From Obrimoposthia wandeli (lineage: Eukaryota): 64,000 nucleotides of DNA. Every line of letters begins with the position of its first letter. Positions within the stretch are counted from its first letter, which is position 1. This document shows, piece after piece, positions 1 through 64,000 of the stretch. Both the position numbers and the translations under genes were made by a program. The stretch spans positions 1-64,000 of the forward strand of contig CDROCS010005497.1 of assembly GCA_977020255.1 (NCBI GenBank), written 5' to 3'. The notes under the pieces were generated by a model. That model saw only the letters and a list, made by a program, of their open reading frames with translations, had not been told where the DNA came from and searched no databases.

Positions 1-560
1 AAAACTTAGGAATCTGAATTCAGACTTTCGAAGAAAATGTCGTAGACGTTGGTTCAATTCACAAACATCAGGGGGCTCATCACCAAGCATTCTCAGGAAC
101 GACTTAGACACTAAAGCCACGGAACATGGAGTAGTTTATCCCCTAGCTTCAGCCCAAGATGACAAACCAAACTTTTAGGAATTATGGCAAATCGACTCAG
201 GAGATCTGTAATGTAGCTCACTATGAGTACAGAGTTGCAAATGGAACATTAGGTACAGATTTAAAAATACGTACAAGGAAGATGTGAAGCAATCATTATT
301 CAGGATACTAGTATCTCAGCAGTAGAAACTCTATTAAATGTATCTCAAGCAGCTTACAAGATAAAGAAAAAGAACTCAACCTTATCAGAAAAACAAACTG
401 AACTTGCCACAATCTACTCTAGAACAGGTTTCAAAACCTTTTACAGACACAATTAGACCTGAAAATGTAAAAGAAAGCAGCTACAGCTCAACACCACCCC
501 ACCATCTTGGAAAGGTGGTACAAGTAAGACTCTATCAACAATCGTAAACAACCCGTCTAG
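1..560 (+). pseudogene. 3' part of an unidentified gene, broken by frameshifts (probably assembly indels)
   Basis: A coding-like stretch can be read in pieces (e.g. VANGTLGTD..YVQGRCEAIIIQDTSISAVETLLNVSQAAYKIKKKNSTLSEKQTELATIYSRTGF) but no continuous frame exists; end coordinate approximate. Confidence 0.3.
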
Positions 561-574
561 TTGACAGAGGAAAC

Positions 575-756
575 ATGAACAGCTAACTTTAGCTGAGAAG
601 GTAAACTACTTACTAACATTAGACAAAGTCTACTATGGGGACCATATAACGCTTACAGACTATACAACATTAACCGAAACTGAAATCAAAGAAAGTATTG
701 ATGACACTTGGGAACTAATAGAGGAAGAATTAGCCCATACCTTTAGAAACTACTAA
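575..756 (+). pseudogene. small hypothetical gene, frameshifted
   Basis: GAGG RBS then ATG at 575; a long open stretch in a shifted frame ends at TAA 754-756. Confidence 0.3.
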
Positions 757-874
757 CCTAACTCGGGCAATGATTGAAGCATTAGTATCATATGGAGTTG
801 CAAGAGCAACCCTAATAACAGCTCCAGACTATCAAATAGCTAGCTGGTATACAAACTCACTATAAGGAACCAAT

Positions 875-1663
875 ATGCTACACTATTACGACCCCGAGAA
901 AACTAAATTCTACAGACAATTCGAGATCCAAAGAAAACAAGAAAACCAGAAGAATTTGTGCTCCTTCATCAGCCTTACTAAGCCTACGAAACCTGTTATC
1001 AGACTATGAAATCATGTTCCGTAATCTTGCAATAATGAATAACAGAAATTTTCCATGGTTTCGCTTAAGAATCGTAACATTGTAACGTGCAGAGCCACAA
1101 AGGTTTTTCAAAACACAATTACTATGGACATCTCAAACTGTTTTGACTCAATAACAAGAGAAATGCTTGAAACTAAGATAATAGCAAAACTGCTACCAGC
1201 AGAGAAGTTTTCCATAAGAACAATAGCTTAGCACAAGGTTTTTGCAACATCACCAATATTAGCCAACATCTACCTAATAGCACCTATCACGGTCTTAAGA
1301 AAGATGAGTAGCTAAACTTGTAGAATAGACTTTTTCCCTAACATGTTACGCAGATGATATACATATTAGTACAAATTGCATAGATGAAGGAAAGCTAGGC
1401 TTAATCAACAGATGGTTATCTACATCTTTCGCTTAATATAAGTTGATAGTAAACAACTAAAACAAAGTAGCCTACACTAGAATTTGGTAATAGAAGAATC
1501 TTAGGAATACAAGTTGGAGACTATACACTAACTCCATCTAGAAAACTCAAGAAGAAAAATCCGAGCAGCCGTCTACCAAAAACAATGGACCATCTCTAGG
1601 AGGACTAGTTACAGCTTCAAAAGATGTATCTACCCAAACTTTTAGAGACAAGAGAAACAATAA
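875..1663 (+). CDS. retron-type reverse transcriptase, ~260 aa, frameshifted in this assembly
   Basis: AAGGA RBS, ATG 875. Frame-stitched motifs occur in the correct order: FYRQFEI-(P)KK..RRICAPS, FHGF(R)..NRNIVTC..HKG, TMDISNCFDSIT (~1120-1155), LAQGF-ATSPILANIYL (~1228-1278), YADDIHIS (~1346-1369), RILGIQVG, PSRKLKKK(I)RAAVYQ, TAA 1661-1663. Confidence 0.88.
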
Positions 1664-1671
1664 GCCCTATA

Positions 1672-1911
1672 AGCGAGTGCTTAGTAAGGGGAGTATATAG
1701 AAATAAGTACTTAACAAGACTATGAATATAGTGAAGCAGTTCGAATCGGCTGTGTAACAATTGCTATATTTATGATAGTTTTGGGCAAAAGCCCAACTAT
1801 CACCTACGCTTCATCTCCAGTGATCTCTGGTAAACAGGGCCCTCAGGCCCCTGGCATCCAGATCTACGCCGACGCTGTCAAGTATATATACTCTCTCATT
1901 AAGCACTCACT
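1672..1911 (+). ncRNA. retron-like msr/msd ncRNA unit 1
   Basis: Terminal inverted repeats 1672-1699 / 1885-1911; TAG at 1698-1700; conserved motif 1736-1760; ATAGTT..AACTAT hairpin 1774-1801; further hairpin ~1822-1864. Confidence 0.8.
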
Positions 1912-2217
1912 AAGTTAACAGCGAAGCACTAGATAGACATAAAATTAACGCTATGTTCTTATTAGTAGCTCGTTTCGGCTATGTAACCAACGATACGAAT
2001 AAGATAGTTAAACCAAAATGATCTAGTTCAAATATTCTCCGAATATATGATCCTAGATCATAAAGGAATAACTATCTACAGAGACCAGCATCAAAGCTGG
2101 TTAGCACGTATCTAGTGTTTCGTTAAGCTAACACCAACAATTATTTTACTGAAGCACCTATTAGAAATTAAATAAACTAAGAGTACTTTGGAGCAGTTCG
2201 AATCGGCTGTGTAACAA
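1735..2217 (+). repeat. three-copy direct repeat at ~228 nt period (AGCAGTTCGAATCGGCTGTGTAACAA)
   Basis: Identical 26-mers at 1735-1760 and 2192-2217; an 18/23-identical copy at 1965-1987. Confidence 0.92.
1914..2132 (+). ncRNA. retron-like msr/msd ncRNA unit 2
   Basis: Terminal IR 1914-1935 / 2109-2132; TAG 1934-1936; variant motif GTAGCTCGTTTCGGCTATGTAAC from 1965; long hairpin AGATAGTTA..TAACTATCT 2002-2077; hairpin ACCAGC/GCTGGT 2085-2102. Confidence 0.8.
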
Positions 2218-2346
2218 CTGATTTACTTATAGTTTAGCGCTCCGCGTGCTACCAGGACCCAAGGGTCTAGATCCACCGCGCAAAACTATTACCTGAGGAC
2301 CGTATCCGTCTTCCAGAAGGTAATAAGGTGTTTCAGTAAGATAATT
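2139..2346 (+). ncRNA. retron-like msr/msd ncRNA unit 3
   Basis: Terminal IR 2139-2163 / 2321-2346, paired throughout with 2 G-U and 1 bulge; TAG 2162-2164; motif 2193-2217; hairpin ATAGTTT..AAAACTAT 2229-2289; second hairpin ~2288-2323. Confidence 0.8.
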
Positions 2347-2360
2347 ACAAAAGGAATAAC

Positions 2361-2559
2361 ATGGAAGATTTTGAAAACAAGAATTAAGTATAGGTGACAA
2401 GTAGCATTCATCGGAGGCTGGAGTGGAAGTAGTATTTACTTAAAAGAAGGCTATATAGCAAAAATAACCTCTAAACGAATAATAGTAGCAGATAATAACT
2501 ACGATACAGAGTATACTACCCCTGTTAAACCAACTCGAATAGTAAAACTAACGCAGTAA
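2361..2559 (+). CDS. small hypothetical protein (~65 aa), frameshifted in assembly
   Basis: AAGGA RBS, ATG 2361; stitched read MEDFENK..SIGD.VAFIGGWSGSSIYLKEGYIAKITSKRIIV...IVKLTQ*; TAATG overlap with the next gene. Confidence 0.5.
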
Positions 2560-2944
2560 TGATAACTTTACCAATCTACTGGACAAACATTAAAGTACAA
2601 TTAAATCCACTACTCACTTAGTAGGAAGAGAATTTTTTAAAACGCTCAATTTTCATGTTAAGAATAAGATGAAAAAGACTATACTGAATTAGTCGCAGCT
2701 CAGAAAGATAACCTTTCACCACTAGAGAGGCCATTTGATTACGTATGTAGTATACTAAGAACCCTTCAATGGATGCTAGTAATGTTGCCTCTAAGATAGA
2801 AAAATTCTATTTAGATGCACTCCAACATATAGGAATTATCCCTGAAGATAATGTGAAGTACCATAAGAAATCAACTTGGATCGTTGGGGGTCAAGATAAA
2901 GACAACCCAAGACTGGAAATATTTATAAAGGAGTTTGAGAATGA
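2559..2944 (+). CDS. RusA-like Holliday junction resolvase/endodeoxyribonuclease, frameshifted
   Basis: MITLPIYW start; the intact part reads DASNVASKIEKFYLDALQHIGIIPEDNVKY, matching the RusA D-x-x-N..K..DAL..G..DD-like pattern. Track ORF 2769-3020 appears to fuse this gene to the polymerase start through an indel. Confidence 0.6.
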
Positions 2945-3761
2945 TCAAGCCTACAACAAACATATCAAACATCTTGATGCCTCCAAAATAGCAGTCTGGG
3001 ACATTGAAGCAGAGAACTAATCCCTAAACAAGGGCCATTAGAGTGTAAACCTTATCTTCTGTAACCATATAAAAGTTAATGCAGAACCTTTAAAGAGATT
3101 CACATACTTATGGCATCCAACATCCTCAGGCAATCTTAAAGGGGCAAACAATCTTATAAACTCCTGTGAATTCATGGTTGGTCACAATATCATTAACTTT
3201 GATATCACAGTAATTGAAAACAAGATAGGTAAGCTTACACCTTATCCCTTAGACACTCTACTAATAGCCAAACTTATGTACACTTCCGATGAGCTCCTCT
3301 CAATGGATATCGGAATCAAAGATATGCCCTAAAGAAGCCTTATGGGACGATACTCATTAAAAGCTTTCGGTTACAGGTTCAAATCTAACAAGATAATCTT
3401 CGAACAATTTGACAAGATGACTGATGACATGCTTGATTACTGCGACCAAGATGTGTTATTAACTTTTAAGTTATTCACACACCTACGTTCTATGCCAAAC
3501 TTTCCCTCAATGGAAACTATCCATTTAGAGAACCAAGTAGCTAATATCATAAAATACCAAGAACAAGCAGGTTTTTACTTCAACATCGAAGCAGCCCGAA
3601 AACTCTACACAGAAATGCGTTTCGAACAAGGTACAATCGAACGAAGACTAAAGAAAAGGTTCCGTCCTATGTTTTTACCCGACGGTAAGCCTAAAGAAAC
3701 TAACAAACTAATAAAAAGAAAAATCTACACGGAGGACACAAACTATGGCATTAACATCTAG
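2941..3761 (+). CDS. DNA polymerase family A, N-terminal polypeptide (3'-5' exonuclease domain); 5' half frameshifted
   Basis: AAGGAG RBS before ATG 2941; ExoI VWDIEA, ExoII VGHNIINFDI, LDTLLIAK, YSLKAFG, ExoIII YCDQDV, then LENQVANII..QEQAGFYFN; stop at 3761. Confidence 0.8.
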
Positions 3762-4629
3762 CGTATGGGAAGACAATCCTTACTCATACAGACAAAACAC
3801 TACAGCAGTTGCTACTTCCCTTCAGGGCCAAAGATACAACTATGCAGGTGATGCCAACGTATTCGAGGCAGATACCTACAGCACAGAAGAGTTAAACAGT
3901 ATACACGTCCCAGAACGACTATTTCAACATGCAATGACTAATGGAGTACAATTTGGATCAAGAGCTCTAGGAGTACACACCGACGAAAGTGATTACGACG
4001 TAGCTATGCTCTATGAAGACTATATAATGCTAAACTCTAAGTTTGAAGCTTTTGCCTCAATCTTAGACAAACACTCAGGAGATATTGGAAAATATTCTCG
4101 AAACGAGCCTGAACATGGCTTCCATACATTAATTCGTAAACTACTTATAAAGTTAGATACAAGTTGTCTAGAAACAACTCACACTGCGAGACTAGATATT
4201 CTAGTAGTAAAAACCGAAGAAGATTTAGATGTAATTCGATCAGCTATTCAGGATATTCGCAACATACCTTCTTATATCCTTTCTCAAAAAAAACTTCGTA
4301 TAGAGCTATACCAATCAGCCTTATATGAGCGTGGTTGGCGAGAAGCTACAAGAAGACGTCACGTTCGTGGTAGACCAGACCGAGTTATAGGTCAACGAAT
4401 AAACAATGGAATAGAAGCACTACATAGACAGGCTTTTCAAGCTCAGGATATAATTCCTGGTGAAGTGCCTCTACCTATAAGACCTTACGGGACAGGTACT
4501 CTAGAGGATCAACAGAGTATTCTTGAAAGCCAAGCAGACAGATTAACACTTGTACAGGAAAGTCTACGTAGACATCAGGTAGCTAGAAACTCTCCTCCAA
4601 TTTTATCAGCCTCAGATGCAGTTTTCTAA
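3745..4629 (+). CDS. Pol beta-superfamily nucleotidyltransferase inserted within the DNA polymerase gene
   Basis: FGSRALGVHTDESDYD (GS-x10-DxD) plus a later RLDILVV acidic residue; GGAGG RBS; overlaps both polymerase pieces. Confidence 0.7.
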   Translation: MALTSSVWEDNPYSYRQNTTAVATSLQGQRYNYAGDANVFEADTYSTEELNSIHVPERLFQHAMTNGVQFGSRALGVHTDESDYDVAMLYEDYIMLNSKFEAFASILDKHSGDIGKYSRNEPEHGFHTLIRKLLIKLDTSCLETTHTARLDILVVKTEEDLDVIRSAIQDIRNIPSYILSQKKLRIELYQSALYERGWREATRRRHVRGRPDRVIGQRINNGIEALHRQAFQAQDIIPGEVPLPIRPYGTGTLEDQQSILESQADRLTLVQESLRRHQVARNSPPILSASDAVF

Positions 4630-5256
4630 TGCAAAAATATTCTTTACGTCCCTATAGAAGACCAACTTCTTATTTCAAAAACGGACGAATAAAACTCCCA
4701 GCCAAGAACAAATATAAATGGTTCTCAACTCCGCACTCTCTCCATTATGAGTACAAAAATGGAGAATACCAGCCAATCAAACTTACAAAGTTCGACGCAA
4801 CTGATAACCAAATAAAAGTCTGGTTAAAACGTATGTATAACTTCTCCTTCCAAACCTTCACGGACAAAGGTAACGTAAAAGTAGACCGAGACCAACTCGA
4901 ATCCTTAGGAGACTATGGGAAAGATCTAAGACGATACCTTAAGCTTAAGAAAGATATGTCCCAGCTAGGTGGAACAGATAACTCACTAATAGCCTCATGC
5001 TTACCTTCCGACCAATCAATCCATGGTCGAGTAGATACAATTGGAGCAGCAACACACCGTTGCACCCATTCGTCCCCAAACTTAGCTCAAATACCCTCCG
5101 ATGGAGCATTCCGAGGACTATTCACAACCCCTCCAGGTTACACACTCATTGGTGCCGATTTAGCTAACATAGAGATCCGAGTATTAGCCCACTATCTAGC
5201 AACATATGATGGCGGAGAATATGCTAAAGCCGTACTATCAAAAGATATGCACTGGT
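4629..5256 (+). CDS. DNA polymerase family A, C-terminal polypeptide, exon 1
   Basis: IHGRVDTIGAATHRCTHSSPNLAQIP; motif A LIGADLANIEIRVLAHY; ends KDMHW at the intron 5' splice site. Confidence 0.9.
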
Positions 5257-6455
5257 TAACGACTTGTAATTATTAACTCCTTAAGAGTTATTTGATGAAA
5301 ATACTCAAATGATAGAATACCTCTTAATGATAGAAGAATTACAATGTTACAGCCACGCTACACAGTAATGTGTAGATGATAAATCCATTAATTGCTGGAA
5401 ACTCTCGTAAGGTCTCAGATACCAAAGTGTAACAATTCTGAGAATAGAGACAATCAGCAGCGAGGATAATTACCCAGCCAATCCTACATGGAGAAGCTGG
5501 CTTTAAGCTTTATTACAGTATAATTAGTAATAAAGGATTAAGAATATGAAAAGATGGACACAAGATATGTTACCACTAGAGATAGTTCAAGACTTAGGTC
5601 TTATCTATGCTACGGACAAAAGCGCAAATAAGTCTCGATACATGATATTTAAATGCAGCTGCTGTTCAAATACCTTTAGATCTGAACCTTCTAAAGTACT
5701 AAGTGGAGCAAAAAGTAAGTGCTACATGTGTGTAAACCCTAAACTACTAGACGTAACAACAGGGAAGAAGCCATGTGGGACATGTAAAGAAAGTAAAGAT
5801 TCTAGTGAGTTCTATGCTAATAAGGCTAAGAAAGACCTGCTAGACAGTAGATGTAAGGTATGTGCTGATACATACAAAATATCATGGATTAAAAAGAATC
5901 CAGATACTGTTGAAAAGTATATATCAGACAGAGAAAATGCTAGACTCTTAAAAAGGTATGGTATCACCACTGATGAATACAATGTAATAGCTACTAAGCA
6001 GAAGCATTGTTGTAAAATCTGTGGTAATACTGCATCTCAAGGTAGAGCTCGCTCTAAGTTCCTTAGTGTTGACCATTGTCACACAACTGGAACTATACGA
6101 GGCTTACTCTGTCAAAAGTGTAACACTGGTATTGGACTGCTTGGTGATACACACTCTTCTTTACTTAAAGCTTTAGAATATCTTGAACCTCATAAGTAAT
6201 TATTCCGTTCAACGACTATCCCTTCGGGGAGTACACTCAAGTGAGTGGAAACATGGATTACCCTGTAATGGGTAAAGATATAGTCTAGTCTACATGGAAA
6301 CATGTAGGAGTTATGTACTTAAGTGAGAACACTTAAGAAGTGTTAGAGATCTCACGGAAGCACACTATGAACGTAGACCCTTTTCGAAATAGGGACTAGT
6401 GTTCTCAATTAAGTACATAACCGGCATGAACTAACGACTCGTGTTGAATATAACG
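5257..6455 (+). mobile_element. group I intron (IA2-like) in the DNA polymerase gene
   Basis: P AATTGCTGGAA ~5390, Q AATCAGCAG 5452-5460, R GTTCAACGACTA 6207, S AAGATATAGTCTA ~6275; P3 AATCCAT/ATGGATT. Exon ends in U (5256), intron ends in G (6455); splicing restores the in-frame read DMHW-YHAKLAG...ARTQSKGFFFGYLYG. Confidence 0.9.
5546..6199 (+). CDS. intron-encoded homing endonuclease, endonuclease VII-like (His-Me finger) with Zn-finger N-terminus
   Basis: CKICG...LSVDHCHTTGTIRGLLCQKCNTGIGLLGD; several CxxC pairs; lies between Q and R of the intron; own TATAAT (5519-5524) and AAGGA RBS. Confidence 0.9.
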   Translation: MKRWTQDMLPLEIVQDLGLIYATDKSANKSRYMIFKCSCCSNTFRSEPSKVLSGAKSKCYMCVNPKLLDVTTGKKPCGTCKESKDSSEFYANKAKKDLLDSRCKVCADTYKISWIKKNPDTVEKYISDRENARLLKRYGITTDEYNVIATKQKHCCKICGNTASQGRARSKFLSVDHCHTTGTIRGLLCQKCNTGIGLLGDTHSSLLKALEYLEPHK

Positions 6456-7219
6456 ATCACGCAAAACTAGCAGGATTCTGGACTGAAGATGACCGAGATT
6501 GGCCAGATGACGCTCATGCAAGTGACCGTACTCCCGCTATGAAACAAGCCAGAACCCAATCTAAAGGTTTTTTCTTCGGTTACCTTTATGGACAAGGATC
6601 AACTATACGTGGCCACACATTATGGTACGATGGCTGTCTAGGAGAATATGATCAGAAAGAATACAACATAGCCAAAAAAGCTATTGAACGTAGACTCAAG
6701 AAAGTAGAAGGTCAATTCCTCTTCCCTCTTAAAAAGGACGAATACGTTGAATACGAAGAACTACTGATCCTAAAAACAATCTATGGTAAACGAATAGCTG
6801 ATACTTTCCTAGAGAAATTAACAGGTATTAAAGAGCTCATAGAAGACTGTAAAGAGCAATCCAAATCCAAAGGTACAATCACAGGAATAGATGGTCGAGA
6901 GCTCTACAGTAGGTCTCCACACTCTGCCCTGAACCTTTTATTACAAGGCTCTGCGGGAATCGTAGCTAAAAAATGGATGGTAAACTACCATGCACTGGCC
7001 TACGAGAACAAACTAACAAATGGCAGAGGTAATGATTTTTATCAGATGGCTTACATCCATGATGAATTCCAAGTAGCCTGCAAAGACACCCCTGAAAAAG
7101 TCAAAATCCTATGCAACTGCCTAGAACAAGGTGCTGCTATGGTGACAGACCAATTTAATTTCAAAATACAAATCAAAGCTGATGCTGGAGCAGGGGAAAC
7201 TTGGGCCCAAACTCACTAA
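6456..7219 (+). CDS. DNA polymerase family A, C-terminal polypeptide, exon 2
   Basis: Motif B RTQSKGFFFGYLYG, ALNLLLQGSAG, motif C YIHDEFQ, ends GETWAQTH; in frame with exon 1 after splicing. Confidence 0.92.
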
Positions 7220-7228
7220 GGAAATAAC

Positions 7229-7381
7229 ATGTCCTACACAAAAGAAGATATTAATGGTTATACTGTATATAGAAACCTTTACAGCGGACTATACAATGTA
7301 ACTCGAACTAAGAAGCCTATATCACAAAGAATATCCTATAATAGTATGAGACTTCTTGTTGATCTTAGTGCAAATATTTAA
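7229..7381 (+). CDS. hypothetical protein (50 aa)
   Basis: AAGGA RBS, open frame MSYTKEDINGY... Confidence 0.5.
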   Translation: MSYTKEDINGYTVYRNLYSGLYNVTRTKKPISQRISYNSMRLLVDLSANI

Positions 7382-7398
7382 CCCATTAAGGAAACACT

Positions 7399-7515
7399 AT
7401 GAACCAATGCATAAAATGTGGCAGAAACTACTTCGAGCCATACTGCGCAACCTGTAAACTAACAATACCACCTAAATCTACTTTTAGACTTTCTAGTTCA
7501 GGAGAGCCAAAATGA
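7399..7515 (+). CDS. small Cys4 zinc-finger-like protein (38 aa)
   Basis: AAGGA RBS; MNQCIKCGRNYFEPYCATCK. Confidence 0.45.
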   Translation: MNQCIKCGRNYFEPYCATCKLTIPPKSTFRLSSSGEPK

Positions 7516-7703
7516 CAGTAGAAGTACAAGCAGTAATAACAGTAGTATTTAGCTTAATCTCATTCATTTCCACTATCTGGTGGATTCAAATCTACAAAGC
7601 AGATCAAAAAGGATACTGTGCGGGCCTAGGCTCACTCATGGCTATAGGCTTATTTGGTATCCCTAATCTACTTATGTGGTTAATATACTTCATAATATAC
7701 TAA
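7512..7703 (+). CDS. small membrane protein
   Basis: Two hydrophobic segments; GGAG RBS. Confidence 0.6.
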   Translation: MTVEVQAVITVVFSLISFISTIWWIQIYKADQKGYCAGLGSLMAIGLFGIPNLLMWLIYFIIY

Positions 7704-7901
7704 TAGAGAACACCTCCATAAAGTGAACCTTGAAAAGAATTAGGTCGGAGCTCATAGGTCGACAAGTTGGGATAAGAGTTCCTTGTATACAACATTACGT
7801 CGTATATTCTACACCTTATCAATAACGTCCATAGGTAGCACCTTTAAACTTGTAAACCGTGAAAGCGTAGTCGTCCCTAGAGACTTAAAACCTAGGACTA
7901 T

Positions 7902-7973
7902 GGGGACTTAATTCAGTTGGTAGAAGGCTAGGTTTATCCCGTGCAGTCACTGGTTCAAACCCAGTAGTCCCCA
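7902..7973 (+). tRNA. tRNA-like element with non-pairing anticodon arm (identity unassignable)
   Basis: Acceptor GGGGACT/AGTCCCC, D-loop AGTTGGTA, T-arm ACTGG-TTCAAAC-CCAGT; anticodon stem CTAGG/CGTGC does not pair; no encoded CCA. Confidence 0.55.
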
Positions 7974-7989
7974 GCAACAAATTACAAAT

Positions 7990-8112
7990 GCAATAGCCGT
8001 ACAACTAGAGAGTACACCAGGAGACTTGAAAATGGTCTGTTAACATTAGGTATACTGGCAAGCAGAAAGAGAAATCTGCCTATCGTTGGTTCAAATCCAA
8101 CCTATTGCTCCA
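7990..8112 (+). tRNA. tRNA-like element, 123 nt, with enlarged anticodon domain and long variable arm
   Basis: Acceptor GCAATAG/CTATTGC, encoded CCA 8110-8112, D-stem GTAC/GTAC, T-arm GTTGG-TTCAAAT-CCAAC, variable hairpin GCAGA/TCTGC; CCAG/CTGG encloses 34 nt instead of a normal anticodon loop. Confidence 0.55.
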
Positions 8113-8273
8113 AGCAGAAACCAGCCAGAGATAGTTATAACAACTGTAGTGAGTTGAAAGCTTCCATAAGTAACACTAACTATTGGCGTTATGTGGTGGG
8201 CCTCGTGCCTTTCATAGTAACGAAAAATAAGCCCTTATGACTATCGTTGGGTGGTTTCACCTAAAGGAATACA

Positions 8274-8459
8274 ATGCTAACACTAGATAATCTTAATACA
8301 CTTAAAGAGTGCCTAAAATACCTAGAAACCAGAACAGTCTCTAAAGGATACTGGAAGAAAGAGAAGGAAGTATTAGATAAGCTTCACAAGAAGCAAGAAC
8401 AAAGAAGAAACCTTATAGAGCCTTCACCAGAATCTGAACATAAAACCTTCACAATCTAG
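8274..8459 (+). CDS. hypothetical protein
   Basis: AAGGA RBS, 61 aa ORF. Confidence 0.6.
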   Translation: MLTLDNLNTLKECLKYLETRTVSKGYWKKEKEVLDKLHKKQEQRRNLIEPSPESEHKTFTI

Positions 8460-8574
8460 CCTTAACAGCCACAGTAATATGCATAGTTATTTCTCGTGGC
8501 ATATTAGTACTCAACAGCGCAAGCTTGCCTACTATGACACCGATGGCTGAGTATGACCACCTTAAGGAGCCTTA

Positions 8575-9528
8575 ATGGCAAACCACAAGAAGACAAAAAA
8601 GATTTTGAACGACAACTGGAAGACCATTGCCAAAATGCGAGACGAAGGCACTCCTATTGGAGCTATTGCTAGAAAGTATAAAGTTTCCTACCAAGTACTA
8701 TTTGCAAGGTTCCAGAAGAGGTCTATTAAGCCACTAGTTGAGTCAAAAGTACCTAGAACACTAGTCCTAGATATAGAAAATGCCCCTATGCTTAGCTATC
8801 ATTGGGGACTTTGGCAGCAAAACATCAACAAACAAATGAGAGTCGAAGACAATCGCTCATACATGATGTCAATCGCAATGAAGTGGTTAGGAGAAGATCA
8901 AATATTCTACTTTGAAACTCGTTCAGAAGATGACTCTAAATTACTTAGAAAGCTTATGCCTTTCCTAGAAGAAGCAGATTTTGTTATAGGCCACAACGCA
9001 AAGAAATTCGATATAAAGAAGATCAACGCTTACGCTATCCTAAATAATCTCAAACCACCTTCACCCTTCAAAGTAATTGACACAATGCTTATAGCCAAAC
9101 AGCAATTTGCATTCGAACGTAATACCCTAGAATACCTAACAAACAAACTATGTACCGAAACGAAGTCCTCTCATGGAAAATTCCACGGATTCGAATTATG
9201 GTCAGAATGTATGAAAGGTAATGAAGAAGCTTGGACAGAAATGAAGCACTACAATATCCAAGATATTATAGCTACTGAAGAACTATACCTTAAACTTCGT
9301 CCTTGGGCCAAAGGTCACCCTAACATGGTAACAACATCGGATTCCCTAAACAAGAAATGTACTGTATGTGGTTCAAGAAAGATACACAAACACGGGTTTG
9401 TAAGAACAAACGTAAGTAAGTTCCAACAATACAAGTGTGAAGACTGTGGAGGATTCTCTCGAGGTAGAAAGAACTTACTTTCAAAAGAAGTACGTTCAGT
9501 CCTACTAACAAGTATTCCAAACAGCTAA
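8575..9528 (+). CDS. RNase H-fold 3'-5' exonuclease with N-terminal HTH-like region and C-terminal Zn ribbon
   Basis: LVLDIENAP, IGHNAKKFDI, IDTM, YNIQDI; CTVCGS...YKCEDCG. Confidence 0.85.
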   Translation: MANHKKTKKILNDNWKTIAKMRDEGTPIGAIARKYKVSYQVLFARFQKRSIKPLVESKVPRTLVLDIENAPMLSYHWGLWQQNINKQMRVEDNRSYMMSIAMKWLGEDQIFYFETRSEDDSKLLRKLMPFLEEADFVIGHNAKKFDIKKINAYAILNNLKPPSPFKVIDTMLIAKQQFAFERNTLEYLTNKLCTETKSSHGKFHGFELWSECMKGNEEAWTEMKHYNIQDIIATEELYLKLRPWAKGHPNMVTTSDSLNKKCTVCGSRKIHKHGFVRTNVSKFQQYKCEDCGGFSRGRKNLLSKEVRSVLLTSIPNS

Positions 9529-9530
9529 CA

Positions 9531-9965
9531 AAATCATTGGCAGTATCATCTAGATGAAGAAAACATGATGCCTAAGCCACGAAGTACTATAAGTTCATCA
9601 CTTAACTAGTCGGAAATAGCCAATGAGATTTAACTCCTGTAGAAGTATAAACTACACGTCAAAGCACGGTGGCGATTCCGGGAGAGACGTTAAACTTAGT
9701 TACTTGCCACGCCGTAAAACATCCTTCTCACGAGGGAAAGTCCTTGGGCAAGACTTACAAACAATAAATATTTATGAGACCTAGCTGGCGACCTTAAACT
9801 AGGTCTTAGTAAGTATTTTATCAGGTAAAGTGTAACTATATGCCTTCAAACCCCACGACAGATGATGTATTAAAAGGGAGTAAACGACTATAACACAGCA
9901 CAAGCTAGAGTTTCAGTGACTCTTTACTCCGTATTGGCGTACCTGAGAGACAGGGCTTGTGCTTA
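9531..9965 (+). ncRNA. putative structured ncRNA(s) of unknown family
   Basis: ~450 nt without a + strand ORF, with several long stems: AATCATTGGC/GCCAATGAGATT, ACGGTGGCG/TGCCACGCCGT, TGAGACCTAG/CTAGGTCTTA, AGCACAAGC/GCTTGTGCT. Confidence 0.45.
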
Positions 9966-9988
9966 CAACTTAACATAAAGGACAAACA

Positions 9989-10192
9989 ATGTTAGCAATA
10001 CTTGGATGGTTAGTAATAGTACTAGCGAGTAGCTGGGCTACCTTACTAGTTATAATAAGTTGTATATTTTCAGGAGGACCACTAGAGGCTCTAAAACATG
10101 AACCAATAGCGGTAATTCTAGTAAGCACACTAGCAGTGATAGGCTGGTACTATGTAATAACAGTAGCACCTTTCACAATGACAATAACTTAA
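9989..10192 (+). CDS. small membrane protein
   Basis: Two hydrophobic helices; AAGGA RBS. Confidence 0.6.
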   Translation: MLAILGWLVIVLASSWATLLVIISCIFSGGPLEALKHEPIAVILVSTLAVIGWYYVITVAPFTMTIT

Positions 10193-10284
10193 GGATAAAT
10201 AATGACAATAATATCAGAAATAATACTACCAGGCTTAATTGTTGGGACCTTCATTACCTATATCTACTGGCCGGATAAGCAACT

Positions 10285-11253
10285 ATGAAGCCAGAGTATT
10301 TAGCAAAGAAGTTACTCCCTAAAGGAGCTAAACTCATATACTTAACAGAGTATGGTTCAAAGCTATATGGCACTAACTCCGACGCCTCTGATACAGATTT
10401 CAAAGGTATATTTCTACCTTCATTAAACTCTATTATCCTAGGTACAGATATTGACACAATAGATTCAACAACAGGAAAAGAAAACTCAAAGAACACTTCT
10501 TCCGACATAGACATTACACTCTACTCATTACAAAAGTTCTTCAAACTAATCCGCAAAGGGGAGACAGGAGCATTAGACTTACTATTCTCTATGAACTCGC
10601 CCTCAAAAGTAAAAACTAGTCCAATCTCCAAAGAAATCTACCGAAACCACAAATCCTTAGTAAGCTCAAACTCACATGCCTTCATCGGCTACTGTATGGG
10701 ACAAGCTTCTAAGTATGGAATCAAAGGTTCCCGCTATGGAGATTTACTCTCCTTCAGCAAATATCTAGACAAATTCGATGATCCATTCTCATTAGAAGAA
10801 CCAGCATCAACTCTAAACATAGAAACATTCACATACATACTCCCAATTCAACGTCAAGAACAGTCCTATATCTCAATCTTAGGAAAACTATACCCTCTTA
10901 CACGTCCAATCCGAGCAATCAAAGAACTAGTCACATCAGAACTATCTCGATACGGTGACAGAGCTAAAGCTGCTAACTCCGGAACAGATTGGAAAGCATT
11001 ATCACACGCATTACGAGTAATATACCAGCTAAAAGACCTTGCCTTAACAGGCACAATAACATTTCCAATACCATCTGCTAGACAAGTAATGGACATCAAA
11101 TACAACTCAGACGAATCTGATCTACAACACATTCTAGACAAAATAGCCTCAGAAATTACAAAGACAGAACAAATACTAACAACATCCAACCTAAAACTAA
11201 ACGTAAACAACGACCTTATTGACCAATTAATCCTTAAGGCTTACAAACTATAA
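10285..11253 (+). CDS. predicted nucleotidyltransferase (Pol beta superfamily, phage NrdC.11/RlaP-like)
   Basis: YGSKLYGTNSDASDTDFKGIF; DITLYSLQKF; DWKALSHALR. Confidence 0.85.
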   Translation: MKPEYLAKKLLPKGAKLIYLTEYGSKLYGTNSDASDTDFKGIFLPSLNSIILGTDIDTIDSTTGKENSKNTSSDIDITLYSLQKFFKLIRKGETGALDLLFSMNSPSKVKTSPISKEIYRNHKSLVSSNSHAFIGYCMGQASKYGIKGSRYGDLLSFSKYLDKFDDPFSLEEPASTLNIETFTYILPIQRQEQSYISILGKLYPLTRPIRAIKELVTSELSRYGDRAKAANSGTDWKALSHALRVIYQLKDLALTGTITFPIPSARQVMDIKYNSDESDLQHILDKIASEITKTEQILTTSNLKLNVNNDLIDQLILKAYKL

Positions 11254-11264
11254 GGAGAACTACC

Positions 11265-11447
11265 ATGTCTGAAGAAGATAAAAAATATATTGCAAAACTA
11301 AATACTGAGAATGTAGCCAGAGAACAAAAAACCTGCAATTACGGATCCCCAGTTGATGATTATATAACTGCTCAAGAGATGATTGACTCTTTTGAAAGTT
11401 ACCTAGAATACAGACCTGAAGGAGAAATTAATGCTAAAACAAGTTAA
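11265..11447 (+). CDS. hypothetical protein
   Basis: AAGGAG RBS, 60 aa. Confidence 0.55.
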   Translation: MSEEDKKYIAKLNTENVAREQKTCNYGSPVDDYITAQEMIDSFESYLEYRPEGEINAKTS

Positions 11448-13698
11448 AGCCGACTTAGACTCCTATGGAGCCTTATCCGGAGACTTACCCCCAATTGTAA
11501 ATCTAGTTACAAGAAGTATACCAGACCCGCGAGTCCCAGAAACAATGAAAACAATCATCGCAATCTCCGAAATCATCTCCTTTGCCTCTCAGTTTAGACG
11601 AAATATGTGGCACTGGGATGGCTTCGAACTGCCAATCAATGCTTCATCATTCCTAATTGCTGGCTCAGGTATGGGTAAAGATTCCTCTGTAAAAGCAGCC
11701 AGAAGGTCATTCTCAGCAGCCTATGAAATAATTGAGGTAAGGCGAAAAGAATTTGCTAAGACTCAAGCAATCCAGGCAGCCTCAAATGCAGGAGAAGATT
11801 CTCCCCACGAATTTGACTGTTACAAGAAGTTCTACGATGATCCAGCACCAGTTCTTATGGCCCCAACAACACCACAAGGATTAATCCAACACCTAAATGA
11901 TATATCAATACACTCTTATGGGGCAGGTACAATATACTCTGGTGAAATAGGTGACGAACTAGCAACCAATGCCAACATGTTAGAAATAATCAAAACAATC
12001 GCCGAAACATACGACACCGGAGATAAAGAAGTAGTATACACCAAAGGTAAGGAACACCGTTCAAAAGAGATAAAAGCATTATCACTTAACTCCCTTTTAA
12101 TGGGCTCTCCAAACTACCTCCTATATGATGCTCCAACTCGTCAAAAATTCTTAATAGCCTTCGGATCAAAGCTAGCCCGAAGAACATTCTTTGGTTACAT
12201 CCCTCACGCTCTCCCAAAAATAGAGTACACAGGCCCCAACGCAGTTAAAGATATGATCGCCGACAAGAAGAAATTCCGATTAGAAGCCTCAAACGTAAAA
12301 GAAAAGATATCCGCAGGCGCTTGCCAACTAGCAGAATTCCATCTAGCCAAAAAGAACGAACTTCTACAAATCGACGAAGAAGTATTCGAACTTTTTGAGA
12401 CATACAAAAGATACAACGAAGAGCTCGGAGAACAAATAAACTCCAAACACCCTCTTTCAAGGCTAGTACGAGAACATCTTCAGTGGAAAGCCCTTAAGCT
12501 AGCTGGAGCCTTCGCTATCCTAAATATGCACAACACAGTACAATTAGACGACTACATCTTCGCTATCCGTTACTGTGAAATGATAGATGGAGACATGACT
12601 GCATTCGAAACCGAATTAGTTAAGGAACCCTATGAACTATTCGCTGACTACATGAAAACACTTTCACCACCAGATGGAGAAGCAGAGATGTCTCTACACG
12701 ACCTAAAAAAACTAGGCTACGTATCAGGAGTAATCAACAACGCTAAACTTAAAGATTTAGTTTTCATGGCATCATCATATGACAAAGATGCAGTATACAC
12801 CTATGATGAACATACAGTATTCTATAAAGAAGTTAAGAAAGTCACAAACTTCAACTTATCCTTCATACCAGTCGACAACTCTCCAATCTTCAAAGTAATC
12901 GAAGCAGGAGGCTCCCACGACGAGCTTCAAAAAGCTAAATCAATAGTAGCTAAAACTGCTAATGGAACGCTACAAACTGGAGAAGTAGCCTTCAAAGACC
13001 TTGCAGGAATGCTAGAAAAAGACTTTGCATACTCTCCATTCACATACAAAGACAACAAACGAAGCAAAAACTCAATAATAACTGGAACTAAATTTCTCGT
13101 ACTTGACGTAGATACTTCAGAGATAACAGCAACCGAGGCTCATTATATTCTTCAAGATATAAATCACCATGTTGCACTATCTTCAGATGCTTCCAACGAA
13201 TTCAAATTCCGAGTAATCATCGAACTAGACTCTATAGTTGACGAATCTGCTGCTGTTTGGCAACATTTCTACAAATCTGTTTCCGAGTCCTTAGCATTAA
13301 ACGTCGACCCTCTACCACAATCACAACTATTCTTCTCCTATGGAGGCAGAAAAGTATTGTCAATAGTAGACCGAGACCCACTTGAAGTACGAGATCATCT
13401 AATGATCGCCCACGACAAAGCAAATGCTAAACCAATCGTAGACAAAGTAATAACTAATCCTCAAAAATTAGCTATGCTTGCAGACGAACTAACAACATTT
13501 GCCTACTGCTTTGAGTGCCCCCTTGATGGAGGCGGATCTAGATCAATGATCAAAATGGCATACCATGCCAGAAAGCTAGGCATGAACATCACGGAAATCA
13601 TCGAACTTATCCACAGAGCCAACAGCTATTGGGATTATCCAATGGATCAAGAAATCCTTCAAAACACTCTAATCAACCAAGTATCAAGGTGGACATAA
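11431..13698 (+). CDS. primase/helicase-like replication protein (N4 gp43-like)
   Basis: Walker A-like AGSGMGKDS, YSGEIGDEL; C-terminal primase-like FLVLDVD...FRVIIEL; size and position match N4-like replication modules. Confidence 0.7.
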   Translation: MLKQVKADLDSYGALSGDLPPIVNLVTRSIPDPRVPETMKTIIAISEIISFASQFRRNMWHWDGFELPINASSFLIAGSGMGKDSSVKAARRSFSAAYEIIEVRRKEFAKTQAIQAASNAGEDSPHEFDCYKKFYDDPAPVLMAPTTPQGLIQHLNDISIHSYGAGTIYSGEIGDELATNANMLEIIKTIAETYDTGDKEVVYTKGKEHRSKEIKALSLNSLLMGSPNYLLYDAPTRQKFLIAFGSKLARRTFFGYIPHALPKIEYTGPNAVKDMIADKKKFRLEASNVKEKISAGACQLAEFHLAKKNELLQIDEEVFELFETYKRYNEELGEQINSKHPLSRLVREHLQWKALKLAGAFAILNMHNTVQLDDYIFAIRYCEMIDGDMTAFETELVKEPYELFADYMKTLSPPDGEAEMSLHDLKKLGYVSGVINNAKLKDLVFMASSYDKDAVYTYDEHTVFYKEVKKVTNFNLSFIPVDNSPIFKVIEAGGSHDELQKAKSIVAKTANGTLQTGEVAFKDLAGMLEKDFAYSPFTYKDNKRSKNSIITGTKFLVLDVDTSEITATEAHYILQDINHHVALSSDASNEFKFRVIIELDSIVDESAAVWQHFYKSVSESLALNVDPLPQSQLFFSYGGRKVLSIVDRDPLEVRDHLMIAHDKANAKPIVDKVITNPQKLAMLADELTTFAYCFECPLDGGGSRSMIKMAYHARKLGMNITEIIELIHRANSYWDYPMDQEILQNTLINQVSRWT

Positions 13699-13937
13699 TG
13701 ATAATAAAAATAGACGACATAGACTACGAGTTAGTACCTGTTCCTCCTACACCTGCGTTCAAACTTTTAGATATCATCCAATTTCATATTGGAGAAGACT
13801 CTGAGAAACAGGTAGTTACAGCTATATCTCAAGATAGGTACCACTTAGATTTTTCCAATAGCTATGTACAATTCTTAGACCAAGAGCAGTACAATAAGAT
13901 CGGAAAAGCAGCACTAATAAAAGACTACACACTATGA
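13698..13937 (+). CDS. hypothetical protein
   Basis: Likely start at the TAATG overlap at 13698 (track starts at 13629). Confidence 0.55.
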   Translation: MIIKIDDIDYELVPVPPTPAFKLLDIIQFHIGEDSEKQVVTAISQDRYHLDFSNSYVQFLDQEQYNKIGKAALIKDYTL

Positions 13938-14596
13938 ATATAACCGTAATCTCAGACACTCACGGAGCACATGAACAGATAAACCTAAACGCATTCAAGA
14001 ACACCGACGTCCTAATTCATTCAGGAGACTTCGCAATGTCAAGGAGAAATTCCGTAACTCAGGCACACACCTTCCTAAGATGGTTTAATCAGCTCAATGT
14101 CCCTCATAAGATACTAGTTGCAGGTAATCACGACTATGTCCCATTTGATGTGGCAACATTCCCAGAGATAATTAAAGAAAAGTATGCTTCAATAACATAT
14201 CTTCAAGACTCTGAGGTAACAATAGAAGGTTATAAATTTTATGGCTCACCGTACTCTAACGAGTTCTGTGGTTGGGCATTCATGGAGGATGAACTAGAAC
14301 TAGCCCCAATCTGGGACAAAATCCCTAATGATACTAATATTCTTATAACTCATGGACCATCAAGAGGAATACTAGACAAAGTCATTCGGGGAGGTTTACA
14401 TGTAGGAAGTTCAACTCTTACAGAAAAATTAGAGCATTTGAACGAGCTTAAAGTCCACATCTCAGGCCATATCCATGAAGCATATGGGATACATTATGAT
14501 AAACACTTATCAGTAAATGCATCACTAATGACTGACCAGTATTGGCCAATAAACCCTCCGATCTCTTTCACTCTAAAGGATAAAGAAAATGAATAA
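13934..14596 (+). CDS. calcineurin-like metallophosphoesterase
   Basis: ISDTHG, HSGDF, AGNHD, ITHGP, SGHIHE. Confidence 0.9.
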   Translation: MNITVISDTHGAHEQINLNAFKNTDVLIHSGDFAMSRRNSVTQAHTFLRWFNQLNVPHKILVAGNHDYVPFDVATFPEIIKEKYASITYLQDSEVTIEGYKFYGSPYSNEFCGWAFMEDELELAPIWDKIPNDTNILITHGPSRGILDKVIRGGLHVGSSTLTEKLEHLNELKVHISGHIHEAYGIHYDKHLSVNASLMTDQYWPINPPISFTLKDKENE

Positions 14597-15464
14597 AACT
14601 AAATTAGACTACACATCAGGGGCTACAATAATTCCCGCAGATGCTTTTGGAATCTCCCCCTCAAACGTTGGTAAATTTTTCACAACGCCCTACGACTGGT
14701 ACCAGTCCCAGATACTAGGTAACGAGACCTTTACAGGCTCCACAGCTACCTTTCTAGGGACAGTAACACACTTTTGTGCAGAACAGTATGCTGAGACAAA
14801 GAAAGTAGACAAAGCAGAGATATTCCAATATCTATATAACCACTTATGCCTATCATGTCCTCCCTTACCCAAGAGCATTGAGGAAGCAGAGGCATTCCTA
14901 TATAAGTACGCTAATCACCCTGAGATTGACTGTCGCTATATCCTAGATCAGTACAAGCACATGGGGAACGCAGTCGTACAAACTATAAAATCAATGCCTA
15001 TAACACAAACAGAAGAATTAATCTGTAGAGAAGTAATGCCTGGCTATTATGCATCAGGTTCAGCCGATATGGTTTCCAACAACAAACACCTATTTGATTA
15101 CAAAACCACATCAGCCTTAACCGCTCCAAAATCCATTACTTACGCATACAAGCTACAATTATTAACTTACGCCTGGATATACCAAAAACAAGGTATCAAG
15201 ATCGAGACAATCAACATTATGTGGATTACGAACAATCAAACAGGAAGAGTAGGTAAGACAGGAAATCCTTTACCTGACAAACCAGCCGTGACGTCAATAA
15301 CAACACTATCAATAACTCAAGAAGACCTAGAAACAATCGAAAACCTTCTAAAGTTAATGTGTGAAACTGTAGACTTCGTTAAACAAATGCCTGAATACGC
15401 TCACATAGCCTTCAGAGACAACAGATTAAGACCTCAACCAAAACTTAAAGAATTCAAATTCTAA
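14589..15464 (+). CDS. PD-(D/E)XK nuclease (Cas4/RecB-like exonuclease)
   Basis: GTVTH, SGSADM, FDYKTT, QLLTYAWIY. Confidence 0.8.
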   Translation: MNKTKLDYTSGATIIPADAFGISPSNVGKFFTTPYDWYQSQILGNETFTGSTATFLGTVTHFCAEQYAETKKVDKAEIFQYLYNHLCLSCPPLPKSIEEAEAFLYKYANHPEIDCRYILDQYKHMGNAVVQTIKSMPITQTEELICREVMPGYYASGSADMVSNNKHLFDYKTTSALTAPKSITYAYKLQLLTYAWIYQKQGIKIETINIMWITNNQTGRVGKTGNPLPDKPAVTSITTLSITQEDLETIENLLKLMCETVDFVKQMPEYAHIAFRDNRLRPQPKLKEFKF

Positions 15465-15483
15465 TAAATCACAAGGAACATAA

Positions 15484-16146
15484 ATGGCTGTAAAAGCACT
15501 CGTAGCTGCGGTAAGTAACGCAGGAAAAACAACATTACTATCAACATTAACTGATGCATATATTGTATCTCATGACGGGAAAAATTTCCCTTACTCAATA
15601 CCTCATACAAATGTCCCTACTTTTGACAGTATTCAGGAGCTTATTGCCCTATCTACAGAGAAGCTACAGGCATACAAAGCTAAGTTCGGAGAATTACCAA
15701 AGACAGTAGGTTATGATTCAGTCTCAAAAATATTTGACACTATTTATGATAACTGTAATAGAAAGCATACTGGATTTAAGATCTACTCAGAAATTGACAT
15801 GGAAATTAAGGCTTTTACTGATTACATTCAAAATGTGTTAATCACTAATGGTATGAATGTTATACTCTTATCTCATGCTATCTATGACTCTGAGACAGCG
15901 TCATACTCTCTAGTAGGTAAAGGATCATTTAGTAAAAGAGGTGGATTTTTAGCCGAAGTAGACTCAAGTATTTTTATAGAGACAAAAAATAATAAACGTA
16001 TAATCCATCATAGATCTACAAAATTCCCTGCTAGGACTCTAGATACAAGCTTGCCAGACTCCGAACCTGTGGATGGTTTTAGTTTGCAGGAATACATAAC
16101 AACTCTTGCAAAATCTACAGATCAGGCAGCAGATTTTATATTATAA
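15484..16146 (+). CDS. AAA-family ATPase (Sak4/N4 gp44-like recombination protein)
   Basis: AVSNAGKTT, GYDSVS, ILLSH. Confidence 0.75.
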   Translation: MAVKALVAAVSNAGKTTLLSTLTDAYIVSHDGKNFPYSIPHTNVPTFDSIQELIALSTEKLQAYKAKFGELPKTVGYDSVSKIFDTIYDNCNRKHTGFKIYSEIDMEIKAFTDYIQNVLITNGMNVILLSHAIYDSETASYSLVGKGSFSKRGGFLAEVDSSIFIETKNNKRIIHHRSTKFPARTLDTSLPDSEPVDGFSLQEYITTLAKSTDQAADFIL

Positions 16147-16171
16147 TTTAATACTTAGCCAAGGTAGATAA

Positions 16172-16180
16172 TGCTATAAT
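16172..16180 (+). promoter_or_regulatory. extended -10 promoter (TGCTATAAT) for the GIY-YIG gene
   Basis: Perfect TGn-TATAAT upstream of an AAGGAG RBS and ATG 16199. Confidence 0.65.
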
Positions 16181-16198
16181 AGGTAAAGGAGTAAAAAA

Positions 16199-16930
16199 AT
16201 GTACCACTATACTTATATTATACAACATAGAACTACATCTAAGAGATATATTGGAGTAAGATCTAGCAAAGTTATCCCAGTACTCGATATAGAGTATTGG
16301 GGAAGCAGTAAGCATCTACCCTCAGATATTCAATTAAATCACAGTAAGTTCATCCTAAAAGAGTTCACAACAAGGGGTGAAGCAGTGGAACACGAAATAG
16401 AGCTCCATAAGCTAAACAGCGTAGCAACAAATATTAACTACTATAACAAAGCCTGCCAAACCTCTAAAGGTTTTGACACTTCTGGAACTAAACTAACTTT
16501 TACCTCTCTCCATAAGGCCAGAATAAGTAAAGGCCTAACAGGATACAAAAGAACAGAGAAGGAAAAACTAACCAATAGTAATGCCCAGAAGGCCTTATAT
16601 GCTAGAGGTTACATAAACCCAAGAGCAGGGATAACTATGTCTGAGGGACTTAAGACTAAGATATCAGAAAGAAAGAAACACTTAGAGTGTGGCAAAGGAA
16701 TTAAAAACAGTAGGTTCAAGCCTTGGTTTATCTCCAATGCTTCTATTACTAAACTATTCTATACCACTACAAAAGAACAACAATCTATTACTGATGGTCA
16801 CTGTGATGCACAATACCAAAGGTTAGCGTCACGCTCAAGAGGTATTAAACCTATAACTAGAGGACCTTTTAAGGGCCTAATAGTTGGCAACATCCCAACA
16901 CCAGACCAGGCAGCAGACTACATCCTGTAA
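16199..16930 (+). CDS. free-standing GIY-YIG homing endonuclease (Seg-like)
   Basis: YTYII...RYIGVRS, YWGSS, E..LH; basic NUMOD-like C-terminal repeats. Confidence 0.85.
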   Translation: MYHYTYIIQHRTTSKRYIGVRSSKVIPVLDIEYWGSSKHLPSDIQLNHSKFILKEFTTRGEAVEHEIELHKLNSVATNINYYNKACQTSKGFDTSGTKLTFTSLHKARISKGLTGYKRTEKEKLTNSNAQKALYARGYINPRAGITMSEGLKTKISERKKHLECGKGIKNSRFKPWFISNASITKLFYTTTKEQQSITDGHCDAQYQRLASRSRGIKPITRGPFKGLIVGNIPTPDQAADYIL

Positions 16931-16958
16931 ACCAAGGCATTCTACCAGGAGTAAGACC
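16929..16958 (+). promoter_or_regulatory. conserved leader motif, copy 1 (upstream of ssb)
   Basis: AACCAAGGCATTCTACCAGGAGTAAGACC; near-identical to 20566-20597 and at the same distance from the ATG. Confidence 0.6.
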
Positions 16959-16987
16959 TACTATTTTTCAAAACATAAGGAACACAT

Positions 16988-17635
16988 ATGTCATTTTTCA
17001 ACATCCAAAAGAACGTAGAAGCCAACGTAGAGGCTACAGGTGGTGATTACATCTCTAAATCAGGTATCTACCCAATAACAATCAAATTTGTATCTATAGA
17101 TATGAATGCAAGTGGTGCTAGATCACTTAATTTCAATATTGATTACAAAGGTAACGAGACAACATTATGGGGATTAAAATTAGATAATAATGATGGTACT
17201 CCAAACTTCATGGCCCCAATTTTTAACAGATTATGTAATGTAACAGAGTTAGAAGGCCTATCAGAACCAGAAACGCAATCATACGTAGTTGGTAAAGATA
17301 AGAAAGAGCAAGAATTCTTAGTATTACCTGATTTTGCAGATTTCGAATGTGCTGTAAGAGTACAAGAAGAATACAGCAAATGGAATGGCGACATCAAGAA
17401 GAGATTAAACATCAAAAACTTCTACAGAACAGATGGCGCTTCAGCAGCAGAAGTAATCTCTGGTGAAAACATCGGTACGCAACTTGGAAAAGACAAAGCA
17501 TACGCAGATAACATCACTTACAAAGATTGTGATGCAGCAGAAGTTGCAGCTTGGAAAGGAGCTAAATCAGGTGGAGGAGCTTCAACGTCTCCAACACCTA
17601 AAGTGTCTACACCAACAATAAACATCTTCGGATAA
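16988..17635 (+). CDS. ssb: single-stranded DNA-binding protein (N4 gp45-like)
   Basis: Follows the AAA ATPase as in N4-like modules; YISKSGIYPITIK start; flexible G/S/P-rich tail ending IFG. Confidence 0.65.
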   Translation: MSFFNIQKNVEANVEATGGDYISKSGIYPITIKFVSIDMNASGARSLNFNIDYKGNETTLWGLKLDNNDGTPNFMAPIFNRLCNVTELEGLSEPETQSYVVGKDKKEQEFLVLPDFADFECAVRVQEEYSKWNGDIKKRLNIKNFYRTDGASAAEVISGENIGTQLGKDKAYADNITYKDCDAAEVAAWKGAKSGGGASTSPTPKVSTPTINIFG

Positions 17636-17643
17636 TAACATTT

Positions 17644-17665
17644 AGAGCCCTCTTCGGAGGTCTCT
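17644..17665 (+). terminator. UUCG-capped hairpin, probable terminator
   Basis: AGAGCCCTC-TTCG-GAGGTCTCT right after the ssb stop; weak U tract. Confidence 0.5.
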
Positions 17666-17688
17666 CTAATATTATTAAAGGAATAACC

Positions 17689-17994
17689 ATGGGAAAGAAA
17701 CTAAATAATTTATTATCTTCTAACGTAAGTTTTAAAATGTATGCCCCAGCAGGCTGTCATAACTGTTCAAAAGGACAACTATACTCCGGAAGCGGAGAGG
17801 CACTATCACTCACTTACTTTGATAGATGTTCCTGTTCAATTAAGAAAACAAAAGAGTACATTTTCTTCCTTAAGAAGCGAGACAAGATAATGGATAAAAT
17901 TAATGCAACAACATTTTATAAGCTAGAAGCTAAGTGGTATGATAATAATTCTCATATTACTGTTGGTAACAATAGCATAGATAGGAGCTGGTAA
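17689..17994 (+). CDS. hypothetical protein with Cys motifs
   Basis: AAGGA RBS; CHNC...CSC. Confidence 0.55.
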   Translation: MGKKLNNLLSSNVSFKMYAPAGCHNCSKGQLYSGSGEALSLTYFDRCSCSIKKTKEYIFFLKKRDKIMDKINATTFYKLEAKWYDNNSHITVGNNSIDRSW

Positions 17995-18518
17995 TGAACT
18001 ACCACTCAAGTGACTTCCATCTAGGTCATAAAGCAATTTTAAAGTACCGTAAAGGCTTTAACTCTTTGGAAGAACATGATTCTATGATCCTTGATCAAAT
18101 GGCCAAATTAACCAAGAGAGACATCTTAAAGGTACAAGGTGATTTCATCTTTGATGGTCCCAACTACGATTACTACCTCACTCAACTTAAGAAGATGTCA
18201 TGTCGTATTCAAGTATTAATGGGTAACCATGACTCACTTAGACTGTACAAAGAAGACTGCATAGAAATGCAATTACCTTTCTTCGCCTACAAGAATCACT
18301 GGCTATCACATTGTCCAATTCACCCTCAAGAAATGAGAGGACGAACAGGCAACATCCATGGCCACCTCCACGGAGGCGTAGTCTACCAACCACAAAGTAT
18401 GGAGGTTGATCTTACAATTACACGTAGAGCAGACAATAGATACTTCAACGTATGCTTAGACAATAACAACAATAAATTTGTACCTTTCGACTTGATTCGA
18501 GAAGTACTAGGAGAATAA
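17994..18518 (+). CDS. calcineurin-like metallophosphoesterase (phage type)
   Basis: SDFHLGH, GDF, MGNHD, LSHCP, NIHGHLH. Confidence 0.88.
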   Translation: MNYHSSDFHLGHKAILKYRKGFNSLEEHDSMILDQMAKLTKRDILKVQGDFIFDGPNYDYYLTQLKKMSCRIQVLMGNHDSLRLYKEDCIEMQLPFFAYKNHWLSHCPIHPQEMRGRTGNIHGHLHGGVVYQPQSMEVDLTITRRADNRYFNVCLDNNNNKFVPFDLIREVLGE

Positions 18519-18561
18519 AATGCCAACACTTGAAGGTAATCCAATTGAATAAAGGGAACAA

Positions 18562-18882
18562 ATGCACGAGATAAAAGTATCAGTAGCTTTCCCTAGGCAC
18601 GAGGCAGAACTTCTATCAAAAGAAGACATAAAAAAGGCCCTAACTAGAGAGCTTGCAAGCCAGGTAATAGCCTTAAATAAGGTACCTATCCCTACTTCCA
18701 AAGGTTTAAATACTCTTTTACACTATAATTTAAATCTAACTTTTGTTCCCCACAAAGAAGCCTTAGAGTTAAGAGCTATCAAAGAAGAGCTACTTCTCTG
18801 GAGAACACTACATAAAAGCAGTATACCACTTATAAAGCGAAGAGCTAATGAGATTATAATTGAGCAACTATTAGGAAAATAA
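18562..18882 (+). CDS. hypothetical protein
   Basis: 106 aa ORF, AGGG RBS. Confidence 0.55.
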   Translation: MHEIKVSVAFPRHEAELLSKEDIKKALTRELASQVIALNKVPIPTSKGLNTLLHYNLNLTFVPHKEALELRAIKEELLLWRTLHKSSIPLIKRRANEIIIEQLLGK

Positions 18883-18943
18883 TTCCTAAAAGATGGACTC
18901 TTGGTATACTCTCTGAACCTACATAAATAAATAAAGGAAATAA

Positions 18944-19150
18944 ATGAACAACTATTTTTACGATGATATACAAGAAATATCCCCTGCAGAACTAAAATTA
19001 TCAAGCTTCGAGGAAGCCCAGGTAATAATTGGCCAAGCCAATTGTCTAGAAGACGCAAAAATGATGGCCTTAACATATTCTCCAGAAATGGTAGAATGGG
19101 TCCAAGAAGTAATCAAAGCTACTAAGAAGTTAGTCAATGAAGCCAACTAA
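18944..19150 (+). CDS. hypothetical protein
   Basis: AAGGA RBS, 68 aa. Confidence 0.55.
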   Translation: MNNYFYDDIQEISPAELKLSSFEEAQVIIGQANCLEDAKMMALTYSPEMVEWVQEVIKATKKLVNEAN

Positions 19151-20567
19151 AGAACAACAAGTTATCCACGACTACATCCTAACTCATGACGGACTAACAA
19201 TGACCTCAGCTGTTGCTGGTTCAGGAAAGACCACGCTATTAGTAACAGTGGCCAATTCCATAGAAAAACACTTCCCAGGCTCAGAAGGCCTATACTTAGC
19301 GTACAATAAATCTGTGGCAACAGAAGCTCAGAAGAAATTTCCAAAGTCAGTTAAATGTTCTACAACACACTCCTTAGCATATCGCGCTGTAGTCACTCCC
19401 CTTAAGCTAAAACTAGGGGACTTATCCTACAGAACAATAACAGAGAAAGTAGACTATGATACCAAACTACTGATAGTCCAAACTATTGAACACTATTGTC
19501 TATCATCTTCAGTATCTTTCACTACATATGCTGAAAATGCTGAACTTACTCCGCGAGTAAAAAAGATATGTACAAAGTACTTAGAAGGCATGGCAGGAGG
19601 CAAGATTGGGTGTACACACTCATTCTATCTTAAGCTCTATCATCTTATGCTTGCATCCGGGGATATTACATACCCTGAATTCACCTTTATTGCTCTAGAC
19701 GAAGCCGGAGATTTAAACCCTGTAACTCTAGCTATATTCAACCTATTGCCTGCTAAGAAGAAGATCATGGTCGGAGACCCCTATCAAAATATTTACACTT
19801 TCAATCATACAATAAACTGTTTTGCGGTTATGCATGGAAAAGGGAAATTACTCCCTATGTCTCAGTCATTTAGAGTAAAAGATACTGTGGCAGCAAATAT
19901 AGAGGGTTTTTGTCAAAAATACATGGACTCAAATATGGCTTTTACAGGTATTCCAATCCAGGACACAACAATAAGCTCTAAACTGTTCATCTCAAGAACT
20001 AATTCCGCCTTAATAGCTAAAATGATTGAGCTAAACAAAATTGGAGTTCCTTATGGGCTAGTACGAAGCCCTAAACAAATCTTCGAGCTTCAACTAATCC
20101 TTTGTAGCTTAAAGCCTCGAGGATTCATAGCGCATCCAAAATACAAATTCTTACAAGCAGATGTAGACTTGTATTACTCTCGAGAGAGACTCCGAGATAT
20201 ATATAAAACACCTCTTCAATATATTAAAGCAGTACATTCAGACGATATTGAAATATCAACAGCAATAAACACAATCTTCAGGTATGGCCAGTCATCAATT
20301 ATGGACTGCTTTACAGAAGCCTCTAAACACACAAAACGAACTCAAACCTACTTACTAGGCTCAGCTCACTCAGTAAAAGGACTAGAAGCTGATCAAGTAG
20401 AACTAGCAAATGATATGAACCAAGCAATAGAAGTTATAGTCTCAGATATAGATAAAAAAGAACGAGAAATAGAGGATCTTACACTAGAAGAGACTACAGA
20501 ATTAAACTTATACTATGTAGCCTGCTCAAGAGCTCGTAAAGAAGTTTTAAACGCAGAATACATTTAA
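19137..20567 (+). CDS. superfamily 1 (UvrD-like) DNA helicase
   Basis: AVAGSGKTT, LAYNK, TTHSLAY, LDEAGD, VGDPYQNIY, SFR, HSVKGLE, LYYVACSRAR. Confidence 0.9.
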   Translation: MKPTKEQQVIHDYILTHDGLTMTSAVAGSGKTTLLVTVANSIEKHFPGSEGLYLAYNKSVATEAQKKFPKSVKCSTTHSLAYRAVVTPLKLKLGDLSYRTITEKVDYDTKLLIVQTIEHYCLSSSVSFTTYAENAELTPRVKKICTKYLEGMAGGKIGCTHSFYLKLYHLMLASGDITYPEFTFIALDEAGDLNPVTLAIFNLLPAKKKIMVGDPYQNIYTFNHTINCFAVMHGKGKLLPMSQSFRVKDTVAANIEGFCQKYMDSNMAFTGIPIQDTTISSKLFISRTNSALIAKMIELNKIGVPYGLVRSPKQIFELQLILCSLKPRGFIAHPKYKFLQADVDLYYSRERLRDIYKTPLQYIKAVHSDDIEISTAINTIFRYGQSSIMDCFTEASKHTKRTQTYLLGSAHSVKGLEADQVELANDMNQAIEVIVSDIDKKEREIEDLTLEETTELNLYYVACSRARKEVLNAEYI

Positions 20568-20597
20568 CCCACGGCATTACTACCAGTATGTGAGACC
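20566..20597 (+). promoter_or_regulatory. conserved leader motif, copy 2 (upstream of HU gene)
   Basis: AACCCACGGCATTACTACCAGTATGTGAGACC; matches 16929-16958. Confidence 0.6.
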
Positions 20598-20627
20598 GAA
20601 TACTCTTAACACAAACAAGGAAAACAC

Positions 20628-20912
20628 ATGGCAAAATTTACAAAATTAGACTTAGTTGCAGCAGCAGCTTTACACGTAGACATCGAAACAAAAGCGGAAG
20701 CTACAAGAATCATCGACTTCATCTTCGAGACATTAAAAGATGAAGTAATTGCAGGTAACGACGTAGCATTACCACAAATTGGTACAATTGTAACAGTAGA
20801 CAGAGCAGCAAGAGTTGCATCAGTTCCTGGAACAGACAGAAAAGTTGATGTACCTGCTAAAAAAGCAGTTAAAGTAAACATCACTGCACCTTTAAAAGCA
20901 GCAGTAAACTAG
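20628..20912 (+). CDS. hup: HU/IHF-family DNA-binding protein
   Basis: 94 aa; TKAEATRIID..FETLKDEV..GNDVALPQIGT....RAARVASVPGT..KVDVPAKK pattern. Confidence 0.8.
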   Translation: MAKFTKLDLVAAAALHVDIETKAEATRIIDFIFETLKDEVIAGNDVALPQIGTIVTVDRAARVASVPGTDRKVDVPAKKAVKVNITAPLKAAVN

Positions 20913-20913
20913 A

Positions 20914-23343
20914 ATGGTTTCTGGAACTAAATCAGGAGTAGACGCTAGATCTATGATGTCAAACGCTAAATTCTATGAAGGGTACTCTAGATATGTTCCA
21001 GAACACAATAGATATGCTACATGGGACGAGTCAGTAGAGAGAGTTATGGAGATGCATAGAAAGAAATATGCTGACAAAATGAACCCAGAACTGGACTCAA
21101 TCTTTAATGACATTGAAGAAGCCTACAAGCAAAAGCTATTTTTAGGAGCTCAACGAGCCTTACAGTTTGGTGGAGATCAGCTAATGAAACATCAAATAAG
21201 AATGTACAACTGTACTTCTTCTTATTGTGATAGGCCTGAGTTCTTCGGAGAATTTATGTACATGCTATTATGTGGAGCTGGCGCAGGATTCTCTGTGCAA
21301 TGGCACCATATTGGTAAACTACCAAAGCTAGACAATACATTCGAGAAGGGTAAACGTACTCACATCATAGAGGATTCAATAGAAGGCTGGTCAGAAGCAT
21401 TCGATATACTTCTATCTTCATATTTTGCAGACGGTGGAAAACACCCAGAATACAATAATGAAGCAATTACTTTCGACTACTCAGCTATCAGACCTAAAGG
21501 TGCCTTCATTTCAGGAGGCTTTAAAGCACCTGGCCCAGCACCATTAGAAAAAGCTATAGAGTTAGTTAGAGTTCTACTTAACAAGATAGATAACCGCCAA
21601 CTTAAACCTATAGAAGCTTATGACATCTGTATGTATATGGCAGATGCTGTAATTGCAGGAGGTGTTAGACGTTCAGCTACAATATGTCTATTCTCTAAAG
21701 ACGACCAAGAGATGATTAAATCTAAAACAGGTAACTGGTTCCTAGATAATCCTCAAAGAGGAAGAAGTAATAATTCAGCCGTACTTCTTAGAGATGAAGT
21801 AACTTTCAAAGAGTTCCAAGACATTATGCACTCCGTACAACACTCTGGAGAACCTGGATTCATATTTACAGACTCAACTGAGTTCACATACAATCCATGT
21901 GTAGAAATAGGTAAAATCCCTACTACAGATGATGGACGTACTGGATGGCAAGGCTGTTGTTTAACAGAAATAAACGGTGGTAAAGCCCACTCTAGAGAAG
22001 AATTCTTATGGCAGTGTAGAGTAGCATCAGCTATGAATACATTACAAGCTGGATACACAGATTTCAAATTCTTAGCTCCCTCAGCTAAAGAAGTATTTGA
22101 AAAAGAAGCACTATTAGGTGTATCAGTGACAGGCTGGATGAATAACCCAGACGTACTATTCGACGAACAAAATATGAAAGATGGTGCAGCCATAGTTAAA
22201 GCTACAAACAAACGAGTAGCAGAACTAATTGGAATAAATCAAGCAGCACGTACTACATGCGTCAAACCGTCAGGAAATGCCTCTGTCCTATTAGGGACAG
22301 CATCAGGTATCCACGGTGAACACTCTAGACAATACATAAGACACGTTCAGTTCAACAAAGAAACTGAGATCGCTAAACTATTCATGAAAGATAACCCTGA
22401 CATGGTAGAAGAATCAGTATGGTCTGTAAATGGCACTGACATTGTAGTAGCATTTCCAATCGTACCTAAAGAAGGTTCAATCCTTAAGTCAGACCTGCTA
22501 GGTGTAAAACAACTAGACTACGTTAAGAAAGCCCAACAAGTATGGGTAGAAGACGGAACTAACGTCGAGCTATGTAGAGACCCTAGAATCAGACACAATG
22601 TATCAAACACAATCACTGTTGACGACTGGGATGAAGTTACTAAGTATGTGTATGAAAATAGATACTCACTTTGTGGTATCTCATTCTTGTCAGCCTCAGG
22701 CGACAAAGCATACCCTCAAGCACCTAACACAGAAACATTTACTATGAGCGAAATCATAGCCAAATACGGTGAAAAGGCGCTATTTACATCAGCCCTAATT
22801 GAACATGCTACAGATGCATTCAACAACGATTTATGGTCAGCATGTATCTACGCTACAGGTGATAGATCTTCTCTAGATGACAGCCACGAAAACCACTCTA
22901 AACTAGATTGGTTAAGAAGATTCGACAAGTTTGCTAAAAACTTCGTAAAAGACACATTCTCTGACGATGAGTGGAAAGATTATAGAGCTAACAAACGTAA
23001 AGTAGAGGCACTTAGAAATGACTTAATTTACTTAGCCGAAGAACTATCAGTAACACTTGAAGAAGATTCAGACTACCCAGCGTTAAAGGCCAAAGCTATA
23101 ATTGCATCATCAGACCTTGCTATAGTGGAATCCTCTATAGAAAACTGTCCAATAACTTCTGCACTTGCAAAAGCAAAAGAAGACTGTACATTTTGCCTTA
23201 AGGATGTCTATAATTTACACAAGATGTGGAGAATCACTAAATCTTTCAAACAAATTGATTGGTCTAAGATTTCAAAACAACAATACACTGACATCGACAC
23301 AATGGGCGCAATCGCCTGTGCCGGAGGAAAGTGTGAAATATAA
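20914..23343 (+). CDS. nrdJ: class II (adenosylcobalamin-dependent) ribonucleotide reductase
   Basis: YNCTS, VIAGGVRRSA, YNPCVEI, CCLTEIN, TTCVKPSGNAS, C-terminal CAGGKCEI. Confidence 0.9.
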   Translation: MVSGTKSGVDARSMMSNAKFYEGYSRYVPEHNRYATWDESVERVMEMHRKKYADKMNPELDSIFNDIEEAYKQKLFLGAQRALQFGGDQLMKHQIRMYNCTSSYCDRPEFFGEFMYMLLCGAGAGFSVQWHHIGKLPKLDNTFEKGKRTHIIEDSIEGWSEAFDILLSSYFADGGKHPEYNNEAITFDYSAIRPKGAFISGGFKAPGPAPLEKAIELVRVLLNKIDNRQLKPIEAYDICMYMADAVIAGGVRRSATICLFSKDDQEMIKSKTGNWFLDNPQRGRSNNSAVLLRDEVTFKEFQDIMHSVQHSGEPGFIFTDSTEFTYNPCVEIGKIPTTDDGRTGWQGCCLTEINGGKAHSREEFLWQCRVASAMNTLQAGYTDFKFLAPSAKEVFEKEALLGVSVTGWMNNPDVLFDEQNMKDGAAIVKATNKRVAELIGINQAARTTCVKPSGNASVLLGTASGIHGEHSRQYIRHVQFNKETEIAKLFMKDNPDMVEESVWSVNGTDIVVAFPIVPKEGSILKSDLLGVKQLDYVKKAQQVWVEDGTNVELCRDPRIRHNVSNTITVDDWDEVTKYVYENRYSLCGISFLSASGDKAYPQAPNTETFTMSEIIAKYGEKALFTSALIEHATDAFNNDLWSACIYATGDRSSLDDSHENHSKLDWLRRFDKFAKNFVKDTFSDDEWKDYRANKRKVEALRNDLIYLAEELSVTLEEDSDYPALKAKAIIASSDLAIVESSIENCPITSALAKAKEDCTFCLKDVYNLHKMWRITKSFKQIDWSKISKQQYTDIDTMGAIACAGGKCEI

Positions 23344-23356
23344 CACTCAAGACTCA

Positions 23357-23394
23357 TGTAGTCAATTGGAGAACCTTCGGGCTTTCCAACTACA
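23357..23394 (+). terminator. long UUCG hairpin after nrdJ (terminator or processing site)
   Basis: TGTAG..TTGGAGAACC-TTCG-GGCTTTCCAA-CTACA. Confidence 0.4.
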
Positions 23395-23491
23395 AGATAT
23401 ATTTGGTAAATATAAACTATTCTAGGAGCAAATAATAATGATAAGTGCAGAATCCGACGCATACATACGTAACCAACAGGAGGAAATAAAT

Positions 23492-23848
23492 ATGATAGCA
23501 ACCTTAAATAGTAAAGTAGCTAAGAATATCGTTGATACTATGGAGACACCTAAGCAAGATACTTCGAAAGGAATGAAATTTGATACAGGTAAACTCCAGT
23601 ACTCCTTAATTCCTCCAGAGGCACTAGAAGCTTTAGCCCAAGTATTAACCTTCGGGGCACAAAAGTATGCTCCAAATAACTGGCAAAAAGTAGAAAATGG
23701 CGAAGTAAGGTACATGGATGCATTATACAGACATCTAGAAGCATTTAGAAAAGGAGAGGTGACTGATCCAGAATCAGGACTACCTCATCTTGCTCATGCA
23801 ATAACAAATATAGCGTTTTTACACTACTTACAAACAAAGGCAAAATAA
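23492..23848 (+). CDS. dATP/dGTP diphosphohydrolase-like protein (DUF5664)
   Basis: GMKFDTGKLQYSLIP..ALEALAQVLTFGAQKYAPNNWQK..RYMDALYRHL..DPESGLPHLAHA; AGGAGG RBS favours start 23492 over 23438. Confidence 0.85.
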   Translation: MIATLNSKVAKNIVDTMETPKQDTSKGMKFDTGKLQYSLIPPEALEALAQVLTFGAQKYAPNNWQKVENGEVRYMDALYRHLEAFRKGEVTDPESGLPHLAHAITNIAFLHYLQTKAK

Positions 23849-23849
23849 C

Positions 23850-24452
23850 ATGGAAATACCTATTACACTACCTCAGAATAAGCTGAGATCCTGGGATTTA
23901 GACATTCCCTACACAATTGATGGAGATGTTACAACAGTATACTTAACAGAAGCTATAGATTCTCCAGTTATGTACAACGAGTTATGTTACTTACTAGCTA
24001 AGGCGACTAAAACAGAAACTTTTGTCCTCAAACTTAACACTCCTGGGGGAATTATTGACTCAGCAATTATGATTGTTGATGCTTTAAAGAACACAAAAGC
24101 AACAACTGTTGCATCTTTATCAGGTACAGTTGCTTCGGCCGGTACTATGATTGCACTAGCATGCTCAGAAATGGAAATTGCTCCTTTCACAGGCTTTATG
24201 ATTCATAACTACTCAGGTGGTATGGTAGGTAAAGGCCATGAGATGAAAGCACAACAAGCATTCGTTGACTCTAACCTTGAAGAGCTGTTTACAGCTGTAT
24301 ACTTAGGATTCCTAAGCCCTGCAGAATGTCAAGAAGTTATAGACGGTAAAGATATGTGGATGGGAGCATCAGAAGTTACTATGAGATGGGAAGCTAAAGA
24401 CGAACCAATCAAAGTAACAAAGAAACGCGGTAGACCAAAGAAAAAGGCTTAA
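23850..24452 (+). CDS. clpP: ClpP-like serine protease (S14)
   Basis: LNTPGG, VASAGTMI, FMIHNYS, DMWM. Confidence 0.85.
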   Translation: MEIPITLPQNKLRSWDLDIPYTIDGDVTTVYLTEAIDSPVMYNELCYLLAKATKTETFVLKLNTPGGIIDSAIMIVDALKNTKATTVASLSGTVASAGTMIALACSEMEIAPFTGFMIHNYSGGMVGKGHEMKAQQAFVDSNLEELFTAVYLGFLSPAECQEVIDGKDMWMGASEVTMRWEAKDEPIKVTKKRGRPKKKA

Positions 24453-24454
24453 TT

Positions 24455-25822
24455 ATGAACTTACGTGTACTTGACTCAAATATAATCCTCGAAGAGGCTT
24501 ATTCTCTAGTATCTCAAGGCTCTGCAGACAACACTGCTGTAGTTATCCCTGAGACTGTACTAGATGAAGTAGAATCAAAGAAATCTGGATTCACAGAGCT
24601 TGCTTGGCAAGCTAGGGAATTTGGAAGATTAATGACACGAGCAGGAAGAAAAGGCACAGAACGTACTGATTATGGTTCTGTAACAACACTAGAGGTAGAA
24701 GGAACTACAGTACTTGTTGTAACACTAGATAAGTACAATATTCCAGAAGGCTTAGACCCTAAGAACGTTAATGATTACAAGATTATTGATGTTGCAAGAG
24801 TCTTATCAGAAACAACACCTACCGTTCTAGTAACAAACGATGTTGGATGTAACCTAAAAGCAGAAGCTCTTGGTATCAAAGTAGCATCAGTCAAACTAGT
24901 AGAAAAAACAGAGTATGCCTTTACAAAAACAGTAGAGATACCTTTTGAGTTATTTAGTAATGTAAATAATGCCCCTGTTCTGACTGTTGATCCCAACTAT
25001 ACAAAAGAGACCTACAACTACGTATTTACATCGCCTGATACTGAACAAAAGAAATTAGCATATGTGGATCAAGTTGGTAAGATCAAAGTTATGGGTAAAG
25101 AAACTGAAAACGAAATTCGTAAGCAAGCTATGCCTCCTATAAACACTGGACAACAATTTATGTCTAGGGCTATCTTAGACCAATTAGTAGATGTAATAGT
25201 CGTGGAAGCAAAAGCAGGAACAGGTAAAACTGTAACAGCAATCTCAAGTGCTATGAAATTAGTTGATACTAATACACCATTTGAATCAATCAAATATGTA
25301 CGAGCCTCTGTAACAGATTTAGAAAAAGAGGAAGAAGTAGGGTTCTTACCAGGACTTGAAGAGAAATTCTCTGTATTCTTGCATCCAATGGCTGACACAC
25401 TAGAAGCAATTGCAAAAAAATCTAATAGTAACTCACAATTAAAAGGTGAGGCACTTGACGAGAAGATACAAGCCGACATTATAAAAATGACCGCTAGATA
25501 CGGAATTGAATCCATGATTACCTTAGGTATGAGAGGAAGAACTTTTTCTGATACAGTTATCATTATTGATGAGGCTCAGAATATGTCTAAAGCATCCCTT
25601 CAGAAAGTAATTACGAGACTAGGTAAAAATGTAAAACTAATTATCCTAGGCTCAAACAGGCAAATAGACCACGCTTACTTAAATAAGTACAATAATGGCC
25701 TATCCGTTATACTTGAAAACTGTACAGAAGAAAATGACTTTGTTCGTTTATCAGCAGTACATTTAGATAGTGTAGTACGGTCAAAGACAGCCGAATGGGC
25801 TGAGAATCTATTTTCAAAGTAG
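24455..25822 (+). CDS. phoH: PIN-domain PhoH-family ATPase
   Basis: VLDSN PIN start, LVTND; AKAGTGKT, GFLPG, RGRTF, IIDEAQN, GSNRQID, VRS. Confidence 0.9.
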   Translation: MNLRVLDSNIILEEAYSLVSQGSADNTAVVIPETVLDEVESKKSGFTELAWQAREFGRLMTRAGRKGTERTDYGSVTTLEVEGTTVLVVTLDKYNIPEGLDPKNVNDYKIIDVARVLSETTPTVLVTNDVGCNLKAEALGIKVASVKLVEKTEYAFTKTVEIPFELFSNVNNAPVLTVDPNYTKETYNYVFTSPDTEQKKLAYVDQVGKIKVMGKETENEIRKQAMPPINTGQQFMSRAILDQLVDVIVVEAKAGTGKTVTAISSAMKLVDTNTPFESIKYVRASVTDLEKEEEVGFLPGLEEKFSVFLHPMADTLEAIAKKSNSNSQLKGEALDEKIQADIIKMTARYGIESMITLGMRGRTFSDTVIIIDEAQNMSKASLQKVITRLGKNVKLIILGSNRQIDHAYLNKYNNGLSVILENCTEENDFVRLSAVHLDSVVRSKTAEWAENLFSK

Positions 25823-25914
25823 TTTATGTCGTATATGTGGAAGTTCACGCCCCACCAACCCCACTCGGAATGGGGTCTGAGCATAAACAATAATCCGTAA
25901 AAAAAGGAAAACAA

Positions 25915-26304
25915 TTGCACGAAAAACAACTTAACATCTTTGATGTCTTAGGTGAACTAGTAGAAGCTAGTAAACAAAGAGCACATCAAGAACTAATAAA
26001 AGCCATAGAAAATGCTGAAAGAGAGGCTATGTCATATGAACTTAAAGAAGATGCTGTAGACGAAACTCCAACACAATGTGATGACGTTGACCCTATGACA
26101 TTAGAAGAATGGCTAGCATCTGAAGATTCAGACGAATATCCAGCCGAGCAGATTGCAGAGCCTGACTTATCAGACTTAGCTATCAACAAAGCAGTTAGAA
26201 GTGTTATAATGAATACATTAACAGATACTTCTCAACCATTAACACTAGCTAGAGCTCAATCTATCATGACAATCGCACCTCTTGCACAAGGACTCACTCG
26301 TTGA
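25915..26304 (+). CDS. hypothetical acidic protein
   Basis: AAGGA RBS, TTG start, 129 aa. Confidence 0.55.
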   Translation: MHEKQLNIFDVLGELVEASKQRAHQELIKAIENAEREAMSYELKEDAVDETPTQCDDVDPMTLEEWLASEDSDEYPAEQIAEPDLSDLAINKAVRSVIMNTLTDTSQPLTLARAQSIMTIAPLAQGLTR

Positions 26305-26753
26305 ACAATCCTATAAAAGAGATCGTGCGCTTCAATAAGGAAGCTGGCCTATTAGACAGGCCCTACGATGACTTCTTAGAATCAGCATTCCAAGTAGAAG
26401 AAGCCTTAGAAGGGTTTGATAACCATTACTTAGCTACTCAGGTAGGAAGCCCAATAGGGTCTTCTCCTAAAGAGATATCTAGAGTAATAATAAAACAATC
26501 ATTCATACCTCAAGAAGGCTTAGCAGACGTAGACAGACTTGACAAAGCATGTGACTCAATAGTATACGCTGTTGGCTCAATCGCTAAATTAGGGTTATCA
26601 CCCCAACAAATCACGACAGCATTAAATATCGTTATGAAAAAGAATTTCGAGAAAATTGGCTGTAAGAAAGATATAGCAGGTAAACTAGGAAAGCCTCAAG
26701 ACTTTATTGGTCCTGAAGCAGAACTACAAGCACTACTAGACACAAGACAATAG
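26301..26753 (+). CDS. MazG/PRA-PH-like NTP pyrophosphohydrolase
   Basis: EEALE, DRLDKACD, VMKKNFEK, GKLGKP. Confidence 0.7.
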   Translation: MNNPIKEIVRFNKEAGLLDRPYDDFLESAFQVEEALEGFDNHYLATQVGSPIGSSPKEISRVIIKQSFIPQEGLADVDRLDKACDSIVYAVGSIAKLGLSPQQITTALNIVMKKNFEKIGCKKDIAGKLGKPQDFIGPEAELQALLDTRQ

Positions 26754-26775
26754 GACACTCTTTGAGTGTTCTTTT
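26752..26775 (+). terminator. intrinsic terminator
   Basis: AGGACACTC-TTT-GAGTGTTCT followed by TTTAT. Confidence 0.6.
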
Positions 26776-26796
26776 ATATCAATATAAAGGAGAAGG

Positions 26797-27069
26797 ATGG
26801 AATATATAGTGCTAGGATTAGCAGTAGCTTTTAATCTTGTAGTAATAAAGATAAAGTTTGAAAAAGGGAGAATCCCTGATGGTAGTTTTGATGCCGCAAC
26901 ATTAATACTTCTTACGATAGTAGGGGCTGGAACATATGGAGGCCTTGTAATAACTACAATAGCCTCTTGTTTAATATCAGTATACTTACTAATATCACCT
27001 CCAAAAATCTTTTCTTCAAAGCTCAAATGGTTTACCACTGAGCTAAGAGAAAGGTTAAAGAGGGAATGA
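26797..27069 (+). CDS. small membrane protein, holin-like
   Basis: Three hydrophobic segments and a basic C-terminus. Confidence 0.55.
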   Translation: MEYIVLGLAVAFNLVVIKIKFEKGRIPDGSFDAATLILLTIVGAGTYGGLVITTIASCLISVYLLISPPKIFSSKLKWFTTELRERLKRE

Positions 27070-27236
27070 AAAACATAATGATATCAATAGGTATCACATT
27101 TACGATCATATTTACATGTATCCTGACTGTGATTACCTTATACGTTTCATACATCCTAGCAATAGGTGTATTTATAATAGGACTAGGCACAATAGTGTAC
27201 CTAATCCTTACTTACGCTAATAAAGTCGATACGTAG
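27066..27236 (+). CDS. small membrane protein (56 aa)
   Basis: ATGA overlap with the previous gene; almost wholly hydrophobic. Confidence 0.5.
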   Translation: MKNIMISIGITFTIIFTCILTVITLYVSYILAIGVFIIGLGTIVYLILTYANKVDT

Positions 27237-30200
27237 TATCTTTTATTAGTGCAGGTGTTCCCACATTGATCAAGTGATCCCATGGACTATATATTGGAAT
27301 AACACTTCTAGAGTCATCCCATGCTCTTAAGAACATACTCTGATCCTGTACTGTGTCAAAATCCACTAAAAACGACTGACCTAGAACTGCAAGTGAGGCA
27401 TTAAGGGGATGACCAGTTGTCATATCTGTAAGTACTTTCTGAATTCTCTTCGTATACTTAGTAAACATAATTGGTCCCATCTTATTTAAGTACTCTTCCC
27501 CTCTTGATGAAGGTTTGTCATAGTTTATAAAAGCATTAAGTAAGGCGTTATGTCTTTGCACTTTAGCCAGACTTAAAAATACTTTCTTTTCACGGCCAGT
27601 CATGGCATCAGGTACTCTGCTACCTTTTAGTACTCCCTGTGTAAGTTCTTGTGTAACTACACCTTTTAGAGGACCTACATACCCATCTACCTTAGCAGAT
27701 GCTAATTCATCTAACCACCAAGTAGGCACTCTCTTTCCACCTTTAACTACATCTTTCTCTTGAAGTTTCAACTTTCTATTCATCACATCTCTCGCAATTA
27801 AATCAGACATCTGCAATACTTCTTGATTAAATTGATACCACTTAGTATTCTCTGTTAAGAACATGATATCAGTCCCATACTTTACAAATCCAGGAGCTTT
27901 AGCCATCTTATCCTCTACAATCTTCTTCCACTTATTAGTACTTCGTAAGTCTGCAGTATCTACATCTTCAACTAACGCCTGATAAAGTCCTAGTTCCATC
28001 AATTCATTAATTTCACTCTTCTTCATCTGAATTCCAAGTAACTTCAACTCAGCACTCTCTTTTCTACTAAGTATACCAGAACTTTTCTTAATCTCTAAAG
28101 CATAAGCTCTTCTGTGATCTTTAATATACCTTCTAGTATCTTGAAAACTCTCAGTATACATCTTCAGTAATGTAATAGGACTTGTCCCTGTCATTACCGC
28201 ATATAAGAAGTTACTCACAATATTCTGTACAAGTACGAAAGGCATCTTCATCAAGATATTAGTCTTAACTATCTTCATCATTTCCATCCACATACCCTCC
28301 GCCATCTTAATCAATGACCTAAGTACTTGTGGAGTTACTTTCTCTAGTCCAGGAATATCAGTAATACTTAGATGCTTATAACCAAAGTATGCGTGTTGTA
28401 GTGTTGCTGGAACAGCTAATACTTTATCATCTCTATCATAAGCTGCTTGCTTAAACATATGAGGCAACATATCAAATATCTCTTTCATCTTTGGATCAGA
28501 AACGTTAGGTCCAACAGTAACATACTCAGTCTTCATATCTATACCAACATTACTCCCAGGCTTATAGTTATTAGCCATATCATCCAATATAGTCTGTAAA
28601 ACTTGAGTATTATGCTCATCAGTATAAACTTTATCTTCAACAGTACCATAAGATCTTCCAACAACCTCCCCAATAGTAGTATCTTGGTTTAATAAAGACT
28701 TCTTAGCTTTCTTATCCATCATATATCTATAATCAACAGTGTTACCTTCATCATCAATAATAGGAGCTACTCCAGTCTCTATATTATCTGGATTATAAGT
28801 ACCATTAACCATTTTAGCAGCTTCTTTCCTACTAAGCTCATCAAAGATAATCTTCTGTCTTTCACCTCTTTCTTGAGAGTAATTTCCTTGACCTGAAGAG
28901 TATAGTTCTTTAAGTGAAGTACCTTTAGCACCTTTCTTATTAAGTCTTACAGCAGTCCTTAATCTCTCACTAACCTCAAACGATTTAGTCACATATAAGC
29001 TCATTTCTTTAGGCCTATTCTCCGCAGAATGTGTATTAAGTACTTTCTTCCATTCATACCCTGCAGCTTCCATCTTCGCTCTTTCAGAAGTAGGAGCTAC
29101 TTGCATAGTCATAGTATCATCAAATAATTCTCTACTATATCCTTTAACAAAGTGAGTAGTATTACCATCAAACAACTTCTTTCTAGACTGATTAACAAAT
29201 CCTCTCGCAATCCTAACAGTATTCGTAACAGCCTCTGGATCCTTGTCATACAACTCTTTAAACGCTTTCTTTTGCCTAGTATCAGTATTCTCTAGTGCAG
29301 TTAACGTAGCTATATCATCAATCAATCTCATAACTGCTTTATTAGCTTTTCTTCTCATTCCACTATGTACTCCTCTAGCAATAGTATAAGAATTAAAGTT
29401 CTGAGCTAACGAAGCAGCACCAGTAGCCATATAAAACCCAAGTCCATGTGCTTGATTAGTGTTCCAGTTATAGTTATCTTTATCTGCTAATAATAATTGA
29501 TGCTTTACTCGTCCAATCTCAGTCCGTAGCTTATCTTTATCTAATAGCATATCTTTAATCTTCTTAGCTGTATACCTATCCCAAATACCTTGTATATCCG
29601 TATCTAAGATAACTGCTGTCATAGCTTCTTCTTCATACTTTGTAGGTAATTCTTTGAACTTATGTAACAGATTACCCTTAGCAGCCTGAATATACGCCAT
29701 TCTAGATGCATCAATCTTACTTGCAGCTAATCCTAGCCATTCAACAGCTTTCTCCATATCCGTAGCTTCAGTAAAGTCCCTAAGAACATTTCTAATCAGC
29801 CCTTCTGGCTGAATGCCAATCGTAGTAGCTACCATACCTGCAATAGCTCTATAATTACTATTAGTTGACATTCTCCACATACTTCTAGCTAGCCACATAG
29901 CTTTCTGTACCTTACTATCATTAGGCATTTTACCTACAGGCTTATCATCCTTAATATACTTAGTAAAGATCCCGTGCAACTTCTCAGCAATAGCATCATC
30001 AATATCATTAATAACATTCATCACAGCATCACTAATTCCACCCTTGTACGCTAGCTCAATATTCTTCTTAGTATTTATCTCTCCAAGTTTCCATGTTAAA
30101 TCCAATACTTGCTCATAAGCTGTTCGATTTCTCTCACTAAACTTATAATTACCTAGAATAGTGTTAACTACATCTTCAAAGAAGTTAGCTATCTTATCTC

Positions 30201-31320
30201 TCCAATTTTCACCAGTACGTGTATTTTTAAGAGGAACTCTAGCCAACTTAGCCATCAATTCTTTATTCGTAAGTGCATGAGCAATAAACTCATCAAGAGC
30301 AGTATCCCCTTCAAACACATACTTATACCTAGCTCTAGCCGCTTTTTCTTCTTCAACAGGGTCAATACTTACTTCAGGAAGGAAAGTTTTCCAATTAAGT
30401 CCATCCAGTAGTGCTTCTCTCATAACATAATCAAGCTCTCGTTTAAGTTTATTAGCTTCAGGTAACCCACTATTTAATGCCCACTGAATCATAGTATGTA
30501 TAACTTCATGAGAGTACGTCTCTGCTTCACTCATTTGGTTACCATATGCCTTAGGAGAGTTATTAGTTGTAATACCTACTCTACTACTCTGTACAATCCC
30601 CATCGGATCTCTTTGAGCACCTTCTTTTATAAATAAAGTCATCTTTTCAAAAAACTCTGGACTCATCTTACCAAGTAAGCCTTTAAGGTACTTCACATGT
30701 CCTACATCTTCTTTCTTACCACCTAACTCATGAATAGTGTCCAACATATTTTGCATATTACTAATATTACCTATTAAGTTATGCTCAACTCTATCAGCAT
30801 TCTCCCAGTCAAAAGGGTTAGCTTTTCCTTCTTTAGTGTTACCATAAGCCTCAATATGTTCTTCTAAGTTCCTAGAAGTATACTCTCCCATTCCCCTAAC
30901 AACAACATATTTTCCAGACTCTGTCTGAGTACTTCTATCTTGTCCCATAAGAAACTTCCAAGTCCCTTTATTAGTCACAACCTTAATATACTCTCCATCA
31001 CTAGTTACATTCTTAATAACTTGATTTTGAACAGAGTTACTCCCATTAAATGCAACAGGAATAGTTGTACCAAACTCTTGACGTAAAGTATTAGCTAATT
31101 CATTATCAACCATAGACTCATACTGAGCAATAACAGCATCCACTGCTTCTTCATCTTTAGCTTTTGTAGCTTGAGAAAGCTCTTTAAGAGTACTCATTGA
31201 CTCTTCTACACTTACTCCATTATCATCTACAGTGATGCCATCATCTAGCATCTCCTGTAATCTTTTGTACTCATTACTTATTTCTTCATTAATGCTTGAC
31301 AGTGAACAACTGTTACCCAT
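27217..31320 (-). CDS. large virion (ejected) protein with zincin-like HExxH motif; resembles the C-terminal third of N4-type vRNAP polyproteins
   Basis: 1367 aa; ETYSHEVIH...DEFIAHALTN; own AAGGA RBS; starts 19 nt after the vRNAP-like gene. Confidence 0.6.
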   Translation of the reverse strand: MGNSCSLSSINEEISNEYKRLQEMLDDGITVDDNGVSVEESMSTLKELSQATKAKDEEAVDAVIAQYESMVDNELANTLRQEFGTTIPVAFNGSNSVQNQVIKNVTSDGEYIKVVTNKGTWKFLMGQDRSTQTESGKYVVVRGMGEYTSRNLEEHIEAYGNTKEGKANPFDWENADRVEHNLIGNISNMQNMLDTIHELGGKKEDVGHVKYLKGLLGKMSPEFFEKMTLFIKEGAQRDPMGIVQSSRVGITTNNSPKAYGNQMSEAETYSHEVIHTMIQWALNSGLPEANKLKRELDYVMREALLDGLNWKTFLPEVSIDPVEEEKAARARYKYVFEGDTALDEFIAHALTNKELMAKLARVPLKNTRTGENWRDKIANFFEDVVNTILGNYKFSERNRTAYEQVLDLTWKLGEINTKKNIELAYKGGISDAVMNVINDIDDAIAEKLHGIFTKYIKDDKPVGKMPNDSKVQKAMWLARSMWRMSTNSNYRAIAGMVATTIGIQPEGLIRNVLRDFTEATDMEKAVEWLGLAASKIDASRMAYIQAAKGNLLHKFKELPTKYEEEAMTAVILDTDIQGIWDRYTAKKIKDMLLDKDKLRTEIGRVKHQLLLADKDNYNWNTNQAHGLGFYMATGAASLAQNFNSYTIARGVHSGMRRKANKAVMRLIDDIATLTALENTDTRQKKAFKELYDKDPEAVTNTVRIARGFVNQSRKKLFDGNTTHFVKGYSRELFDDTMTMQVAPTSERAKMEAAGYEWKKVLNTHSAENRPKEMSLYVTKSFEVSERLRTAVRLNKKGAKGTSLKELYSSGQGNYSQERGERQKIIFDELSRKEAAKMVNGTYNPDNIETGVAPIIDDEGNTVDYRYMMDKKAKKSLLNQDTTIGEVVGRSYGTVEDKVYTDEHNTQVLQTILDDMANNYKPGSNVGIDMKTEYVTVGPNVSDPKMKEIFDMLPHMFKQAAYDRDDKVLAVPATLQHAYFGYKHLSITDIPGLEKVTPQVLRSLIKMAEGMWMEMMKIVKTNILMKMPFVLVQNIVSNFLYAVMTGTSPITLLKMYTESFQDTRRYIKDHRRAYALEIKKSSGILSRKESAELKLLGIQMKKSEINELMELGLYQALVEDVDTADLRSTNKWKKIVEDKMAKAPGFVKYGTDIMFLTENTKWYQFNQEVLQMSDLIARDVMNRKLKLQEKDVVKGGKRVPTWWLDELASAKVDGYVGPLKGVVTQELTQGVLKGSRVPDAMTGREKKVFLSLAKVQRHNALLNAFINYDKPSSRGEEYLNKMGPIMFTKYTKRIQKVLTDMTTGHPLNASLAVLGQSFLVDFDTVQDQSMFLRAWDDSRSVIPIYSPWDHLINVGTPALIKDTTYRLY

Positions 31321-31338
31321 ACTTACATCCTTTTATCT

Positions 31339-32613
31339 TTATTGTTTACAGATCTTAATCTTATTAATTACATTCCCTATTGTAGCATCATTTCCTTTAG
31401 AAGCAGCTTTAGCAGTCTTAGGAGGTACCTTAGCTAACTCCTTTAGGACAACTTCAACGTCACTTCCATAGTTTGCTTGAAATTGATTATCATCTGCACT
31501 TAATGGTTCACCTGTTGCTATCTTAGTGGCAACTTTACTCGCCATACTTTTTCTTTCTGCTACAGTCATCTCTCTCCCATTGTCAGGAGTTGTTGCTTCT
31601 TCAGTAGTCCCAACCTCATAAACACTTTCAGGACTTCCAGCAGCATGCATAATAACAGCTCCTTCACTCTCGATAGTATTAAATAACTCAGTTCTTCTGG
31701 CCTGTACTTCTATATTTAGCTTAGTAATACCTTCAAGTGCTCTATTAAAATAATCACTTATCTTTAAAGAAACATCCTCTCCAAGCTCTTTATCATAAAC
31801 TTTAATCACAACATCATAAGCTTTGTTACCTTCAATCTCTGAAGCTACACTAGCCAACTTATCTTGAATACTCTGAATAATACTATACTCTTTGTTTACA
31901 TTAAAGAATCCCTTATTATATCCCTGTACAGCTTTGTCAGCATAAACTAATGGAGGCATAATAGCATCATGGATAACTGTCATACCCATTCCATTAACAT
32001 TTCCAATTGTAGCCGCTATAAGCGAGCCATCAATGTAATGTGTAGGAATAACAGAACCAGCACTAACTGCTGCTGCAAATTCTTTCATCTTGATAGATGC
32101 ATTACTAGTCTTACCAGTTAATCCAGTCTTCTTAACTTTATCAGTATTGATTAATGTATTAACTTTACCACTTCCATCTAACACAGAAGCTTCACTTACA
32201 ATATCAATTCCGTCTAACTCACCTTCCGAAAACGGTGCCTTAATTCCTGGAAACTTACTCTTAAGAGCTTTAACAATATCCATATGATCTTGTGTAGATA
32301 CATACCCATTCTTCTGACTGGCAGCTTCAAACATAGCTTGATACTCTACGTTATATACAGCAAACATAGCCTTAAAGGACTCATTTACCTTTTCTTGTGC
32401 TTCAATATATGGTCCAAACTGTTTAGTTAAGATACTTTCCATTTGTACCCCATACGACATGTCAATTAAATGCCCCAGGTAGTCATCTAAAGTCTCAAAC
32501 TGAGAGTTACCAGTCTTAATATCTTCAGGCTTAGTAGTTCTTATAGCTTTCTTAAGCCCTTCTAAGTCTGTTATCTTTTTTCCTTTAACAGTTAGATCTA
32601 GTTCATGTATCAT
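31339..32613 (-). CDS. virion RNA polymerase-like protein, C-terminal catalytic segment (T7-family motif C)
   Basis: IPTHYIDGSLI and TVIHDAI align with T7 RNAP PNFVHSQDGSHL / LIHDSF; continuation of the upstream gene across a frameshifted gap. Confidence 0.75.
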   Translation of the reverse strand: MIHELDLTVKGKKITDLEGLKKAIRTTKPEDIKTGNSQFETLDDYLGHLIDMSYGVQMESILTKQFGPYIEAQEKVNESFKAMFAVYNVEYQAMFEAASQKNGYVSTQDHMDIVKALKSKFPGIKAPFSEGELDGIDIVSEASVLDGSGKVNTLINTDKVKKTGLTGKTSNASIKMKEFAAAVSAGSVIPTHYIDGSLIAATIGNVNGMGMTVIHDAIMPPLVYADKAVQGYNKGFFNVNKEYSIIQSIQDKLASVASEIEGNKAYDVVIKVYDKELGEDVSLKISDYFNRALEGITKLNIEVQARRTELFNTIESEGAVIMHAAGSPESVYEVGTTEEATTPDNGREMTVAERKSMASKVATKIATGEPLSADDNQFQANYGSDVEVVLKELAKVPPKTAKAASKGNDATIGNVINKIKICKQ

Positions 32614-33522
32614 AGTTATAGCTAGAGCCTCATTAATATCACCTTTCTCAGACTTAAGAATACCTTTAGCACTGTTAAGTCATAGCTACCATTAATTGCT
32701 GTAACATCATGAAATAAAGACCAGTAAAGGATATTTAAATAATGTTCTAAGAGCACTAGATATTCCACCGTCAGAATCTTTCTATAATACATCTTTGGAG
32801 TTTTCCTTAGGATCTTCTGTTGAGTTATCTACTTAACTTAACTTCTTCTTTGAGGTCTTCTGATTATTGCTACTTCAGTTCTAATTTGTGAACTTTAACA
32901 TCTATGCTTGGTAGTTATCTTGCAACGACTTAGCATCACTTCTTCCCAGCAATATCATTCATACCTTGAGTTAATCGCTTGCATACTTGTATCTAAGAAC
33001 TTTTCACCAGTCCATAACTTTCATAAATACCATGCAATTCTGATAGTCTCTCCTAGAATAGGAATCTGTAATAATTTATTAGCAAACTGATAAATCGCAT
33101 CGCTACCTGTTAGTTGCAATGTGCTGCCTTCACTTTTCATACTCTCTGTATTGATCTTTGCACACAACATCAACGTCTGTAACATATGTGCAAAATGTTC
33201 TACTTTATACTTATGCTTAATTCCATCAATTTCTAATTTAATCTCTCCATCTTTAATAAGAGCTTCTTCTAATTTAGCAAGACTTTCAGTGTCACCATTA
33301 ACTGCCATCATCACAATCATAATGTACAATTTGATAGAAGCAAGTTTTCTTTGATCAATGTAAATCAATACCTTGAAAATAGCATACTGCATTTGTTTAG
33401 TAACATCTACAGATCCCTTACGAGTATCTCCAGGCTGCGTAACCCATTCAGTAGCCTCAACAGTTATATCTTTACCATTCTTCTTTAATCGTATAAATCA
33501 TTTATATGGCTGTATAATAAAT
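32614..33522 (-). pseudogene. frameshift-riddled middle segment of the vRNAP-like gene (probable assembly errors)
   Basis: Fragments such as SDAI..FANKLLQIPILG (motif A-like) appear in changing frames; no RBS-defined genes. Confidence 0.6.
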
Positions 33523-34857
33523 TCATGAAGCAGTATTAGTTTGAGGATCTATAATACTATCAATAAAGTATCTACCATTCTTACTAAAGAAGTATTCAAA
33601 GTAAAGCTTCTTATCTTCAGTACTCTTATCTTTTATATCTTCTGATAAAGCTAAAAGCTCATTTAAAGCTTTCTCAATATCTCTATTCTTACCATCTTGT
33701 ACTTCAACTTCAGCTGCAGTCATATCTTCAATAGCTTCAGGTATACTAACATCAACCCAACCTAATCTAGTTATAAGGCTATCAAGATCAGTAGTAGCTA
33801 GCTCAGCAACTCTGTCTACCATTCTACCAACACTTTTCCACTCAGTGCCCATTAACGCTTCCATAGTCTCCTGAGAGGCTTTTGGAACCTCATTAGCAGT
33901 CTTATTTTTTCTAATACTAGAAGCTTTCTTCTTAATAGTTTTCTTACTTAATTTAGTCTCACTTGGACCTTTCCTAGTAGTTGTAGTAACAGGAAGGTGC
34001 TCAACAACATCATTAAAGTCTTCAACTAAAGGATCAACAACTTTATTAGTTCTAGTAAATCCATCAGAAACATCTTCTGCAGATACTTTTACAAATGTTA
34101 TAAAACCTTGTCCAGCTTTGTTCTCTGTGCCTAATACAACTTCACTGTACTTAACAGTAGTAACAGACTGATCAAATGTCAACTTACCCTCAACAGCTGC
34201 ACCAATAATAGCCATGTTGGCTAAATCAGTAATAACTCTTGGGAATGCATTCATGTCAACACCAGTCTTAGCTCCACTAATTCCAAGATGTCCTGCAATA
34301 GACTTACTAACCATATCTGTCATAGTACTCTTAAGCATACCTTTATCACCAATAAGCTTTCTAGTCCCTTTGTTAATTCTATCTAGTCCAAGCATCTGCT
34401 TAAGCTCGTCATCACTCTTAAAGCCATCTTTAAGCATCTTAGTGTTAAATGCAATCATTTCGTCTAACGCTAGTTTCATAGCTAATGCTACGTTCTCGTT
34501 AATAGTCCCTTCAGTATCAAACAACAATGCTCGACCCGGAGAGTTAATAAACGTATATTCACCACCTTCAGTAAAATACTTCTCACCATTAGCTCTTACC
34601 TTCTCACCTGGCTCAACTCTACTCTCTAGTCCACTATAAATCTCTTCATAAGTCTTTAAAGTCTCTTGCATATATCTATCAACAGTACTTCCAAGTAATT
34701 CATAGGGAACAGTATTAAGCGTAGTTGCAGAAGTAACTTTAACTACTTTCTTAATAGCAGAAACTGGTTGCACCCACCAACAAACTTTCCCTACCTTTCT
34801 TACCTGACTAACTCTTTGCCAAAGTATCAGTCCCAACATACTGAGTCTCAACGTCAT
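33523..34857 (-). CDS. virion RNA polymerase-like protein, internal segment
   Basis: YFEYFFSKNGRYFIDSIIDPQ matches the T7-family (D/K)xxGR..NPQ motif; N-terminal ~20 aa of the track ORF are out-of-frame artefact. Confidence 0.7.
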   Translation of the reverse strand: MTLRLSMLGLILWQRVSQVRKVGKVCWWVQPVSAIKKVVKVTSATTLNTVPYELLGSTVDRYMQETLKTYEEIYSGLESRVEPGEKVRANGEKYFTEGGEYTFINSPGRALLFDTEGTINENVALAMKLALDEMIAFNTKMLKDGFKSDDELKQMLGLDRINKGTRKLIGDKGMLKSTMTDMVSKSIAGHLGISGAKTGVDMNAFPRVITDLANMAIIGAAVEGKLTFDQSVTTVKYSEVVLGTENKAGQGFITFVKVSAEDVSDGFTRTNKVVDPLVEDFNDVVEHLPVTTTTRKGPSETKLSKKTIKKKASSIRKNKTANEVPKASQETMEALMGTEWKSVGRMVDRVAELATTDLDSLITRLGWVDVSIPEAIEDMTAAEVEVQDGKNRDIEKALNELLALSEDIKDKSTEDKKLYFEYFFSKNGRYFIDSIIDPQTNTAS

Positions 34858-37800
34858 TACTTGGACTATTATTAATAATATCTGTCATAATAGTCTTCTC
34901 AGTAATACCATTAGCATTTTCTAAATCCGCCTTGGCTCTAGTATCAGCCTTGTGCCCTGCAGACTCTGTAGCTAACTCTAACGCTTCTTTATACTCTTCC
35001 ATAAACTGATCAGCATCTGCTGACTGTAAATCATAAGTAGCCATAGCATTATCAAGTAATTCTTTAAGGCCTTCTGAGGCACTTGCATAATCTGCTGTGT
35101 AATCAGCAGTAGGGTTATAAGTTTCCATATAAGCTTTTACAGCATTATCAGTCTGTGTATTACCGTGTCTAAGCACTCTTTCTCTCGAAGTACTCTTCTC
35201 TGTCTCAGGGAAATACTCAGTAACAAATCCAATAGCTACCTCTAATGCTTTCTCTGTCTTAGGAGTATTAAGTACTTTATGATTTTGATACGCATCTAGA
35301 AATTTCTTCTTAGAATTCTTTTCTTTAGCTTCAAAGTTAGCCTTAGCTTTCTTCTTCTCAACAACCTCAGCGTTACCTGCTTCAACTAAATCTTTTCTTC
35401 TAAACGTTTGCTTAACATCTCCAGCTTCGCTCTCAATCTCAAGTCCTTTCTTAAAGCTCATCAGCAAGTTAATTGCAGCATTAACATCTGCAGATGGCTT
35501 CTCATTAGCAAATGCTATAGTAGCTCCTGCTTTTAAAGCCTTTACAATTGTATTCTGAATCTCCTTACTTGGTAGAGTCTTACCTTTATAACTACCTGTT
35601 AAGTCATTAGAGTTTATATCCATAAGTACTACATCATCCTCAGTAAATGCAATATCTGCACTAGCACTCGAACTATACGCTACGCTAGGATTACCCTTAG
35701 CAATTTTACCTGCAGTTCCAGTCTTAGAAGTTCCTGCATTAGTAATAACCTTAGTAGGCTTTACTTTATCAAACCTCTTCTTCTGATCCTTATTTAGTCC
35801 TCCTGGATCTACCATAGTACCTTCAGTACCGAATACTTTAGTATCTAGTCCTTCGTTACCTTTAGATAGTGCAATAAGCTCATCAACAAACTGCTTAGCC
35901 TCTAAACCCCTACTTCTCTTATCTTCAATAATATCCATAGATTTCTGAGATACTTGCCACTTGCCATTTTTACCTTTAACAATGTCAATAAAAGCTTTAG
36001 CTTCAATACCATTTACAGAAGTATACTTAACTTCTCGTCTTAGCCTACCTTCTCCTATTTTAGTACCTTTAGGGGCAATACCTGTCGAGTTGGCTCCAGC
36101 AATATCTTGATTAGCAGTAACTAGTGCTGCTCCAAATGCCTTAACAGCAATAGTAGTTGTGTCTGATAGTCTCTTTAAGTTACTTACATTCTTTTTAATC
36201 TTCTTAATATCAGGATTATCTGAACTAAACAACCTCTTAGCTTCTCTAAAGTAACTATTTGCGCCTCTCCGACTTTCAGTTGCTTCCTCTTTTACAGACT
36301 CAAAATCTTTCTTAAGCTTTGCAAATTTAGCCTTAGTAACACCATTCTTATTAGCAATCTTTTCAAGATTAATAGTAAGCTTCTTTCTATTAGTGTTAGC
36401 ATCAGCACCTTCAAAGGCACCTCTAATCATATCTTCAGCATTAGCTGCACTACCAAAAGTAGGTAAATCATCATCAGTAACATTCTCAGCTAACTTAGTA
36501 ATAGCTGCCTTAGAGTTCTGTAACCCTTTTCTAGCTAAGTCAATAGTTTCACTATTACCTTCTTTCTCAAGTCTTTCTAAAATATCTTCAGCTTGTGCTA
36601 TGTTGTCTAATTGTAAGTCAACATCTTTAATATCAACATCCATAGTTTTAATAGCATCTTTAACAAATGTTTTTTCATCTTCAGTAACTACATCAGCAAC
36701 CTCTTCAGAATTCATATCTGGGGTAACTGTCTCAGCAGTAGCTTTCTTAGTCTTCATAGCTGGCATTTTAGACTTAGGAGTAGCATCTATTACATCTTTA
36801 GCAGACTTAATACCTTCTACACCAACTCTAATACCTCCACCAGCAATACCACCACCAACAAACGATGTACCTAGAGCATCTAAGTTCTCTTCTGTCATAA
36901 TATCTTGTTGACCAAGTTGTGTAGTAAATATTCTCTGACCATCTTGGAATATCTCTTGTGTGCCTTCTTCAAGGATAGCTTTACCAACTCTTCCAACTTT
37001 ATCAGTAGCATATTTGTACGCCTGCTTACCAACAGCAGTAGGAACAAACTTCTTAATAGAATCAAACGCTGTGTCTACAATCTTGTAAGCCTCATCAACG
37101 CCCTCTGCAATAGACCCAATTCCTTTATAGTTACGATTAATAACAACCTTATCAACAGCAATTGAGATAGCTTCTCCAAGAAGAATAGAGCTCATTCTAC
37201 CAGTAGTTATTTCACCTCCTGCAATTTCTTCAGCTTCTTTCTTAGCTTGAGCTACATTACCACTATATACTGCAACAGTAGTTACAGGATTAGATAATGC
37301 AACCATTTGTGGAGCAGACTCAAGTATCAACGATAAAGCACCTTCAACAGTAACATTATCAAGAGCTTGTAAAACATTACCCTGTTTTAATTCTCCCCAT
37401 ACTGCTTTAGCTGTTTCTCCACCTTTCTCATCATACCCTATATATTCTGCAGCATTATGATTTACAAACTCTCCTCTCTTACTAAGGAATTCCCCCGCTT
37501 GAGACAAAGATTTATTTATTGCATACCTAAAGTCAGAAACATTCTCTCCGAACTTATCATTTAATCTCTTATCTTCTCTATCAAGAAAGCCTTTATCTGC
37601 TTTAGCAAGAGCTTTTAATGACTCTCCAAATCCTTCCTGAGCTAATCCCCAAGATGTCACAAGTCCATACTGTAATGCATCAATAGGATTACTCTCAGAC
37701 ATGCTATCTGCATTAAATTTATCTTCATTATTAAGAGTTGAACCAGTTTTTCTTTTATCTAAAGTTCCCCATCCATTTTGAGCACCAGGCTCATCTCTAT

Positions 37801-38566
37801 ACATCGCTAGGACGTCTCTAGAAGGCTTTTCCATTTCAGCCTTAGAAGTATTAGAAGTATCTCCAAGTAAGCCTTCTAGACTATTGTAATACTCACTAAC
37901 ACCACTTGCCTTACTTAATGCCTCATTGCTAAGATAATCTTTATTTCTTCTGTTTTCTAATGCACCTTTTCTACCATGCATTGCACCTTCAAGAGCAGTT
38001 GCGATTTCATAAGGAAGTCTAACATCAAGATGTTTTTTATTAATATCTACACCATCATCGCCAGAGTCCCAGCCATAGCCATTCTTCCCAACTTTATACC
38101 CTTCAGCTTCAGCTTTACCAGGAATATACCTATACTCAGCCCCAGGAAGATCTCCTCTAGCAAGTCCAAACTTTACAGCATCACTGTCCCCTTTAGTTCC
38201 AAAAAGGTAAGCTCTTCTAGTATCCTTATCTTCTCCAAAGAATTCTTGCTTATGCTCACCATACCCTTGATAAGTCTTACCTTCTTCTTCATAGATAGAG
38301 TGTTTTGATATGGCATCCGAAAGCATAGTTTGAGCATCCATATCAGACATATCATTCCATATTTTATTTGCATTACTCTCTACTGTACCGCTTGGCATAA
38401 TCGTGTAGCCATCTGTTAAGTTTTCATATTGATTGTTATCACCAAGTCGAGCCAGTTTTTCGTCTCGTCTGGTATGTAGTCTATCAAGCCGAAGTGTTTC
38501 ATCCGTTCCAGCATCTGTTGATACCTCATTTGATAGTAATTCATTAAGTCCGTCGTAGATTCCCAT
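34808..38566 (-). CDS. virion RNA polymerase-like protein, N-terminal segment
   Basis: GGAG RBS before ATG 38566 (MGIYDGL); long low-complexity virion-protein-like ORF with hydrophobic GGGIAGGG region; continues by frameshift into 33523-34857. Confidence 0.65.
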   Translation of the reverse strand: MGIYDGLNELLSNEVSTDAGTDETLRLDRLHTRRDEKLARLGDNNQYENLTDGYTIMPSGTVESNANKIWNDMSDMDAQTMLSDAISKHSIYEEEGKTYQGYGEHKQEFFGEDKDTRRAYLFGTKGDSDAVKFGLARGDLPGAEYRYIPGKAEAEGYKVGKNGYGWDSGDDGVDINKKHLDVRLPYEIATALEGAMHGRKGALENRRNKDYLSNEALSKASGVSEYYNSLEGLLGDTSNTSKAEMEKPSRDVLAMYRDEPGAQNGWGTLDKRKTGSTLNNEDKFNADSMSESNPIDALQYGLVTSWGLAQEGFGESLKALAKADKGFLDREDKRLNDKFGENVSDFRYAINKSLSQAGEFLSKRGEFVNHNAAEYIGYDEKGGETAKAVWGELKQGNVLQALDNVTVEGALSLILESAPQMVALSNPVTTVAVYSGNVAQAKKEAEEIAGGEITTGRMSSILLGEAISIAVDKVVINRNYKGIGSIAEGVDEAYKIVDTAFDSIKKFVPTAVGKQAYKYATDKVGRVGKAILEEGTQEIFQDGQRIFTTQLGQQDIMTEENLDALGTSFVGGGIAGGGIRVGVEGIKSAKDVIDATPKSKMPAMKTKKATAETVTPDMNSEEVADVVTEDEKTFVKDAIKTMDVDIKDVDLQLDNIAQAEDILERLEKEGNSETIDLARKGLQNSKAAITKLAENVTDDDLPTFGSAANAEDMIRGAFEGADANTNRKKLTINLEKIANKNGVTKAKFAKLKKDFESVKEEATESRRGANSYFREAKRLFSSDNPDIKKIKKNVSNLKRLSDTTTIAVKAFGAALVTANQDIAGANSTGIAPKGTKIGEGRLRREVKYTSVNGIEAKAFIDIVKGKNGKWQVSQKSMDIIEDKRSRGLEAKQFVDELIALSKGNEGLDTKVFGTEGTMVDPGGLNKDQKKRFDKVKPTKVITNAGTSKTGTAGKIAKGNPSVAYSSSASADIAFTEDDVVLMDINSNDLTGSYKGKTLPSKEIQNTIVKALKAGATIAFANEKPSADVNAAINLLMSFKKGLEIESEAGDVKQTFRRKDLVEAGNAEVVEKKKAKANFEAKEKNSKKKFLDAYQNHKVLNTPKTEKALEVAIGFVTEYFPETEKSTSRERVLRHGNTQTDNAVKAYMETYNPTADYTADYASASEGLKELLDNAMATYDLQSADADQFMEEYKEALELATESAGHKADTRAKADLENANGITEKTIMTDIINNSPSNDVETQYVGTDTLAKS

Positions 38567-38595
38567 AAGTTCTCCATTTTCTATTATTATTTCTA

Positions 38596-38604
38596 ATAAT
38601 AACA
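38596..38604 (-). promoter_or_regulatory. extended -10-like promoter TGTTATTAT upstream of the vRNAP gene
   Basis: Same TGnTATTAT form as 40771-40779. Confidence 0.4.
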
Positions 38605-38674
38605 TAATAGGCCTTTATGTTAGCTTTAGGGGCTAACAAGGAATCTACTTGGTTACAGACATCCGAGAGGATGC

Positions 38675-40276
38675 CTATTTTGTTTCTTTCTTTTTCTTAT
38701 ACTTTTCTTTAAGAGTCTTGATTACGTAATTTCTTGCACTTCCACTAGTTAAGTAAGTAGCTTCAGCTCCTTCTAAGATCTCTTTCAATTGGGAATCCTT
38801 GATCTTTCTAGTCTCAGCTTCTGCTAGTATAGCATCAAAGTCATTTGTACCATTAAACCATATTGCTGTAGTATCAGTCCCAATGTCATCCATGTACTTT
38901 CTAGAATCTGCAAAGATACCTTTATCACTGTCCCAGCTGTCTTTCTTAGCTTTCAGAGTAGCTATCCAGTCTTTAGCTCCAGCGTATGTTGTAATACCTG
39001 CTAACTCCTTATCTGATACTTTCCACTTAGTTTTAAGAAGATTCTTAGTTGTACTTAAGTTCTTAGCTTCCGCTACAGCAGCTTTATCTGTAGTTAAGTT
39101 AGTTTTTACAAACTCACTAATAACTTTACCATTTTCAGGTGTCAGTTGGATACCACTAGTCTTTAACGTTTCAAGAATATTCCTAGTCATAGTACCTTTA
39201 TCAATAGTACCTTCACCATACTTATCAGTAAGTTCAGGAACAGGTGCTTGTTTAAACATATCAACTGATAACCCTTTAGTACCAGCTTTTTGCTTAGAGT
39301 AATTCTCTAATATACTAGTAAGCTTAGTCCCTTGCTCTCTAATAACTTTCTCTAGTCTAATTCTCTCAGGCCCAGTTTTAACAGTATCAAGCCTAGCAAT
39401 ATTAGCTTTAAGCGATCTTTCAATAGAAGTCTCTCCCATCCCAGAATAGGCATCTTTATACTTATCCGTAATTACTTTATTTGCACTATTGTTTGCATTA
39501 ATATTATTAATCTCAGTTTGATTGTTCCCAACTACTTTCTGTACTTTAGTGTCACTATTCTTTAGTAAAGCATCATGCAGTACTTGGTACTCTTTAATAG
39601 CTTTCTCTTTCTTCTTATTAGCCGCTGTAGTAGTTATAGCAGTTTTTCTCTTAAATAAGTTTAGAGTATTATTATAGCTCTCTTTATTCTGCCACTTTAT
39701 GAGCTCTTTCTGAGCTTTAAGATTATCCTTATATACCTGAGAATTCACATCCTTGGAGTCTTTAAGATACTTAGCATTCTGCGTATTCAGCACTAAACCT
39801 TGATCAACATTACTATTACTAACAGCGTTAGTTAACCAACCAGCTTTGGACTTATCAGCATCATAACTAATCTTTAACTCTTTCTCCGCAACAACTCTCT
39901 CTTCTGGTGATAAATTAGCCAACGAAGACTGAATAGCAGCTTGCTCAGCACTAACTCTCTTATCTCCATACTTCCCAGGAGTGAGTACAGCTTGCATAGC
40001 ATTTTGATTTGCTGCCGCCTTAGCTTTCTCCTCAACTCTAGCATTATCTAAGTATGCTCTTTCTTTTGTTTTATAGTCTTCCTCAGTTTGATATCTAGTA
40101 TCTGCTAAAGCGTCTCTGCCTCTAGAGTACTTCTGAGCCTCTTCAGCTTTCTTTCTAGCAAACTCAATATCATCCCTAGCACTAAGTTGCTTTCCAGTAT
40201 CTAACAGTAAATCCGAAATGTTCTTACCCGCATTAACTAACGTGCCTGTAGACCAGTCTTGCTTAGCTATAGCCAT
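38675..40276 (-). CDS. putative internal virion protein
   Basis: 533 aa, K/A-rich helical, adjacent to vRNAP as in N4-like genomes. Confidence 0.55.
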   Translation of the reverse strand: MAIAKQDWSTGTLVNAGKNISDLLLDTGKQLSARDDIEFARKKAEEAQKYSRGRDALADTRYQTEEDYKTKERAYLDNARVEEKAKAAANQNAMQAVLTPGKYGDKRVSAEQAAIQSSLANLSPEERVVAEKELKISYDADKSKAGWLTNAVSNSNVDQGLVLNTQNAKYLKDSKDVNSQVYKDNLKAQKELIKWQNKESYNNTLNLFKRKTAITTTAANKKKEKAIKEYQVLHDALLKNSDTKVQKVVGNNQTEINNINANNSANKVITDKYKDAYSGMGETSIERSLKANIARLDTVKTGPERIRLEKVIREQGTKLTSILENYSKQKAGTKGLSVDMFKQAPVPELTDKYGEGTIDKGTMTRNILETLKTSGIQLTPENGKVISEFVKTNLTTDKAAVAEAKNLSTTKNLLKTKWKVSDKELAGITTYAGAKDWIATLKAKKDSWDSDKGIFADSRKYMDDIGTDTTAIWFNGTNDFDAILAEAETRKIKDSQLKEILEGAEATYLTSGSARNYVIKTLKEKYKKKKETK

Positions 40277-40277
40277 T

Positions 40278-40739
40278 TTATCCTACCTTGTCAGCTGAAT
40301 ATGAACTTGCTAATCCATTACTAGCATTAGCCCATCCACTATTGAATGTCTTTCTATCTGCACTTGCTTGTTGATTTGAAGCTCTCTGTTCTTGTAATAA
40401 TCCTAACTGCTCTTTAGCTATTTTAGAGGAATTACCAAATAAGTTATCATATAATCCAAATGCTGTTCCAGCTGCCGTTGATATATCACTAAGTTTTTGA
40501 CCTCCTAGGTACTCTCCCAGCCCACTAAACATTCCCTTATCATCTGTATTATTATTCAGGTAATCTGCGGGATTAAGAGTCGTATTTGCACTATTGTACA
40601 TCATAGCCGCATAATCAATATCCTCCACTTTTGAAGGGCTAGTTGCCATAGTACCAAATGATGCTGTGTTTGGATTTTGGAACTGTACTTCCCCGTTAGG
40701 TCCAAATTTAAAATCGTAATCAGTATTAGTTATGCTCAT
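40278..40739 (-). CDS. putative virion protein (N4 gp52-like position)
   Basis: 153 aa; AAGTAFGLYDNLFG amphipathic segment typical of ejection proteins. Confidence 0.5.
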   Translation of the reverse strand: MSITNTDYDFKFGPNGEVQFQNPNTASFGTMATSPSKVEDIDYAAMMYNSANTTLNPADYLNNNTDDKGMFSGLGEYLGGQKLSDISTAAGTAFGLYDNLFGNSSKIAKEQLGLLQEQRASNQQASADRKTFNSGWANASNGLASSYSADKVG

Positions 40740-40770
40740 ATTATATCCTTTTTTCTTTAATCTATTACTA

Positions 40771-40779
40771 ATAATAGCA
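40771..40779 (-). promoter_or_regulatory. extended -10-like promoter TGCTATTAT
   Basis: Intergenic, ~30 nt before ATG 40739 with AAGGA RBS. Confidence 0.45.
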
Positions 40780-40788
40780 TAAGTAACC

Positions 40789-42453
40789 TTACGCTTTCAT
40801 TAGCTCCTCTGCTTTTAAGTTTAGTCCTGAAGGATAGAAAGTATTTTTACTTATATTCTTCCCAGTCCCTGTATAATCTTTATTAACACTGTATTGTGAC
40901 TCAGCAACATCTAAAGGTTTAGTATAGTTTTTTATGTCCTCAATAAGTAAGTTCATACTCTTATCCATCTCATCTGCTAATTCCTGCTCCGACTCTAGGT
41001 AAGCCTGATTTGCATATGCTAACTCTTTAGTTAGGTCCCCAACTATCATACTATTCCTAAAAGAGGTAATATTTTGTAGAACATTCATAGTAATTGATAG
41101 AGTCTTAAAAGTGTCTGTACCAAAACCACTAACATCTCCAGTAGCTAAACTAGCAACTGCTAATATTTTACTATCAACACTAATACCTAAAGCAACTGCT
41201 GTTCTTAAGAACGTAGTTCCTATAGCAATTGCTGCCTGTAAAGCTCCCTTAGCTATCTCTTTAGCAAGATTCTCCAACATAGACTGTATTCCTAAAAAGA
41301 ATGTAGCAATACTTGCAAACTTAGCCCACTTACCAGCGTATTCTGCAGCACCTTCACTACCGTGCTTAGACCAATACATCTGAACACCCGCTAAGGCTGC
41401 TAACGCTAACATAGACACCCACTGACCTCCAGGAACAAAAGCAGCTACTATAGCAACTATAGTTAACACTATAGATAACGCTTTTTTATACCACTTAACT
41501 TTCTTTTTCACAGTGCCTGTATCTAAAGTACTATTTATAATATCTGCAAACTCATTTCCACTGAGTACCGACCTATCGGACGCTGACACTCTTAGGTACC
41601 CTTTATACCACACATCATCTGTAGTTGGTTCTTCACCAAGTAGAGCAGTAATAGCATACCCTTGTTGTCCATCATACTCCGGATCTTCAGTCAGCCTGGC
41701 CAGCGCATCTAGCTTACGAGTAGCTTCTTGATTAACCTCATTAAGCATACTAGTAATAATTCTACTGTCTGCTGACACTTCACTATTTTGTGTAACTGTA
41801 AACTTTATACTCACTGAACTAGTATAAGTTGTTACACTTGTACCTCTTAAAGGGTCTTTCTTAACTGAAGGGATAGGAACTACTTGGGCACTAGCTCCAC
41901 TTATAGTAAAATGCTCACCCTTATCAAATAGAGCATACCTACCAAGCAATGCTGTAGATAGCTTCTCCCCGTCAGAATCAATAATTAATGAATCATAAAG
42001 TGACTCATAGTTAGTTTCAACATACGTTACTATCTCCTGAGCCGTCATTGAATTAAACACTTCTGGATTGCTTCTAAGTGTTAAGTTTAAATATGTACTA
42101 ACTGGAACACCTTGCTCTAAAAACAAGTTAAACTTGGTTGCTAATATGCCAGAAGTGTACTCATACACATCAGTAGTACTAAGCTTCCCCTCATTAAACG
42201 TTAAGTAGAACTCTGCAACAGATGAAAAATCTTCAGTCTTAATACTTGAGTACATTCCAAATGCACCACATACCTTTCTTACTGCAATTCTTTCTACAGA
42301 TGGGTACACTGTAAACGTCTTATTAAACACGTGTATGCCATCTACATGTGTAGTTCCCCAGTATCTAAGAAGCCTATTCTTAGTTACTTGGTTTGCTACA
42401 AACACCCTATGAAAGGATGCAAAGAAATCTATATAGGTTAAATCCTTTACCAT
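40789..42453 (-). CDS. putative virion protein with C-terminal transmembrane segments (N4 gp53-like position)
   Basis: KKKVKWYKKALSIVLTIVAIVAAF hydrophobic block. Confidence 0.55.
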   Translation of the reverse strand: MVKDLTYIDFFASFHRVFVANQVTKNRLLRYWGTTHVDGIHVFNKTFTVYPSVERIAVRKVCGAFGMYSSIKTEDFSSVAEFYLTFNEGKLSTTDVYEYTSGILATKFNLFLEQGVPVSTYLNLTLRSNPEVFNSMTAQEIVTYVETNYESLYDSLIIDSDGEKLSTALLGRYALFDKGEHFTISGASAQVVPIPSVKKDPLRGTSVTTYTSSVSIKFTVTQNSEVSADSRIITSMLNEVNQEATRKLDALARLTEDPEYDGQQGYAITALLGEEPTTDDVWYKGYLRVSASDRSVLSGNEFADIINSTLDTGTVKKKVKWYKKALSIVLTIVAIVAAFVPGGQWVSMLALAALAGVQMYWSKHGSEGAAEYAGKWAKFASIATFFLGIQSMLENLAKEIAKGALQAAIAIGTTFLRTAVALGISVDSKILAVASLATGDVSGFGTDTFKTLSITMNVLQNITSFRNSMIVGDLTKELAYANQAYLESEQELADEMDKSMNLLIEDIKNYTKPLDVAESQYSVNKDYTGTGKNISKNTFYPSGLNLKAEELMKA

Positions 42454-42465
42454 CTAGACTCCTTT

Positions 42466-43323
42466 CTAGTAAGTTACGTCAGCCTCTACCACTGCATTTA
42501 ATTTTGCCACTGAACTTTTCCATATGTCTAAATACTGTGTTGGATCTAGATTAGGTATCTCTGCAGCAACTAAGGTACCAATCATACTTGACCCAGAACT
42601 AGCAGCATTAGCCCATGAATTCCATGCATAACCTTTAGCTTGCTCTGCAGCAACCTGCTTATTCATGTCACTTAAAGTCACATACCCAGTACCTGTCTTA
42701 GTTACCCCTGTAATCCCTGTGTCACTAATGTTTGACCATGTGTAAATCCCATGATTAACATATGTATCTGCTACTAACTTATGTGTTCTAGCCTGTACCT
42801 CTTCTGTCTGAGAAACTATCTGACTAGATAACAGCCCTTTATTAGCTGTATCCTGCTCTATAGCTTCTTGTTCTTTGAAGATCTTACCATTGTCACCTAA
42901 TGACAATACATTACCTTCAGCGTCAAATATAGCAATACCATATTCTCTAATTCTCTGAGCTTGTTTTAATTGCTTATCAGCTAATGCAGTCTCTTTTTGG
43001 TTCTCAAGGATAGCGTTCTGTACATCTAAGTTATCTAACTCATACTGTAACTGTAGCTTCTTAAGTGCCAACTCTTTCTCTTGACTAGCCCATTGAAGAC
43101 CTGTAGACATCGCACTAGCTGTAATACTAACACTCATATTAGCTAATGTCTCTGCAATAATCTTTGCCTTATCTATAGAACTAATACTACTATCAGAATA
43201 CAAGTCCAGTAAAACCTCTTTGGTTCTAATATAGACACCATCTTGTCCAAGTGCTTCTTGCACCAACTCTCTCTGTTTACACGTTACGTCTAAATTTGTT
43301 TCTGTTAATATTGTTATTGCCAT
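42466..43323 (-). CDS. putative structural protein (N4 gp54-like)
   Basis: 285 aa coiled-coil-like; conserved position in the structural module. Confidence 0.55.
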   Translation of the reverse strand: MAITILTETNLDVTCKQRELVQEALGQDGVYIRTKEVLLDLYSDSSISSIDKAKIIAETLANMSVSITASAMSTGLQWASQEKELALKKLQLQYELDNLDVQNAILENQKETALADKQLKQAQRIREYGIAIFDAEGNVLSLGDNGKIFKEQEAIEQDTANKGLLSSQIVSQTEEVQARTHKLVADTYVNHGIYTWSNISDTGITGVTKTGTGYVTLSDMNKQVAAEQAKGYAWNSWANAASSGSSMIGTLVAAEIPNLDPTQYLDIWKSSVAKLNAVVEADVTY

Positions 43324-43778
43324 TAAATGCCGTCCTCTAATTTTTGTTTTCTGCCCATAATCTCACCAATAGTTACTGAGTACAAGTCAGCCTTTTCTAT
43401 AATTTTATTAACCAAATATTCTTTTGTAACACCTCTTGCTGACACAATTGCATCAATTAAAGGAGTATACGAACTATTATTAAGTAGATATGCTCTTGCT
43501 TCTGCTTCTTGTTTAGTCCAAGTTGCCACTTCTTGTGCTTCAATACCTTCTGTAATATTATTAATTTCAGTTTTGTATGTCTCATTCAAGGACTTTATTC
43601 TTAATGGTGCTAGTTCTTCGTCTGTTAACTCTCTATATGAGGCTTTACCTATATCTATAGGAGAGGAAACATCCAGAAGAGAATAATCATTATTAACAAG
43701 AAATGTACTATCTTCTTTTGTGTTTTCTGGGACTATATCCATTATTACATAGTCCTTATTACTTACAGCCACTTTCAT
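43323..43778 (-). CDS. tail fibre assembly-like protein
   Basis: EVATWTKQEAEARAY...LIDAIVSARGVTKEYLVNKIIEKADLY..GRKQKLED pattern. Confidence 0.65.
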   Translation of the reverse strand: MKVAVSNKDYVIMDIVPENTKEDSTFLVNNDYSLLDVSSPIDIGKASYRELTDEELAPLRIKSLNETYKTEINNITEGIEAQEVATWTKQEAEARAYLLNNSSYTPLIDAIVSARGVTKEYLVNKIIEKADLYSVTIGEIMGRKQKLEDGI

Positions 43779-43787
43779 TATTTTTCC

Positions 43788-45041
43788 TTATATTCTATTA
43801 TCTATATAAATAGATGTAGAGCTTTTTGCTGAGTGGTCATACACAGCCTTACTAGTACTTCTTGATATGCTGTCTATCTCAAAAGCATACCCGTCCACGA
43901 AATCATTAACTGCCTTATAATTTCCGGCAAGTATTTTGGCAGAAAGACTACCTGAGTAGGTACCAAAATATCCCCCATTTCCACAGGTGATAGTAAGAGT
44001 AAATCTTACAGAAACACCATTAATAACTACTGTACTATTTGCTACTCCAGGATGAGACACATAAGGAGCAGAGTCAGATGATCTAGTGTTAGATCCTAGT
44101 ACATTGTTAAATATAAGAACACCATTGAAATAAACTTGTCCACTTCTGATGGCGGCATAGTTGTATCCACTATCATCACCTGACGAAGTACCATTAAGTG
44201 TTGCTAAATTCCAAGACAATCTTTCTTTTTTTCCAAGGAGAGTGAAATCAACAGCAGTTGTTGAGTACCCATTAGTGTATATAACACTACTGTTACCGGC
44301 TGGATGGATTTGGAACGAATAATTGTATATTAACGTATCAACAACTGAGATCATACTTGGTTTTAATTTAACTGCTTTAAAATTATGTCCTGCATCTGTA
44401 ACGTTATAGGCTCTTATTAGTCCAGTTAATTTTCCAGTAGTACCTAACGCAACAGAGCTAACAACCTCATATACTGTACTTACAGAAGGTATTCTATACA
44501 CATTGGCCTCTTCATCCAATACAGTATCATCTCCTCCAGCAGGCTTAGTGTAGTTAGTTTCATATCTTCCTTCTGTAACTGCATCATCAGGAATATTAGC
44601 TGTACTTATACCTGGAAGCAAGTAATAATTAGTTAATATCTTTAATTCACCATCAAGATCCAAATAGGAAGCACTTATTACGGAACCTATTATTTTTGCT
44701 CCTGTAATAGTTCCTCCTGATATATTCTTACCAATTATATTATTTCCAGTGATATTCTCAGCATCAACACTTCCTGCAACTATAGCTTTAGCATTGAGAG
44801 ATTCTACTTCTAGTAGCTCTGTATTTATATACCCACCATTTATCACTGTTTGTCCACTAGCAGCAGCAGTTACCATAGCAGCGTAGCTATCGTACCCTAA
44901 TTTTAAAGCAAATTCATTGTTATTAGCAGCTATCTCAAGGCTATTATCTATAGATGCTATGCCTGTATCTACATACTTTTCTGTAGCTACCTCCTTGGCC
45001 TTTAATGAAGCTGGTGTTAGTGTGTTTATATCTATTGCCAT
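43788..45041 (-). CDS. short tail fibre / receptor-binding protein paralogous to the C-terminal part of 45051-49871
   Basis: Shared SYAAM..INGG..IIGSVI.ASY.DLDGEL..LTNY..YRIPS module. Confidence 0.65.
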   Translation of the reverse strand: MAIDINTLTPASLKAKEVATEKYVDTGIASIDNSLEIAANNNEFALKLGYDSYAAMVTAAASGQTVINGGYINTELLEVESLNAKAIVAGSVDAENITGNNIIGKNISGGTITGAKIIGSVISASYLDLDGELKILTNYYLLPGISTANIPDDAVTEGRYETNYTKPAGGDDTVLDEEANVYRIPSVSTVYEVVSSVALGTTGKLTGLIRAYNVTDAGHNFKAVKLKPSMISVVDTLIYNYSFQIHPAGNSSVIYTNGYSTTAVDFTLLGKKERLSWNLATLNGTSSGDDSGYNYAAIRSGQVYFNGVLIFNNVLGSNTRSSDSAPYVSHPGVANSTVVINGVSVRFTLTITCGNGGYFGTYSGSLSAKILAGNYKAVNDFVDGYAFEIDSISRSTSKAVYDHSAKSSTSIYIDNRI

Positions 45042-45050
45042 TTATTTTCC

Positions 45051-48000
45051 TTATACCATATTATTTATAGAGATTCCCGCTAAAGATCTCAGTGAAGACT
45101 TACTTCCATAACCTACAAAGTTACTACATTCTAAAGAAATCTTACTATCAGATAACCAATCAAATGGTATAGTAGCAGACCCTCCCACCATCGTAATATC
45201 TACATCACATTGGGCAGCACTACTACGAACGACTCCATCATTACTTATATAGGTATGAGAAGTAGTATTGGTAGTTACTGAAATATTAAGAGCCCCAACT
45301 ATAGGTAAAATAGAAGTTATATCAGTATTAGTTGCAGAAGCGGCAGTAGTAGCCCCTTCTTCTGAAACTGGTCCATAAGGTGCATTCGCATATGTAGTTA
45401 CAGTAGTCCCTGTAGTATATGCACTAGTCATAGCTAACCTAAAATACCAATTTGTACCACTTCCTCCACGAGTAAGAACGAATGAGGCTACAACCGTGCT
45501 TCCTAACCTTAATGTATAGGTAGCTGTAGTCTGACCTGTTACTGAAACAAAGGCAGAACCAGAAGATAAATTGAATGTAGGGCGAATCTTAACTGCTTTA
45601 ATATGGTTCCCAGCACTAGCTTCATTGTACGCTAATATTCTTCCGTAAAGAGTATTATTAGCATAGGATGCAGATATAGCATTTTCAGTAACATTACTTA
45701 TTGAGGGAATTCTGTATTCAGGACCAACATCTACATATACAGCATCTTTGTACAATGAAGGAGTTACTCCGTCAGCCTCTAATGGGCCTGCAGAAATAGC
45801 ATTTGAGTACATAGTAGGTGTAATATGGTAATTTGTTAAAACCTCAAGTTCTCCGTCAAGATCTATATAACTAGCCTTGATAACAGACCCTATTATACTG
45901 GAGCCAATAATAGTCTTTCCCACTATCTCTGTGGCACTTATGTCTTCAGCAATAAGTCCTACAGTATTAATCTGACTAGCACTTATGGCACCAACATCTA
46001 TAAGGCCAGTACTTAGGTGTCCACCATTAATTATTGTAGATCCTAATAATGAATATTGACTTTCCATAGCAGCATATGAACCAAACCCCATAGATAGTGC
46101 AAGTGCCTCTTTTGTAGCCGTACTATCTGTATTAACTATAGCAGAATCTACATAATCGTAGCTAGCTACATCGCCAGTAAAAGTATCTGCTGTAATTTTA
46201 GACAACTTCATTCTGCTTATAGTACAGTTAGCAACCCAACCAAGAACAACTTTATCTGTAGTGGCTATCATAACACTATTCTTTACTTTTGCAACAAGTG
46301 TTCCATCTGTTTTTCTAACACTCCCACTATAAGTAGTACTGTCTCCACCAGATGGGTTAATGATTCCATCAATTATGTACCAATCAGTAGCAATTAAGCT
46401 CTGTCCAGCTTCTAATATGATAGTAGGAGTAACATATGATATACTACTTGGATCATCAATAAGACCAATCTTGAACCTATCAATACCAGTAATTCCTTTA
46501 ATTCCAAACCTATAGTAATAAGGAGCTATAACTTCATCAACGTAAGGAGTGTAAACCTCGTCACCAGTACTCAATACTATCTGAGGTTCAGCAAACGAAT
46601 CTATACCATCCGCAAAACTCTTAGTAGGAGCACCAACAAGTTGGTATCCAGCATTATCTGAATCACCAACAAGACTAGTTATTGGTATAAGGTTATCAGT
46701 AATATTTATATTCCTGTCACCAACAGCAACAGTCTGTATACTAGCGGCAACTGCCTCTTCTACAGTCTGAGAAGTACCATTAAATGTAACTTTCCCATTG
46801 AATGTAATATCACCAGTAACCCCATTAACCGTGAAGGGATCTTTTGCATTTGCAGTCTGTCCAGCAGTAGTAAGTCTAAACTTATCTGCTCTTATCCAAA
46901 ACTCACTATCTCCAGCAATAGTTGGTGCACCACCAATACTCCCTGTAGAAGTAGTAGAGCTGACTAAACCGAACCCACTACTATAGTTAACTCCTTCCAC
47001 ATTTAAATTGCTTCCATACTCCCACTTGCTTTCTACACCAAGTCCTACACCATCAGCATATGCTTTAACAGTATTCGTAACCTCAGTATCACCTAAAGCC
47101 CTAATACCTGCCTCAGAAACAACATCTGCCGTAAGATCAGTAATTGCCTTAGAACTCGCAACAATCCCTCCAGGAGTTTTACTTACCCATGAATTACCAT
47201 TGAATGTATATACAAAAGTATCCCCGAGAGCGACATCTTCTACAGTAGCAATATCCCCCTCAACCACAACAACATTAACCCAAGAAGAAGTATATTCCTT
47301 TAGGATATTAGTATTATCCAGCCAGTAGTTACTAGTGCTAGGTGCTACACTTTGTTTTATAGCATAATAATGTGTACTTTTACCATCAGCAACCTCTCTA
47401 GCATCTTCGGCCTTCTTAAGAGCCTGCATAATTGATGTATCTGTAATAGTTAACCAGCTATCTGTAGTACTACTATACCAGTAGCCATTAGTACTATCCT
47501 TAAAGTAAGCTATGTTACCATTAGCCGCTTCTTTCAACTCCTGAGTAGTCCAGACAGCCTTAATACTATTTAGCTCTGTAGTTTCATTTGTAGCACTTTC
47601 TCTAAAGAAGTACTCAATCTTTCCATCTACCTGATTCTGAAGACTGTCAACCTTAGGATTGATTTCAGTAATAAAATTAAAAAGCTCAGAAGCATGCTTA
47701 CTAGCTAAAACCCAATCACCTGCACTAAAAGTACCTGTAAGTTTTTCAATGTCACATACATATATGTCACCACTAGTTCCTTGCATCCATGTATCACCTT
47801 CATAGTATGGAGTAAAAGGCTGAGCAGTATAGTTTTTAATACTTCTATCAGCTGCTGCTTTAGTCTTAGCTGCACCTATTAACGCATTTTTTATTACTGT
47901 ATTTGTAATTAATTCCCATTGTGAAGGGGTAGTCACTGTTGTACCATCAGTAGCATACTTTTTATACCTAAAGATATATGCAGTACCTTCTGTAGCATCT

Positions 48001-49871
48001 GTATCATACCAAACATCACTAGCATTTTTAGCTAATCCGGCTGATGGAGAATAAGGAGCATCATCCTGAAAGTATGTGATAGCAACACCATCTATTTGAT
48101 TTTTTATATTTAATAGGTCTGAAGCATACGTTGTAATTAAGAAATTATCAAGTACATCATCTGAATAAGATTTAGCTTCATCCAATAAACCCGTAAGGTT
48201 ATCTTTAGCTTCTTGTACAGCTAGAGAGGCATCTACTATTAGAAGCTCTTCTGCAGGAGTAAGAACTCCATCTGCAATAGCTAATGTAACTACCCTACTG
48301 TACTCTTTATAAGCATCTGAGACAGCATCAATAGCTGCCTCTCTCGCTAACTCTTCAGATGTTATTTTACCGTCAAGAGCAGCATCTTCATCAATTCTCA
48401 ATGCAATATCAGCTATTCTAGCAGTTTCTTCAGCTAACAGCTTAGCTATCAGCCCAGTCTCTTCGGCAGAAAGAATATTATCTAAGTTTCCAATATCAAG
48501 TGCCTGAGCTACAGCTATAGTATTAATATCAAATATATCTGAAGTAAGCTCATTAATAGCTGTATTCCATCCTAAATCATCAATATGTTCACTAAGGTTT
48601 AACTTCTTTGTACCATTTTCTATGTCTACTGCATACTGGTCGTCAGTAGCAACTTGTTGCCAATCACTAAGTAAAAACCCTATAGGTCTATCTATTCCGT
48701 TTTTAGCTCTCCATATCTGGTCACTACTACCAATAGTTCTCGTCCAGAGGTCTCCTTCCTCGTAAGGCCCAACAGGCTCTACAGTAAACACTCTTCTTTT
48801 ATCATCTGCCAAGTCATAAGCATTTAAAGCAGCAACATAAGCATTTTGAGCATCAGTATCTACTATAAGCGCCCAAGTAAACCCTTCACTATCTGTAGCG
48901 TACGGGCTAGAACCATCAATAACAGTTTTTATGAACTTATATGCTCTTTCATAGTTCTTGTATCCACCACTCGCATTTGAGTATTTAATATACACATCAC
49001 CAGTATGAATACTTCTACTATCAGCTGTACCACTAGCAGTATCTTCTGCTAACCAAATCGAATAGGGTTCTTGAGTAGTATCTAATTCATCATTATCAAC
49101 ATTAGTATTTGGATCTTCAATACCCATCATAACATCATAAGTCCCAGTATATGTCTCAATTACACCATCATTTTGTTTCTGCAGTATATTAATATCTGCT
49201 AGTACTCCAGTACCAGTTTCTACTCCGTCTATAATCCCTACATACGTGCTTAATGTAGTATGTGCTTCAGCATTAGCCTCAATAAGTCCATCTTGACCTA
49301 TTAGTGTGCTAGTTAACGTATCAATAGAAGTAGCAAACGCATCATTACTACTAGCCCTAGCTAGATCTAACCTAGCCACCTCAGCCCCAATAATACCTGT
49401 AGGACTATTAACTTCAGCAGTCAAAGCATCAATCATAGTAGCTATGGCTTCTGTAGGAGTAACAGCAGTCTGTGCAATATTTAGTATTGTAGCATCAGTA
49501 TCCCCTAAATTAGCATTTAACGTGTTAATCGCAGTAAGTATCTTAAGGTCTATATCATCATTAGATATAATACTATTAGTATAAGTATTCTTAGCTACCT
49601 CCACAGCCTCTATAAGGCTCTCTAGTGATGTAGTAAGGTCATTAACGTCTCCAATCTTAGTATCTAACCCAAGAGCTATAGTATTGTCAATTAAGCTCTT
49701 TAACCACTGAGGAGCATCCGCATAGTCATTAAATATAGCTAGCTTATCACCACTAATAGTATATTCTTTTCGATTAACTGTAATATCTAAGTTATTAAGG
49801 GTACTAGTAAGAACCTCTACGTCCTTGTTAACAACTACATTTATATTATTTTCTACTTCAATTTCTTCCAT
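45051..49871 (-). CDS. large tail fibre / host-specificity protein
   Basis: 1606 aa; coiled-coil stretches, repeated TYFQ..P...W modules, DSEFWIRADKF (phage tail J-like C-terminal pattern). Confidence 0.7.
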   Translation of the reverse strand: MEEIEVENNINVVVNKDVEVLTSTLNNLDITVNRKEYTISGDKLAIFNDYADAPQWLKSLIDNTIALGLDTKIGDVNDLTTSLESLIEAVEVAKNTYTNSIISNDDIDLKILTAINTLNANLGDTDATILNIAQTAVTPTEAIATMIDALTAEVNSPTGIIGAEVARLDLARASSNDAFATSIDTLTSTLIGQDGLIEANAEAHTTLSTYVGIIDGVETGTGVLADINILQKQNDGVIETYTGTYDVMMGIEDPNTNVDNDELDTTQEPYSIWLAEDTASGTADSRSIHTGDVYIKYSNASGGYKNYERAYKFIKTVIDGSSPYATDSEGFTWALIVDTDAQNAYVAALNAYDLADDKRRVFTVEPVGPYEEGDLWTRTIGSSDQIWRAKNGIDRPIGFLLSDWQQVATDDQYAVDIENGTKKLNLSEHIDDLGWNTAINELTSDIFDINTIAVAQALDIGNLDNILSAEETGLIAKLLAEETARIADIALRIDEDAALDGKITSEELAREAAIDAVSDAYKEYSRVVTLAIADGVLTPAEELLIVDASLAVQEAKDNLTGLLDEAKSYSDDVLDNFLITTYASDLLNIKNQIDGVAITYFQDDAPYSPSAGLAKNASDVWYDTDATEGTAYIFRYKKYATDGTTVTTPSQWELITNTVIKNALIGAAKTKAAADRSIKNYTAQPFTPYYEGDTWMQGTSGDIYVCDIEKLTGTFSAGDWVLASKHASELFNFITEINPKVDSLQNQVDGKIEYFFRESATNETTELNSIKAVWTTQELKEAANGNIAYFKDSTNGYWYSSTTDSWLTITDTSIMQALKKAEDAREVADGKSTHYYAIKQSVAPSTSNYWLDNTNILKEYTSSWVNVVVVEGDIATVEDVALGDTFVYTFNGNSWVSKTPGGIVASSKAITDLTADVVSEAGIRALGDTEVTNTVKAYADGVGLGVESKWEYGSNLNVEGVNYSSGFGLVSSTTSTGSIGGAPTIAGDSEFWIRADKFRLTTAGQTANAKDPFTVNGVTGDITFNGKVTFNGTSQTVEEAVAASIQTVAVGDRNINITDNLIPITSLVGDSDNAGYQLVGAPTKSFADGIDSFAEPQIVLSTGDEVYTPYVDEVIAPYYYRFGIKGITGIDRFKIGLIDDPSSISYVTPTIILEAGQSLIATDWYIIDGIINPSGGDSTTYSGSVRKTDGTLVAKVKNSVMIATTDKVVLGWVANCTISRMKLSKITADTFTGDVASYDYVDSAIVNTDSTATKEALALSMGFGSYAAMESQYSLLGSTIINGGHLSTGLIDVGAISASQINTVGLIAEDISATEIVGKTIIGSSIIGSVIKASYIDLDGELEVLTNYHITPTMYSNAISAGPLEADGVTPSLYKDAVYVDVGPEYRIPSISNVTENAISASYANNTLYGRILAYNEASAGNHIKAVKIRPTFNLSSGSAFVSVTGQTTATYTLRLGSTVVASFVLTRGGSGTNWYFRLAMTSAYTTGTTVTTYANAPYGPVSEEGATTAASATNTDITSILPIVGALNISVTTNTTSHTYISNDGVVRSSAAQCDVDITMVGGSATIPFDWLSDSKISLECSNFVGYGSKSSLRSLAGISINNMV

Positions 49872-49872
49872 A

Positions 49873-50262
49873 TTATCTCACATATACTTCGTTAACTACT
49901 GCTACGAAGTTCCCATTGCTAACTGTACTACAATCTACAGCAAGCCTATACATAGCTTTAGGATAATAACCATCAGCCCTATCCCCTCTCTCATATACTA
50001 AAGTATCTACAAACGCATTGTGCAGTATAATTTTAAGCTTACCACCGGCAGCGTTATCAACCTCTACAACACCTACTGCAGGATCATCTATCATATTAAT
50101 AGTAGCCTTAACTATATCATCGCTTAGACTATATAACCTAACTTCAAACGTATCAGTAATATCTATTACCATAGGAAGTGTAGAACTGTCTTGTTTAATT
50201 GTAAGAATAAATTCATTACTCATTCCTCTGTTAATTGTAAACTTGTCTATATCGCATGCCAT
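49873..50262 (-). CDS. putative structural protein
   Basis: 129 aa, beta-rich, in the structural cluster. Confidence 0.5.
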   Translation of the reverse strand: MACDIDKFTINRGMSNEFILTIKQDSSTLPMVIDITDTFEVRLYSLSDDIVKATINMIDDPAVGVVEVDNAAGGKLKIILHNAFVDTLVYERGDRADGYYPKAMYRLAVDCSTVSNGNFVAVVNEVYVR

Positions 50263-50288
50263 GTTATCTCCTTTAAAAATAAGTCATT

Positions 50289-50320
50289 AAAAAAGCCAGC
50301 CTAGTTAACTAGACTGGCTC
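50289..50320 (-). terminator. intrinsic terminator
   Basis: GCCAGTCTAG-TTAA-CTAGGCTGGC followed by TTTTTT on the - strand. Confidence 0.8.
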
Positions 50321-50331
50321 GATAAAGACTC

Positions 50332-50832
50332 TTAATCTTCGTATGATATTGAATATCTTTTTCTCATCACAACCATAGCTAAGCCAGTTGACTCATCTTT
50401 AACGTGATGTGGAATTTTAACTTCCTTCAATGAATCAATATGTCCTTGCCTAACCTCAACAGCCTTATTCAATGGCAATGTCATTTGGCCTAAGTCAAAA
50501 TACATATTTGAACAGTTTATCTTACAACTTGACGTCTGACTGTTAACTCTTTGATCATTATCAGTAATAGTTACAACTCTTGTCTTTTCAGCAGCATCTT
50601 TAGCGTCTCTAATTCTTTGTGCTTTACTCTTCTTCCCATTACCACTCACAGCAGATTTCTCTTCAGCTTGTTCGACAACCTCTAAGGCTTCCTCGATTTC
50701 TTTTCCTGAAGTCTCTTGTGACTCATAATATGCGTCTATCTTTTCTTTAAGCTTACCAGCGCCTATCTTACCATTAAAGGCTAAGCCTAGTTCTGTAGCT
50801 TCCGCTCTTAATTCTTCTATTGTTTGTTCCAT
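50332..50832 (-). CDS. structural protein (N4 gp55-like)
   Basis: LRAEATELGL.F..KIG..KLKEKI N-terminal motif; directly downstream of the capsid gene. Confidence 0.6.
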   Translation of the reverse strand: MEQTIEELRAEATELGLAFNGKIGAGKLKEKIDAYYESQETSGKEIEEALEVVEQAEEKSAVSGNGKKSKAQRIRDAKDAAEKTRVVTITDNDQRVNSQTSSCKINCSNMYFDLGQMTLPLNKAVEVRQGHIDSLKEVKIPHHVKDESTGLAMVVMRKRYSISYED

Positions 50833-50883
50833 AATTTCTAATTCCTCATAGGTTATTTAGTTTTGTTTTAGTATTATATAAAG

Positions 50884-50906
50884 TGAAAGAGGGTCACCCC
50901 TCTCTC
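50884..50906 (-). terminator. terminator after the major capsid gene
   Basis: AGAGGG-GTGA-CCCTCT then TTCACTTT on the - strand. Confidence 0.6.
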
Positions 50907-50914
50907 AAATGTTA

Positions 50915-52096
50915 CTATCTGTTAGCCGCAACTAACATTTTAAGTAAACATTCTTCTCTTAGGATTAATCCTGCGTAGAAGAAGTTGTAACTGAAGAAAC
51001 CTTGGTTTCCATAAGCGTTTGTTCTATCTAACTCAGTAGGAGCCATAGAGTTGAATTTGATCTTACCTTCTCCTCTTAAACCTAAAGTTGCAAATGCACC
51101 TTCAGTAGGGAATAAGATTGGGTAAACATCAAACTTACCGTCTGAACCAGCAGTACCAGTATAAGCTAAGTCACCAACGTAACCAGCAGCTACAGCAGCA
51201 CCTTCTTGTGAGTATACAACAGCACTTTCAGATTCAATGAATCTAACTTCATGCATAGAACCAACTTCACCATCAGCTGCTTTTTGAGCATCACCATACT
51301 TTTCAATTGATCTATAAACAAACTCAGTTTCTGCACCAGTACCTCTAGTTAAGCCTTCTAAGTCAGCTTTAACGTCTGCACCTATAATAGCATAGAATGC
51401 TTTAGCAATAGGGTTAGTTCCAACTTTATTTGAACCCATAACAATTTGTGTATTTTTCTTAGCCCTATTTCTAACTAATTTTCTAACACCTTTTCTGATT
51501 AAATCATATGAAACTTTCCAGTCATCATCTTCAGAACCATCATCGGCAATAGCATTAGCAACAGTAGCTAACGAAGTAGCAGACCCTGAGTAAATTGCAG
51601 TACCAGTTCCTAACATATCTAATTGAATTAAGTCTTCATATCTTGAGTTGGCTAATTCACCTAATTCTTCTCTATATCTAGTTTGAATAGAGTCTTCTGA
51701 GAATAGTTCAACATCATCAGTATAGTCAATCATTTCACCATATCTAGCTAAAGTAGCTTCAACAGTAATCTTGTGTAAAGATCTCTTATTAACAGCACCT
51801 GCACCCTCAGCTAACTGAGCATTAGTTAATGAAGTAGAAACGTCATCAGCAGTTCTAGCAGTCATATAACCTTTTGCAGCAAAATCAGCATCACCAAATG
51901 CTCTATCATACATGTGTTCAAACCTAGAGATCTTAAACGTCTTACCTGATTTCTTAGGTTGAGACTTTCTGTCTGCCCACTGTCCATATGTGTTAACTCT
52001 GTTTGCAGCTTTTAAACCTGCTCTATCATAGTAATGTACAATTGTGTTTTCACCAGCTGTACTATTTACACCATTTCCATATACGTTTGTTGCCAT
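50915..52096 (-). CDS. major capsid protein, N4 gp56 family
   Basis: 393 aa; PKKSGKTFK, YGEMIDYTD, GEVGSMHEVRFIE, DVYPIL, AYGNQGFFSYNFFYAGLILR. Confidence 0.88.
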   Translation of the reverse strand: MATNVYGNGVNSTAGENTIVHYYDRAGLKAANRVNTYGQWADRKSQPKKSGKTFKISRFEHMYDRAFGDADFAAKGYMTARTADDVSTSLTNAQLAEGAGAVNKRSLHKITVEATLARYGEMIDYTDDVELFSEDSIQTRYREELGELANSRYEDLIQLDMLGTGTAIYSGSATSLATVANAIADDGSEDDDWKVSYDLIRKGVRKLVRNRAKKNTQIVMGSNKVGTNPIAKAFYAIIGADVKADLEGLTRGTGAETEFVYRSIEKYGDAQKAADGEVGSMHEVRFIESESAVVYSQEGAAVAAGYVGDLAYTGTAGSDGKFDVYPILFPTEGAFATLGLRGEGKIKFNSMAPTELDRTNAYGNQGFFSYNFFYAGLILREECLLKMLVAANR

Positions 52097-52133
52097 CTTT
52101 TATTTCCTTGTTTTTGAATTAAAAAGAGAGAAC

Positions 52134-53336
52134 TTACATCCTCTCTTGAAGTGCCTTGTACCAATCATCAAATCCCTCATCGGAATCATCTAACAAGTTT
52201 GTACTCTTCTTAGTTCCTACAGCCTTTTTAGTCGGTGCAGCTGCCTTACGAGCAGTTGAAGCTTTTTTAGTAGCAGCTCTTTTAGCTGCGTTAGCCTTAA
52301 CGTCTCTAACCTTTTGTTGTTCAGCCTCTTTAGCTTCTCTAGCATCTTTAGCTTGTAGCCTTGATGCTTCTAAAGCCTTAACTTGTGCTTCCTCTTGGAA
52401 GTACTGTCTTGAAGCAAGTTCGTAGTATTTCAAATCATCTGCTTTACCATTATCATATACTTTTAATTTCTGAGCTATTGGATTGATCTTATCATACATC
52501 CCACTCTTAACATCTACATGCAGTAAGTCTAATAGTTCTGGTCTTTTAGAGATTTGGTCTCTACTTGCGCTATCAAAGCCTGTGACAACAGATTCCGTAT
52601 ATTTAAATTCAGCTTCTCCGCCAATTTTATCAACAATATCTTTAATTTCTAATTCAGTCTCACTCCGACCATAATCCTGTGGCACATAATCACCAATATC
52701 TTCTGTTTCTAAATCGAGGGCGTCGACGCTTGTTCTCTTTAGTAAACTAGAAATTGCATTCTTATCTCCCTTCAGTACCTCTATCGCTAAGTTTATATCT
52801 TCATGGCTTAAGTTAGCTTGCTCTATGGCATCTATCGTCTTAGTCCAAGGTTTTATACGCTGAGTCTTTTGAGTGTAATTCATCGCTTGCCCAAATATCT
52901 TGGGGAATTGATCCATCATCTCTGATTCAGTTAATTCGTAATCAACATTATTTGCTCTAAACTTACGTTTTGCTACTGGCTGTGGTGTTTCTACATCAGT
53001 TTCTTTAGTGTCTTCAGTTTGTTCATCTTCTTCGTTGATGTCTCCGTCAAGTTCATCATCATCAGTTTCTGAGGCTTCGTCTACTTCATCTTCATCTGTA
53101 TCGTCATCACTAGTATCATCATCGGAATCCATATCAGGTTGTTCCAAGTCATCTACATCTTCTTCTAATTCATCTTCAATATCGTCTTCAACAATATCTT
53201 CCTGTACATCTTCTTCTATAGTACCTTCATCTTCATCTTCTAACTCTGTATCAGGAGAATCCTGACCAGCCTTAGCTTCCTTAAATGCAGCTTCTAAGTC
53301 TTCATCAGACATATCAAATAAGTCAGTTTCATTCAT
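52134..53336 (-). CDS. acidic scaffold/tape-measure-like protein (N4 gp57-like)
   Basis: MSDED start, long D/E tract, KFRANNVDYEL, ends SDEGFDDWY; immediately upstream of the capsid gene. Confidence 0.7.
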   Translation of the reverse strand: MNETDLFDMSDEDLEAAFKEAKAGQDSPDTELEDEDEGTIEEDVQEDIVEDDIEDELEEDVDDLEQPDMDSDDDTSDDDTDEDEVDEASETDDDELDGDINEEDEQTEDTKETDVETPQPVAKRKFRANNVDYELTESEMMDQFPKIFGQAMNYTQKTQRIKPWTKTIDAIEQANLSHEDINLAIEVLKGDKNAISSLLKRTSVDALDLETEDIGDYVPQDYGRSETELEIKDIVDKIGGEAEFKYTESVVTGFDSASRDQISKRPELLDLLHVDVKSGMYDKINPIAQKLKVYDNGKADDLKYYELASRQYFQEEAQVKALEASRLQAKDAREAKEAEQQKVRDVKANAAKRAATKKASTARKAAAPTKKAVGTKKSTNLLDDSDEGFDDWYKALQERM

Positions 53337-53340
53337 CTGC

Positions 53341-53646
53341 CTACCCCTCTAAGTCTTCGTCTTGTGGTTCTCCAAGATTAGCAATAGTGATAAAGTAGTC
53401 CTGTAATTGTGAAATTGCAATCAGCGATTCCATAACATCCGGTCTTTTACCATTTCTCTTAATGTAATCAGTTGCTAACATACTAACACCGTTTACAGCC
53501 TTATCTTTGAAGTACCCATCAAGAATAACACTCTTGAAGTCCTCATTCGATTCTAATCTTCTTAACGATTGAGCTTTCTCTACCCAATAATCATTCTCTA
53601 CTTCTACTAAATCTACATTCTCAGTAGTCTGGTTAATTGCTGACAT
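53341..53646 (-). CDS. conserved N4 gp58-like small protein
   Basis: LRRLESNEDFKSVILDGYF motif; conserved position. Confidence 0.6.
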   Translation of the reverse strand: MSAINQTTENVDLVEVENDYWVEKAQSLRRLESNEDFKSVILDGYFKDKAVNGVSMLATDYIKRNGKRPDVMESLIAISQLQDYFITIANLGEPQDEDLEG

Positions 53647-53756
53647 TTAGCAATTCCTCCTATTATTGATTTTTGTAGGTACTATCTTGTGTAACGATGT
53701 ACTACTGTTCCAATTATACACTACTGATGCTTAAGACTACCTTACGGTAGCCTTAC

Positions 53757-54257
53757 TTAAACTAATTCATCTTCTGATAATTTTGCACTAGCAGCAATAA
53801 CATGTCTAAATTCTCTTTGACTGAAGAAACCGTAGTACTTAACATCGTCAGCTAAATGTGTTTCAAAATCTAAATCTTCAACATCACTATCATTAACACC
53901 ATCACCGTCGATATCTCTAATATTAACATAACCATAAGCTTCTAATAATTGCTTTAGTAAGTCTTGCTCAGTTTTACCATCCATAATCTTTTCATCAAAT
54001 GACCAGTGAATGAACTCTTCATTATTGAATATTTTAGTTGGTACAAATTTAGCACCTAAATGCTCACTAACACCATTGATACTTAAATATCTAATAATAG
54101 TACCATCTTGATCTTTAACAGCCATACGTTCCATTGGAATCTCAATAGCATTTGCTTCATTGAAATACATTACAAACTGATGACCATCTGATACTACATC
54201 TACTAAACCTTGTGTGTTGATTACTTCTGTGTTTTCTAATATTTCTGTGTTTTCCAT
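53757..54257 (-). CDS. hypothetical acidic protein
   Basis: 166 aa, AAGGA RBS. Confidence 0.55.
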   Translation of the reverse strand: MENTEILENTEVINTQGLVDVVSDGHQFVMYFNEANAIEIPMERMAVKDQDGTIIRYLSINGVSEHLGAKFVPTKIFNNEEFIHWSFDEKIMDGKTEQDLLKQLLEAYGYVNIRDIDGDGVNDSDVEDLDFETHLADDVKYYGFFSQREFRHVIAASAKLSEDELV

Positions 54258-54271
54258 TTTAATTCCTTAAT

Positions 54272-55840
54272 TTAATTTGATTCTAATAAGCCAGCTTTTA
54301 CAGCCTTATTATAACGATACTCTACTTCAACTGCACTCATAGCTTTGTCGTATACTTTGAACTGTTTAATACCACCTGTGAAGCCACCAGAATTGGCAGT
54401 AAAGTCTGCACCAATAACAACCTCACCAGAGTATTTAATAATAGAGGGACTATTTTTAATGCCAAGAGACGTACCATCAACAAAAACTTCTATACTCTTA
54501 TCTGTAATAACTAAAACAAAATGTGCATAATCGTTTTGCATTGTAAAACTAGTATACCCATAACTATTTGCATTAATTCCTACATTGTTATCACTATTCT
54601 CGTTAAATCTCATGTACAAAGGAGTACCTCCTTCCGAAAATAATATGTTCCCAAAACCTGCAAGATCTCCACTTCTTTTACCAATAACTACTTCTATTGT
54701 TTTTTCTTCATCAGTCTTAACAACATACCCTGTGTGTAGATATCCTGAGTCATCACATTCCAATCTATCAAAACTTGAGGCACAAGGAACACCTATTAAA
54801 TCTCTCTTCATTGATGAAGTTTGAATACCATAAGGTAATTGCTTAGCATCATCTTTACATGAAGTTGTAGCATTAATGATAGGGTAGATGCTTGAGATTT
54901 CTTGAACTTTAAAGTTATCAATATCCACATCAAATAATACCTCCCCATCAAAATAAGTAACTAAATAGTTATAAGACCCATTACCTTGTGAAAATATAAA
55001 TTCATGATGTCCAGTTGTAAGTATTTTATTAATTACTGTGGCATTACCATTATACAACTTGTTGAATCTGCATTCACCACTATTAACAACAATATCCATG
55101 GATAGTTTATAAATTTTGGATGTATCACTTACAGGAATAGCATGTACTAAATAGGGCCTATCAATGTAGGTACCAGTGGTTGTAACCTTAAGATTTGTAT
55201 GAATATCTGAATACCTAGTGTAGCTTCCAGACTCATCTCCCCAAGTTGCATCATCTTCATCGATTAAACCAATAGGGCTACCCTCGATATAACTCTTCAT
55301 ATTTCTAGCATAATCATCTTTCTCACACATAGGCATAGCTAATACACAGCTATCATCTTTAAGAGCGTCAAAGTAAAACTTCTCAGGATACTCAAAATTC
55401 TTCTTAATTTCTATAGGAGTAAGTGGTCTATTATGAAAATAAATATCTTTTATAGTACCAGTAAAGCTACTATCAGGATGAGATATTGACCCAACACCGT
55501 CAAATCTAGTGTTGTCAGGAGTAACTTTGCTTATTAACTCACCATTTTTATAAGTACTAATAGTAGAGCCATTAGATACTATGGAGAAAGTGCCTTCTGT
55601 AACATCTTGAATAAGTATATAATTTGTACCACTATAAAAAACTAAGTCACCAGCAGATATCCAGATAACCCTGTAAACACTAGAATTTTTAAGTATGTAA
55701 CCATCTAGAGTATCACCAACTAAACAAAATGTAGCTGTCCATCCAGTATTAATAGGGCTATTATCATCAGTCACCACATATTGATCAACTCCATTAAATT
55801 TAGTCCCTTGTCCAAAATAGGACTTTGCATTGTAACTCAT
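54272..55840 (-). CDS. LamG/concanavalin-like virion protein, paralog 3
   Basis: YFGQGTKFNGVDQYV, KDIYFHNRPLT, CVLAMPMCE, KQLPYGIQ, QFKVYDKAMS. Confidence 0.65.
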   Translation of the reverse strand: MSYNAKSYFGQGTKFNGVDQYVVTDDNSPINTGWTATFCLVGDTLDGYILKNSSVYRVIWISAGDLVFYSGTNYILIQDVTEGTFSIVSNGSTISTYKNGELISKVTPDNTRFDGVGSISHPDSSFTGTIKDIYFHNRPLTPIEIKKNFEYPEKFYFDALKDDSCVLAMPMCEKDDYARNMKSYIEGSPIGLIDEDDATWGDESGSYTRYSDIHTNLKVTTTGTYIDRPYLVHAIPVSDTSKIYKLSMDIVVNSGECRFNKLYNGNATVINKILTTGHHEFIFSQGNGSYNYLVTYFDGEVLFDVDIDNFKVQEISSIYPIINATTSCKDDAKQLPYGIQTSSMKRDLIGVPCASSFDRLECDDSGYLHTGYVVKTDEEKTIEVVIGKRSGDLAGFGNILFSEGGTPLYMRFNENSDNNVGINANSYGYTSFTMQNDYAHFVLVITDKSIEVFVDGTSLGIKNSPSIIKYSGEVVIGADFTANSGGFTGGIKQFKVYDKAMSAVEVEYRYNKAVKAGLLESN

Positions 55841-55841
55841 C

Positions 55842-57863
55842 TTAGTTGCCTCCTTTATTATTTATATATCTTGTTTGTGTTTCGTTGCCTATGACTTTTT
55901 GTACTGAAATATTACCAACAAGTATGTTTCCTGTCCCTGTTGTAATTGGTGCTATAACTTGAACTCTTTTAAATGTACTACTTGTGGTACCTGTTCCACT
56001 AAACTCACCTGTAACACCAGCTGGAATTGTTATAACTTTTTCTGTACCTACATACCCATATACTGCCATAGGGTAGTTATTCTCAAGAACAGTATAAGAC
56101 ATTTTTACAGTTAAAGGCTCAGCAAAAATAACATTATCCCATATTTGAGCATACCCCCAGTCACTAATAGTTGTTACCCTAACACTACTACCTTCTTCTG
56201 TCACTACAGAGTTGGCATTTCCGTTAACCCATTTATCATTACTTGCTAACTCAATACCGTCAGTCTCATATTCTTCTAACGTAGCACTATTAGTAAATCC
56301 ACCATAATCAATGATAGGTTTATCATCGTCAAACATTAAGAAATTATCTATTGCTTTGTTGTATCTGTATTTAACTTCTAGTTCTGTCATAGCATGAGGG
56401 AACACTTTGAAGTCTCTAGTATTCAGAGGAGAAGGGATAACACCATTATACTTATTTAAAGCACCTATGAAAAAAGGTGTTTCACAGATACCAGGAGAAC
56501 TGAGTGTTAAAGTTCTTCGTAGTGAAGCATCCTTATAGCAGTAAACAACACCACTGTCAAATACAAAATCCAATTTAGTATTTACATCAACGGGAATTGG
56601 TGTTATGTTATTATATGCACTATCAGCAGATACTGATAAATACATATTACCATTAGAGTTAAAGCTAAGGTACAACCTGTTTGCTATTGCTATTGTATTT
56701 GTACCTATTTCATAAGTCTTAGCCTCGTCTTTTCTTATCACCATAGATAAGGTAAAATCACTAGAAAGGTTTGGAAGCCATCCAGTATCTAAATAACCAC
56801 TACCATCACACTCTAAGAACTTCTCACTATATTTACCTAATACTCCAGTACTTGTGTCAAACTTAGATGTTTGTAAACCATAAGGAAGTTGTTTAGCTAA
56901 GGCAGTAGTATCATTTGTAGCGTTAACTACTTCATGGATACCTGAGATTTCTTTTACTGAGATATTAGATACTGTAACTCCATCAATACTTGAGTATATT
57001 CTTATTTGTCCAGTCCCTACACTCTCTATTAAAATTTCTGTTACACCATTTTTCTCTATCGGTATCACAGTAAGATTATTGTATTTAACGTGTATTGCGC
57101 CTGAGGAGTAATCATCAACTTCTACTGAATACAATAATCTAGTACCAATTGGCTTAGTAATATACTGATATATACTCCCGCCCCCTGTTAATGTTAAAAA
57201 GGTGCCATTCGCATTAGCAGTCCAGTTAGCATCAAAGACCCAACTGTTACTATCTAGGAGTTCCTCACCTAAACTAAACTCACTATAATTAACTGCATAA
57301 TTCTCATATGCACTACCATTCAACTCACACATAGGCATGTTAACAATACAAGTATCATCTACTAATGCATCATTGAAGAACTTCTCTGGTTGTTTAAAGC
57401 TCTTAGTAATTTCAGCTTGAGTCAAGGCTCTATTGAAGATGAAGAGGTCTTTAATAACACTAGGGTAATATCCACCACTACCATTATATATTCTACCTAT
57501 CGTACAACTACTAGCAGATATAACCCCAGCAGGAAGACCTCTAAACTCTGATTCAAAACTACCATTCAAGTAGCAAGTTATGGTACCACTAACCCTATCG
57601 AGAATAACTTTAAAATTACCTTTTGTTGTTGACACAGGAATGTATACCCAGCCATAAGGTTGAACATACATTCTTAGCTCACCGCTCGTAAATGTAATTC
57701 TAGAAATAAGTACATTAAAGTCAAAAATTGTACCATTAGCCTCCTCAGTAGTAGTGAAACCAAAGCTTAATACAGAGGAGTCTATACCCACAGCTATTGG
57801 TACATACTGGTCTATCCCATTAAACTTTTTACCTTGACCGAAGTAACTTTTTATATTAGGCAT
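55842..57863 (-). CDS. LamG/concanavalin-like virion protein, paralog 2
   Basis: YFGQGKKFNGIDQYV, KDLFIFNRALTQAEI, CIVNMPMCE, KQLPYGLQ. Confidence 0.65.
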   Translation of the reverse strand: MPNIKSYFGQGKKFNGIDQYVPIAVGIDSSVLSFGFTTTEEANGTIFDFNVLISRITFTSGELRMYVQPYGWVYIPVSTTKGNFKVILDRVSGTITCYLNGSFESEFRGLPAGVISASSCTIGRIYNGSGGYYPSVIKDLFIFNRALTQAEITKSFKQPEKFFNDALVDDTCIVNMPMCELNGSAYENYAVNYSEFSLGEELLDSNSWVFDANWTANANGTFLTLTGGGSIYQYITKPIGTRLLYSVEVDDYSSGAIHVKYNNLTVIPIEKNGVTEILIESVGTGQIRIYSSIDGVTVSNISVKEISGIHEVVNATNDTTALAKQLPYGLQTSKFDTSTGVLGKYSEKFLECDGSGYLDTGWLPNLSSDFTLSMVIRKDEAKTYEIGTNTIAIANRLYLSFNSNGNMYLSVSADSAYNNITPIPVDVNTKLDFVFDSGVVYCYKDASLRRTLTLSSPGICETPFFIGALNKYNGVIPSPLNTRDFKVFPHAMTELEVKYRYNKAIDNFLMFDDDKPIIDYGGFTNSATLEEYETDGIELASNDKWVNGNANSVVTEEGSSVRVTTISDWGYAQIWDNVIFAEPLTVKMSYTVLENNYPMAVYGYVGTEKVITIPAGVTGEFSGTGTTSSTFKRVQVIAPITTGTGNILVGNISVQKVIGNETQTRYINNKGGN

Positions 57864-60478
57864 TATTCACCTCCTTTATTTTCTATGTAGCTTGTTTGTG
57901 GCTCTTGTACTATTTTTTGTACTGAGATTCTTGAGACTAGGCCTTTTGCGGTTCCAGCAGATTTTATTTGAACTCTTTGAGTTACTGTGCCTAATTGCGT
58001 CCAGCTACCAGAAACATAGCTACCAGAGGATATTGGTTGAGTCGGAGTTGCAAAATCAATATGAAGTCTAGTAGAACCTCCTGTTAAAGATTGTTCATAC
58101 TCATAAAAGTAAGTAACACCATCTAAATACGTTTCAACTGCTGTATTTTCTCTAAATATTGTACCGTTGTGAGTAGTAGTAGAAAAAGTAGCTACTCCCT
58201 CAGAAACAACTGTATCATTATATATTTGCCATTTTGAGTAATCATTGATGAAAGTATCCGCTACCAGCTCTATACCATCTGTTTGATATTCACTCAATGT
58301 ATCCATATAATTAAATCCAGTTAAGTTAATATCACCTTTAGCTTTATTGTCAAATAATATACCATTCTCTAATACATAATCAACAGAAGCTTGTCTATCA
58401 TACTTATCAAAGTTAGATTCATCATAAATCTTAAAGTGTCTTAGTGTACCTGTTGGACTTGCATGTGTACTCGTTGAAAAATTTTCACCAGAGTGTGACA
58501 ATACGTGGGAGTTTTTAGTCTTTTCAGTACCGTCAAGTATTATAGTAACGTCTATTTCTGTAACTTCAATAATAACATGATGAGCAAAACTATCTACAAC
58601 TGTTGTAGTATACACTAATAAACCACTATTATAATTATATATCCCAAGCGTACCAGCCTCATTCCAAGGATTACTAATTCTTATGGTAAACCCATCTGTA
58701 TTATTTGAAGAAGAAATTAATATTTCATCAACAACTTTAGCTCCCCTCTCAACTACAAAATCAAATACAAACTTAGCTCCCAAATCAGAGTCTTTCATAT
58801 CTAAACTTATAGCAGGTACTTGTTTGCCATCCATTTCATAATAAGGACTAACATCTTGAATCACTCCATTAACATCTCTATCTAACTTACTATTCTGTAA
58901 TCCATAAGGAATGTTTAAAGCTAAGTCTCTTGAATCATTTGTTGGGTTTGTTATTTCGTGGACTCCTGAAACTTGTTTTACTGAGATATTGTCAAAATGA
59001 GAACCAGTAGAATTACTACCTAGTCTAGGTCTAATAGCTGTAATTTCATCAAAGTAGTAAACCCCATCGACATAGTTATTGTCTATATTCGTACTACTTG
59101 TTCTAACTGTTTCACCACCAGTAAATTCAAGGTGAGGATTACCATCACCACCATCTCTACCACAATTAGCAGTGACATGAAAATATCCAGTTAGTGTTTC
59201 AGCAAAGTCTTGTTTTGGACTCTGTCCAGTAATTCCAGTTACTAACATAGCACCATCATCCTGAATCATAGAAGAAGCAGACCATTGATTCCATTCACTC
59301 AAGTCTACATCAAAAGTACCATTAAGAACTTCTTCACTACCTAAACTAAACTCACTATAATTAATTGGATGACCACTATAAGCTCCATCTTTATCTTCAC
59401 ACATAGGCATATTCAATACACAAGTATTATCATTCTTAGAATCTATAAAGAACTGTTCAGGTTGTTTGTAGCTCTTAGTTATCTCTGCTTGTGTTAATGC
59501 TCTGTTGAAGATATAAAAGTCTTTTAGTGTTGCTTCAATAAAATTAGTATTGTTGCCACCTTGACCAATCATCATGGTTGCATTATTATTTGTAACATTA
59601 AAACCTGTTAAATTTTCCGAGATAACCTCAATACCATCAATATATGCAGTTAAGCTAATACCACTTAACACCTCTACATATATTACTTTATTGTATACCT
59701 CTGCAACAACTTCATAAAAATAATATATATTGTTAAGGTTCAGTAGAACCTGGAGCTTACCACCTCTAAGTCTTATGCCGTTTTGTCCATAGTATGAACC
59801 AATAACATTACCAGAGAAGTTATCCCCAATAGGAGTAAACAGTGCAATTATATTACCACTTGCCCCGCTAGAATACCCACTATCAACACTCTGGTCTATA
59901 CCATTAAAATACACCCCATTACCACTATTTAAAGCCAATGGAGTACTTGAAGTACCTTTGTTTGTTATGTATCTTTTGTTAGGTTCTTGGATTACTTTTT
60001 GAATTGAGATGTTATCAATCTCAATATATAGTGCTGAACTTTCTATGTATTTTAAGTTTATAGTAGGAGAAAGTGCTGTAAATGCTAGTTTAAACTTTCC
60101 ATCATTATTTAAATATGTTAAGTTACAAGCACCATAAATAAACACAGAACCAGCAGTAAATCCGCTAATATCCAGAGATACTAAGTAGCTTTCACCCACT
60201 ACTAGATTATCAAGCAATGAAAATGATGATCTGTACTGGCTCCCATTAATTAGAACTAATTTATTGTTAGAAATTTCCCAAGCAGATGGAAGATCCCAAC
60301 CACTATTACTATCAAACCCACCATTAGGCACCAACTCCACACCATCAGTAACATACTCTGGACTTGTTGTAACAGTCCAATCTCTATAATCTATTAAAGC
60401 TTGTGCTAAGGTTGTTGATACCGTAAAACTAACTGCCGCATATCTACTGAAAGATAGCATATCATTTAATCTAATCAT
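57863..60478 (-). CDS. LamG/concanavalin-like virion protein, paralog 1
   Basis: GVYFNGIDQSV, KDFYIFNRALTQAEI, CVLNMPMCE, NIPYGLQ. Confidence 0.65.
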   Translation of the reverse strand: MIRLNDMLSFSRYAAVSFTVSTTLAQALIDYRDWTVTTSPEYVTDGVELVPNGGFDSNSGWDLPSAWEISNNKLVLINGSQYRSSFSLLDNLVVGESYLVSLDISGFTAGSVFIYGACNLTYLNNDGKFKLAFTALSPTINLKYIESSALYIEIDNISIQKVIQEPNKRYITNKGTSSTPLALNSGNGVYFNGIDQSVDSGYSSGASGNIIALFTPIGDNFSGNVIGSYYGQNGIRLRGGKLQVLLNLNNIYYFYEVVAEVYNKVIYVEVLSGISLTAYIDGIEVISENLTGFNVTNNNATMMIGQGGNNTNFIEATLKDFYIFNRALTQAEITKSYKQPEQFFIDSKNDNTCVLNMPMCEDKDGAYSGHPINYSEFSLGSEEVLNGTFDVDLSEWNQWSASSMIQDDGAMLVTGITGQSPKQDFAETLTGYFHVTANCGRDGGDGNPHLEFTGGETVRTSSTNIDNNYVDGVYYFDEITAIRPRLGSNSTGSHFDNISVKQVSGVHEITNPTNDSRDLALNIPYGLQNSKLDRDVNGVIQDVSPYYEMDGKQVPAISLDMKDSDLGAKFVFDFVVERGAKVVDEILISSSNNTDGFTIRISNPWNEAGTLGIYNYNSGLLVYTTTVVDSFAHHVIIEVTEIDVTIILDGTEKTKNSHVLSHSGENFSTSTHASPTGTLRHFKIYDESNFDKYDRQASVDYVLENGILFDNKAKGDINLTGFNYMDTLSEYQTDGIELVADTFINDYSKWQIYNDTVVSEGVATFSTTTHNGTIFRENTAVETYLDGVTYFYEYEQSLTGGSTRLHIDFATPTQPISSGSYVSGSWTQLGTVTQRVQIKSAGTAKGLVSRISVQKIVQEPQTSYIENKGGE

Positions 60479-60486
60479 CTCAACTC

Positions 60487-60729
60487 CTACTTAGCGTAAA
60501 CTATAAGCGCATCCTCAGAGTTAGCTCTAGCCCATATCTTCCCTGAAAGTATTGTACTAGCAATAACACTCTTACAATTAAGTTCAAATGCTCCTACAGT
60601 ATCAGTAGGTTCGGTATCCGAAGCCTTAACAATAACTCCATTACGCTCATCTCTATTTTGTAGTATATAATCTTCACTATCACTAATAAGTTCCCATGTC
60701 TTGTTTAATTTAACTGAATAACTTGTCAT
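60487..60729 (-). CDS. small putative structural protein
   Basis: 80 aa, AAGGAAG RBS, ends KIWARA..LIVYAK. Confidence 0.55.
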   Translation of the reverse strand: MTSYSVKLNKTWELISDSEDYILQNRDERNGVIVKASDTEPTDTVGAFELNCKSVIASTILSGKIWARANSEDALIVYAK

Positions 60730-60856
60730 TTAACTTCCTTTAATTTTTGTTTCTTTTTACATTTCTTCTTCTTCCTAGGAGCCTTATCAACTCCAGCATA
60801 GTGGTGAACAGTATTCTGTCCGTCACCTCCACTATACATTTGAGCTAAGCCTTCCA

Positions 60857-61093
60857 TTAAGCACCCATTTGTGCAGCTAAGCCTTCACCTGGTTGGTTGG
60901 GAACTTGTTGTGCTGTTAATATCTCTAACGCTGCTACAATAAGAGCTTCGGGCGCTCCTTGCTGCATAAGCTGCTCCGGTGTTACCCCTTGTTGAAGTAA
61001 TTTAATAACTTGATCAATCTCTTCTTGGCTAAACTGTTGTTGTTGTGGTTGACCCATACTTTGTTGTGCTAATCCCATTGGTTGTTCATTCAT
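60857..61093 (-). CDS. Gln-rich hypothetical protein
   Basis: 78 aa; LLQQGVTPEQLMQQGAP. Confidence 0.55.
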   Translation of the reverse strand: MNEQPMGLAQQSMGQPQQQQFSQEEIDQVIKLLQQGVTPEQLMQQGAPEALIVAALEILTAQQVPNQPGEGLAAQMGA

Positions 61094-61710
61094 CTTATAT
61101 ATCCTAATTGACGAGCAAGACCTTCACTCATATTTTCAACACCTTCTGGTGCGTCACTTTGTATCGGCTGAGGATTGTAGTCTAACACCTGTTGACCTGT
61201 ATAAGGTTCAGGGTCATTACTAGACATTCTATGTGAAGCATACAACATCTCTGCTAGACTTCTCTCAGTGTCTACTGCCCCTTTATCATAAGCTTGAGTT
61301 CTCTCAAAATTTAATTCTTCATTCTTCTTCATAGAATCAAAAGCTGCTGCTTTCTGCTTAAGAACACTAGTCTCTTTAGCTCTTTCCATTATACCCATCT
61401 TAACTCCTTCATAATCTTTACCTTGCTTCTCATGTATACCAATAGCATACTTATCATAATCTTCATAATTAAACTTAGGATCTTTAGTATCAAAGGCTCC
61501 TAAATGCTCACCAGTCTTATAAAAGTGATCAATAGCCTCTTCCTGAGGTACTAACTGACCATCTATAACCTGAGGGATAAGTACTTCAGTTTCCCTGTCA
61601 GGACTTATACCAAAGCTTCTCTCAGTACTTATAGTACCATCACCATTATCCAATACTTTTCTATTAGATAAATCTATGGTACCATTATACTCATCAAACA
61701 GACCGGACAT
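61090..61710 (-). CDS. putative virion protein
   Basis: IDLSNR....GDGTISTE..EVLIP....EEAIDHF.KTGEHLG motif of podovirus virion proteins. Confidence 0.55.
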   Translation of the reverse strand: MSGLFDEYNGTIDLSNRKVLDNGDGTISTERSFGISPDRETEVLIPQVIDGQLVPQEEAIDHFYKTGEHLGAFDTKDPKFNYEDYDKYAIGIHEKQGKDYEGVKMGIMERAKETSVLKQKAAAFDSMKKNEELNFERTQAYDKGAVDTERSLAEMLYASHRMSSNDPEPYTGQQVLDYNPQPIQSDAPEGVENMSEGLARQLGYIR

Positions 61711-63671
61711 TATCTACTAATTCCAATGTTCTTATCACCCATTCTAGCTTGGAACATCGCTAACTCTCTCTGATGTGCCATCTTCATTTGTTCCAGCTCA
61801 ATACTGTTATTATAATCAATCTCTTCATTATCTTTAACAAATTTAAGATCATCTAAGTCAGTCTTAGCTTGTAATGATTGAACCTTAGCTTTCTCATATT
61901 CAGTCTTCCACTGTTTATACTCTGCATCAATTCCATTCTCTTTAGCTCTTGCATACTTATCGGCAATATCAGCTTTGATCTTATCATTCTCTAGCATAGC
62001 TTTCTCAATTTCAACTTGCTTCATCTTCTCAGCCATTGGGTCAGGCTCTTGCTTAAAGTCTTTAATCATCTTCTCTAACTTAGGATTTCTACTAAGCCTA
62101 GCAATTTCTGCAATAACCATTTGAGTCATCTCAAAAGGCATTGTATTCCCTAACGTCTGTAATAAGAAACTTAACTCTTGACTTTTAGCAGCATTATCTT
62201 CAGCAGTACTAATCCCAATTTCAACATCAACTCTACCGTCTAAATCATCTTTCTTAATAGTAACATATTCTGCATTAGTAATTCTAACTACTTCTTCTTC
62301 TTCTAAGAACATAGCATTATATGCCATCCACTTTCTCATAAGAGGCTTCATTAAGTTCTCAGCAACATTTCGTACTAAGTTCATTCTTCTAACTGCAGTA
62401 GCATCCATAGCACCTCTAGCAGCCGTAGCTGTAGTACCAATAGCATTACCACTTATACCTCCACTAAAACTCTTAGTTCCAGTCTGAGATTCAATTTCAT
62501 TGTTCATCATTTCAAGCATTGTAAATACACTACCTGGAATCTGGTTGTAACTACCTTGCCAAAACTCATTAGGATTACCATTAAATTCGAAGTTCTTTCC
62601 TTGTAGGAATTTCTTTCTATTAGCCTGGTCTAACGCACCTCTGTGCATACCAATTTGACTATTATTACTCTTAGCCATATTGTCAATAATACCACGAGTG
62701 ATAGCTGTCTTAATCTTTTGATTGTCACCAATATTCTCTGCCAGTGCTTCCCCTACCATTTGGAAAGGAACAGCATTAAAAGGAACAATTATAAAGGGTG
62801 GTCTTTTATCTGGATAAGGATTTCTCTCTAGCCTTATAATAGTATCTCCAACCCAAGCACAAACTATGTCCTCTACTTCACCATCATCATCAATATCATA
62901 ACTACCCCAGTATTCATAGACAACTAACTTCTTTCTAGCATCATCTGAAAACTTAAATTCAGAGTCATCTTCCGCATTATAGTCAAAATCATCCCCTTCA
63001 TTCTTTCTAGAAACCTGATCAAGATTCTTGTATCTTCCATCAGCTCTCAGGGCACTAATACTAGTCTCATACCTATGAGCTACAAATTGACAGTTATCCA
63101 TGTCATCCATACAAGTAGGATCTATGTAAATATCTTCATTTCTACAAACAACCGCTGTGGGCTGATTTTTTATAACTTTAGTTGACATAACTACTTCTTT
63201 TACGATGTGTTCATATCCTAACTCATCAGTAATAACCGAATCAACTTCCTCTTCGATTTCTTCCTCTTCATACTCCCAGCCTGTCTGTATTACAGCAGTA
63301 CCTTCAGTAGCAAGGACTCTTAAAGCTTTCATAATAAAGTTATATCTATTAAACTTTCTACAGAACTGTGTGTTAAGTAGTAGTTCATTTTGTCGAGCAC
63401 TTGGCTCATCCTCAAATGTTACAGGATTACACTTAATAACGTCTGGGGTACTTAAAAAAGGATCTGAGATACTTGGTAGCATCCACTCTAATTGCCTCTT
63501 AATATCTTTTGATACTAATGCAGACTTTCCTTTCTCTTCGTTCCCATAGGGGTTACCATAAGTCTGATCTTTATAATCACTTACCTTATCAACCCATTCC
63601 TTCTGGAAGGTCTCTGATGCCTTAACATCAGCTTTTAAGTTGCTCAATAGATTCTTTTTATTTATTTTCAT
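61710..63671 (-). CDS. portal protein (N4 gp59-like)
   Basis: 653 aa; VSKDIKRQLEWMLPSISDPF, YEYWG, PYPDKRPPF, TATAARG. Confidence 0.88.
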   Translation of the reverse strand: MKINKKNLLSNLKADVKASETFQKEWVDKVSDYKDQTYGNPYGNEEKGKSALVSKDIKRQLEWMLPSISDPFLSTPDVIKCNPVTFEDEPSARQNELLLNTQFCRKFNRYNFIMKALRVLATEGTAVIQTGWEYEEEEIEEEVDSVITDELGYEHIVKEVVMSTKVIKNQPTAVVCRNEDIYIDPTCMDDMDNCQFVAHRYETSISALRADGRYKNLDQVSRKNEGDDFDYNAEDDSEFKFSDDARKKLVVYEYWGSYDIDDDGEVEDIVCAWVGDTIIRLERNPYPDKRPPFIIVPFNAVPFQMVGEALAENIGDNQKIKTAITRGIIDNMAKSNNSQIGMHRGALDQANRKKFLQGKNFEFNGNPNEFWQGSYNQIPGSVFTMLEMMNNEIESQTGTKSFSGGISGNAIGTTATAARGAMDATAVRRMNLVRNVAENLMKPLMRKWMAYNAMFLEEEEVVRITNAEYVTIKKDDLDGRVDVEIGISTAEDNAAKSQELSFLLQTLGNTMPFEMTQMVIAEIARLSRNPKLEKMIKDFKQEPDPMAEKMKQVEIEKAMLENDKIKADIADKYARAKENGIDAEYKQWKTEYEKAKVQSLQAKTDLDDLKFVKDNEEIDYNNSIELEQMKMAHQRELAMFQARMGDKNIGISR

Positions 63672-63727
63672 ATATTATATCCTATCTTCATATGTCTAAT
63701 TATAGCCTACAGTCTCTTAAATATACC

Positions 63728-64000
63728 TTACTTAGTAGTAACAAGTTCAAAGTGAGGAGCATCATGAAAGCTCTGGTCACTAAATACATCATCACTATCC
63801 CAATCAATACCAAACCTAACGTTATGTGTAATCTCTCCAGAGGCTAGCAACATCTCCGTCACCATTTTCACTAGACCCATTAAGTAGTAAAACCTTCGAG
63901 TGTCTAGCTCTTTCCCACTAAAAGCATTAGTACCCTTTTTCCAAGGCATAATATCTACCGCCATGCTTGGATTAGATTGGTGTTTAGATTTCTTTCTAAT
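63728..64000 (-). CDS. M15-family peptidase endolysin, 3' part (5' end outside window)
   Basis: SKHQSNPSMAVDIMP...RFGIDWD...FHDAPHFEL. Confidence 0.85.
   Translation of the reverse strand: MRKKSKHQSNPSMAVDIMPWKKGTNAFSGKELDTRRFYYLMGLVKMVTEMLLASGEITHNVRFGIDWDSDDVFSDQSFHDAPHFELVTTK

Follow-up and report, generated by a model that had tools for sequence, protein, structure and literature searches.

Retrons (for example Eco1/Ec86, Sen2/St85 and Eco2/Ec67) consist of a reverse transcriptase (RT) plus an msr-msd ncRNA that makes msDNA, and they are known as bacterial anti-phage systems with one RT, one ncRNA upstream of it and an effector. The ncRNA is closed by long inverted repeats (a1/a2), which place the branching G next to the start of the template (Mestre et al., 2020), and the RTs carry NAXXH and VTG motifs (PMC7736814). 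That retron RNAs and products can depart from the classical layout has a precedent in the type VI retrons with a hybrid RNA (Retron-Vpa2, bioRxiv 10.1101/2025.10.22.683967). In the DRT2 and DRT9 defence systems a single RT is likewise dedicated to a structured ncRNA encoded next to it. Of a different nature are the hairpin promoters of the N4 virion RNA polymerase, of which N4 has three early copies with a 5-7 bp stem and a 3-nt loop formed on the template strand (PMC4496689). The locus studied here lies in the first 64,000 nt of contig CDROCS010005497.1 (assembly GCA_977020255.1), a stretch referred to as the window, which carries an N4-like portal, capsid and virion RNA polymerase. In it, three tandem retron-like RNA units follow a small RT gene. 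As in retrons, RT and RNA are adjacent on the same strand, each unit is closed by long inverted repeats, and a conserved stem-loop is followed by variable long hairpins. Most units also have a conserved G at the inner end of the 5' arm, a putative branching G inferred from sequence alone. In contrast to described retrons, the RNAs lie 3' of the RT and form an array of one to at least three diverged units, the RT has only about 260 aa and does not keep the NAXXH and VTG motifs, no effector gene is evident, and the carrier is a lytic-type N4-like phage rather than a bacterial defence island or prophage. Literature searches for phage-encoded or N4-like retrons, and for arrayed or downstream retron RNAs, found nothing that describes this cassette in the literature that could be searched.

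The repeated motif and its three units

To verify whether the repeated motif reported in the preliminary description was real, the window was scanned for its occurrences (Table 1). The 26-mer AGCAGTTCGAATCGGCTGTGTAACAA was found twice and nowhere else in the 64 kb (2 matches at up to 3 mismatches; 0.00 expected), whereas the degenerate core TCGNNTCGGCTRTGTAAC matched three times, at 1741, 1970 and 2198 (0.02 expected). Start-to-start spacing was 229 and 228 nt. The string that had been given for unit 2 was present at 1965-1990, with the substitutions that had been claimed: C-G becomes U-A, U-G becomes C-G, and the loop changes from AAU to UUU. The distance from the conserved G to the motif start was 35, 28 and 28 nt, and that from the motif end to ATAGTT 14, 14 and 11 nt, which fits the ranges of 29-36 and 12-15 nt described earlier within a base or two. 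The observation of a conserved motif with compensatory changes and fixed spacing was therefore confirmed. Two corrections were needed. The inner CG/CG pairs, which had been described as kept, are formed in only 10 and 11 of 18 homologous units, other units closing the tip in a register shifted by one. In addition, ATAGTT can pair with a conserved ACUAU 5' of the hairpin as well as with the AACTAT downstream.

Each copy sits in a unit of about 210-240 nt bracketed by a long-range inverted repeat, and each unit folds into a closed structure far more stable than shuffles, with a better z-score on the + strand than on the - strand in all three. The motif is the tip of a longer hairpin (hairpin A), whose lower stem differs in sequence between units but stays paired. 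After hairpin A come one long, perfect, sequence-variable hairpin (B) and one or more smaller ones.

Table 1. Positions of the features in the window and in related loci (L numbers). CM, covariance model; MFE, minimum free energy.
Feature	Position	Strand	Details
Region with broken frames	1-3345		every gene-like frame broken, mostly by single-base insertions
RT gene	875-1670	+	at least 10 frameshifts and 2-3 stop codons
Unit 1	1672-1911	+	MFE -84.3 kcal/mol, z -6.2; CM hit 80.4 bits
Unit 1, inverted repeat	1672-1688 with 1895-1911	+
Unit 1, closing stem	1675-1699 with 1884-1909	+	arm duplex -30.7 kcal/mol
Unit 1, conserved G	1700	+
Unit 1, hairpin A	1718-1780	+
Unit 1, apical motif, copy 1	1735-1760	+	exact 26-mer; columns 22-47 of the 18-unit alignment
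Unit 1, hairpin B	1774-1801	+
Unit 1, ATAGTT	1775	+
Unit 1, further hairpins	1807-1862	+
Unit 1, segments of the alternative pairing	1718-1801	+	equivalents in the other units
Unit 2	1920-2124	+	three inverted repeats; MFE -72.6 kcal/mol, z -9.4; CM hit 55.3 bits
Unit 2, inverted repeat	1922-1935 with 2109-2122	+
Unit 2, closing stem	1920-1935 with 2109-2124	+	the 12 pairs next to the G all pair
Unit 2, conserved G	1936	+
Unit 2, hairpin A	about 1948-2009	+
Unit 2, apical motif, copy 2	1964-1990	+	variant with compensatory C-G to U-A change; core 1970-1987
Unit 2, hairpin B	2002-2077	+
Unit 2, ATAGTT	2004	+
Unit 2, hairpin C	2083-2102	+
Unit 3	2139-2346	+	three inverted repeats; MFE -68.5 kcal/mol, z -5.8; CM hit 64.8 bits
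Unit 3, inverted repeat and closing stem	2139-2159 with 2326-2346	+	by eye, 3' arm has one A more than a perfect complement of ...CACCUAUUA
Unit 3, conserved G	2164	+
Unit 3, hairpin A	2173-2236	+
Unit 3, apical motif, copy 3	2192-2217	+	identical to copy 1
Unit 3, hairpin B	2229-2289	+
Unit 3, ATAGTT	2229	+
Unit 3, hairpin C	2287-2325	+
T7-type DNA polymerase A gene	2975-7219		in three pieces
Nucleotidyltransferase-like ORF	3745-4629		294 aa; separates the first two polymerase pieces
Group-I-intron-like insert	5277-6538		separates the last two polymerase pieces
Endonuclease VII/HNH ORF	5546-6199		within the insert
Rfam Intron_gpI hit	6164-6307		39 bits, sub-threshold; within the insert
Bases identical to the insert in the L015 RT	6275-6294		20 bases
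tRNA-like sequence	7902-7973		45 bits in Rfam; not called by ARAGORN
Virion RNA polymerase region	27217-38605	-	four ORFs of 1367, 424, 444 and 1265 aa
Stretch without a frame	32680-33020		340 nt; within the virion RNA polymerase region
L015, NAMPT and associated genes	267-3775
L015, three large upstream ORFs	5214-9279
L015, insert in the RT gene	9670-10620		HNH endonuclease gene (phrog_3377, E 4e-54)
L007, three large upstream ORFs	4809-7790
L021, segments of the alternative pairing	4320-4410
L022, NAMPT and associated genes	4787-7137
L025, diverged hairpin tip	5575-5640
L026, diverged hairpin tip	4345-4390
L027, tRNA-like sequence	about 4470-4545		between RT stop and single unit; GGTTCGATCC T-arm

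The upstream reverse transcriptase and its cassette

To identify the gene preceding the units, its pieces were searched separately. The RT motifs are spread over three reading frames. In PADLOC the pieces hit only RT models, the type VI retron RT model being the only one that was hit by two separate pieces, whereas Pfam and PDB searches with the pieces and a tblastn search of the phage collection with one piece returned nothing. A full HMMER scan with a 62-aa piece found P0001 (70% identity), the N-terminal half of an RT, and P0005, an intact RT of 262 aa. For P0005 the 25 PADLOC hits listed (of 55) are all retron RT models, the best at E 8e-33 and 112 bits, with no better score on type VI than on other types, and no HTH or small toxin gene was seen next to the RT. 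The best NCBIfam model is the retron St85 RT at 100.7 bits, against 56 bits for the group II RT model and 28.5 bits for Drt2, and the best PDB sequence hit is the Retron-Kva2 RT. An AlphaFold2 model (pLDDT 90.5) has retron RTs as its first 12 Foldseek hits (TM 0.62-0.67), ahead of DRT2 and DRT9 at ranks 13-14 and of group II RTs, the DGR RT appearing only at rank 42. This places the family closest to retron RTs by profile, sequence and predicted fold. However, all retron HMM scores are below the family cut-offs (100.7 against 235 bits for St85), so that no known type can be assigned. The family comprises at least 168 proteins at E up to 1e-10, all metagenomic and without a name, some on contigs of 80-101 kb, with a median length of 259 aa in the 114 that were aligned. 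The consensus of these 114 has VTAAxKH, in which the A and H of NAXXH are kept but not the N, and RILGIQVG, with ILG instead of VTG. The cultured-phage collection had nothing closer than 28.6% identity.

To examine whether the RT and the units occur together, related loci were compared. In L015-L019, of which L015 is the closest relative, the order is the same as in the window: a 448-aa ORF, the RT, three units, a DUF7205 gene and then RusA. There the RT is interrupted after LAQG by about 950 nt holding an HNH endonuclease gene, which is probably an intron related to the group-I-intron-like insert in the polymerase gene of the window, although Rfam gave no hit at gathering threshold. That polymerase gene is continuous in the relatives L007 and L008, whereas in L006 it is also split at the first site. 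In eight further RT loci the RT stop is followed by a non-coding stretch of 148-1024 nt, which in L025 comes after an inserted ORF. Searches with nhmmer and then with a covariance model built from 18 units (the three of the window and 15 from other contigs) found hairpin A only 3' of the RT, in 9 related loci. The 18 significant hits, which are the training units of the model itself, all lie on the RT strand within about 1.1 kb of the RT stop, and only one weak extra hit (E 0.14) was obtained in 342 kb. They give one copy (L022, L023, L027, and L014 on a 992-nt contig) to three copies (window, L015, L020, L024) or more. Relatives that share the polymerase or the capsid but lack the RT have no unit, and none was found in the RT-less relatives L004-L009 and L012. 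Close relatives reached through the polymerase piece (L006-L009) and the cultured relatives PT11-V19 and AD45-P1 have neither RT nor unit, and L007 has the three upstream ORFs but lacks both. This indicates that RT plus units is an accessory cassette, found in many uncultured N4-like phages but in no phage record that could be searched.

No partner gene was evident. The genes downstream differ between loci, and the three large ORFs (about 430-650 aa) that precede the RT in most loci have no Pfam or PHROG family and also occur without the RT in L007, so they are neighbours rather than partners. Carrier phages encode NAMPT, an ADP-ribosyl glycohydrolase and a PRPP-synthetase-like protein close to the cassette, a gene set of the kind linked to NAD+ rebuilding by phages. 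Rfam searches gave no match to any retron or other RNA family on the units of the window, L015, L020 or L024. The tRNA-like sequence in the window has two mismatches in the anticodon stem and a loop of only six bases (UUUAUC). The AD45-P1 record flags a possible frameshift in its homologue of the virion RNA polymerase, which is split in the window. Exact-motif scans of viral, metagenome and genome contigs returned only chance matches in unrelated high-GC or eukaryote-like DNA; real homologues differ at one or more core positions, so these scans could not see them. Searches of viral contigs for loci related to P0005 or to the nucleotidyltransferase found nothing.

The RT cannot be read as one open frame in this window, and neither can its neighbours. 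The homologue of the L015 ORF, the RT, DUF7205, RusA and the first part of the polymerase exonuclease are all broken, in a genome that is otherwise densely coding and in which no such lesion was seen in the ORFs of the following 60 kb. An alternative genetic code for 1-3333 was rejected, as no single or double stop reassignment gives sensible ORFs and downstream genes end mostly in TAA; the stops are explained by frameshifts. Frameshift-aware alignment showed that the lesions are mostly single extra bases, often in or beside A or T runs, and by eye the in-frame stops in the exonuclease part also look like short out-of-frame stretches between paired shifts. After frame correction the RT is 65% identical to the L015 RT and keeps 62 of 67 family-invariant residues, against 65 of 67 in the intact L015 RT. 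This is not what long decay looks like, and it fits uncorrected base-calling or assembly errors, perhaps at a poorly covered stretch, or a very recent, local burst of insertions. No second copy of this phage was found, as two of its proteins are not on record and a 30-mer is absent from viral contigs. The same noise may affect the units, for instance the extra A in unit 3, and single-base details of the window units should be read with care; the conclusions rest on the homologues.

Covariation and closing stems

Covariation among homologous units had been proposed beforehand as a test of the RNA structure. In the 18-unit alignment 79.7% of cells are paired against 58.7% in shuffles, and the covariation score is 0.562 against 0.197; none of 500 shuffles reaches either value. 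Sliding the partner by 1-3 columns drops pairing to 33-41%. The outer apical pair, to which the preliminary description had pointed, is U-A in 11 units and C-G in 7, with none broken. The next variable pair is C-G in 8, U-G in 7 and A-U in 2, with 1 broken, and of the 13 lower-stem pairs 11 show changes on both sides. Invariant are AG on the 5' side, UC of AUCG on the 3' side of the loop, and an A in GUAAC. RNAalifold on the three window units alone gives 18 of 46 pairs with changes on both sides. G-U pairs are frequent (for example U-G in 16 of 18 at columns 28-35) and would be A-C mismatches on the other strand. L025 and L026, whose RTs are at 45-46% identity, carry a diverged tip (...UCGCCUCUGUUGAUAG...) in the same place, which hints that RT and RNA change together.

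In most units a 5' arm of 20-25 nt ends ...UA immediately before a conserved G (UAG), and the 3' arm begins UA, preceded by G in 10 of 14 units; over all units the arms range from 14 to 25 nt. The 12 pairs next to this junction are 85% paired, against 53% when arms are re-dealt among units (maximum 66% in 758 derangements), and 8 of 16 closing-stem pairs show changes on both sides among the three window units. Arm duplexes are -24 to -33 kcal/mol in most units. This is the arrangement of a retron a1/a2 stem. The stretch between hairpin A and the 3' arm, the would-be template, is 71-153 nt and in most units richer in G+C than hairpin A. The exact fold is not settled, as ATAGTT can pair in two exclusive ways, with ACUAU 5' of hairpin A or with AACUAU 3' of hairpin B. 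In L021 the three segments are GAAGC, GAAGCUUC and GAAGCUUC instead, which keeps both options and suggests a switch, or a role for the DNA copy.

Taken together, we consider it more likely than not that the three units are a tandem array of retron-like non-coding RNAs (msr-msd analogues) that serve the RT encoded just upstream, RT plus array forming an accessory cassette of uncultured N4-like, Alteromonas-phage-like podoviruses. What the analysis shows is the proximity of the RT family to retron RTs, the occurrence of hairpin A only directly 3' of these RT genes on the same strand, the upkeep of its stems by compensatory changes, the closing stem with its junction as described above, and pairing that works on the + strand only. 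The remainder is inferred, including RT binding, priming and cDNA synthesis. In this view RT and units would be transcribed together and each unit would fold on its own. The RT would recognize the conserved tip of hairpin A (an invariant AG on the 5' side and AUCG-G/U-C/U-U on the 3' side), prime from the 2'-OH of the conserved G, copy the variable hairpins C and B (71-153 nt) and stop at the conserved base of hairpin A (ACUAU with AUAGU). One phage would thus make up to three different RNA-linked single-stranded DNA hairpins, for which a decoy or counter-defence role is our guess. Whether the copy in this window works depends on whether its single-base lesions are real.

The interpretation given in the preliminary description, an msr-like element that binds the RT, was thus partly supported. 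Selected RNA structure is strongly supported, now across lineages and not only among paralogs, and the retron frame holds. The motif sits where msr stem-loops sit and is the most conserved sequence of the unit, so RT recognition is the most economical reading, although it is inferred from sequence alone. Parts of the picture need changing: the inner CG pairs are not conserved, the units lie downstream of the RT rather than upstream, and the RT is not open in this window.

Alternative readings and meaning

The alternative that survives best, though we think it unlikely, is that in this phage the cassette is a dead relic, the RT being a pseudogene and the units leftovers with no present function. 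This would agree with the broken frames, the intact homologues in L015 and closing stems that are slightly weaker than in L015. However, old decay would also have changed invariant residues and made many nonsense substitutions, whereas the lesions are almost all single-base insertions, and the units still fold well and show compensatory changes relative to L015.

Less likely still, the units could be structured RNAs that work without the RT, for example decoys or tRNA-like or Y-RNA-like RNAs, the motif being bound by another protein. GUUCGAAUC in units 1 and 3 resembles a tRNA T-loop, and the phage carries two RlaP-type nucleotidyltransferases of RNA-repair contexts. The tRNA-like reading was rejected, because the T-loop letters are not kept in unit 2 or in most homologues. 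There was no Rfam hit to tRNA, Y RNA or any other family even at E up to 10. An RT-independent RNA cannot be excluded, but it does not explain the strict co-occurrence with the RT in loci whose other neighbours differ, and the closing stem with a conserved G is the retron geometry.

It is also improbable that the RT uses the units by chemistry other than retron branching, such as DRT2-like template jumping between the two ACUAU repeats or DGR-like templating. ACUAU occurs on both sides of hairpin A plus hairpin B in each unit, and DRT2 and DRT9 are fold neighbours. The repeat-to-repeat distances are 77, 121 and 109 nt, however, none a multiple of three, the Drt2 profile score is much weaker, and here there are a closing stem with a conserved G and several units. 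Outside the masked RT-and-unit region (1601-2400) the window has no copy of unit sequence longer than 13 nt that could be a DGR target. A group II intron is not supported either, as no Rfam intron hit was obtained in 1-4000 even at E up to 10. N4-type hairpin promoters or another DNA-level cruciform, a lead suggested by three copies of a short conserved sequence with a small loop in an N4-like phage, are very unlikely, because N4 promoter hairpins form on the template strand, where the many G-U pairs would be A-C, folding is better on the + strand, the hairpin is about 30 bp with bulges and not 5-7 bp, it is tied to the RT gene and absent from RT-less relatives, and the window probably does not begin at a genome end, since the closest relatives have 100-104 kb genomes.

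A further reading, which remains tentative and rather doubtful but is not excluded, is that lytic N4-like marine phages carry their own minimal retron, a 260-aa RT that reads an array of up to three or more different templates and makes several different branched single-stranded DNAs during infection, to be used against host defences or for the replication or recombination of the phage. That would be retron chemistry working for the virus rather than the host, with a multi-template layout not described before.

With respect to the retron layout of one RT, one upstream ncRNA and an effector, this cassette seems to differ on each count. It sits in the replication-gene region of lytic-type phages, its RT is among the smallest known and belongs to a large and entirely unnamed family, one to at least three diverged template RNAs follow it, and no effector is evident. 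A compact RT that naturally accepts several templates sharing one small recognition hairpin would also interest those who use retrons to make DNA in cells. If the units are reverse transcribed, phages would be making several defined single-stranded DNAs during infection, which raises a direct question about what these DNAs do, with counter-defence as one candidate.
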